Shown here one piece after another: positions 1 through 64,000 of a stretch of 64,000 bases of DNA. Position 1 is the stretch's first letter, and every line of letters begins with the position of its first letter. Source of the stretch: an uncultured Clostridia bacterium (GTDB lineage Bacteria; Bacillota; Clostridia; TANB77; CAG-508); assembly GCA_944387475.1 (NCBI GenBank), contig CALXFB010000006.1:7357-71356 (forward strand). Direction: 5' to 3'. A model generated the notes under the pieces. The model worked only from the letters and a program-made list of their open reading frames with translations, was not told the origin of the DNA and ran no database searches. Both the position numbers and the translations under genes were made by a program.

Positions 1-18720: not shown

Positions 18721-19330
18721 AGTTGGAGATAGAGTAAAATTTGCAAAAAGCTTTATAGAGCATACAGGCGCGGTTGAATTAGGAAAAGTGTATAAAATAA
18801 TTAAAACAGATGGAAGTTTTGCACCTTACAAAGTAGAAAACGGAGAATGGTTTACAACCGCAGAAATTCAATTAGCAGAATACACCTACGAAGATTTAAA
18901 GAAAAGCCCAATAGGAACAAAGATAACTTTTGAAAATGGAGAAGTTTTAGTAAAAGATGATGATGGAAATTATAGCAATAAAAAACGTTGGAGAGATGAT
19001 TCAGACTTAAAGGAACTAAAAGATAGAATAAATACATTAGGCAAAATAATAAAGATAGAAGAACCAACATACACAACAGTTTATGAGGCTAAAGTAGAAA
19101 TCTTAGATGAAGCAGAAAAAAGATATTTAAGAGATGTAATTAGACCTTTTAGAGATAGAGTTAGAAGTATTGAAAAATTTATTTTTTCTACTGGAAGAGC
19201 AAAAATTGGAATAACTGTAAAAAATAACGATAATTATTGGTATATAAACTTACCACCATTTAAAAAAGACACTATGTACAAAAATATGGAAGAAGATAAG
19301 GAATACACTTTAGAAGAATTAGGACTATAA
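18704..19330 (+). CDS. hypothetical phage protein
   Basis: 208-aa co-directional ORF with GGAGGA RBS. Confidence 0.5.
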   Translation: MKMKFKVGDRVKFAKSFIEHTGAVELGKVYKIIKTDGSFAPYKVENGEWFTTAEIQLAEYTYEDLKKSPIGTKITFENGEVLVKDDDGNYSNKKRWRDDSDLKELKDRINTLGKIIKIEEPTYTTVYEAKVEILDEAEKRYLRDVIRPFRDRVRSIEKFIFSTGRAKIGITVKNNDNYWYINLPPFKKDTMYKNMEEDKEYTLEELGL

Positions 19331-19334
19331 GCCT

Positions 19335-19499
19335 ATGGAAACAAAATGTAAAACCTGTTATGGTTGTAACAAGTTAGAAGATAAAAACTTTGTAGGTGTT
19401 GTAGGCTGTAAGAATTATGTAAGAGCAACACCTACACCACAAGACAATATAAGCAAGATAAAAGAAATATTAGGAATACAGGAGAAAATAGAATTATGA
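19335..19499 (+). CDS. small Cys-rich phage protein (54 aa)
   Basis: METKCKTCYGCNK... with a CxxCxxC motif. ATGA overlap with rusA. Confidence 0.4.
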   Translation: METKCKTCYGCNKLEDKNFVGVVGCKNYVRATPTPQDNISKIKEILGIQEKIEL

Positions 19500-19870
19500 T
19501 AATTAAAATACCTTTATTATGCAGAAGCAAGAAAAATAGCCAAAATATAATCGTAAACCCCAAAACACATAAGCCTATGATAATACAAAGCAAACTATAT
19601 AGAGAATTTGAGCGAGAATGTGGTTATTACTTAAATAGATATAAAAAGAATATAAATACACCAGTAAATATAAAAGCAACGTTCTACGTTCCAGATAAAC
19701 GAAAAAGAGATTTAACTAATTTAGAAAATGCAATAGCAGATATATTAGTTAAATACAAAGTAATAGCAGATGATAATTACAATATAATTGCAGGTTGGAA
19801 CGGAAGTAGAATAATCTACGAAAAAGGCAGAGAAGAAACAATTTTAGAAATAGAGGAGATAGAACAATGA
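19496..19870 (+). CDS. rusA: RusA-family Holliday junction resolvase
   Basis: 124 aa. 'KRKRDLTNLENAIADILVKYKVIADDNYNII' fits the RusA catalytic Asp pattern. Confidence 0.7.
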   Translation: MIIKIPLLCRSKKNSQNIIVNPKTHKPMIIQSKLYREFERECGYYLNRYKKNINTPVNIKATFYVPDKRKRDLTNLENAIADILVKYKVIADDNYNIIAGWNGSRIIYEKGREETILEIEEIEQ

Positions 19871-20037
19871 AATGTAACAACTGTACAAAATTCTTAACTT
19901 GTAACAGAGAAAACTGCAAACAAGTTACTTATTTACAAGCAGGACAAATAGAAAAATTAGAAATTAAAAAAGAAAAGAGTTTAACAGAATTACTTATAAA
20001 ATTTATAGAAATTTTAAAGGAGAGAAAGAAAATATGA
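19867..20037 (+). CDS. small Cys-rich phage protein (56 aa)
   Basis: MKCNNCTKFLTCNRENC... Overlapping start and stop with its neighbours. Confidence 0.4.
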   Translation: MKCNNCTKFLTCNRENCKQVTYLQAGQIEKLEIKKEKSLTELLIKFIEILKERKKI

Positions 20038-20255
20038 AAAAAACAAAATATTTTGATAAAAGAATATATGAAAAAGATAAAAAAATAAAAATATTCTTTG
20101 TAATTCTAATAACATTTCTAATTGGGATGTATGCAGGATTAGCAATTAATTATTTAGAATTACAAGAAAAAGATGCAAAGATTAGAAGTTTATATGTAGA
20201 AATAGACAGTTTAAAAGAAACAGTGTATCAATACCAATTAGAGAGAAAGGAGTAG
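20034..20255 (+). CDS. small membrane protein
   Basis: 73 aa, one TM 'IFFVILITFLIGMYAGLAI' followed by coiled coil. Confidence 0.5.
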   Translation: MKKTKYFDKRIYEKDKKIKIFFVILITFLIGMYAGLAINYLELQEKDAKIRSLYVEIDSLKETVYQYQLERKE

Positions 20256-20257
20256 TT

Positions 20258-20581
20258 ATGGATTTAGAAGAAGATATAAAATTGTTAAAAAAATTTAATC
20301 CAGGGGACGATTATACAGGAAGAATTAAAATAGCAATAGAGAATATAGTAAATGATTATTTAAAAGAAAAAGCAAGAGCAGATAAATTAGAAGAAGCACT
20401 ATTAAAAGTTAAAGATAAAAACACCACACTTTTTATAACTTGTAGAAATAGCATACCAAAACAAAAAGTAAAAGACAAAATGGAGAAATTAAATAAAGAA
20501 ATAAAAAATGCTGATACAATAGAAGCAATATTTAAAATTAAACAGCAACAAATTTTAGAAGAGTTATTGGAGGATAAATAA
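20258..20581 (+). CDS. hypothetical phage protein
   Basis: 107-aa co-directional ORF. Confidence 0.5.
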   Translation: MDLEEDIKLLKKFNPGDDYTGRIKIAIENIVNDYLKEKARADKLEEALLKVKDKNTTLFITCRNSIPKQKVKDKMEKLNKEIKNADTIEAIFKIKQQQILEELLEDK

Positions 20582-20582
20582 A

Positions 20583-20900
20583 ATGGAAGATATAAGCGGA
20601 AATGAAATAAATGAAGCACAAGAGGTAGGAACAAGAAGATACATTATAAAAATTAATAATAGATTTTTCGTAGATTTTAAAGAAAACGAAAACGATAGAA
20701 GAGGAAAAGGAGCATATTCAAATGGAGCTTTTAGCTTAAGTTCTCCACCAACAGTAGATATTATAGTAGTTTCTGAAAATATAAAAGACGCATATATCAT
20801 TGAAGGAAGGATGAATTTAAAATCATTGATAGATAAATTGTTAAATAATATGCTTTATAAATTTTTTGAAATTGAAATAATAGAACAATTAGGAGGATAA
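20583..20900 (+). CDS. hypothetical phage protein
   Basis: 105-aa co-directional ORF. Confidence 0.5.
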   Translation: MEDISGNEINEAQEVGTRRYIIKINNRFFVDFKENENDRRGKGAYSNGAFSLSSPPTVDIIVVSENIKDAYIIEGRMNLKSLIDKLLNNMLYKFFEIEIIEQLGG

Positions 20901-20905
20901 AAATA

Positions 20906-21118
20906 GTGGATAAACAATCATACAATGAAGGATTTAATAAAGGTTATGCTTATGGAATAGAAGTAGAAAATCAAAATTTTATTAGAAATTTACAAGAATA
21001 TTTATATGGTTTAGAGAAAAGAAGAGAAAAAGGCGATATTATTATTGGTTATTGGCAAGTTAGAAAAATGATAGAAGGAATAATTGAGCAATGCAAATTA
21101 GATGAGGAGGAAAAGTGA
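20906..21118 (+). CDS. hypothetical phage protein (GTG start)
   Basis: AGGAGG lies 9 nt upstream of GTG. 70 aa. Confidence 0.45.
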   Translation: MDKQSYNEGFNKGYAYGIEVENQNFIRNLQEYLYGLEKRREKGDIIIGYWQVRKMIEGIIEQCKLDEEEK

Positions 21119-21498
21119 TGACAGATGAACAAGGAGAAACATTATATAGATTGAAAATGAGCATAGATACACCTCTAAATGGTGGAAGTACAATAATAGT
21201 AGATAAAGAAGATATAGAAACAGTCTTAAATATACTAAAACAAAACTCTGCAGAGATTGCAGAGAAGTCTGCAGAGATAGAGAAATATAAAGATTTATAC
21301 AATAAAGCATTAGAAGATTTAGCAAAAACAAACCGTAAAAATATAGAAAATAAAATGCAAATAGATTTAATGGCAGAGAGAATTGAGTGGCTATGCAAAA
21401 GCAACGGAATATTATTAGATAAAGAACACGACGAAAATTTTATACAACAAGACATAAAACAATATTTTGAAAGGAAGGCAAGAGAATGGTTGAAGTAG
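21115..21498 (+). CDS. hypothetical coiled-coil phage protein
   Basis: 127 aa, with a GTGATG start-stop overlap with the previous gene. Confidence 0.5.
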   Translation: MMTDEQGETLYRLKMSIDTPLNGGSTIIVDKEDIETVLNILKQNSAEIAEKSAEIEKYKDLYNKALEDLAKTNRKNIENKMQIDLMAERIEWLCKSNGILLDKEHDENFIQQDIKQYFERKAREWLK

Positions 21499-21833
21499 GA
21501 GAATATGTAAGAAGTAAAATAGGAAGTATTGGTAAAGTAACAAAAATTGAAGAAGACAAATTCTTATATGAAAATAGAACATTAATTACTTGGGTTGGAA
21601 ATGTAATAAAACACAGCAAAAATATAATTGATTTAATAGAAGTAGGAGACATAGTACATACAAGAGATGTACTAAATGAAGATATTACATATATTTGGTC
21701 AAAAGAATATTTAAAAGCAATTAAAGAAGATTTAAATAATGGAATTAAACTTGTAGATATATTAACTTTCGAGCAATATACAAATAACTGTTATACAGTA
21801 GAAAGGAAGGAAGATGAAAGATATAAGATTTAG
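21486..21833 (+). CDS. hypothetical phage protein
   Basis: 115-aa co-directional ORF. Confidence 0.5.
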   Translation: MVEVGEYVRSKIGSIGKVTKIEEDKFLYENRTLITWVGNVIKHSKNIIDLIEVGDIVHTRDVLNEDITYIWSKEYLKAIKEDLNNGIKLVDILTFEQYTNNCYTVERKEDERYKI

Positions 21834-22203
21834 AGCTTGGCATCCAGATGAAAACAAGATGTATTATTTTAAGAATTTTCAAGAAATTATAGATTGGCAA
21901 AATGGCGACCCATATAGATTAGATAATTATGAATATGCAAATGTTAAGTATATGCAATACACAGGACTAAAAGATAAAAACGGAAAAGAAATATATGAGG
22001 GGGATATAGTTAAAATTGTTGATACAGAATATCAAACTAGACACATAGCTATTATAGAATTTTTAGAAGCGAGTTTTATATTACGTATGATAAAAGGAGA
22101 ATATGCTGGAGAAGCATTGATGGCTGATAGTTGGCTAGATGAAGAAAAAGAAGTAATAGGCAACATATATGACAACCCAGAATTGTTAGAGAAAGGAGAA
22201 TAA
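21814..22203 (+). CDS. YopX-family phage protein
   Basis: 'IRFRAWH...MYY...QYTGLKDKNGKEIYEGDIV...GNIYDNPELLE' is the typical YopX pattern. Confidence 0.75.
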   Translation: MKDIRFRAWHPDENKMYYFKNFQEIIDWQNGDPYRLDNYEYANVKYMQYTGLKDKNGKEIYEGDIVKIVDTEYQTRHIAIIEFLEASFILRMIKGEYAGEALMADSWLDEEKEVIGNIYDNPELLEKGE

Positions 22204-22205
22204 AG

Positions 22206-22352
22206 ATGAGTGAATTAATAAAGTTATTAGAAAAGTTAGATATAAGAACAATAAATGCTTTAAGATTAGATTTTACAGATAATCATGGAAATTTTAAAAT
22301 AATTACAATAGATTATCCCTCAGAAACAATATATAAAAATGAGGAGGGCTAA
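22206..22352 (+). CDS. small hypothetical phage protein (48 aa)
   Basis: ATG 3 nt after the previous stop, in a tightly packed block. Confidence 0.35.
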   Translation: MSELIKLLEKLDIRTINALRLDFTDNHGNFKIITIDYPSETIYKNEEG

Positions 22353-22355
22353 CTA

Positions 22356-22637
22356 ATGAACAAAGAAATAGAAAAAGCCAAAGAAGACTTAAGCTTCTTT
22401 AACGAAGGCGACTATATAACAAAAGAAATGGAGCATAGTGCTAGAGTTTTAGAAGAGTATATAAAGGAGCTAGAAAATGAAAAGACTATATTAGATAAAG
22501 TAACAGAACTTGCAAATAAAATAGCAACAGAGAATGCAGAAAAATATAATTCAGAAAATCAAAAAGAAGTAGACTTTTCAGAATGGAACTTAGCTTTAGA
22601 AATATTAAATATTATAGAAGGAGAAAAGGAAGAATGA
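22356..22637 (+). CDS. hypothetical phage protein
   Basis: 93 aa with GAGGAGGG RBS. Confidence 0.5.
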   Translation: MNKEIEKAKEDLSFFNEGDYITKEMEHSARVLEEYIKELENEKTILDKVTELANKIATENAEKYNSENQKEVDFSEWNLALEILNIIEGEKEE

Positions 22638-22810
22638 ACAGTTTTGAAATTATAGAAAATACAGATAAAGCAAGAGATGAATTTGAAGAACATTTATATG
22701 GTTCAGATAGATATTTTTTAACAAGAGAAGATTTAAAAGCTTTAGCAGAAGGAAAATGTTTAGCAACAGACATTAATAACGAATATGCTATTTTTATAGA
22801 ATTAGGATAA
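22634..22810 (+). CDS. hypothetical phage protein
   Basis: Start taken at 'MNSFEIIEN' (ATGA overlap, GGAGAAAAGGAAG RBS). The track ORF from 22583 is an upstream extension. Confidence 0.45.
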   Translation: MNSFEIIENTDKARDEFEEHLYGSDRYFLTREDLKALAEGKCLATDINNEYAIFIELG

Positions 22811-22827
22811 AGAAAGAAGGTAGAGAA

Positions 22828-23184
22828 ATGAAAGGTTATGAATTAATAAAAGCATTGCAAAACAAAGAAATACCAAAAGGGACAAAAATATATATAAAAG
22901 GAGAGACTACTCAATATAGATTTTACACAATTGTTGGCAAATATAGACAATTACATATTTGGAGAGAAGAAGAAGAAAAAGATGTTTTATTAGAAAGAGT
23001 TGTTGACACAGAAGATTTAATAAATTCAAATTTTATAATTTACGAAAAGGAAAATACAACAGATAGAATAGAAGAATTTAAAACATATTACACGATGAGG
23101 CAAATGGACAGACAATTTAAAGACAAAATTAACGAAGTAATACGAGAAGTAAACAAATTAATTAAAGAAAAGGAGAAAAAGTAA
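22828..23184 (+). CDS. hypothetical phage protein
   Basis: 118 aa with AAGGTAGAG RBS. Confidence 0.5.
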   Translation: MKGYELIKALQNKEIPKGTKIYIKGETTQYRFYTIVGKYRQLHIWREEEEKDVLLERVVDTEDLINSNFIIYEKENTTDRIEEFKTYYTMRQMDRQFKDKINEVIREVNKLIKEKEKK

Positions 23185-23185
23185 A

Positions 23186-23356
23186 ATGAAAAGAAATATA
23201 AAACTACTTTTAACAGATTGCTTAATTGCAATAATTGTAATATTAATAGGTTTAACAATTTCTAAAACATTTATATGTGGAATGTTTTGTGGAGTACTTT
23301 ATTATTTTATAACAGATTTAATAAAATTATATTTTAAAGAAGGAGAGGAAAAGTAA
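23186..23356 (+). CDS. small membrane protein (56 aa)
   Basis: MKRNIKLLLTDCLIAIIVILIGLTISKTFICGMFCGVLYYF..., two TM segments. Confidence 0.4.
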   Translation: MKRNIKLLLTDCLIAIIVILIGLTISKTFICGMFCGVLYYFITDLIKLYFKEGEEK

Positions 23357-23357
23357 A

Positions 23358-23564
23358 ATGAATAAAGAAAAGATAGAAGAAATAATAAAAACAAGTGAGC
23401 TTTTAAAGAGAATAAGCAAAGAACGAGTTTTTGATTTACAAATATATGAAAAGAATTTATTAATTTCCGAAAATTGCGATTGTTGGTATTCGGTAGAATT
23501 AACTAAAAAAGAAGTAGCTGAATTAGCAAAAATATTTAAAAAAATCAGCGAAAACATGAATTAA
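23358..23564 (+). CDS. hypothetical phage protein
   Basis: 68 aa with GGAGAGGAAAAG RBS. Confidence 0.45.
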   Translation: MNKEKIEEIIKTSELLKRISKERVFDLQIYEKNLLISENCDCWYSVELTKKEVAELAKIFKKISENMN

Positions 23565-23575
23565 AGGAGCAAAAT

Positions 23576-23764
23576 ATGAAAATACCAAGGATTTTAAAAA
23601 GAAACAATAAAAAGTATACACTTGTAGAATTACATAAAGATTACGCTATTTATATTACAGAATTTGGATATAAAGAATGTTTTAACAAAAGAGAAATAGC
23701 TATAAAAGAAGAAAACAATGTTAGACCTTATAATGTTAATCCAGAAAAAGTTAGTTATTTGTAA
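23576..23764 (+). CDS. hypothetical phage protein
   Basis: 62 aa with AAGGAG RBS. Confidence 0.45.
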   Translation: MKIPRILKRNNKKYTLVELHKDYAIYITEFGYKECFNKREIAIKEENNVRPYNVNPEKVSYL

Positions 23765-23778
23765 AGGAGGATACAAAA

Positions 23779-24330
23779 GTGAAATACATAAAAGAAGAAG
23801 TGGAAGTAATGCTTAGGAAATACAAAGAAAATGAAGCTAAATTAACAGAAATAAAGCTAAAACAGGAAGAATACGAAGAAAGACTTAAATATGCTGGAAC
23901 TGTAAACATAGAAAGCAAAGAAGAAGCTATAGCAGGTATGCAATTAAGTGGACAAACATATAATAATATTCCAGCTAAAACAAATAAAATAACAGACAGA
24001 ACATATAATACGGCTATGAGTTACAAAAAAGAACAAAACCACATAAACAAAGAAAACAGAGTGTTTTTAGAAAGAAAATTAACAGAATTTGAGCAAGAAG
24101 AAAAAAACTTAAATAAAAAAATAGTAAGAGTTAAAAATTTATTAGCGGGACTAACAAAAGAAGAAAGATTTGTAATAGAAGAATATTATTTAAATAATTC
24201 TAATTGGGATTATGTAGAAAAAGAATATTTTAGTGAATTTGAAAAACATAAAACAATAAAAAGACTACAAAGTCACAGAGACAAAGCGATAGAGAAAATG
24301 CTAAATATTTTAAATACAGGATTAGAGTGA
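23779..24330 (+). CDS. ArpU-like late-gene transcriptional regulator (sigma region-4-like), GTG start
   Basis: 183 aa. C-terminal 'EERFVIEEYYLNNSNWDYV...IKRLQSHRDKAIEKM'. Last gene before the packaging module. Confidence 0.55.
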   Translation: MKYIKEEVEVMLRKYKENEAKLTEIKLKQEEYEERLKYAGTVNIESKEEAIAGMQLSGQTYNNIPAKTNKITDRTYNTAMSYKKEQNHINKENRVFLERKLTEFEQEEKNLNKKIVRVKNLLAGLTKEERFVIEEYYLNNSNWDYVEKEYFSEFEKHKTIKRLQSHRDKAIEKMLNILNTGLE

Positions 24331-24339
24331 AAACATACC

Positions 24340-24367
24340 AAAAATTTCGCGAAAATTTCGCTATAAT
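24340..24367 (+). promoter_or_regulatory. candidate late promoter: tandem AAAATTTCGC x2 abutting TATAAT
   Basis: AAAATTTCGC 24341-24350, G, AAAATTTCGC 24352-24361, TATAAT 24362-24367. No -35 hexamer is present, so an activator-dependent layout is plausible. Confidence 0.45.
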
Positions 24368-24453
24368 TTCCTTTTAATTACATTTATGAGGTGTTATAAT
24401 TATAGTGGAAAAATTGAATAAGGTTCCTATTAAATTCATTTTTAAATATCAAG

Positions 24454-24492
24454 AAGAACAGCCGTTATTTTAATAGCTGTTCTTTTTAGTTT
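24454..24492 (+). terminator. rho-independent terminator about 90 nt downstream of the candidate late promoter
   Basis: AGAACAGC / GCTGTTCT stem with a 14-nt loop, followed by TTTTAGTTTTT. Confidence 0.6.
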
Positions 24493-24508
24493 TTAAAGGA
24501 GAGAAAAA

Positions 24509-24838
24509 ATGGAATTTAGTATAAATAATAATAAGTGGACAATAGAAGAAAAAGAAAAGAACGAACTAAGAAAAATGTACGAAGAAGAAACGGAAGAAAA
24601 AACTTATTTCGTTTTTGGAGTTACACAGAAATCAAAACATATTATCTATATAAATAAAGATATGTGTAAAGAACAAAAAATTAAAACTTTAAAGCACGAG
24701 CTAACACATTGCTATATCTGGGAATATGGTTTATATAATGTAATAGACATAAATGAAGAAGTAATATGTGATATTGTAGCAAGTAGCAATGATTTTATAA
24801 ACGATATAGTAAATAAATATTTAAAAGAGGTGAAATAA
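24509..24838 (+). CDS. HExxH-motif protein (putative small Zn-metallopeptidase-like)
   Basis: 109 aa with 'LKHELTHCYIWEYG'. Confidence 0.45.
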   Translation: MEFSINNNKWTIEEKEKNELRKMYEEETEEKTYFVFGVTQKSKHIIYINKDMCKEQKIKTLKHELTHCYIWEYGLYNVIDINEEVICDIVASSNDFINDIVNKYLKEVK

Positions 24839-24963
24839 TGAAACAAAAATGGACTAAAGAAAGTGCAACAAATTATATAAAGCATGCTAAAGAAAAAGGA
24901 TTGAAGTATTGGAGCGCTAAAGATTTTTTAAAGAACCACAGAACTATGCATTCAATAATTTAG
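24838..24963 (+). CDS. small hypothetical phage protein (41 aa)
   Basis: TAATG overlap with the previous gene. Confidence 0.3.
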   Translation: MKQKWTKESATNYIKHAKEKGLKYWSAKDFLKNHRTMHSII

Positions 24964-24972
24964 GAGTTTATA

Positions 24973-25119
24973 ATGAATGAAACAAAAATATTAGATAAAA
25001 TAAGTACTTTAATAGATAAAATAAACTATAAAAGTGTGTATATAGAAATTCAAACTAAAAAAGACAAATATACTTTAGAAAAAGAAAAAAGAAATAAAAT
25101 AGGATTTGATGTAAAATGA
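24973..25119 (+). CDS. small hypothetical phage protein (48 aa)
   Basis: AGGAG RBS at 24962-24966. Confidence 0.35.
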   Translation: MNETKILDKISTLIDKINYKSVYIEIQTKKDKYTLEKEKRNKIGFDVK

Positions 25120-25304
25120 CAAATGAAGAACGTTTTAAAAAGTATGTGGAAGAAAATTACAAGAATTGTATAAATAAAAATAGATTTTTATGCGATATTA
25201 GAGTAATAAAAAAGTCAGATGGAGTTATAGAGACGAAATGTAATTATTATAAAAGAGGAGGCAAAAATGACGGTATTAACAGTAATATTAATAATTATTT
25301 TTAG
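25116..25304 (+). CDS. hypothetical phage protein
   Basis: 62 aa, ATGA overlap. Its 3' end overlaps the next ORF by 38 nt. Confidence 0.35.
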   Translation: MTNEERFKKYVEENYKNCINKNRFLCDIRVIKKSDGVIETKCNYYKRGGKNDGINSNINNYF

Positions 25305-25440
25305 CCCACTTATAATAATAGCGGGTTTTGTAAGTCTGGCATTATTATGGGCAATATTAGACTTTATTGTAAGTTCTATAATATCAAGTATAGCAAGCAC
25401 AGTAAATAGCATTAATAATTATAAGGAGCGAAAAAAGTAG
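25267..25440 (+). CDS. small membrane protein (57 aa)
   Basis: AGGAGG RBS. MTVLTVILIIIFSPLIIIAGFVSLALLWAILDFIVSSIISSI..., two TM segments. Confidence 0.45.
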   Translation: MTVLTVILIIIFSPLIIIAGFVSLALLWAILDFIVSSIISSIASTVNSINNYKERKK

Positions 25441-25450
25441 GTGGAGGTTG

Positions 25451-25915
25451 ATGGCAAAATCAAAATGGGAAGATGTAAGAAATAAGCTTATATTAGTAGA
25501 AGGCTGGGCTAGAGATGGCTTAACAGATGAACAAATAGCCAATAACTTAGGAATAAGCATACAAACATTTTATACTTACAAGAAAGAACATCTTGAGTTT
25601 TTTGAGTCCTTAAAAAAGGGAAAAGAAATAGTAGACTATGAAGTAGAAAATGCATTATTAAAACGAGCCTTAGGATATGAATATGATGAAAAAACTTATG
25701 AAGATGTTTATAACAAGGAACTAGATATGTATGTTGAGAAGCTAACTAAAAAGGTAAAGAAACAAGTAGCTCCAGATACAACCGCTTTAATATTTTGGCT
25801 AAAAAATAGAAAGCCAAACCAATGGCGAGATAAAGTAAATATAGAAAATGAAAGTACCAAAGAAACACTAGAAAAACTGGATGAAGTATTAAAAGGCTTA
25901 GGTGGTGTTGTTTAA
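25451..25915 (+). CDS. terS: terminase small subunit
   Basis: 'GLTDEQIANNLGISIQTFYTYKK' HTH and 'ENALLKRALGYEY'. Directly precedes TerL. Confidence 0.75.
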   Translation: MAKSKWEDVRNKLILVEGWARDGLTDEQIANNLGISIQTFYTYKKEHLEFFESLKKGKEIVDYEVENALLKRALGYEYDEKTYEDVYNKELDMYVEKLTKKVKKQVAPDTTALIFWLKNRKPNQWRDKVNIENESTKETLEKLDEVLKGLGGVV

Positions 25916-27138
25916 TGCTTTCAGTAAAACAAAGGGAATTTTTAGACAATGCTGATAGAAGATGGAATATAAAATATGGAGCAACAAGAAGTGGAAAGAC
26001 ATATTTAGATTATTATGTAATACCTAAAAGAATAAGAAGAGGTATAGGAAAACCTGGGTTAACAGTAATATTAGGAAATACAAAAGGAACTTTACAAAGA
26101 AATGTAATAGAGCCATTGCAAGACATATGGGGAACAGAATTAGTTTCTGAAATAAAAGCGGATAATACCGCTTTTTTATTTGGAGAGAAATGTTATTGCC
26201 TAGGAGCAGATAATAAAAAACACATAAACAAAATAAGAGGACCAAGCTTTAAATATTGCTATGGGGATGAAATTGCTACCTGGGATGAAGGTGTTTTTCA
26301 AATGTTAAAGTCAAGACTAGATAAACCATATAGCAAATTTGATGGAACTTGCAACCCAGAAGGACCCTCACATTGGTTTAAAAAGTTTCTTGACAGTGAT
26401 GCAGACATTTATCAACAAAAATACACACTATATGATAATCCTTTTTTAGCAAAAGAAGTGTTACAAGCCTTAGAAACAGAATATAGAGGGACAGTATTTT
26501 TTGATAGATATATACTAGGAGATTGGAAAGCAGCCGAAGGTACAATTTATATGTTATTTGCTGATAAAACACAAGATTTCTTAGTAGACAGAGTAAAAGA
26601 AGAATTAGCAATAGTAACAATAGGGGTAGATTATGGTGCAGGGAAATCTAAAATAAAATTTGTAGCAAGTGGCATTACATATAATTTTAGAAAAGTTTAT
26701 GTTTTAGATGAAATGGATTTATCTGGAGTTTATGATCCAGAGCAGATATACGAAAAGTTTATAGAGTTTTATAAAAGAGTGTACGACAAATATGATAAAT
26801 GTCAGTACGCTTTTTGTGATTATGGAGCTTTAGGAAATGTAATAACTTTAGGGTTAATTAGAAGATGCCAGAAAGAGAGGTTGCCTGTTCAAGTGGTAGA
26901 TTGTAGTAAAGGGTTAATAAACGATAGGATCTTTTTAAGCTCTACATTAATGGCACAAAGAAGATTCTTTATATTAAGAAAAAATACAATAATAACAAAA
27001 GCATTTCAAGATGCATTGTGGAATGATAAAAAGCCAGATGAGAGACTAGATGATGGAACGACAGACATAGACAGTTTGGACGCATTTGAATATTCAATAA
27101 ATGGTTTTTATGAAAATTTAATTAATAGCAGGAGATAA
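25915..27138 (+). CDS. terL: terminase large subunit (PBSX-like)
   Basis: Walker A 'KYGATRSGKTY', 'CYGDEIATW', and a nuclease half with 'GVDYGAG'. Confidence 0.9.
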   Translation: MLSVKQREFLDNADRRWNIKYGATRSGKTYLDYYVIPKRIRRGIGKPGLTVILGNTKGTLQRNVIEPLQDIWGTELVSEIKADNTAFLFGEKCYCLGADNKKHINKIRGPSFKYCYGDEIATWDEGVFQMLKSRLDKPYSKFDGTCNPEGPSHWFKKFLDSDADIYQQKYTLYDNPFLAKEVLQALETEYRGTVFFDRYILGDWKAAEGTIYMLFADKTQDFLVDRVKEELAIVTIGVDYGAGKSKIKFVASGITYNFRKVYVLDEMDLSGVYDPEQIYEKFIEFYKRVYDKYDKCQYAFCDYGALGNVITLGLIRRCQKERLPVQVVDCSKGLINDRIFLSSTLMAQRRFFILRKNTIITKAFQDALWNDKKPDERLDDGTTDIDSLDAFEYSINGFYENLINSRR

Positions 27139-27141
27139 AAG

Positions 27142-36147: not shown

Positions 36148-38022
36148 ATGGCAGATGGCTCAGTTACTATTGAAATAAATGGGGACAGCAAAGGTTTAGA
36201 AAAAGAAATAAATGGAATAGGAAGTAAAGTTAAAAGTGGTTTTGGAAAAATAAGTAGCATTGCTGGAGCAGCATTAACTGGAGTAACGGTAGCAGTTGGA
36301 GGAGCTGCAACAGCATTAGCAGGGCTTGGAACTGCATCTGTAAATTCTTATGCTGATTTAGAGCAAAATATTGGCGGTATTGAAACACTTTTTAAGGGTA
36401 GTGCTGATAAAGTAATAAAAAACGCGGAAAATGCTTATAAAACAGCAGGTATGAGTGCTAACCAGTACATGGAAACAGTAACAGGATTTAGTGCTAGTTT
36501 ATTGCAAAGTTTAGGTGGAGATACAGAAAAAGCAGCAGATGTTGCTGATATGGCATTAACTGATATGGCGGATAACGCTAATAAAATGGGTACTTCTATG
36601 GAAAGTATTCAATATGCATATCAAGGTTTTGCTAAACAGAATTACACAATGTTAGATAACCTTAAATTAGGTTACGGCGGAACAAAAGAAGAAATGCAAA
36701 GATTATTAGCAGATGCCGAAAAATTAACAGGAGTTAAATATGATATTTCTAATTTAAGTGATGTATACAATGCAATACATGTAATTCAAGGAGAATTAGG
36801 AATAACAGGAACAACAGCAAAAGAGGCGTCAGAGACAATAGCTGGTAGTGTAAGTTCCATGAAAGCAAGTTTTGATAATTTCTTAAATGGAAGCGGAACC
36901 ATAGACCAAGTAATAGAAACAGGCTTGACATCTATACAAAATATCGTTAATGCCGTTGGAGAATTGCTACCAGGTTTAATAGAAAGCGTAGCAAATGCTA
37001 CCCCACAAATTGTAGATGCTATAAATCAAATTTTTCCACAAATTTTAAATTTATTAATTACTAACGCACCTACAATTTTAAGTAGTATCGGACAAATATT
37101 GATGGCATTAACGCAATCATTAATAAATTATATGCCTCAAATTTTAACAATAGCAATGCAGTTAATACAGAGTTTTATAAACGGTTTAATTTTAATGTTA
37201 CCACAAATAATTCAAATGGGTATGCAACTTATTACACAGTTAATAACAGGAATTGCACAAATGCTACCGCAACTAATACCGCAAGCAATAAATGCAATAA
37301 TCACACTAGTTGAAGGTTTGTTAAATAATATAGACCAATTAATAGATGCAGGAATACAGCTAATTATGGGGTTAGCAGATGGATTAATAAATGCTATACC
37401 AATACTAGTAGAAAAAATACCAACAATTATAGAAAAACTAATCCAAGCATTTATTAGAAATTATCCTAAAATGGCAGAAGCAGGTTGGAACCTGATAACT
37501 AAATTAGCTTCTGGGCTTTTACAAGCTCTCCCAAAATGTGCAGAAGCAGCAGGACAAGTTTTTAGTGCTATTTGGAATGGCTTAAAAGAATTGCCAGGAA
37601 TGATTTTAGACATAGGAAAAAATATTGTACAAGGTTTATGGAATGGGATTTCTGGAGCAGCCGGATGGCTATGGGATAAAGTAAGTGGATTTTGTGGAGG
37701 TATAGTCAATAAAATAAAAGGATTTTTTGGAATACATTCGCCTTCAAAATTGTTTAATGAAGAAATTGGTAAATTTTTGGCTTTGGGTCTTGGAGAAGGT
37801 TTTGATGATAATTTAGGCAAAGTCTTTAAAGGTATGAAGTCCGCAGTAAATTTTGAAACACAAAAATTAAGTGCTAATTTAAGCACTACAGCAACGAACA
37901 ACAAAACACTAACAGCAAATATAATTGTAAAACCTGGAGATGTATATATGGATAGTAAAAAAGTAGCAAGAATATTAACACCGAACATGACAAAAACTTT
38001 AAGAGGGGCAGGTGTTTACTAA
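36148..38022 (+). CDS. tail tape measure protein
   Basis: 624 aa. Gly/Ala-rich N-terminus, long hydrophobic helical repeats 'IQ..L..LI', and position after the chaperones. Confidence 0.85.
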   Translation: MADGSVTIEINGDSKGLEKEINGIGSKVKSGFGKISSIAGAALTGVTVAVGGAATALAGLGTASVNSYADLEQNIGGIETLFKGSADKVIKNAENAYKTAGMSANQYMETVTGFSASLLQSLGGDTEKAADVADMALTDMADNANKMGTSMESIQYAYQGFAKQNYTMLDNLKLGYGGTKEEMQRLLADAEKLTGVKYDISNLSDVYNAIHVIQGELGITGTTAKEASETIAGSVSSMKASFDNFLNGSGTIDQVIETGLTSIQNIVNAVGELLPGLIESVANATPQIVDAINQIFPQILNLLITNAPTILSSIGQILMALTQSLINYMPQILTIAMQLIQSFINGLILMLPQIIQMGMQLITQLITGIAQMLPQLIPQAINAIITLVEGLLNNIDQLIDAGIQLIMGLADGLINAIPILVEKIPTIIEKLIQAFIRNYPKMAEAGWNLITKLASGLLQALPKCAEAAGQVFSAIWNGLKELPGMILDIGKNIVQGLWNGISGAAGWLWDKVSGFCGGIVNKIKGFFGIHSPSKLFNEEIGKFLALGLGEGFDDNLGKVFKGMKSAVNFETQKLSANLSTTATNNKTLTANIIVKPGDVYMDSKKVARILTPNMTKTLRGAGVY

Positions 38023-38023
38023 T

Positions 38024-39539
38024 ATGAAAGCAAGATGGAGCAATAAAGATTTTAAAATAATAAATAATATAGAAATAAGTAAATCCAGTAGAGAAGTAAC
38101 GTATACAGACTTAACAATAGATTTTTCTAAGTGTGCAATAGAAGATTTACCACTTGCACAACAAGAAGTGCAGATTATAGATAAAAATCGGGAATTTGAA
38201 ATTTACTGGTTTTGTATCCGATTATAAACTACCAGAGCTTAAAAAAATCATTACACCGCAAAAAGAATTAAATTTAAGCTTGTTTAGTCCAAGACAATTA
38301 ACAACAAAAAGAACAGTAACGATAATGAGAACAGCAATGCTAACAGAAATAATAACACAAATATTAGAACCACTATATCAAGATGGATTTAGCTTAAAAA
38401 GTCTAAATATAGAAGATAAATCGGTGACAGTAAAATTAATAAGCAGAACAGTGGAAGAGGCATTAAATTATTTATCAAATAAACATGAATTGTATTGGAA
38501 TATAAACGAATTAAAAGAAATAGAAATAAGCACAATAGATTATATGTTAAACAAAGAAACCAAAAGAGATATAAATATAAAGAATTATAAGCAAGAAATA
38601 AACGGGCTATTAAGTATAACACCAGAAGTCGAAAATATCGATTATGCTAATATAATAAATGTAAAAAATGCAAGAATATTTTATGCAAAAAATGAACAAA
38701 CGAATATGAATATTTCTCTAAAAAATGGGGACAGATTAGATTTTGAAAACCCAATAGATATAAGCATAGGGACAGCACAAAGAATATTAGGAACTTTGCA
38801 AGACAATCAATTTGCATCTTTTCAGAGTTTAGAAATAAAGTACAATAACAATAATTTTGCACAAATTTACCACGATTTTAATGGGAATGTAGGAGAAACT
38901 ACTATGCAAAACGTAGCAACAGATGACAGCACAGGTGCTTTATTTGTTTTAACAATGGATAGCACTTTTAAAAATTTAGCTACAGGAATTACGTATAAAG
39001 GCGAAGGAACTATTACAATAAATACAGTAAATAGCCAGGCGTTTTTAAGATATGCAAACATGAAGTTGATAAATTGGGGAGAAATAGAAAAAAATAAAGA
39101 AAAAATAACACCTTCTGGACAAATAGAAAAAGTTTTAGATGTGGAACAAGGGTGGTTTACATTAGAAGAATTAATGGACTATATAAGAAGCACATTTGCA
39201 GTAAATAACAAATATACGAATCAAATTACAATAAAATATGATAAAGAAAATAATATTACAATTGGAGATAAAATAAATATAAACCTTCCAGAATATTTTA
39301 CGGAAGGTGTTTTTATTGTAACAGCAATAAACGAAAGTAAAGAAGCAAACAACCCAACAAATTATTCTGTAGAACTTAGAAATACTAACTTATTAGAAAA
39401 TTTTATAGATTTATTCAGAAGTTCGACAGATATAGAGGAGCAAGACAGTCAGATAGATACAGAATATGTAGTAGAATATAGTGAAGATGAAACTATAAAT
39501 GAAATACACGAACTAATTTATGATGATGCCTATTCCTAA
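38024..39539 (+). CDS. distal tail (Dit-like) protein, frame broken at CGG 38189-38191
   Basis: 'MKARWSNKDFKIINNIEIS...VQIIDKN', then in-frame CGG and a stop 12 codons later. The +1 frame from GGG 38190 continues 'GNLKFTGFVSDYKLPEL...' for 449 more codons. Confidence 0.75.
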
Positions 39540-39570
39540 CGCATTAAATAAAATTTTAAGAGGTTAAAAA

Positions 39571-40494
39571 ATGAAAGTAAAAAATTTAGAAGTCGGAATA
39601 AAAATTGGAAATAAAGAAAAGAAGTTTACTAACTTAATATTAAATGCTTATTTAAATTTATTTGCAGACAGTGTGGTTGATTTTAAAAGCAAAAAACTAA
39701 CACATTGTGCAATAAATATAACTAAAAATAATTTTATAAGCGAATATAGTTCTACATTTAATTTTGATGTTTTGTTAGAAGGAAGTTTGCAAGAAGTTTT
39801 AATAGAAAATACAATTATTAACAAATATAAATACACCGAGGAAAATACAGTTGCAAATTTTTCTTCTTTGTCGAATTTTAATAATAAAATAATAAAAGAA
39901 ATTGCTTTTGGAGAATATGATTACGGGACAGAACTTTTTAATATATATGCTTATTTAGATTTAAGGAACTACAATATAATAATTCAAAATGAGCAACCTT
40001 TAATAATTAGTAGAATTGACAAAATAGTAAGTGATATGATGTTTTGGAGTAATTCTAATAAAATAAAAAGCCCATTTCACTTAACAGCAGATGGATTGCA
40101 TATAATACAAGGAATGAATTACGAAAGGATTTTACCTAAATTATATAGTGTAGGAGTTGGAGTTTTACCTTATGTTTTTACACAAGAATTTTTAGCAGAA
40201 GAATTGGATATACAAAGAGAAGGTGCGGGAGAGGTAGTTATTAATAAGAGTTTTACTAATGTAGGAGAAAACGACTTATATCCATCGCCAGACCTATATC
40301 CAAGCCCTGATTTATATCCACAAAAACCGACCGCTAATTTATTAATATATAAATTTAAAATGCTTAGGGAACACTATGAAGACCCAAGTGAACCCCCAGT
40401 TTTGGAGGATACGGGTCTTTTTTATGTGCAATATAAAGAAATAAATAATTTTGGAATTATTGAAAAGTTAAAGATAAATTATGAAAGAGGATAA
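39571..40494 (+). CDS. tail/baseplate structural protein
   Basis: 307 aa, assigned by position. Contains the peptide repeat DLYPSP-DLYPSP-DLYP. Confidence 0.5.
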   Translation: MKVKNLEVGIKIGNKEKKFTNLILNAYLNLFADSVVDFKSKKLTHCAINITKNNFISEYSSTFNFDVLLEGSLQEVLIENTIINKYKYTEENTVANFSSLSNFNNKIIKEIAFGEYDYGTELFNIYAYLDLRNYNIIIQNEQPLIISRIDKIVSDMMFWSNSNKIKSPFHLTADGLHIIQGMNYERILPKLYSVGVGVLPYVFTQEFLAEELDIQREGAGEVVINKSFTNVGENDLYPSPDLYPSPDLYPQKPTANLLIYKFKMLREHYEDPSEPPVLEDTGLFYVQYKEINNFGIIEKLKINYERG

Positions 40495-40496
40495 AA

Positions 40497-41019
40497 ATGA
40501 TAAATTTAGAAAAGATACCATTTGAAAATTTTAAAGAGCCAGCATTAGCAGAAGAAATCTTGATGGCTCTACAAGATAATATAGAAAAAGCAATAAACGA
40601 TAAAAACATAATGACAAGAGAAATTGATAGACAAAATATAACAGCTTCGTCTTCTTGGAAAGGAGAGGAAGTAGCATTATCTACTGTTACGTCTGTAGGA
40701 GAAAAACTAACAAGTGTAGACAATGCAATCAAAATTGGCGCAAACGTTGAACAAGTTTTAGTAAGCTGTAACATTCAAGGAGTTGGACATAGTGGTGCGA
40801 TTGGAGATAAAGATATTTGCATAATGCAGAACAATAACGATGTTGCAAATTTTTATCAAAACTCTGATGTAACAGAAATAGGATATTTAGGAGCTACAAT
40901 AGCACCAAAATTAGTAAATGCTTCTGAAGGAGACGTTTTTTCTGTTACAATTTCTTCACGGAGGCACAGGAACCTTTGAAATATTGAAAGGATATTTAAC
41001 AGTAGAGGTTGTTAAATAG
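40497..41019 (+). CDS. tail/baseplate protein, frame broken at CGG 40959-40961
   Basis: In frame 0 the ORF ends 'TISSRRHRNL*'. The +1 frame from GGA 40960 gives 'GGTGTFEILKGYLTVEVVK*', ending at 41019 just before AGGAG and ATG 41033. Confidence 0.6.
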
Positions 41020-41032
41020 AAAGGAGAAAAAC

Positions 41033-42961
41033 ATGGCAAAAATAACCTATGAAGATAAAGTAAAATTACAAGATGAACCTGATATACCTAATAAAAATAA
41101 AGTGACAGACAACGATATGAACGAAATAAAAGACGTTGTAAACACAAATGCAGATGAATTAGACACAGCAAAAGAAAATATAGAAAATTTAGAAGAAGGA
41201 CAGGGAACAAATAGTACAGATATAACAAATTTAAAAGGCAGAATGACTACTTTAGAGACAGACAATGCTAAAAATAAAAGTGATATAAGTAATTTGCAAA
41301 AAGACAACGAAACAAACAAGACGAATATAAGTAACTTACGAAACAGCAAAGTAGATAAAATAGAAGGAAAAGGCTTAAGTACAGAAGACTTTACAACACA
41401 ATTAAAAACAAAATTAGAAGGATTAGAAAATTATAACGATACAGAAATACAAGAAAAAATACAAACTATAGAAGGTAAAGTACAAACTTTAGAAGACGAC
41501 AATGCATCTAATAAAACAAACATATCTACATTACAAAGCAAAGTAACTAATTTAGAAAAAGACAACACTGATAATAAAAGCAATATAACTAATCTACAAA
41601 AAGATGTAGATAATTTAGGAAAAAACATAGAAGAAAACACAACAAACATAGAAACCTTACAAGCAGAAAATAAAAACTTAAAAGAAGAAGTAGAAAACTA
41701 CAAAAACTCTCTCCCTCGAGAAACACAAACAGGCGAATACATAACAATGCAAAACACTGCGGATAAAGTAAGGTTTAAAGATTTTGTTTTAGGTGGAAAT
41801 AGTAAGCAAGAGAGTAGAAGCGGAAAGAATATATTAGATATTAATAGTCCAGAATTGTATTTAACAAGAACAACAATAGAAAAGGAAGGAAACGTTCTAC
41901 ATGCAGAAACAAGTGGAGATAGTACTGCTTATATATCTATACCTCTTAAATTTAAAGCTAATACAGATTATACTTTATCTGGGATTTTAAAAGTTGTAGA
42001 AAATACAGTTTCTTATGCTAGTTTTTATATTAAAGTTAGAGCTAATAAAGATGGTGGAGATTGGATTAGTAGTAATTCTTTTAGTGTAGATGCTAGTTCT
42101 ACAGAAAACAAAAACATAGATTGGACTTTTAATTCTGGAGAATACACATCTGGCTGGTTATGGATTTATTTAAAACAAAGTGCAGATGCAGGAAATATAA
42201 GCATAGATTTTACGAATTTACAAATAGAAGAAGGAACAGAAGCTACAGATTATGAACAATACGGAGCAACACCAAGTCCAGAAATACCAAGTAAGATAGA
42301 AAATGTAGAAGGAGACGTAGAGGTAACAGTAGCTAATAAAAATATTTTTGACTTAAAGAAAGGTTTTGATAGAACAACAAATGGCGTAAATCGCGGAACT
42401 TTAAACGATGACGGCACAATTACAACTACGAGCAATTTTAGTAGCTCAAGGAATATCGGCATAGATGTAAAATTAAAAAAGAATACAGATTATGTAATTT
42501 CAGCAGAGATTGTTTCTATTACTGCTACATCCGAAGGAAAGCAATGTATTTTAGAAATTTGTGGTTATGATAAAGATGGAAAATTTAAATCTGTAGTAGA
42601 ATCAAAAACATTTACTGAAATTGGTAATAGAATATCAATGCCGTTTAATTCAGAAGATTTTGACAAATGGGCTGTTCACGTTTCTGGCTGGTATGGTTCT
42701 GGAGAAAGTGGAACATTGGTTTATAAGAATGTTATGGTATCAGAAATGGATATAAACTACACACAAAATAAACAACAGCAAGTAGTATTTCCATTAGCAC
42801 AGAACCAAAAGCTAATGTTAGGAGATTACTTAGATGACGACGGAATACACCATGTAAAAAAACAAGTGGTTTTAGATGGGACAGAAAATGTTTTGACACC
42901 AACAAATCTTGAAAGCATTTCTTTCTACACAAAAGCAAGCAGGCACACCAGTTGTAGTTGA
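41033..42961 (+). CDS. tail fibre protein (coiled-coil stalk + two beta-sandwich CBM-like modules), 3' end out of frame with the next ORF
   Basis: 'KVDKIEGKGLSTEDFTTQLKTKLEGL' fibre motif, NISNLQKD-type heptad repeats, 'QIEEGTEATDYEQY'. Start at 'MAKITYEDK' after AGGAG. Confidence 0.75.
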   Translation: MAKITYEDKVKLQDEPDIPNKNKVTDNDMNEIKDVVNTNADELDTAKENIENLEEGQGTNSTDITNLKGRMTTLETDNAKNKSDISNLQKDNETNKTNISNLRNSKVDKIEGKGLSTEDFTTQLKTKLEGLENYNDTEIQEKIQTIEGKVQTLEDDNASNKTNISTLQSKVTNLEKDNTDNKSNITNLQKDVDNLGKNIEENTTNIETLQAENKNLKEEVENYKNSLPRETQTGEYITMQNTADKVRFKDFVLGGNSKQESRSGKNILDINSPELYLTRTTIEKEGNVLHAETSGDSTAYISIPLKFKANTDYTLSGILKVVENTVSYASFYIKVRANKDGGDWISSNSFSVDASSTENKNIDWTFNSGEYTSGWLWIYLKQSADAGNISIDFTNLQIEEGTEATDYEQYGATPSPEIPSKIENVEGDVEVTVANKNIFDLKKGFDRTTNGVNRGTLNDDGTITTTSNFSSSRNIGIDVKLKKNTDYVISAEIVSITATSEGKQCILEICGYDKDGKFKSVVESKTFTEIGNRISMPFNSEDFDKWAVHVSGWYGSGESGTLVYKNVMVSEMDINYTQNKQQQVVFPLAQNQKLMLGDYLDDDGIHHVKKQVVLDGTENVLTPTNLESISFYTKASRHTSCS

Positions 42962-43169
42962 ATACAAACTAGCCGAAGAAGAAACAGAAGAATACACGGA
43001 AGAACAACAAGAAGCATACAACAAGCTAAAAGAACTAACAACTTATGCTGGACAAACTAACATCTACAGCACAAATAGTCCAAGCCCTATTTTTACAGTT
43101 ACAGGAATTAAAGATGTAAATAGCTTAATTACGCAAGTAAACCAATTAATTTTAGAAGGAGGAAACTAA
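42909..43169 (+). CDS. tail fibre C-terminal segment in +1 frame (no own RBS or ATG)
   Basis: 'LKAFLSTQKQAGTPVVVEYKLAEEETEEYTEEQQEAYNKLKEL' looks like the usual C-terminal end of such fibre proteins. The frame opens at 42897. Confidence 0.5.
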   Translation: MKAFLSTQKQAGTPVVVEYKLAEEETEEYTEEQQEAYNKLKELTTYAGQTNIYSTNSPSPIFTVTGIKDVNSLITQVNQLILEGGN

Positions 43170-43170
43170 A

Positions 43171-43686
43171 ATGATATATGATGCAGAAAAAGATATTTTA
43201 TTAAATACAAGTTATAAATTAGAAGACGAATTAGACAAAATATATTTTCTTTATACTAAAAATAAACTAACTAAAGAAGAGGCAGAGGAATTAGAAGAAC
43301 TAGCAAGAGAAAATGCTAATCCTGTAAATTCTTATGCTCCTATCCAAGAACAAATAGATAACATTTATACAGAATTAAATAGTATAAAAGCAGAAATAAA
43401 AGAACTAAAAGGACAAACAGGAGAGGAGCCAGGAGAACCAACAGAACCAGAACCTGTTGAAGAGTATCCAGAATATGTACAACCTACAGGAGCACATGAT
43501 GCTTATAATACAGGAGATAAGATTACATATAACAATAAGAAATATGTTTGTAAAATGGACGGTTGTGTATGGACGCCTGATGCTTACCCACCAGCTTGGC
43601 AAGAAGTTGTAGACAGCACAGAAAACTCTGCAGAGAATGCAGAGGTTGTTGCAGAGAACACAGAAGAAAATGAAAGCGAGGAATAG
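43171..43686 (+). CDS. tail-associated protein with C-terminal carbohydrate-binding (CBM5/12-like) motif
   Basis: 'YNTGDKITYNNKKYVCKMDGCVWTPDAYPPAWQEV'. Confidence 0.5.
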   Translation: MIYDAEKDILLNTSYKLEDELDKIYFLYTKNKLTKEEAEELEELARENANPVNSYAPIQEQIDNIYTELNSIKAEIKELKGQTGEEPGEPTEPEPVEEYPEYVQPTGAHDAYNTGDKITYNNKKYVCKMDGCVWTPDAYPPAWQEVVDSTENSAENAEVVAENTEENESEE

Positions 43687-43689
43687 GCT

Positions 43690-43902
43690 ATGGATAGAAA
43701 AGATAGAGTAGTAGTAGCAGGACTTTTAATAGTTCTGCTTTTTATAATTGTCAATATTTTTTCTACGGCGCATACAATGTCGGATTATGAACAGAGAAAA
43801 GAATCAGGAAACGATAGATGGAAACAAGTAGAAAATAGGATTTTACAGACAGAAGAGAAAGTAAATAATTTAGAAAAGGAGATAGAGCAGTGGAAGAAAT
43901 AA
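43690..43902 (+). CDS. XhlA-like membrane/coiled-coil lysis-associated protein
   Basis: 70 aa with one TM and a coiled coil, upstream of the holins. Confidence 0.45.
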   Translation: MDRKDRVVVAGLLIVLLFIIVNIFSTAHTMSDYEQRKESGNDRWKQVENRILQTEEKVNNLEKEIEQWKK

Positions 43903-44180
43903 ACCAGATTGGACAAATTTTATTAAACTATGGTGTAAGTGCTGTAATAATAATCGTATTTATATGGGATTATGTAGTAAATAAAAGACAAAACACCAAA
44001 AATCAAGAAACTATAAAAACTACTCTAGCAGTTGTGGAAAACACAACTAAGACCATTTCTAATTGTTTATTAGAAATGCAACAAACGAATTTAAACACTG
44101 CTAAATCCTTAGAACTTTTACAAAAACAAATGGAGAGTACAGATAAGAAAGTAGATATTTTGTTAGAAAGGGGGAAATAG
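43890..44180 (+). CDS. BhlA/UviB-like holin-like protein (GTG start)
   Basis: N-terminal TM 'YGVSAVIIIVFIWDYVV' plus a helical tail. AGGAG lies 8 nt upstream. Confidence 0.5.
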   Translation: MEEINQIGQILLNYGVSAVIIIVFIWDYVVNKRQNTKNQETIKTTLAVVENTTKTISNCLLEMQQTNLNTAKSLELLQKQMESTDKKVDILLERGK

Positions 44181-44182
44181 CT

Positions 44183-44437
44183 ATGGAGATAACATATGTA
44201 ATAATAATAGCAATAATAGCTTACATATTTGGAGCTATAACTAAGATGTTTGTAGATAGTATACCTAACAAGTATATACCTATACAAAACGTGCTAATTG
44301 GAATTATAAGTGCAGTTATATGCTATTTTACAGGAATAGAACCTAACTTATTGCAAGCAATTGTATTGTGTATAGTTGCAACAATGGGTGCAGGTGGAGT
44401 AGCAGATTTAATTAATATTAAAAATAAGGAGGAGTAA
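44183..44437 (+). CDS. holin
   Basis: 84 aa, three hydrophobic segments, charged C-terminus 'NIKNKEE'. Immediately upstream of the lysin. Confidence 0.7.
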   Translation: MEITYVIIIAIIAYIFGAITKMFVDSIPNKYIPIQNVLIGIISAVICYFTGIEPNLLQAIVLCIVATMGAGGVADLINIKNKEE

Positions 44438-44439
44438 AA

Positions 44440-45117
44440 ATGAACTATAATGAATTTATTAATGAGTACAATGGAAAATCTTTTGATTATGATGGAGTTT
44501 CTGGGGTACAATGTGTAGATTTAATTAAAATGTATTTAAACAAAGTATTTGGACTTACACCTGGTGCTTGGGGAAATGCAAAAGACTATTACGAAAATTA
44601 CAATAATAATAGTATATTAGAAGCTAATTTTGATAGAATAGCAAATACTCCAGAATTTGTACCACAAAAAGGAGATATATGTGTATGGGGAGCAGGACTA
44701 GGTAACAAATATGGACACGTAGCAATAGCTACAGGAGAAGGGAATACAAGTAATTTTTATAGTTATGATTTAAATTGGAATGGTAAAACAGTTAAAAAAG
44801 TACAACATACATATAAAGGCTTTTTAGGAGTATTAAGAGCAAAAGACCAATCTAAAATTGGTACAGAAACAGTAGTAGAAAATAATTCTAATAAGGAGGA
44901 ATTTGAAATGGCTAAAAAATGGACAAACGGAAGCACAAATGAAGATGTTTATGCAGATGTTAATTTAACAAAGAAAATAGGAACAATATTTCCAAGAGGA
45001 GAGGCAGATTGTTATGGTATAGTAGATGGGAAATATTTAGTATGCTATAATGTTTATTCTGGAAATACAGTAGCAAATAGAAAAACAGGTTTTGTTAAAT
45101 ATAATGGTGGAATATAG
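44440..45117 (+). CDS. endolysin, N-terminal CHAP domain plus C-terminal binding domain
   Basis: 'GVSGVQCVDLIKMY' (Cys) and 'YGHVAIAT' (His) form the CHAP core. Confidence 0.85.
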   Translation: MNYNEFINEYNGKSFDYDGVSGVQCVDLIKMYLNKVFGLTPGAWGNAKDYYENYNNNSILEANFDRIANTPEFVPQKGDICVWGAGLGNKYGHVAIATGEGNTSNFYSYDLNWNGKTVKKVQHTYKGFLGVLRAKDQSKIGTETVVENNSNKEEFEMAKKWTNGSTNEDVYADVNLTKKIGTIFPRGEADCYGIVDGKYLVCYNVYSGNTVANRKTGFVKYNGGI

Positions 45118-45118
45118 T

Positions 45119-45138
45119 AGCTAGTCTTCGGACTAGCT
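45119..45138 (+). terminator. GC-containing hairpin with TTCG loop after the lysin
   Basis: AGCTAGTC-TTCG-GACTAGCT. No U-tract follows. Confidence 0.45.
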
Positions 45139-45139
45139 C

Positions 45140-45168
45140 TTGACAAAATTAAAAAAGAAAATTATAAT
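45140..45168 (+). promoter_or_regulatory. perfect consensus sigma-A promoter TTGACA-17-TATAAT
   Basis: TTGACA 45140-45145, TATAAT 45163-45168. No ORF with an RBS lies downstream before the 45311-45336 hairpin. Confidence 0.6.
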
Positions 45169-45174
45169 AAAAAT

Positions 45175-45336
45175 ATAGTTAAACTTTAGCAAAAGTTGCA
45201 TTTAAAAATGTATGGTATTTTAAAAACACTTTTTTTGTTGAACTATTACACGTAGTGTATTTAAAAATGTGAAATGTTTTAAAATATTTTTTTGTTAAAG
45301 TTTAATAAACAAGAAGACTGTTTATGCAGTCTTCTT
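45175..45336 (+). ncRNA. candidate ~160-nt non-coding transcript with an internal ~40-nt tandem duplication
   Basis: Bounded by the consensus promoter and a 10-bp-stem hairpin (45311-45336). Repeats at 45198-45239 and 45257-45296 share 'ATTTAAAAATGT...TTTTAAAA...TTTTTTGTT'. Confidence 0.35.
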
Positions 45337-45736
45337 ATTCTTCTATTTTTAGTAATTCTTGGAAAGCGTAAATTTTATTATCTTTTATTAAAGCTCTATA
45401 TCTTACATCGTTATTTTTATCGTTTTTGTATATGCCGTCTTCTAAAGATTTAATTTCTATATTATTTTCTAAAATATAATTTTCATCATCTGTAGCTTTT
45501 TTAATTTTTATTATATCTCCTAAAACATTCATCTCTATTTCTGCTATAAAATCTGTATTAAAATCTAAATAGCAGTGTGCTATAACTAAGATTTTTTGTC
45601 CTGTTTTTTTACTAATGTATGTATAATATTCTATATCATCTTTTTCTCCTATTTTTTTCATTTCTAAACTTTTTATAATTCTTCTAAATTCTTTTTCTAA
45701 TATTATTATTTCCTTTTTAAAATCTTCCATTTTCAT
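45335..45736 (-). CDS. hypothetical cargo protein A (133 aa)
   Basis: Third gene of a translationally coupled minus-strand triplet (ATGA overlap at 45733-45736). No recognisable motif. Confidence 0.6.
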   Translation of the reverse strand: MKMEDFKKEIIILEKEFRRIIKSLEMKKIGEKDDIEYYTYISKKTGQKILVIAHCYLDFNTDFIAEIEMNVLGDIIKIKKATDDENYILENNIEIKSLEDGIYKNDKNNDVRYRALIKDNKIYAFQELLKIEE

Positions 45737-46131
45737 TCTCCTTCTATTATTTTTTTTGCATTTTCTATAAAAGATGCAAGTTGTTTTTTATCTCCGTTTA
45801 AAAGTAGTTCTTTTTTATTGTTATCTAATGCTTTATAAAGAAAATATTGATTTTCTTTATAGCCAATAAATTCAACTATATAATCGTTTTTATTAACTAT
45901 ATTTTCTTCTTCGTCTCCGTTTTTTAGCCAATCACCAATAAAAGCATAACCATTATTTTTGTTGCTATCTATATCTAACAATCTTTTTGCCCATCTATTG
46001 TAGCCACTGTTACCTCTTCTAAATTCTGTTTTATAAACTATTTTTTCTTTATTTCTATTACTCAACTCCTCTTTTATTTTATTAAATAAATCATTTAATT
46101 CTTCTGTTTCCATTTCTTTTAAATTTAACAT
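45733..46131 (-). CDS. hypothetical cargo protein B (132 aa)
   Basis: Middle gene of the triplet. No recognisable motif. Confidence 0.6.
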   Translation of the reverse strand: MLNLKEMETEELNDLFNKIKEELSNRNKEKIVYKTEFRRGNSGYNRWAKRLLDIDSNKNNGYAFIGDWLKNGDEEENIVNKNDYIVEFIGYKENQYFLYKALDNNKKELLLNGDKKQLASFIENAKKIIEGE

Positions 46132-46136
46132 ATTTA

Positions 46137-46532
46137 TTATTCCTCCTCGTATTTAAAACAATTTGTATTTTTATTAAACATTTTATTAACTACAAAAATT
46201 GTAGGAGTAAAAGATGCATTATAAACAGGATGTTCTGGACCAGCTTTAAATAAAGAATATTTACTATTTTCTCTTGCATAACCGTACAAATTGTTAAATT
46301 TTTCTAATATCTTATTGTCTACATTACTTCCGGCGTAGTTTATATAATTATTTTTTAATGTATCTAAAGCTCTTTCTAATGTATAATATCCGCCAATTAC
46401 ATTTCCGCAGTATAATCTATCTACTTCCCACATATAAGTAAATTTTTTTCCACTCTTTTCAGCCACCTTAATTGTTTCTTCTAATAATACCATAAAAGTT
46501 TTTTCAAATTTATTAAATTCATATGTTTTCAT
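46137..46532 (-). CDS. hypothetical cargo protein C (131 aa)
   Basis: First gene of the triplet, GAAAGGA RBS, about 33 nt downstream of the consensus promoter. Confidence 0.6.
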   Translation of the reverse strand: MKTYEFNKFEKTFMVLLEETIKVAEKSGKKFTYMWEVDRLYCGNVIGGYYTLERALDTLKNNYINYAGSNVDNKILEKFNNLYGYARENSKYSLFKAGPEHPVYNASFTPTIFVVNKMFNKNTNCFKYEEE

Positions 46533-46564
46533 TTTTAATCATTCCTTTCTCTTAACTTAAATAT

Positions 46565-46593
46565 ATTATAACATGTGCGGACGCAAATGTCAA
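46565..46593 (-). promoter_or_regulatory. perfect consensus promoter TTGACA-17-TATAAT (minus strand), copy 1
   Basis: The minus strand reads TTGACATTTGCGTCCGCACATGTTATAAT. The 30-bp block 46564-46593 is identical to 47014-47043. Confidence 0.7.
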
Positions 46594-46601
46594 TACTTTT
46601 T

Positions 46602-46778
46602 TTAAATTTTTTTAAAGTTTATTATAAGTGTATTTTCACCGTTGTTTTTAGCATCTTTAATTTCTTTTAAATTACCGTCTTTATCTACTAAGTTTAAGTC
46701 TTTCATTTCTTTACTTCCAAAAGCAATTGTGCAACCAGAAATATAGCCTCCACCATTTTTTTTAAAATTCATTTTCAT
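46602..46778 (-). CDS. small protein (58 aa), possibly AbrB/MazE-like fold
   Basis: Start at 'MKMNFKK' after AGAGG. 'CTIAFGSKEMKDLNLVDKDGNLKEI...NTLIIN' loosely resembles swapped-hairpin DNA binders. Own TTGCAT-17-TATAAT promoter upstream. Confidence 0.4.
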   Translation of the reverse strand: MKMNFKKNGGGYISGCTIAFGSKEMKDLNLVDKDGNLKEIKDAKNNGENTLIINFKKI

Positions 46779-46863
46779 TTTCAACACCTCTCTTGATTTT
46801 TTACATTATATATTATATAATTTATATATGCAAGAGAGGAATTATCCTCTCTGCATAACAACT

Positions 46864-46989
46864 TTAGAACATATTGTGTATATCCATTATGTCTTTCCAA
46901 AGTTGTTTACGATGTGCTTGTAGCTTTCTGTTTTTGCGGATAGAAGCTACAAGCATTTTTAATGTGTTTTTCTTTTGTTTCTTTTTCAT
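46864..46989 (-). CDS. small basic protein (41 aa)
   Basis: MKKKQKKNTLKMLVASIRKNRKLQAHRKQLWKDIMDIHNMF. AGGAGG RBS. Lies just downstream of promoter copy 2. The longer track ORF would contain the promoter. Confidence 0.5.
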   Translation of the reverse strand: MKKKQKKNTLKMLVASIRKNRKLQAHRKQLWKDIMDIHNMF

Positions 46990-47014
46990 ATTTATTTCCT
47001 CCTTTCTGATTATT

Positions 47015-47043
47015 ATTATAACATGTGCGGACGCAAATGTCAA
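47015..47043 (-). promoter_or_regulatory. perfect consensus promoter TTGACA-17-TATAAT (minus strand), copy 2
   Basis: Same 29-mer as 46565-46593, including the spacer TTTGCGTCCGCACATGT. Confidence 0.7.
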
Positions 47044-47225
47044 GTATTTTTCAAAAAAAGTTTTAAAAATTTTAAAAATCTTCAAAATGCCTAAAAATAA
47101 AGTAATATAAATATATTACTTGAAAAATAAAAAACCTTAAAAGCGATTGTGAAACGACAAATTTCGACAAACTTTTTACAAAGAATATGTTAAAATAAAT
47201 AAAAAAGAAAAAGGAGATGGTGCAT

Positions 47226-47393
47226 ATGGATTATAAGGAAGCGTATAAAAAATCTCTACAAATGATAAAAGAAAAGAATATTAAAGACGAGAAAGAATAC
47301 ATAGAGCTTGTAAAAACAGAAGGATTACTTAGTATTCCAACAATGGAATATATAAGTGGTAAGAAGATTAAAAAGTTGTTAAAAGAAGGCTAA
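47226..47393 (+). CDS. small hypothetical protein (55 aa)
   Basis: AAAGGAG RBS at 47210-47216. Followed by the hairpin AGAAGGC-TAAGT-GCCTTCT at 47384-47402. Confidence 0.45.
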   Translation: MDYKEAYKKSLQMIKEKNIKDEKEYIELVKTEGLLSIPTMEYISGKKIKKLLKEG

Positions 47394-47408
47394 GTGCCTT
47401 CTTAAAAT

Positions 47409-47437
47409 TTGACAGATTATATATAAAATGTTACAAT
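47409..47437 (+). promoter_or_regulatory. near-consensus promoter TTGACA-17-TACAAT reading across the right att region
   Basis: TTGACA 47409-47414, TACAAT 47432-47437. Confidence 0.45.
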
Positions 47438-47468
47438 AAAGTTGTAAAAAACATAAAAAAAGAGTGTA

Positions 47469-47497
47469 AAAAAGTAATGCAATAAGTAATGCAGTAG
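47469..47497 (+). repeat. right copy of the AGTAATGCA-containing direct repeat
   Basis: AAAAGTAATGCAATAAGTAATGCAGTAG. Matches 9667-9693 except for one inserted A. Confidence 0.8.
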
Positions 47498-47609
47498 CAG
47501 AATTTTTTTGCATATACAGAAAATGTTACAAAGTGCAAAATTATTAATATAGTAGGGATAGAATAATATGGTATATATATAATGATTATTGAAATACTTT
47601 TATCATTGG

Positions 47610-47623
47610 TCACCTACGCCAAA
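47610..47623 (+). repeat. displaced partial copy of the tRNA-Ser(GCU) 3' end, TCACCTACGCCAAA
   Basis: Identical to 9599-9612. No upstream tRNA body is present. Confidence 0.8.
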
Positions 47624-47778
47624 GAAAAAACTTTGCAAATAGCGAAAAAAATTTGTAAAGTTTTTAATTTTATTACAAAAACATTATATTTATATTAAAT
47701 TTCTATTACAATTTGAAAAAATCGACAAAATATTGTATAATTAAATGGATAGAGATAAGATATATTTTAGGAGTGAAT

Positions 47779-48159
47779 ATGAAAAGGAAGATTATAGGAA
47801 TAATATTAATTTGTGTGACTTTAATAATTGCAATAGTAAATGTAAATTATGCGGCAGATACAGATAATGTCCTTATTGATCCTGATCAATATAAACCTAA
47901 CAGCCAGACAATTGTTACTGGGGCGGATAGCTTATTTGATGTTGGAAACATGATAATAGGAGTAGTAAGGATCGTTGGAAGCGTGTTATCTGTTATTGTT
48001 TTAGCAGTAATAGGTATAAAATACATGTTAGGAAGTGTGGAAGAAAGAGCAGATTATAAAACTTCAATGGGGCCATATATTTGGGGAGCAGTTTTAGTAT
48101 TTGGAATAACTAATATACTTGCAATTATAATGGATGTTATTAGCTCTTTTAATAAGTAA
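47779..48159 (+). CDS. VirB2/TrbC-like pilin-type small membrane protein, paralogue 1
   Basis: Signal peptide 'MKRKIIGIILICVTLIIAIVNVNYA', then two TM helices flanking 'IKYMLGSVEERADYKTS'. The track ORF from 47713 is an upstream extension. Confidence 0.55.
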   Translation: MKRKIIGIILICVTLIIAIVNVNYAADTDNVLIDPDQYKPNSQTIVTGADSLFDVGNMIIGVVRIVGSVLSVIVLAVIGIKYMLGSVEERADYKTSMGPYIWGAVLVFGITNILAIIMDVISSFNK

Positions 48160-48181
48160 TTCTTAAAGGAGATGATAGTAT

Positions 48182-48596
48182 ATGAGAAGAAAAATTTTTA
48201 GCATAATATTAACTTGTATATTTTTAATATTTGCAATGACAAATATTAATTATGCAATGGTTGACTCTGGACGGAGGAACTGGAAGTTCAGATCCAACAA
48301 GTGTTGATGATATTTTTGAAGATGCAAATAATTTTATTAATAGTGGTAGTAATTCAACAATAAATACAGACGTTTTACAAGATACAACAGATTTTTTATA
48401 CAACTTATTTTTAGGAGTAGGAATGATTGTAGCTGTTTTGGTTGGAATAGGATTGGGTATACACTATATGGTGTCCAGTGTAGATCAGAAGGCGGATGTA
48501 AAAAAATCACTTTTTTGGTATGCAATAAGTTGTGGAGTGCTATTTGCAGCTTTCACAATATGGAAGATAGCAATACTTGTATTTTCAAATATTTAA
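48182..48596 (+). CDS. VirB2/TrbC-like pilin-type protein, paralogue 2, frame broken at CGG 48272-48274
   Basis: ATG 48182 gives the signal peptide 'MRRKIFSIILTCIFLIFAMTNINYA' + 'MVDSG', then in-frame CGG and a stop 11 codons later. The +1 frame from GGA 48273 gives 'GGTGSSDPTSVDD...' and the two-TM pilin body. Confidence 0.65.
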
Positions 48597-48612
48597 ATAA
48601 GAAGGTGATTGT

Positions 48613-48978
48613 ATGTTAAATAATAAAATGAAGACTTTTATAACATTTATAATGTTAATATTTCTAATAATAAATGTTATATTTATTAATACAACTTATT
48701 GTAGTACTATCAATGATTTAACAGGAGATAATGTACCAACAGAAGTTCAAAATAAAATAGAACAAGTTGGAAATGGTGTAATTACACTAATAACAACAGC
48801 AGGGTCAATTATTTCTGTAATTATACTTATAGTTATTGGTATAAAATATATGATGGGTAGTGTAGAAGAAAAAGCTGAATATAAAAAGACTTTATTACCA
48901 TTTGTTATAGGAGCAATTATACTATTTGCATGTTCAAGTTTAGCTGGAATTATATATAATATTGCAATAAATTTATAA
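48613..48978 (+). CDS. VirB2/TrbC-like pilin-type protein, paralogue 3
   Basis: Signal peptide, then 'IKYMMGSVEEKAEYKKTLLPFVIGAIILFA'. Confidence 0.55.
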   Translation: MLNNKMKTFITFIMLIFLIINVIFINTTYCSTINDLTGDNVPTEVQNKIEQVGNGVITLITTAGSIISVIILIVIGIKYMMGSVEEKAEYKKTLLPFVIGAIILFACSSLAGIIYNIAINL

Positions 48979-49071
48979 ATATAGTATAATTAATATGAAT
49001 AATGTTATTAACATTCTTTGTTTTACCAAAGAGATTAATATAAAATTTAAAGAAAGGAAAAGGTGATTATT

Positions 49072-49425
49072 ATGAAAAAAATATCTAAAGCAGTTTCTAT
49101 ATTGCTAGTAGCATTTATGTTAATATCAATTGTTACACCTGTACTTGCGGTTGGACCAGATCCAACAAACTATCAAGGTGACAATAGTGTTACTACAGAT
49201 AAAATAGATTCATTAGGTAATCAAATTATCACAATTGTAAGTACAATTGGATCAATTGCTTCAGTTATTGTATTAATTGTATTAGGTATTAAATACATGA
49301 TGGGTAGTGCAGAAGAAAAAGCTGAATACAAAAAGACATTATTGCCTTATGTAATTGGTGCAGTATTAATATTCGCAGCATCAACAATAGCAGGTGTAGT
49401 ATTCAATTTTGCAAGCTCACTTTAA
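49072..49425 (+). CDS. VirB2/TrbC-like pilin-type protein, paralogue 4
   Basis: 'MKKISKAVSILLVAFMLISIVTPVLA' signal peptide, then 'IKYMMGSAEEKAEYKKTLLPYVIGAVLIFA'. Confidence 0.6.
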   Translation: MKKISKAVSILLVAFMLISIVTPVLAVGPDPTNYQGDNSVTTDKIDSLGNQIITIVSTIGSIASVIVLIVLGIKYMMGSAEEKAEYKKTLLPYVIGAVLIFAASTIAGVVFNFASSL

Positions 49426-49459
49426 TTAATATAGATAATATAAAAGTAGAAAAATTAAG

Positions 49460-49499
49460 AAGAACATTAGCAAAAATAGATTTGTTAATGTTCTTTTTT
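49460..49499 (+). terminator. rho-independent terminator after the pilin paralogues
   Basis: AAGAACATTA / TAATGTTCTT 10-bp stem followed by TTTT. Confidence 0.65.
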
Positions 49500-49665
49500 G
49501 CTGTGAAAATAATATTAGCCATAATATAAAAATTATTATAAGTACAAATATATTACAATTATATTACAAATTTGTTAAAAATATAAAAAAAACTTTCAAA
49601 ATGTCGATTTTATTAAAAAAATCTGTTATAATATATATGATATTATGCCAATAGGAGGGATAGAT

Positions 49666-50016
49666 ATGCAAATATATGAAATACCAAGAAATTATAAAGG
49701 AGAAAGTAGAATATTATACGTATTTTCTACAAAAGCATTAGCTTATACTGGAATAGGAGCACTAATAGGCGGAATATTTTATTTGCTTTTTAGTGTATTA
49801 GGATTAAGTATGATAGGAATGATATTTGTCGTTGCCTTTGGTATAATTGGATTTGTTATAGGAACTTTTAAAATGCCAGATAGCAAAAGATTTAAATTAA
49901 CAGAAAAAACTGGAGGAGAAGCAATTGACGATGTTATAAAAAGATGGATAAAATTTAAAAAAGGAAAAAATAAAATCTATGTTTATTTAAAGGAGGATAC
50001 AAAAGATGAGCAATGA
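49666..50016 (+). CDS. PrgI-family (VirB3-like) conjugal transfer membrane protein
   Basis: 'IPRNYKGESRILYVFSTKALAYTGIGALIGGIFYLLF' and a second TM. AGGAGGG RBS. Directly upstream of the VirB4 region. Confidence 0.6.
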   Translation: MQIYEIPRNYKGESRILYVFSTKALAYTGIGALIGGIFYLLFSVLGLSMIGMIFVVAFGIIGFVIGTFKMPDSKRFKLTEKTGGEAIDDVIKRWIKFKKGKNKIYVYLKEDTKDEQ

Positions 50017-51205
50017 TCAAATAAGTAGTTTACTTAGTATAGTATTAATTGTAATGTTAGTAGTATTGTTTTTGTTAGTAATAATATATTTTATAGTTAG
50101 AGCAAAAACTAATCCTAAAAAAGAAAAAAAGACAAAAGATAATTTATCACGAGCAAATACAAAAACAAGTACACAAAAATCAACAGCTATTAGTTATAAT
50201 AAGCAATCCATATATTCTTTTATGGAATTTGATAAAATAGAAGATAATATGATAGTTAGAAAGAACGGAAATAAATTTTTAATGGTTATTGAATGTCAAG
50301 GTGTAAATTACGATTTGATGTCAGGATTAGAAAAAAACAGTGTAGAACAAGGTTTTATACAATTTCTTAATACACTAAGGTATCCAATTCAAATTTATGT
50401 GCAAACAAGAACTGTTAATCTTGAAAGCGGAATTATAAAATATAAAGACAGAATAAATGCAATAAGAGACAGATTACAAAAAAAGCAAATGGAATATGCA
50501 AGAAAAGAAGCCATGGGATATAGTCCAGTAGAATTGAATAAAGCGAAATTAGAAGTAACAAGGGAACAAAACTTATACGAATATGGAGTGGATCTTGTTA
50601 ATAATACAGAAAGAATGAGCTTGAATAAAAATATATTAAGGAAACATTATTATATAATTATTGATTATGTACCTGAAGACATTAATACAAGCGATTATGG
50701 AAAAGATGAGATAACAGGTATGGCATTTTCTGAGTTATATACAAAAGCACAAGCAATTATTAGTGCATTAGCTGTTTGTAATGTAAATGGTAAGATATTG
50801 GATTCTAATGGATTAGCAGAATTATTATATATTGCATATAACAGAGATGATGCTGAAATCTATGATTTAGAAAAAGCACTAAATGCTGGATATGATGAAT
50901 TATATTCAACAGGAGAAGATGTTTTACAAAAGAGAATGAAAGAACTTGATGAAAAAATAGAAAGAGATGCACAACAATTAGCAAATGAGTCATTAAGAGA
51001 AGCAATGGTGGAAACAGAAGAACAAAAGAAAGTAAGAGAAAAAGAAGAGCAAATGGATGAATTAATTAAGCAAATGGCTCAAATAATTATAGATGAAAAT
51101 CAAGAACTTGTAGGCAGTGAAGTAGCAGAAAAGGCAAAGGAAAAGGTAACTAAACAAAAAAGAACAAGAAAAAAAGTTACTAAAACTGAAGAAGAGGAGG
51201 GTTAA
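50006..51205 (+). CDS. membrane-anchored conjugation protein with VirB4-N-terminal-like domain and Lys/Glu-rich tail
   Basis: N-terminal TM. 'IEDNMIVRKNGNKFLMVIECQGVNYDLMS...YPIQIYVQTR' resembles the non-ATPase N-domain of VirB4-type proteins. No Walker motifs. Confidence 0.4.
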   Translation: MSNDQISSLLSIVLIVMLVVLFLLVIIYFIVRAKTNPKKEKKTKDNLSRANTKTSTQKSTAISYNKQSIYSFMEFDKIEDNMIVRKNGNKFLMVIECQGVNYDLMSGLEKNSVEQGFIQFLNTLRYPIQIYVQTRTVNLESGIIKYKDRINAIRDRLQKKQMEYARKEAMGYSPVELNKAKLEVTREQNLYEYGVDLVNNTERMSLNKNILRKHYYIIIDYVPEDINTSDYGKDEITGMAFSELYTKAQAIISALAVCNVNGKILDSNGLAELLYIAYNRDDAEIYDLEKALNAGYDELYSTGEDVLQKRMKELDEKIERDAQQLANESLREAMVETEEQKKVREKEEQMDELIKQMAQIIIDENQELVGSEVAEKAKEKVTKQKRTRKKVTKTEEEEG

Positions 51206-51208
51206 TTG

Positions 51209-53161
51209 ATGAGAAAAAATAAAAAACAACAAGAAGAGCAGAAAAAAATACATGAAGAAACAGTAAGTGAAATATTTAAAAAGTCTACTATTAAAGATTT
51301 AATTGCACCATCGGGTATAGATGTTTCAAATATAGATCACTTAGAAATAATTTCAAATACAAAAAGATATGCAAGAAGTTTCTTTGTTTCAACTCTTCCA
51401 AGAATGTGTACTTTCCCAGAGTTATTTAGAGATATGTACCTTTTTGGAGATATAAATACATCAATTTACATTAGCCCTATAAAGGAAGAAAAATCTCAAA
51501 ATGATTTAAATAGAGTAATAAATGAGTTAGAAACAGAAAGAATTGTTGCAGCAGATAGAGGAAATATAAATAGAGAGAGTACTATTACACAAAAAAGATT
51601 AGAAGCAGAGCAATTAAGAGATGAAATTGCAGCTGGATTTAATAAATTATTTGAGGCAACAGTTGTAGCGACATTATTTACATATAATTTAGAAGATTTA
51701 GAAAGATCAACCAAGATGCTTGCATCAGAAATGTCTAAAACAATGGTTGGAATTAAAAGTGCATGGGGAATACAAGAAGAAGCGTTTCAAACAAATTTAC
51801 CTCTTATGAATAATAAAATAACAAAATCACACACATTTGATAGAAATTCAATGGGAACTGTATTTCCTTTTACAACATCTGAAATAGGACATCCATCAGG
51901 AGTACCATTAGGATTTAATAAACAAACGGGAACACCAATACTTTTTGATAATTTCCATAGCTCGCTTACTAACTACAATATGGTTATATTTGCTAAATCT
52001 GGTGCTGGTAAGTCAGTAACTATGAAAACATTAGTATCAAGATCTTCAGTATTGTCTGGTATTGAAAGTTTAGCATTAGATGCTGAAGGAGAGTATACAA
52101 TTGTTGCTGAAAGTTTAGGTGGAATAAATGTAGTACTTAGTCCAACATCTAAAACTATTATTAATATATTTGATGTAGAGACAGAAACTATTAAAGATGA
52201 AATAACAGGTAAAGATAGAGTAGTTTTAAATGTAGAAAATAAGGTAGAAGATGTTACACAAGGTCTTCTTACAATGGCGAAAGGTAGTACAAGAAGTACA
52301 GAAGTAAATGAACTTACAAAACAAATTATTGCTGAAACTGTTGCGGAGGAATATGCAGCATTAGGAATAACAAGCAATCCTAATAGTTTATATGAACAAG
52401 ACACATCAGCAATTTCAAGAGGACAAATACTTTCTAAGAAAAAGAAAAAAATGCCTACAATAGGTAGTTGGTATAGGAGATTAGCTGCAAAAGCTCAAGA
52501 AAATAAAAATCCAGATTATCAATTTCATTATAGTTATTTATTAAAGGTTATGAAACAATACATAAGAGAATATGATGGGCAAATGGCTTATTTTGATGGA
52601 CAATCTACATTTGATCTTTTAGATGGAGCACCTTTTATAAATTTAGATATATCTCAATTGGAAGAAAGATTTGCAAGACCTTTGGCTCAACAAATTTTAC
52701 TTTCATGGATTTGGGAGAAATTCGTTAAGAAAAATAGTGAGGATAGGAAAAAAGCATCTAAGAAAAGAGTTTTAGTAGATGAGGCTTGGATGTTGTTACC
52801 ATATCCAGAAGCTGTTGATTTCTTAAACAAGATGGCAAGACGTGCAAGAAAAAGGAATGTTTCATTGGCTATTATTTCACAAAGGTTCCAAGACTTTTAT
52901 GAAAAGCCTGAAGCACAAGCGGTTCTTACGTCTTCAGACACAAAATTATTTTTAGCACAAGATAAATCTGAAATACAATACTTAAAAGAAGTATTTAAAC
53001 TTTCAGAAGGAGAAGCTAATTTCTTAGTAACTTGTCAAAGAGGTGAAGGATTATTTAAAGTAGGAGCAGACACAGCTATATTAAAAATTACACCAACGAG
53101 AAAAGAATTTGAGTTTGTTGAAACTAACTTAAATGAATTAGCTAAAAAGAAAAGAAACTAA
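51209..53161 (+). CDS. virB4: VirB4-family conjugal transfer ATPase
   Basis: Walker A 'IFAKSGAGKSVTMK', Walker B 'RVLVDEAWMLL', and an N-terminal 'YARSFFVSTLPRMCTFPELF' domain as in Tn916 Orf16/TcpF-type proteins. Confidence 0.85.
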   Translation: MRKNKKQQEEQKKIHEETVSEIFKKSTIKDLIAPSGIDVSNIDHLEIISNTKRYARSFFVSTLPRMCTFPELFRDMYLFGDINTSIYISPIKEEKSQNDLNRVINELETERIVAADRGNINRESTITQKRLEAEQLRDEIAAGFNKLFEATVVATLFTYNLEDLERSTKMLASEMSKTMVGIKSAWGIQEEAFQTNLPLMNNKITKSHTFDRNSMGTVFPFTTSEIGHPSGVPLGFNKQTGTPILFDNFHSSLTNYNMVIFAKSGAGKSVTMKTLVSRSSVLSGIESLALDAEGEYTIVAESLGGINVVLSPTSKTIINIFDVETETIKDEITGKDRVVLNVENKVEDVTQGLLTMAKGSTRSTEVNELTKQIIAETVAEEYAALGITSNPNSLYEQDTSAISRGQILSKKKKKMPTIGSWYRRLAAKAQENKNPDYQFHYSYLLKVMKQYIREYDGQMAYFDGQSTFDLLDGAPFINLDISQLEERFARPLAQQILLSWIWEKFVKKNSEDRKKASKKRVLVDEAWMLLPYPEAVDFLNKMARRARKRNVSLAIISQRFQDFYEKPEAQAVLTSSDTKLFLAQDKSEIQYLKEVFKLSEGEANFLVTCQRGEGLFKVGADTAILKITPTRKEFEFVETNLNELAKKKRN

Positions 53162-53175
53162 ATTGGAGGATAACA

Positions 53176-55977
53176 ATGAAATTTTTTACGAATAAAAGCA
53201 TATGGTCTAAAATAATAATTGTGCTAATATTTGTTTTATTATTTGAATTTGTAGTAGCAAAACCTACGTTGGCAGACGGAGAAGGAGTAAATACGGGAAT
53301 AGAATTTGCAGGAAAATTAATGTCTCCAATATTGTCGCTTGTAGTTACATTAGGAGATGCTGTAATGGAAGTTATGCAATCTTCAATTATGGGAACAGAT
53401 GAATCACTCCTTGAGGCAGATTTAGCAGCTGGATGGTATGATTTGTTAGGATTGATAGTTAAAGCAGTTGTTCTCATAGGATGTTTTATAGCATTTCCAG
53501 CAGCAACAACAATAGCAGTAATAGCAAATTTTATCGCAGCAAATACAATAGGCGTTGATTTGATAGGAACTATTGGTAGTAAGTTATATGATGGCTTGGC
53601 GGATACAGTAGGAATTTCAGCTGTTCAGACAGCTAGCTTTGTAGAAGAAAATCTACCGGAAACATTATATTTACCAGCATATACACTTACACCAGAAGAA
53701 ATATTTAAGGGCAATGTATTAATGTTTAATGTTGACTTTTTTGGAGAGCCAAAAGAAATTCTTGAACATACTACGGATGTTACAGATGATAGTGGTAATG
53801 TTACAGGGCAAGAAGTAGACTATTATTATTACTATGATGATGAGGGAAATGAGGTTAAAACATCGAAACAAGATATTGGTGCACAACTAAGTGGAACAAT
53901 TAGTAAATGGTATGTATCAATCAGGAATATTGCTTTGGTATGTATGATGATAGTACTTTTATATATAGCAATAAGAATGTTATTATCAACGTTAGCATCA
54001 GATAAAGCAAAATATAAACAAATGATACAAGATTGGCTTGTGGGAATGTTAATATTGTTTTCTGCACATTATATTATGGCTTTTTCTGTTACAATAGTAC
54101 AACAATTAGTAAAAATTGTCTCTACAAGTGTAGATTCTAATACATATACAGTAGTAATACCTAATGATTCAAATGATAAATTAATAGATTTTATAAAAGA
54201 AGCAGGGATGGAAGAGTTTATATATGATAGTAATGGACAAAATGCAAATGCGACTGGAACAGATGCATATATTATGTATCCAACAAACATGATGGGTTAT
54301 CTAAGGTTAAGATTGCAATTATCTAATTGGGGAAGTGAATTTGTAGGCTTAAGTTTATGTTTTGTGGTTTTAGTTATATTTACAGCATTTTTTGTATTTA
54401 CATATCTAAAGAGGGTATTGTATATGGCTTTCTTAACATTAATTGCACCAGTAGTTGCTTTAACATATCCAATCGACAAGATAAATGACGGAAGTGCACA
54501 AGGTTTTACAAAATGGTTTAGAGAATATATATTCAATTTATTAATACAACCAATGCATTTATTATTATATTTTATACTAATATCAACAGCATTTGAATTA
54601 TCATCAGAGAATGTAATTTACTCTTTAGTTGCAATAGGATTTATGCTACCAGCAGAAAAATTATTAAGAAGTCTTTTCGGATTTGAAAAAGCATCTACAC
54701 CTGGAATTTTAAATGGAGTAGCAGGTGCAGGACTTATAATGGGAGGTGTAAGTAAATTATCATCATTAACTGGAAAAGGACGTGCTTTGAATTCAGGTAA
54801 TTCTAAAGACAATTCAAGTAGTGATAGTGTTACTTCTACAAAGGCAGTACGTTTTAATAATGGAGTTGATGCAACAGCTGTTATGGCTGCTACAACAGGA
54901 GGAAACGAAAGGAGAATAGAGCCTACACAGCAAGGTTCGAATAATAATAATGATAATAATAATAATAATAATGAAAGAGAAGAAATACCAGTTGCTCCAG
55001 GACAAACACAGTTGGATTTTGGAAATGATGGAAATGATAAAAATGAAGAGAAGCAAAGTATTAAAATGCAAGAGAAAGGGCAAGAACCTAGCCAAGAAGA
55101 GAAAATAGAACAACCAACCCAACCAATAAGAACAGTGAACACAGAAGATAATGATTCAATAGAAGACATGGAAAAGAAATTAGATGAGTTAAAAACACAA
55201 AAGTATAGCGATGATTATAAAAAGAAGGAAATAAAAGGATACAGAAGTAAAAAAATACAAGAAAAAGCAATGAAATTCAGATTAAATACACATGATAGGC
55301 TAGTAAATGACTTTAAGAAACTTCCTGGAAAAACTATAAGATTTGCAGGAGGAGCAGCAGGAGCTGTAGCAGCAGGAGCTGTAGGTATAGCAGCAGGAAT
55401 ATCAACAGGAGATCCAAGTGATGTATTCCAATATGGTGCAGCAGGAGCTGGTGTGGGATACTTGGCTGGAAAGAGTACTACAAGTGGAGTAGCTAGCAGA
55501 GTAGATAATAGCAAGGCAATGCAACCAATAGATTCTAGTTCATATTATAGAAGGTTAATGAATAGTGAAGGTCATCGTGACATAGCGGCAATGGAAGAAA
55601 TAAAATCAAAAAGAGAAGAATATGCTGAAAAGTTAAGAGTTAATGGATTTGAAGATAAAGAAATTAAGAGAATGGAAAAAGACGGAACTTTAAATAGATA
55701 TATAGAAAATGATATTAATGTTGATAATGCAGTTGCAGCAGAAATGATGAGAAAAGAAAATCCAAAAATAACTCAAGAACAAGCAATAGCGGATGTAAAA
55801 TATTCAGATAGAGTTGGTGATGGATATAAAGGACCAGAAAGAAAGAAATGGAGAGAGCATTTTTCAGAGGAATTCTATGAAAAAGCAGGCTTACCTAAAA
55901 CACAAGCTGATAAAGCAAGTAAAGAGACATTGAAAAGAATAGACAGACTTAATAAGTACAAAAAAAATGTATTATAG
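53176..55977 (+). CDS. VirB6/TcpH-like polytopic conjugation channel protein with long hydrophilic C-terminal extension
   Basis: 933 aa, at least 8 TM segments in the first ~500 aa, then an Asn/Gly/Ala-rich low-complexity and charged region. Lies immediately after VirB4. Confidence 0.55.
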   Translation: MKFFTNKSIWSKIIIVLIFVLLFEFVVAKPTLADGEGVNTGIEFAGKLMSPILSLVVTLGDAVMEVMQSSIMGTDESLLEADLAAGWYDLLGLIVKAVVLIGCFIAFPAATTIAVIANFIAANTIGVDLIGTIGSKLYDGLADTVGISAVQTASFVEENLPETLYLPAYTLTPEEIFKGNVLMFNVDFFGEPKEILEHTTDVTDDSGNVTGQEVDYYYYYDDEGNEVKTSKQDIGAQLSGTISKWYVSIRNIALVCMMIVLLYIAIRMLLSTLASDKAKYKQMIQDWLVGMLILFSAHYIMAFSVTIVQQLVKIVSTSVDSNTYTVVIPNDSNDKLIDFIKEAGMEEFIYDSNGQNANATGTDAYIMYPTNMMGYLRLRLQLSNWGSEFVGLSLCFVVLVIFTAFFVFTYLKRVLYMAFLTLIAPVVALTYPIDKINDGSAQGFTKWFREYIFNLLIQPMHLLLYFILISTAFELSSENVIYSLVAIGFMLPAEKLLRSLFGFEKASTPGILNGVAGAGLIMGGVSKLSSLTGKGRALNSGNSKDNSSSDSVTSTKAVRFNNGVDATAVMAATTGGNERRIEPTQQGSNNNNDNNNNNNEREEIPVAPGQTQLDFGNDGNDKNEEKQSIKMQEKGQEPSQEEKIEQPTQPIRTVNTEDNDSIEDMEKKLDELKTQKYSDDYKKKEIKGYRSKKIQEKAMKFRLNTHDRLVNDFKKLPGKTIRFAGGAAGAVAAGAVGIAAGISTGDPSDVFQYGAAGAGVGYLAGKSTTSGVASRVDNSKAMQPIDSSSYYRRLMNSEGHRDIAAMEEIKSKREEYAEKLRVNGFEDKEIKRMEKDGTLNRYIENDINVDNAVAAEMMRKENPKITQEQAIADVKYSDRVGDGYKGPERKKWREHFSEEFYEKAGLPKTQADKASKETLKRIDRLNKYKKNVL

Positions 55978-55992
55978 AAAGAGGCGGTAATT

Positions 55993-56946
55993 ATGCAACA
56001 AATAAGGTTATGGTATAATAATCATAGGAGAAAAATATGGATAACAGTGGGCATTATTGCCGCTGTTATTATAGTAGTACAATTTTTAAATTATTTAGTA
56101 TCGACGACAAAAAACAATGAAGAAGCAAATATAATAACATTGCCAAGTACAAAAGAAGATTTAAAAGAAATAGAGAATGAAACAAATGTAAGTTATGAAT
56201 CAGGTGTTTCAGTGATATCAGGAGAGGCGCAATCAAAAGAAAAATTGAAGACAGCAGCAGAAGTAATAGGAGAGTTTTTTGATTTTTGTAATGAAGGAAA
56301 TATACAAGGAGCATATGATTTGCTTACAGACGACTGTAAGGAACAAATATATACATCTTTAGAAAGTTTTGAAAAAGCATATTACCAAGATGTATTTGCC
56401 GGAGAAGAAAGAATTTATTCAGTAGAAAATTGGATAGGTGACATATATAAGGTAGATATTACAGAAAATATGTTAGCAACTGGAAAAAGTAATAACGGAT
56501 ATGTAAAACAAGATTATATAACAGTAGAAAAAGTAGACGATGTATATAAATTAAACATAAACAATTATATAGGAAAAACACAGATAAATAAAGAGACAGA
56601 TAAGGAAGATATAAAAGTTAATGTATTATACAAGAATACATATATGGATAGAGAAGAATACACAATAAGTGTTACAAATAATAAAGCTACAAGTATTTCT
56701 TTAGATAGATTATATGATGTTAATTCATTGTATTTAGAGGATAGCAAAGGAATGAAGTATCCAGCATATACACATGAAATGACAAGTCCTATGCTAGAAG
56801 TACAATCAAAGGAAACAAAGGAAGTTACAATTAAATTCTATAGTAGATATACTTCTACTAAAAAAATTGAAAATTTAGTATTTTCAGATTTAGTTATATG
56901 GAATGACCAATTAACCTCAACTATGGAATTTAAGGCAGAAGTATAA
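55993..56946 (+). CDS. membrane-anchored conjugation accessory protein (TcpC/Orf13-like position)
   Basis: 317 aa, a single N-terminal TM 'IWITVGIIAAVIIVVQF' followed by a soluble domain. Assigned by position only. Confidence 0.35.
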   Translation: MQQIRLWYNNHRRKIWITVGIIAAVIIVVQFLNYLVSTTKNNEEANIITLPSTKEDLKEIENETNVSYESGVSVISGEAQSKEKLKTAAEVIGEFFDFCNEGNIQGAYDLLTDDCKEQIYTSLESFEKAYYQDVFAGEERIYSVENWIGDIYKVDITENMLATGKSNNGYVKQDYITVEKVDDVYKLNINNYIGKTQINKETDKEDIKVNVLYKNTYMDREEYTISVTNNKATSISLDRLYDVNSLYLEDSKGMKYPAYTHEMTSPMLEVQSKETKEVTIKFYSRYTSTKKIENLVFSDLVIWNDQLTSTMEFKAEV

Positions 56947-56973
56947 AATGTTATAACAAAGAGAGGATAGGAT

Positions 56974-59900
56974 ATGGATAATTTTAAGGAAAATTTAAAA
57001 GTGGTTTTAAAGAGAGTAAGGAGAGTAATTCCAGTTCTTTTAGTTGGGTCAATTATTGTAACACTTTTAGCAGGATTTACATATTTTATAACTGTAGATG
57101 ATGGATTATACAAGGAAGATGATTGGAGTAGCACACCATATGCTGCTTCAACTTTTACAAATAGTGCAACAATAAATGAAGATGGAACGATAGGTTTTTC
57201 TACAACGGCAGAAGAATTATGGAATAAAATGTTGGAAAATGGAAGTAGAGTAGATGAATACCTTGATTCGCCAGAAGAATTAGCAAGATTAATGAAAGCA
57301 GAGTTAGTTACACAATTTCCAGACACACGTTCAAATCCAGATGAAGAAATAGATTGGGATTCTATAATTAATGGTGATAATTTACAAGGAATAATAAAAT
57401 TTATAAGAGCTGATTCAGAAGGAAATCGTTCAACAATGACATATGTAGATCAAGCAACTTTTCAAAGTTATGTTGATGAATACAATAAAACAGGTTCACC
57501 TACCGCAAAGCAAAATGCATTATCACATTTTACTTTGAAAAAAGGTAGTAGTTCTTCAAGTGGAGGAGCTGTTAATTATAATGGACCAGATTTATGCTGG
57601 CCAACAACATCTACAACAATAACATCAAACTTTGGACCAAGAAATTCACCAACAGCTGGTGCTTCATCAAATCATCAAGGAATAGACATAGGAGTACCAG
57701 AAGGTTCAGATGTATATGCTTGTGAAGATGGAACGGTAAAAACTGCAACATTTGATTCCAGTGCTGGTAACTTTGTGGAAGTAGATCATGGAAATGGATA
57801 TGTTAGTAGATATTTACATAACAGCAGTTTTAATGTTAGTGTTGGAGAACAAGTAAAAAAAGGACAAGTTATAGCTTTTTCAGGAAACACAGGAACTTCT
57901 ACAGGACCTCATTGTCATTTTGAAATAAGAGTTAACGGAACAGCAATAGATCCGCTAAGTTTTAAATACAATAATGGAATGGGAAATGGGACAGGTGGAT
58001 TTGGAATCGATGATGATGAAGATGAAAACGAAACAGATGAAAATACAGAAGATACAAATACATCATCATCAGATTTAGCACAAGAAACAACCGTTACAGG
58101 AGATGGATATGATATGGAATATACATCATCTTCTGGAATTACGTATAAAGATTTTAAACAATACAAAGGTTCTTATGCAAATCAACAATATTGGGGAGGA
58201 ACTATTTCTTCACATGGATGTGGTCCAACATCAATGGCAATATTGCTGAGTGGTTTAACAGATCTTAATTATACACCAGCTGATACAGCTAGGTTAATGA
58301 CTGAAAGATTCGGATATGAGAATGTAACGAGTACTCCACATATGCAAGAAGTATTAGATTCCTTAGGAATACCATCAGAGATTAATCAGAGCCCAACGGC
58401 AGATGATATACAATCTGCACTAAAAAGTGGAAAAGTACTAATGGTTTCAGTTGGTTCTGGTACTATTTTTACAGATAATGATCATTTTATTGCATTAGTA
58501 GATATAAATGATCAAGGACAAGTTTATGTATTAAATCCATCTGATAGTACAGAGTCAGGATGGTTCGATATTGGAGAAATTATGAAGGACTGCAATAGTA
58601 TGCAATCAATTGATTCAGGTTCAACAGGAATGGCAACTAGTGGGACAAGCTCAAATTCAAGTGCATATACAGCAGTAGTTGCTACATGGAGACAAGTTGA
58701 TGAAACAATTGAGACAAATGACCCTAATGTAGAAGGTGGAGACAAGCCAACTATATATACAATGACAACCACAGATATAAATTATGAAGTAATGGTAGAA
58801 CCATATACAATGCCTTTTGACTTTTTATGGGCACTTTTAGTAGTAGGTGAAGATAAAAATTTTGCATTTGATATTGCAGACTTAGCATACAATAGCCAGA
58901 TAGAAATAACAGTACATGACAATTTAACTATAAATACAGATATAGATCATTGGACATATACTCAAAGAACAAAAGCAGAGGTAGGAAAAGCTACAATAGT
59001 TGCTAATTGTGGTGGATATACTGCATCAGGAAGTGTAGAGGCACATACACATGATCCATGGGGCGAAGATCAAAATTATACAACAACAAAAACAGTTGTT
59101 ACACAGACAAATACATTAAATATAGCATTAACAAGAGCAAATGTATGGATAGTAGATTATAAAAATGAATTTACATATAGTGAACCAACTAAAACAGAAA
59201 CACCAGGTCAAATAGAAATGGATGATACTGAGTATGAACAAACTGGTACGGGATCAAGTTTCGATTGTACACATATACAAGCGAAGAAAAATGAGTTAGC
59301 CTCAACGGTTAGACAAAGATATTCATCAGCACATACTACAACAAATACGAGTAATTTAGCAAGCACAGGAACTGCAACACCACCAGGTGTAACATTTGAT
59401 GTTAATGTTTCAGTAAAATATTTCACAAAATATATAAATATTTTGGATACCACTACTGATATTGTAGAAATTAAAAAATATATAGCTGGAACACCTGACT
59501 TAAAAGAGAAAACAGATCCTGATTCAGATGAACCTAATTTTGTAACAATATTTAATGAGCCTAAATATAAAACGAATAAAAGTAATATAAAATCAGCAGC
59601 AGAATGGCTATTTGAAATATTAGAAACAAATGATAGTACATCAGATATGGTGGATTTAATGAAATATTTGTTATATAAAGCAACAGGAGTAAATTATGGA
59701 GTAACAGAATTTGACTTTACAATATTCTATCCAGGATCATTAACATCTGTTGGAGCAAATGATTATATAGTACATATTGATAAATCACCTCAAGAGATAG
59801 TAATAAAAGATGTAGAAACTTTAAAAACAGCTTTTGCTGGATCTGGAGGAGCAGGAAGCGATAACTTAGTAAAATATGCCGATGACTTTTTAAGATTACA

Positions 59901-60654
59901 AGAAGAATATAGAGTTAATGCTGTATTTGCAGCAGCAGTAACTACAGCTGAATGTGGTGCAGGAACTAATTTGCAAATAGGTGGAAATAACTGGTTTAGT
60001 ATAAGAAATCCTAACGGTGGATGGATGCAATATGATTCACCAGCTGGTTCTATAGAAGCATTTTGTAATCAGATTGCAAGATTGGGATATTATTTCACAG
60101 AAGGAAATTACACTGTTAGAAGTATAGGAATGATATATTGTGAAGACGCGGATGCACCAGGCGGATGGATTGAAAATGTATTAATGTATATGACTAATAT
60201 GTTTACAGCAGCAGGAATTGATGTTTCACAATTTATTGGTGGAGGAGATATTGTAGAAATAGCAAAACAATGTCATGACTATGTAAGGACAAACGGATTT
60301 ACATATTTACAAAATTCTGCACATAATACTATACCAATAGATGAAAGTGGATATAGAACCATAGATTGTAGTAGTTTTGTTACATGGGTACTTTATGAAT
60401 ATGGATATACTGATTTAGGAGGACGCCAACAGGATACTGGTACTTTGTTAGGATTGGCTCAAAGAAAAGGATGGACTATAAAAGATGGATCACAAGCACA
60501 AGCAGGAGATATAATGTTAATTCCAGACTACCATACATCAATTTATGCAGGAAATGGACAGTTATATGATTGTGGAAGCAATAGATGGATACAAGATGTA
60601 ATAACACCAATGAATATGAACTATACTTATGCAATTACTGTTACAAAACCATAA
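56974..60654 (+). CDS. multi-domain peptidoglycan hydrolase (M23 + C39-like + glucosaminidase-like + NlpC/P60)
   Basis: M23: 'HQGIDIGVPEGSDV...GPHCHFEIR'. C39-like: 'SHGCGPTSMAILLSGL'. Glucosaminidase-like: 'AAVTTAECGAGTNLQIGGNNWFSI'. NlpC/P60: 'IDCSSFVTWVLY...HTSIYAGNG'. N-terminal TM anchor. Confidence 0.8.
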   Translation: MDNFKENLKVVLKRVRRVIPVLLVGSIIVTLLAGFTYFITVDDGLYKEDDWSSTPYAASTFTNSATINEDGTIGFSTTAEELWNKMLENGSRVDEYLDSPEELARLMKAELVTQFPDTRSNPDEEIDWDSIINGDNLQGIIKFIRADSEGNRSTMTYVDQATFQSYVDEYNKTGSPTAKQNALSHFTLKKGSSSSSGGAVNYNGPDLCWPTTSTTITSNFGPRNSPTAGASSNHQGIDIGVPEGSDVYACEDGTVKTATFDSSAGNFVEVDHGNGYVSRYLHNSSFNVSVGEQVKKGQVIAFSGNTGTSTGPHCHFEIRVNGTAIDPLSFKYNNGMGNGTGGFGIDDDEDENETDENTEDTNTSSSDLAQETTVTGDGYDMEYTSSSGITYKDFKQYKGSYANQQYWGGTISSHGCGPTSMAILLSGLTDLNYTPADTARLMTERFGYENVTSTPHMQEVLDSLGIPSEINQSPTADDIQSALKSGKVLMVSVGSGTIFTDNDHFIALVDINDQGQVYVLNPSDSTESGWFDIGEIMKDCNSMQSIDSGSTGMATSGTSSNSSAYTAVVATWRQVDETIETNDPNVEGGDKPTIYTMTTTDINYEVMVEPYTMPFDFLWALLVVGEDKNFAFDIADLAYNSQIEITVHDNLTINTDIDHWTYTQRTKAEVGKATIVANCGGYTASGSVEAHTHDPWGEDQNYTTTKTVVTQTNTLNIALTRANVWIVDYKNEFTYSEPTKTETPGQIEMDDTEYEQTGTGSSFDCTHIQAKKNELASTVRQRYSSAHTTTNTSNLASTGTATPPGVTFDVNVSVKYFTKYINILDTTTDIVEIKKYIAGTPDLKEKTDPDSDEPNFVTIFNEPKYKTNKSNIKSAAEWLFEILETNDSTSDMVDLMKYLLYKATGVNYGVTEFDFTIFYPGSLTSVGANDYIVHIDKSPQEIVIKDVETLKTAFAGSGGAGSDNLVKYADDFLRLQEEYRVNAVFAAAVTTAECGAGTNLQIGGNNWFSIRNPNGGWMQYDSPAGSIEAFCNQIARLGYYFTEGNYTVRSIGMIYCEDADAPGGWIENVLMYMTNMFTAAGIDVSQFIGGGDIVEIAKQCHDYVRTNGFTYLQNSAHNTIPIDESGYRTIDCSSFVTWVLYEYGYTDLGGRQQDTGTLLGLAQRKGWTIKDGSQAQAGDIMLIPDYHTSIYAGNGQLYDCGSNRWIQDVITPMNMNYTYAITVTKP

Positions 60655-60666
60655 AAGGAGGAAATT

Positions 60667-61842
60667 ATGGATAAAAAAAAGAAAATGATACTTATCGCTA
60701 TAATAGCAGTTATTGTAATTATAATAATTATATTTAGTTTAATTATTTTAATAAATAAAGGTGAAGAAAATGGAAATATTCGAGAAAAAATTGATGGAAC
60801 AATAGAGGTACTTCCAGAAGGAGATTTAGGAATTGAATACAATCAAGAAGAATTAAGAGAACCAACAGAATTTTTCTCAGTAGAAAAGGCCATACAAAAT
60901 GTAATTCCCAATTTCTATGCAGAAAGAATGCAATATTTACAAGGGAAAAATATAATGACATATTCTGTATATGGAAAGTTAAATTCACAAGATGCTAATG
61001 AAGAAATAGAAAAATATTATATAGTTAGAGTAGATTTAAAAAATTTAACATATGAATTGGAAGAAATTGAAGATGGACTGTATAGTAATATAGAAGAAAT
61101 AAAATTAGAAGATGATGAAACACAAATACAAAATAACGGAAATAATAGCTTTGAATATACTACTGTATCATCAGAAGAAATGTGTAGAAAATATTTAAAA
61201 GATTTTACACAAAAAGAATTAAATAATCCAGAAGAGGCATATTCAATGTTAGATGAAGAATATAAAAATGAAAGATTTTCAGGGCTTGAAGAATATCAAG
61301 AATATATAGAACTTTGCAGAAATAGAATTCAATATGCATCATTATCTAAATATGATGTTGAGAGAAAAGAAAATTATACAGAATATATTTTAGTAGATAA
61401 TTATAATAACTCTTATACAATTAGAGCGACAGGAATATGGGATTATACAATTCTTTTGGATAATTATACTATAAAGGTAGACACATATGAAGAAGAATAC
61501 AATAAAAGAAATGAAGCACAAAAAATACAAGCAAATGTATACATATTCTTACAAATGATAAATACAAAAGATTATAGGCATGCATATGAATTATTAGATG
61601 AAACATTTAAAAATAATAATTTTGATACTTTGGATAAATTTAAAGAGTATGTAAATGAGAATTTCTTTGATTATAATCTTAATACTATATCTAATGTAGA
61701 TATAAGTAATGAAGGAAATACTTATATATATGAAACTGTAATAAGAAGCGGAGCAGGAAGTGCAGCAGAGACGAAAAATTTAACAGTAATTATGCAATTA
61801 AAAGAAGGAACAGATTTTGTAATGTCATTTAGTTTAGAATAA
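60667..61842 (+). CDS. membrane-anchored hypothetical protein
   Basis: 391 aa, N-terminal TM 'ILIAIIAVIVIIIIIFSLIILI', acidic soluble domain. Confidence 0.5.
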   Translation: MDKKKKMILIAIIAVIVIIIIIFSLIILINKGEENGNIREKIDGTIEVLPEGDLGIEYNQEELREPTEFFSVEKAIQNVIPNFYAERMQYLQGKNIMTYSVYGKLNSQDANEEIEKYYIVRVDLKNLTYELEEIEDGLYSNIEEIKLEDDETQIQNNGNNSFEYTTVSSEEMCRKYLKDFTQKELNNPEEAYSMLDEEYKNERFSGLEEYQEYIELCRNRIQYASLSKYDVERKENYTEYILVDNYNNSYTIRATGIWDYTILLDNYTIKVDTYEEEYNKRNEAQKIQANVYIFLQMINTKDYRHAYELLDETFKNNNFDTLDKFKEYVNENFFDYNLNTISNVDISNEGNTYIYETVIRSGAGSAAETKNLTVIMQLKEGTDFVMSFSLE

Positions 61843-61857
61843 AAATAGGAGAAGAAG

Positions 61858-63474
61858 ATGTTTAGTAAAATAAAAGCTTTGACAAAAATTTTTGTAAAAG
61901 ATTTTTATCAAAGTACAAAAATAGTAGATAAAGAAACAAAAAAATTGAACAAAAAATCAATATATTTATGGATATTAGTATTATTGGGAATAGCTATGAT
62001 ATATATTAGTTATAAAGCTATACATTGGTTTGTATTGGCTGAACAACCAGAATTATTTATAAATATATATGTACCATTATTAATAATATTTTTGATGTTT
62101 CAAATTGCTATAATATGTACTAACATCTTCTTCTTTTCTAAAGATATAGAATTTATTTTACCATTACCGGTATCATCAAAAGAATTATTAATATCAAAAT
62201 TTAATGTAATACTATTAATGACATATATAACAGAAATGTTATTCGGAATACCATTAATTTTATATGGTTTTCTAAATTTTACAAGTTTTTGGTACTTTTT
62301 TAATTTAATATTGGTATTAATATTATTACCTATAGTATTTGTAGCTATTATTGGTTTAATAGCAGTAATATTTATGAGACTATTTAATTTTATAAAAAAT
62401 AAAATTATGTTGCAAAATATAATTAGCATAATACTAATAATTTGTTTATTATTTATCGAAGACAGTTTAATAAGTAGTTTTAGTAATTTACAACAACCAA
62501 GTGTTTTTATAACACCTATAATAAATTTATTAATTGAAAAAGATATATTTATAAAAATAAAGTCTTCTTTTGTACTATTTAGTATTGATATATTATCATT
62601 ATTTATATTTGTATTTATAAGTAAAAAAATATATTTAAAAATAATATTAAATAGTATAACTTCAACAAAAAGAAAACTTAAAAGAGTAGAAAAGAAAAAA
62701 GTAAAAATAGAAAACAAGAATAGTAAAATTTGGAAATCATATATAAAAAAAGAAATGAAAATGTTATTAAAAAAACCAGTATTTTTTATGCAAACTGTAT
62801 TTCCAGTAATAATGATATTAGTAACAATGATAATGATAGCAAATGTTTTTATACCAGCAATTGATGTAGCAATTGAAAGTGATGAGACTATAAAAGCAGG
62901 TTTAGCATCTTTGGAGTTTAACTCTGAGATGATATGTGTTATTTTAGGAATATTACAATGCTTGTTTTCATTATCTAGCATTTCACTTACTGCTATTTCA
63001 AGAGAAGGAAAAAATGCTATATTTATGAAATACATACCTGTTAGCTTTTATAAACAATTTTTATATAAAAATGTTTTACAGGTTGTTTTAAATATTATTG
63101 TATCATTAATAATACTATTTATAATATATTATTATATTCCTAAAATAGGATTATTAAATATATTGCTAATTTTTATTATTTCAATATTTATAAACTTGAT
63201 AAATAGTTATTTGATGTTACTAATAGATCTAAAAAGGCCATATTTAAATTGGACTTCAGAACATTCTGTGGTTAAGAAAAATGATAATAAATCATTTCAA
63301 TATGCATTAACTATTATATTAATACTTGTATATATGTATTTATCTAATATATTTAAAAATGTTAATGTTATAATTACTCTAATAATTGAGATTTTCATTT
63401 TTATGATTACATTCATAATAATAGATAGAATTGTAAAAAAGAAAAGTAACCAATTATTTAATAATATTAATTAA
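61858..63474 (+). CDS. polytopic membrane protein resembling an ABC-2/ABC-exporter-type permease, no adjacent ATPase
   Basis: 538 aa, about 12 hydrophobic segments in two halves separated by the basic loop 'TKRKLKRVEKKKVKIENKN'. Confidence 0.45.
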   Translation: MFSKIKALTKIFVKDFYQSTKIVDKETKKLNKKSIYLWILVLLGIAMIYISYKAIHWFVLAEQPELFINIYVPLLIIFLMFQIAIICTNIFFFSKDIEFILPLPVSSKELLISKFNVILLMTYITEMLFGIPLILYGFLNFTSFWYFFNLILVLILLPIVFVAIIGLIAVIFMRLFNFIKNKIMLQNIISIILIICLLFIEDSLISSFSNLQQPSVFITPIINLLIEKDIFIKIKSSFVLFSIDILSLFIFVFISKKIYLKIILNSITSTKRKLKRVEKKKVKIENKNSKIWKSYIKKEMKMLLKKPVFFMQTVFPVIMILVTMIMIANVFIPAIDVAIESDETIKAGLASLEFNSEMICVILGILQCLFSLSSISLTAISREGKNAIFMKYIPVSFYKQFLYKNVLQVVLNIIVSLIILFIIYYYIPKIGLLNILLIFIISIFINLINSYLMLLIDLKRPYLNWTSEHSVVKKNDNKSFQYALTIILILVYMYLSNIFKNVNVIITLIIEIFIFMITFIIIDRIVKKKSNQLFNNIN

Positions 63475-63477
63475 AAA

Positions 63478-63510
63478 GAGGGAGCACTTCGGGAGGCTGC
63501 CCTCATTTTT
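63478..63510. terminator. GC-rich hairpin, bidirectional terminator between convergent genes
   Basis: GAGGGAGCACTTCGGGAGGCTGCCCTC followed by ATTTTT. Confidence 0.55.
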
Positions 63511-63534
63511 AAACTCTAATAAGAGTTTAGTTAT

Positions 63535-63804
63535 TTACGGTTTGAAGATAACAAGCAGTATGAGAACTCCAACTCCACCAGCTATTAGCGAACCTATAAA
63601 ATTTCCTGTATCATCGCTAATTGTTTCAGGAGATTTTATTGCATCTACTACAGTGAAAAATGCATTTAGAATCAATCCTGATGGAATAAAGATGGCTAAT
63701 ATAGTTAAAATTAGATCTATAATTCCCCAAGAAGCTTGAGCTAATCCGTAAATGCAACAAAGAATAAATAAGATTGCAATTCCAATAGCTTCCATACCTG
63801 TCAT
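63535..63804 (-). CDS. small membrane protein (89 aa)
   Basis: Three hydrophobic segments. Convergent with the permease-like gene. Confidence 0.5.
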   Translation of the reverse strand: MTGMEAIGIAILFILCCIYGLAQASWGIIDLILTILAIFIPSGLILNAFFTVVDAIKSPETISDDTGNFIGSLIAGGVGVLILLVIFKP

Positions 63805-63903
63805 TTTTTCTCCAATCTCGTAGAAAAACTATACATAATAATAGTATAATATAAAAAATAATAAAAAACAAGTAGGGATTTACTTGTTTTAATGGGATAG
63901 TTA

Positions 63904-64000: not shown

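Follow-up and report, generated by a model that had tools for sequence, protein, structure and literature searches.

The described systems that come closest to the locus reported here are the Aca-controlled acr operons of Pseudomonas, Pectobacterium and Listeria phages, the Cracr and Racr RNAs, and the CasPRs. The Aca proteins known so far are of the HTH type, and their genes stand towards the downstream end of the acr operon; in Listeria and other Firmicute prophages the acr loci lie near the lysin end, as do the genes described below. Among the CRISPR types of Clostridia, I-B is dominant. To our knowledge, the list of type I-B inhibitors is short once Listeria and a single C. difficile protein are set aside, the described ones being AcrIB2 (C. 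difficile) and AcrIB3-16 (Listeria seeligeri). Among the inhibitors of other types, AcrIF24 also carries an Aca-type DNA-binding domain.

Cracr and Racr RNAs cluster with acr protein genes and act in synergy with them (Liu et al., bioRxiv 10.1101/2024.10.29.618823; Camara-Wilpert et al. 2023, PMC10651486). The Cracr arrays of the preprint belong to types I-C, I-E and I-F, with I-B appearing only as a predicted target type, and acrIF24, whose product is a characterised I-F anti-CRISPR and binds to Csy-RNA complexes, recurs beside Cracr(IF) genes in many mobile elements (10.1101/2024.10.29.618823). CasPRs are DNA-binding phage Acrs from Bacillota acr loci, defined by CapR and AP2 domains, which silence type I-B cas transcription (bioRxiv 10.64898/2026.02.23.707548).

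The present locus belongs to a prophage in the window, by which we mean the whole stretch of 64,000 nucleotides that was analysed. Three small genes, here called A, B and C, are accompanied by two further ORFs (R58 and K41) and by a crRNA-like RNA. We give an even chance to the reading that A-B-C belong to a repressor-gated counter-defence cassette and that 45140-47043 is one mobile cassette. It is preferred because the genes adjoin an RNA mimicking a CRISPR regulator of the host and because spacers of the host target the phage.

Cargo genes of the prophage right arm

The prophage extends over 9599-47623. Its att core (TCACCTACGCCAAA) is found at 9599-9612, where it forms the 3′ end of a tRNA-Ser (GCU), and again at 47610-47623. 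The integrase is encoded at 9699-10865 and the CHAP endolysin at 44440-45117; the cargo genes are therefore located between the lysin and attR. All of them are on the minus strand: A (46137-46532, 131 aa), B (45733-46131, 132 aa), C (45335-45736, 133 aa), R58 (46602-46778, 58 aa from the ATG preceded by a ribosome-binding site (RBS), or 61 aa from an upstream GTG) and K41 (46864-46989, 41 aa, pI 11.3, net charge of about +10.7), the last with a strong RBS (AAAGGAGG). Each starts with ATG, has a Shine-Dalgarno sequence and is free of in-frame CGG. The A stop is separated by 5 nt from the B start, and B and C overlap by ATGA. A bidirectional terminator hairpin (45311-45336, an 11-bp stem followed by a T-run) is common to the A-B-C operon and to the convergent transcript of the crRNA-like RNA. 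These coordinates agree with the original prediction of three coupled ORFs of 131, 132 and 133 aa together with a 58-aa and a 41-aa basic ORF on the minus strand of the lysin-attR interval, and its description of autonomous prophage cargo opposite in strand to the late genes is supported.

Computed properties make all the cargo products hydrophilic and cytoplasmic. The earlier remark that they have no recognisable motifs was correct, as Pfam, PHROGs, PADLOC and NCBIfam gave nothing for A, B, C, R58 and K41 and, over the set of six small proteins that was searched, nothing significant. Searching PDB sequences with A and B as profiles and C as a single sequence yielded nothing below E 0.03, and neither the region nor the proteins had a BLAST match in phage and plasmid collections. 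No similarity of A, B or C to known Acr or anti-defence proteins was detected in Pfam, PHROGs, NCBIfam and the PDB or by Foldseek against PDB and BFVD. The idea that A, B and C are mutual paralogues was rejected, there being no similarity among them.

A is a near-ORFan, with only two relatives among 5.8 billion proteins. It is absent from 300 genomes of the host's family and has no matches in scans of IMG/VR and JGI metagenomes. It recurs as the N-terminal domain of a 221-aa protein with an unrelated tail (P0002), which is carried by a conjugative element beside ToxIN or a Dam-like methyltransferase. We note that ToxIN, next to the A-family relatives, is not a counter-defence context and in this respect speaks against counter-defence. 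BLASTP gave a weak hint that P0002 might join A to B ('Rosetta stone'), but hhalign did not bear this out (probability 0.1) and the idea was dropped. For A, AlphaFold2 produced a poor model from four sequences (pLDDT 64), so that Foldseek matches to it are meaningless. We regard A as a candidate counter-defence protein.

B is a member of an unnamed phage protein family with 187 representatives at E ≤ 1e-3 and 75 at E ≤ 1e-10. Its fold comprises an N-terminal helix, seven β strands and a C-terminal helix (AlphaFold2, pLDDT 92.6), and with this good model Foldseek found no match in PDB or BFVD. B has no Pfam family, its PHROG matches are only of unknown function, its sole PADLOC match is a spurious one to a Cas10 fragment (E 0.0077), and it bears no DNA-binding signature. 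C, which is coupled to B through the ATGA overlap, is an acidic ORFan (pI 5.2). The triplet as a three-component unit did not hold up: in a related phage (L001) A and B are present and C is missing, which makes C dispensable there, P0002 carries A as a fusion, and the B family occurs with other partner genes elsewhere.

A neighbouring crRNA-like RNA and the host CRISPR-Cas system

In the host genome, NCBIfam recognised Cas7/Csh2, Cas5b, Cas3, Cas4 and Cas1b of a type I-B system, for which cas6, cas8b and cas2 are represented by ORFs of fitting size and position, and CRISPR arrays are found on four contigs. Judged from this gene content, the system is apparently intact. Five of the 36 genome spacers match the prophage at 0-4 mismatches and a sixth at 7. 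One match is perfect (36/36) and lies at 21348-21383 of the window with a TCA flank; of the five spacers with 0-4 mismatches, three have a 5′ TCA and one a 5′ TTA PAM in crRNA orientation. The features by which acr loci are recognised, namely a mobile element in a host with the cognate CRISPR-Cas type and self-targeting spacers, are thus found here. The genome is probably metagenome-assembled and has a contamination of 6.6%, so the spacer and the prophage may not share one cell.

The crRNA-like RNA is encoded on the plus strand at 45140-45310, convergent with A-B-C and physically linked to it. Its promoter (45140-45168) is a constitutive consensus without an operator and is followed by psiR1 (45178-45207), psiS1 (45208-45236), psiR2 (45237-45266), psiS2 (45267-45293, beginning with ATGTGAAATGTTTTAAAA) and a degenerate psiR3 from 45294. 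The psiR units are the top-scoring repeat matches of the window, with psiR2 equal to the host repeat at 26 of 30 aligned positions. In psiS2, 18 nt are identical to the psiS of a host CreR-like RNA upstream of cas6, and 17 nt match a site in the cas6 promoter flanked by a TCA PAM; the region also holds a 24-nt exact match to the sequence upstream of host cas6 (C24:9848-9871). Cracr and Racr RNAs are defined by at least 9 PAM-proximal guide nt shared with the guide or target of the host CreR/CreA, which psiS2 has, and by repeat mimics in a mobile element outside the CRISPR-Cas locus, which is where the prophage places them. As psiS2 matches both a CreR-like guide and a TCA-flanked cas promoter site, the RNA at 45140-45310 is, on sequence grounds, a Cracr array with predicted transcription, Cas6 processing and cas repression. 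Rfam gave CRISPR-DR3 in the window at 35.3 bits, below threshold. IMG/VR scans for the promoter chassis and psiR2 gave no match, and a genus-wide DNA search with the Cracr region returned mostly AT-rich noise, except for the match upstream of cas6 in the same genome.

The Cracr array and A-B(-C) are found intact beside two types of lysin, CHAP in the window and L001 and Amidase_2 in L010. In three other loci (L007-9), a gene B′ of ~50% identity has other partner genes and faces a convergent I-B psiR array. In L014 and L024 (Enterocloster lavalensis), a B-like gene (31%) is followed by two to four promoter-psiR(I-C)-psiS-terminator cassettes, and E. lavalensis has a matching CreR-like element adjoining a gene with a Cas5 domain. 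Taken together, the B family adjoins crRNA-mimic cassettes in three settings and for both I-B and I-C. Near the distant B homologues of L011, L013 and L015, no obvious crRNA-mimic cassette was seen; Rfam gave nothing on the distant B loci and also missed the known I-C mimics of L014. The suggestion that the partner proteins of B in L014 are solved AcrIC proteins was abandoned, as they had no PDB match.

The adjacent Cracr array, the prophage-matching spacers and the repeated association of B with mimic cassettes favour a counter-defence role of the locus. From this guilt by association we infer the anti-CRISPR function of A, B and C, with B as the top anti-CRISPR or Cracr-associated candidate. 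A different view, which we find somewhat unlikely, places A, B and C among the early or accessory genes of the phage, with no relation to CRISPR; for example, they might inhibit other defences such as restriction or abortive infection, or they might influence host physiology or the choice between lysis and lysogeny. They would merely have a variable right-arm slot in common with the Cracr array, and the prophage's own CI-like or Cro-like repressor would switch their promoters, keeping these off in the lysogen and letting them fire upon infection or induction. The lysin-att region is indeed a general cargo slot, some B homologues have no crRNA mimics nearby, and the A fusion lies beside ToxIN or a methyltransferase. 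The joint movement of the Cracr array and A-B(-C) between phages with different lysins argues against such chance company, and so does the recurrence of family B beside mimics of two CRISPR subtypes.

Promoters, and candidate operators and regulators

The sequence TTGACATTTGCGTCCGCACATGTTATAAT occurs exactly twice in the window, on the minus strand at 46565-46593 (P1) and 47015-47043 (P2), with zero matches in shuffles. The duplicate was found by pattern search and is absent from the general repeat listing; there are no copies of the block beyond these two in the whole 1.83-Mb assembly. Both promoters read TTGACA-N17-TATAAT, score 12/12 and have an extended -10 TG. Their GC-rich spacer is an operator-like 9-2-9 palindrome, ACATTTGCG-TC-CGCACATGT, located at 46571-46590 in P1 and at 47021-47040 in P2. 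P1 drives A-B-C and P2 drives K41, and P2 transcription probably reads through into R58. Hence the duplicated identical consensus promoters, one before the triplet and the other before the basic peptide, are as originally described, and the palindrome agrees with a shared candidate operator in their spacers.

Between K41 and R58, an intergenic block (46787-46856, minus strand) that is almost identical in L001 contains a hairpin (AGAGAGGA-taat-TCCTCTCT), the R58 RBS (AGAGAGGTG) and a weak putative promoter P3 (TTGCAT-N17-TATAAT). The -35 element of P3 (46833-46828) has only 3/6 positions, its -10 element is at 46810-46805, and the scan that listed P1 and P2 did not return it. In transcripts from P2, the inverted repeat CCTCTCTTG / CAAGAGAGG could sequester the R58 RBS.

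R58 is small and basic (pI 9.4). It had been called possibly AbrB-like, which its sequence did not confirm: there was no match to PF04014/TIGR01439 (AbrB/MazE/SpoVT) even at E ≤ 5, and BLASTP gave no significant match to the AbrB-like proteins of L007 and L012. Searches of Pfam and NCBIfam for an HTH domain gave no match in R58, K41 or P58. The role of R58 was approached by comparing related phages. The DNA of the window and L001 is ~97-100% identical around swapped segments. The R58 CDS is replaced in L001 by an unrelated RHH-like 57-aa gene, and a 13-bp stretch of the spacer with the operator core is replaced as well. The upstream ORF equivalent to K41 is also different in L001, so the covariation cannot be tied to R58 alone. 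A third spacer palindrome (TACCGTTACGGTA) is present in L007 with an AbrB-domain gene within the operon, and a fourth (ATTCGTACGAAT, four copies) in L012 with a divergent MazE-like gene. The small regulators of the related loci are either RHH-like or show weak matches to MazE_antitoxin (E 1.4e-4 and 7.6e-3). On this comparison, R58 is proposed as the cognate repressor of P1 and P2 in an Aca-like role, and the P1/P2 palindrome resembles Aca-type control. K41, with only a weak PHROG match (phrog_4724, E 0.0075), may have a co-regulatory role or be one more cargo gene.

The operator bears on the CRISPR-unrelated view of A, B and C as well. The cargo operator core TTGCG-N2-CGCA (TTGCGTCCGCA) resembles the immunity operator of the phage, TTGCG-N3-CGCAA (GTTGCGAAACGCAAC, at 12861-12875 and 13112-13126). 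The pattern TTGCG-N2-3-CGCA gives six strand-hits in the window, corresponding to four sites against 0.08 expected. The protein that binds the cargo operator could therefore be a CI-like or Cro-like repressor, and the CI-like protein of the prophage (12081-12749) consists of HTH_3 and Peptidase_S24. Nevertheless, the spacing of the half-sites differs by 1 bp between immunity and cargo operators, and at four independent loci a palindrome embedded in the spacer is accompanied by a small AbrB/MazE/RHH-like gene next to it. The window's operator has no further copies anywhere in the genome, the cas locus included; a CasPR-like idea, with operator copies in the cas locus, was dropped on this result.

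In the original prediction, the genes were taken for a lysogen-expressed system of defence or toxin/immunity, and a prophage defence or superinfection-exclusion system guarding the lysogen against other phages is the corresponding explanation. We hold it to be improbable. In its favour, lysogenic-conversion and defence cargo of Firmicute prophages typically has this position and orientation, promoters and a terminator belong to the operon itself, and the A fusion adjoins ToxIN, itself a defence system. However, an operator inside the promoter spacer implies repression of the cargo genes rather than constitutive expression in the lysogen, and lysogen expression becomes doubtful if a repressor holds the genes down. 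There were no PADLOC or toxin matches; enzymatic, NTPase, nuclease and membrane domains were not found in these small, hydrophilic proteins; and the three genes are not conserved together. The immediate neighbour is an anti-defence RNA, and the context favours counter-defence. Finally, a toxin-antitoxin module, with R58 as a MazE/AbrB-type antitoxin and autorepressor and A, B, C or K41 as a prophage-stabilising toxin, is very improbable. In its favour, R58 is small, basic and placed ahead of larger ORFs, regulators of related loci have weak MazE_antitoxin matches, and antitoxins that regulate themselves typically do so through a palindromic operator. Against it, R58 shows no MazE/AbrB match, no toxin family was matched, A is separated from the regulator by its own promoter, and the L012 regulator is divergent and not co-transcribed. 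A also occurs with an unrelated regulator in L001 and with none visible in L002-L006, and B occurs without R58, which would be intolerable for a toxin.

Proposed working of the cassette and comparison with known systems

If the locus is a counter-defence cassette, the Cracr promoter would transcribe two crRNA-like units built from mimics of the host I-B repeat. Guide 2, a copy of the host CreR-like regulator, would load into host Cascade, which would then be parked on the cas-operon promoter (TCA PAM and 17 nt), and cas expression would be off. A, B, C and K41 would be small cytoplasmic cargo with putative anti-CRISPR or other anti-defence activity, B being the best candidate, and A, B and C would each function singly and not as the parts of one machine. 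R58, encoded between the promoters, would bind the spacer operator, as the comparison of phages suggests, and would repress two operons, the upstream one to which it belongs (P2-K41-R58) and that of the cargo genes (P1-A-B-C). The result would be a burst of expression at entry and then shut-down, as for Aca-controlled acr operons.

A bolder proposal, unlikely in our estimate, is that family B is a dedicated partner of viral crRNA-like anti-CRISPR RNAs across I-B and I-C and that small AbrB/MazE/RHH proteins constitute a modular Aca-like class. Family B might help the mimic RNA to outcompete genuine crRNAs for Cas6 or Cascade, stabilise the repressive Cascade-Cracr complex, or neutralise CreTA-type 'anti-anti-CRISPR' back-up toxins. 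If true, AbrB/MazE/RHH-type proteins with spacer-embedded operators would be previously unrecognised Aca-like regulators in Clostridia phages.

The locus provides four small candidates (A, B, C and K41) for type I-B inhibition, among which B is ranked first by three independent pointers: the prophage-matching spacers, the adjacency to the Cracr array and the Aca-like control. Family B together with the I-B and I-C crRNA mimics can serve as a search anchor for counter-defence loci in phages of uncultured gut Clostridia. The swapping of operator and regulator on a constant promoter chassis offers a natural set of orthogonal repressor-operator pairs. Should the proteins not be anti-CRISPRs, they would be ordinary prophage cargo with a neat regulatory design.

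Among the known systems, the CasPRs have the same outcome, cas shut-off, as is predicted for the Cracr array here. They differ in that CapR and AP2 are present in none of A, B, C, R58 and K41 and in that the P1/P2 operator is absent from the cas locus. There is also a likeness to Aca-controlled acr operons. Small, fast-evolving, mosaic ORFans in a mobile element are combined with a very strong promoter, a candidate inverted-repeat operator overlapping its core and a small candidate DNA-binding gene in the locus, in a host with the cognate CRISPR-Cas and spacers against the phage. Unlike those operons, the locus is without similarity to described Acr or Aca proteins, and its anti-CRISPR activity is putative; R58 has no HTH match and is replaced in relatives by AbrB/MazE- or RHH-like proteins; and its gene lies upstream, with the promoter-operator in two copies, and not at the operon's 3′ end.

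The pairing of acrIF24 with Cracr(IF) genes finds a parallel in B, which is likewise one family recurring by Cracr-type cassettes, here of I-B and I-C. In contrast to AcrIF24, B has no DNA-binding signature or fold match, and its activity is putative. A further correspondence is that of 45140-45310 to Cracr and Racr RNAs, and it concerns this adjacent RNA, not the A, B and C proteins: psiR-psiS-psiR units, an own promoter, a guide with the CreR seed and a PAM-adjacent match in the cas promoter. Since the arrays of the preprint are confined to I-C, I-E and I-F, a two-unit I-B array would be a further member of this group.

Cargo genes of the prophage right arm

The prophage is bounded by two 14-bp attachment ends (9599-9612 and 47610-47623) representing the 3′ end of tRNA-Ser(GCU), and carries a tyrosine integrase at 9699-10865. 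Five minus-strand ORFs were found between the CHAP endolysin (44440-45117) and the right attachment end attR, in agreement with the coordinates and strand of the original prediction. These are the three coupled genes A (46137-46532, 131 aa), B (45733-46131, 132 aa) and C (45335-45736, 133 aa), together with R58 (46602-46778, 58 aa) and the basic K41 (46864-46989, 41 aa, pI 11.3). All five have an ATG start and a Shine-Dalgarno sequence, and an in-frame CGG occurs in none of them; A and B are separated by 5 nt while B and C overlap in ATGA. Elsewhere in the prophage, a tRNA-Trp(CCA) gene (29926-30000) lies amid structural genes, and a 375-aa protein with an HSDR_N (type I restriction R, N-terminal) domain, possibly cargo of the lysogeny module, is encoded at 11003-12130 (minus strand), with the integrase on one side and the CI-like repressor on the other. 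Just right of attR (47713-64000) begins a conjugation (T4SS) module of Gram-positive type, in which VirB2-like pilins are present as four paralogues.

Comparison of all five products with Pfam, PHROGs, PADLOC and NCBIfam, and of A, B and C with PDB sequences, gave no match. All five are hydrophilic and contain no membrane segments. A and C are near-ORFans with two clusters each among 5.8 billion proteins, and a search of 300 genomes from the same family did not find A. B has relatives in phages and prophages across Clostridia, an unnamed family with 187 representatives, of which 75 have E < 1e-10. The AlphaFold2 model of B, built with 77 family members, has a pLDDT of 92.6 and shows seven strands framed by an N-terminal and a C-terminal helix; no similar fold was found in PDB or BFVD.

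The triplet, taken as one operon in the original prediction, is not conserved as a unit across loci L001-L010, which by that prediction's own yardstick speaks against a conserved three-gene unit. The related phage L001, in which the lysin is the same, has A and B and is missing C, and a phage with an Amidase_2 lysin (L010) has A, C and a B variant of 54% identity. In a conjugative element (L002-L006), A makes up the N-terminal section of a protein of 221 aa whose gene adjoins ToxIN or a Dam-like methyltransferase. In L002 (8700-9716), the ToxIN type III toxin-antitoxin lies directly 3′ of the A fusion as three 36-nt toxI-like repeats and a ToxN_toxin gene. The B variant stands behind two unrelated genes in L007-L009, and more distant B relatives occur in still other small-gene operons. 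This distribution is the pattern expected for independent accessory genes, a mosaic and not a machine.

Duplicated promoters and their candidate repressor

The duplicated consensus promoter was borne out. The block TTGACATTTGCGTCCGCACATGTTATAAT is present exactly twice in the window, on the minus strand at 46565-46593 (P1, before A-B-C) and 47015-47043 (P2, before K41); it was never found in shuffles and has no further copy in the 1.83-Mb assembly. Each scores 12/12 as a promoter and has an extended -10 TG; its spacer, ACATTTGCG-TC-CGCACATGT, is palindromic (9-2-9). A further palindrome, AAGTAATATAAATATATTACTT (47100-47121, perfect over 22 bp), separates P2 from a divergent gene for a 58-aa protein (47217-47393, plus strand). 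This gene has paralogues on contigs C22 (86%) and C25 (46%), the former amid chromosomal genes.

A DNA alignment of the window with L001 revealed a joint swap of the small gene and the operator core. The two are ~97-100% identical over the hairpin, weak promoter and RBS ahead of the small gene, identical again across 19 bp past its stop and across the -35, and identical from the -10 to the end of A. The small-gene coding sequence is unrelated, R58 in the window versus a 57-aa RHH-like protein in L001, as is a 13-bp spacer stretch with the operator core, which contains TTGCGTCCGCAC in the window and ACTGTGCATAGT in L001, both palindromic. The K41 counterpart is likewise replaced. The design recurs in L007 (TTGACA-TTTTACCGTTACGGTAT-TATAAT, in an operon including an AbrB-domain gene) and L012 (TTGATA-TATTCGTACGAATATCA-TATAAT, with three further palindrome copies and a divergent MazE-like gene). 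The swap and this recurrence point to the small protein as the probable cognate repressor, with the reservations that in R58 itself no DNA-binding family was detectable and that the swap extends to the K41 counterpart. The two identical promoters would then form a feedback pair, in which P2-K41-(R58) would regulate the regulator and P1-A-B-C would be the cargo.

A third reservation is that the operator core, TTGCG-TC-CGCA, resembles the phage immunity operator GTTGCGAAACGCAAC (12861-12875 and 13112-13126), with which it has half-sites in common and which has one base more between them; the HTH_3/Peptidase_S24 repressor, or else Cro, is the presumed binder of GTTGCGAAACGCAAC. Either the shared half-sites arose by chance, at a G+C content of 26%, or they hint at cross-talk between CI/Cro and the cargo promoters. 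As a rough judgement, R58 is somewhat favoured as the binder of the P1/P2 operator; CI or Cro is an unlikely candidate, some other protein a little more so, and K41 quite improbable.

A crRNA-like array facing the host type I-B system

Directly downstream of C comes a third perfect promoter (45140-45168), which points towards C and has no palindrome in its spacer. Behind it are two units of 57-59 nt, whose starts, GTTAAACTTTAGCAAAAGTTGCATTTAAAA and GTTGAACTATTACACGTAGTGTATTTAAAA, are the closest in the whole window to the host CRISPR repeat GTTGAACTTTGACAAGTAGTTGGATTTAAAT; Rfam CRISPR-DR3 scores 35 bits there, which is sub-threshold. RNA from 45140-45336 (plus strand) folds far better than shuffles (z -5.8), unit 1 pairing with a degenerate unit 3. 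Host arrays with this repeat are on four contigs, and the host type I-B cas operon gave NCBIfam matches for Cas7/Csh2, Cas5b, Cas3, Cas4 and Cas1b, with ORFs of fitting size and position for cas6, cas8b and cas2.

Upstream of host cas6 come, in order, a TTGACA-17-TATATT promoter, TCA and then ATGTGAAATGTTTTAAAC, a repeat-like element, ATGTGAAATGTTTTAAAAACAC..., a second repeat-like element and the cas6 RBS. This is the layout of a CreR autoregulatory mini-array (10.1101/2023.03.10.532045). The CreR-like array of the host lies outside the window, at C24:9790-9950, where it is placed between cas6 and the cas promoter of a type I-B operon that appears intact. Its conservation within the genus is suggested by short matches of similar kind in many genomes. 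The second phage guide, ATGTGAAATGTTTTAAAATA..., agrees in 18 nt with that of the host and in 17 nt with the TCA-flanked promoter site, and has a 24-nt exact word in common with C24:9848-9871. Cracrs are viral crRNA-like RNAs which reprogram Cascade and thereby silence cas transcription (10.1101/2024.10.29.618823). Judged by sequence, the phage units fit the definition of a two-unit type I-B Cracr array.

Of 36 spacers present in the assembly, five match the prophage at 0-4 mismatches, namely at 21348-21383 (36/36, confirmed), 37276-37310 (two mismatches), 37019-37054 and 40890-40924 (three each) and 32699-32733 (four), and a sixth matches at 18156-18191 with seven. In crRNA orientation, the flanks of the five with 0-4 mismatches correspond to a 5′ PAM of TCA in three and TTA in one, the remaining flank being TTT. 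At its start, contig C24 has the perfect spacer twice, perhaps an artefact of assembly. When a genome whose cas operon appears intact contains a targeted prophage, this is the classic sign from which a resident CRISPR inhibitor is predicted. The genome was probably assembled from a metagenome (6.6% contamination), so spacer and prophage may stem from different cells of one population.

The B family, crRNA mimics and known anti-CRISPR loci

The Cracr array and A-B(-C) occur together in the window, L001 and L010, despite the differing adjacent lysin, and the operon ending in the B variant in L007-L009 faces another I-B repeat-mimic array. In prophages of Enterocloster lavalensis (L024, 5400-5900) and L014 (6400-7150), two to four cassettes in tandem come directly after a B relative of 31% identity; in each, a promoter and a terminator enclose a type I-C-like repeat end (...GTGGATTGAAAT) and a guide. 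A near-identical CreR-like cassette adjoins a Cas5-domain gene in E. lavalensis (L053 1440-1570), whose contigs C33 and C39 have more copies. Next to B-family genes, crRNA-mimic RNAs thus occur in three different genomic settings and represent two CRISPR subtypes; at some distant B loci such cassettes were not seen, and the tie is an association, not proof.

The original reading of the operon as defence or toxin found no support. The best reading, which we consider about an even call, is that the locus is a repressor-gated operon of anti-CRISPR or anti-defence proteins, forming one mobile island with the type I-B Cracr array. An enrichment of Racr genes at distances of up to 1 kb from acr genes has been reported (PMC10651486), as has cooperation of Cracrs with co-encoded Acr proteins (10.1101/2024.10.29.618823). 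An acr locus beside an RNA anti-CRISPR is of a kind already known, and the proposed P1/P2 feedback pair would mirror Aca control of acr promoters; on this reading the proteins of the locus would be new families and its regulators unusual.
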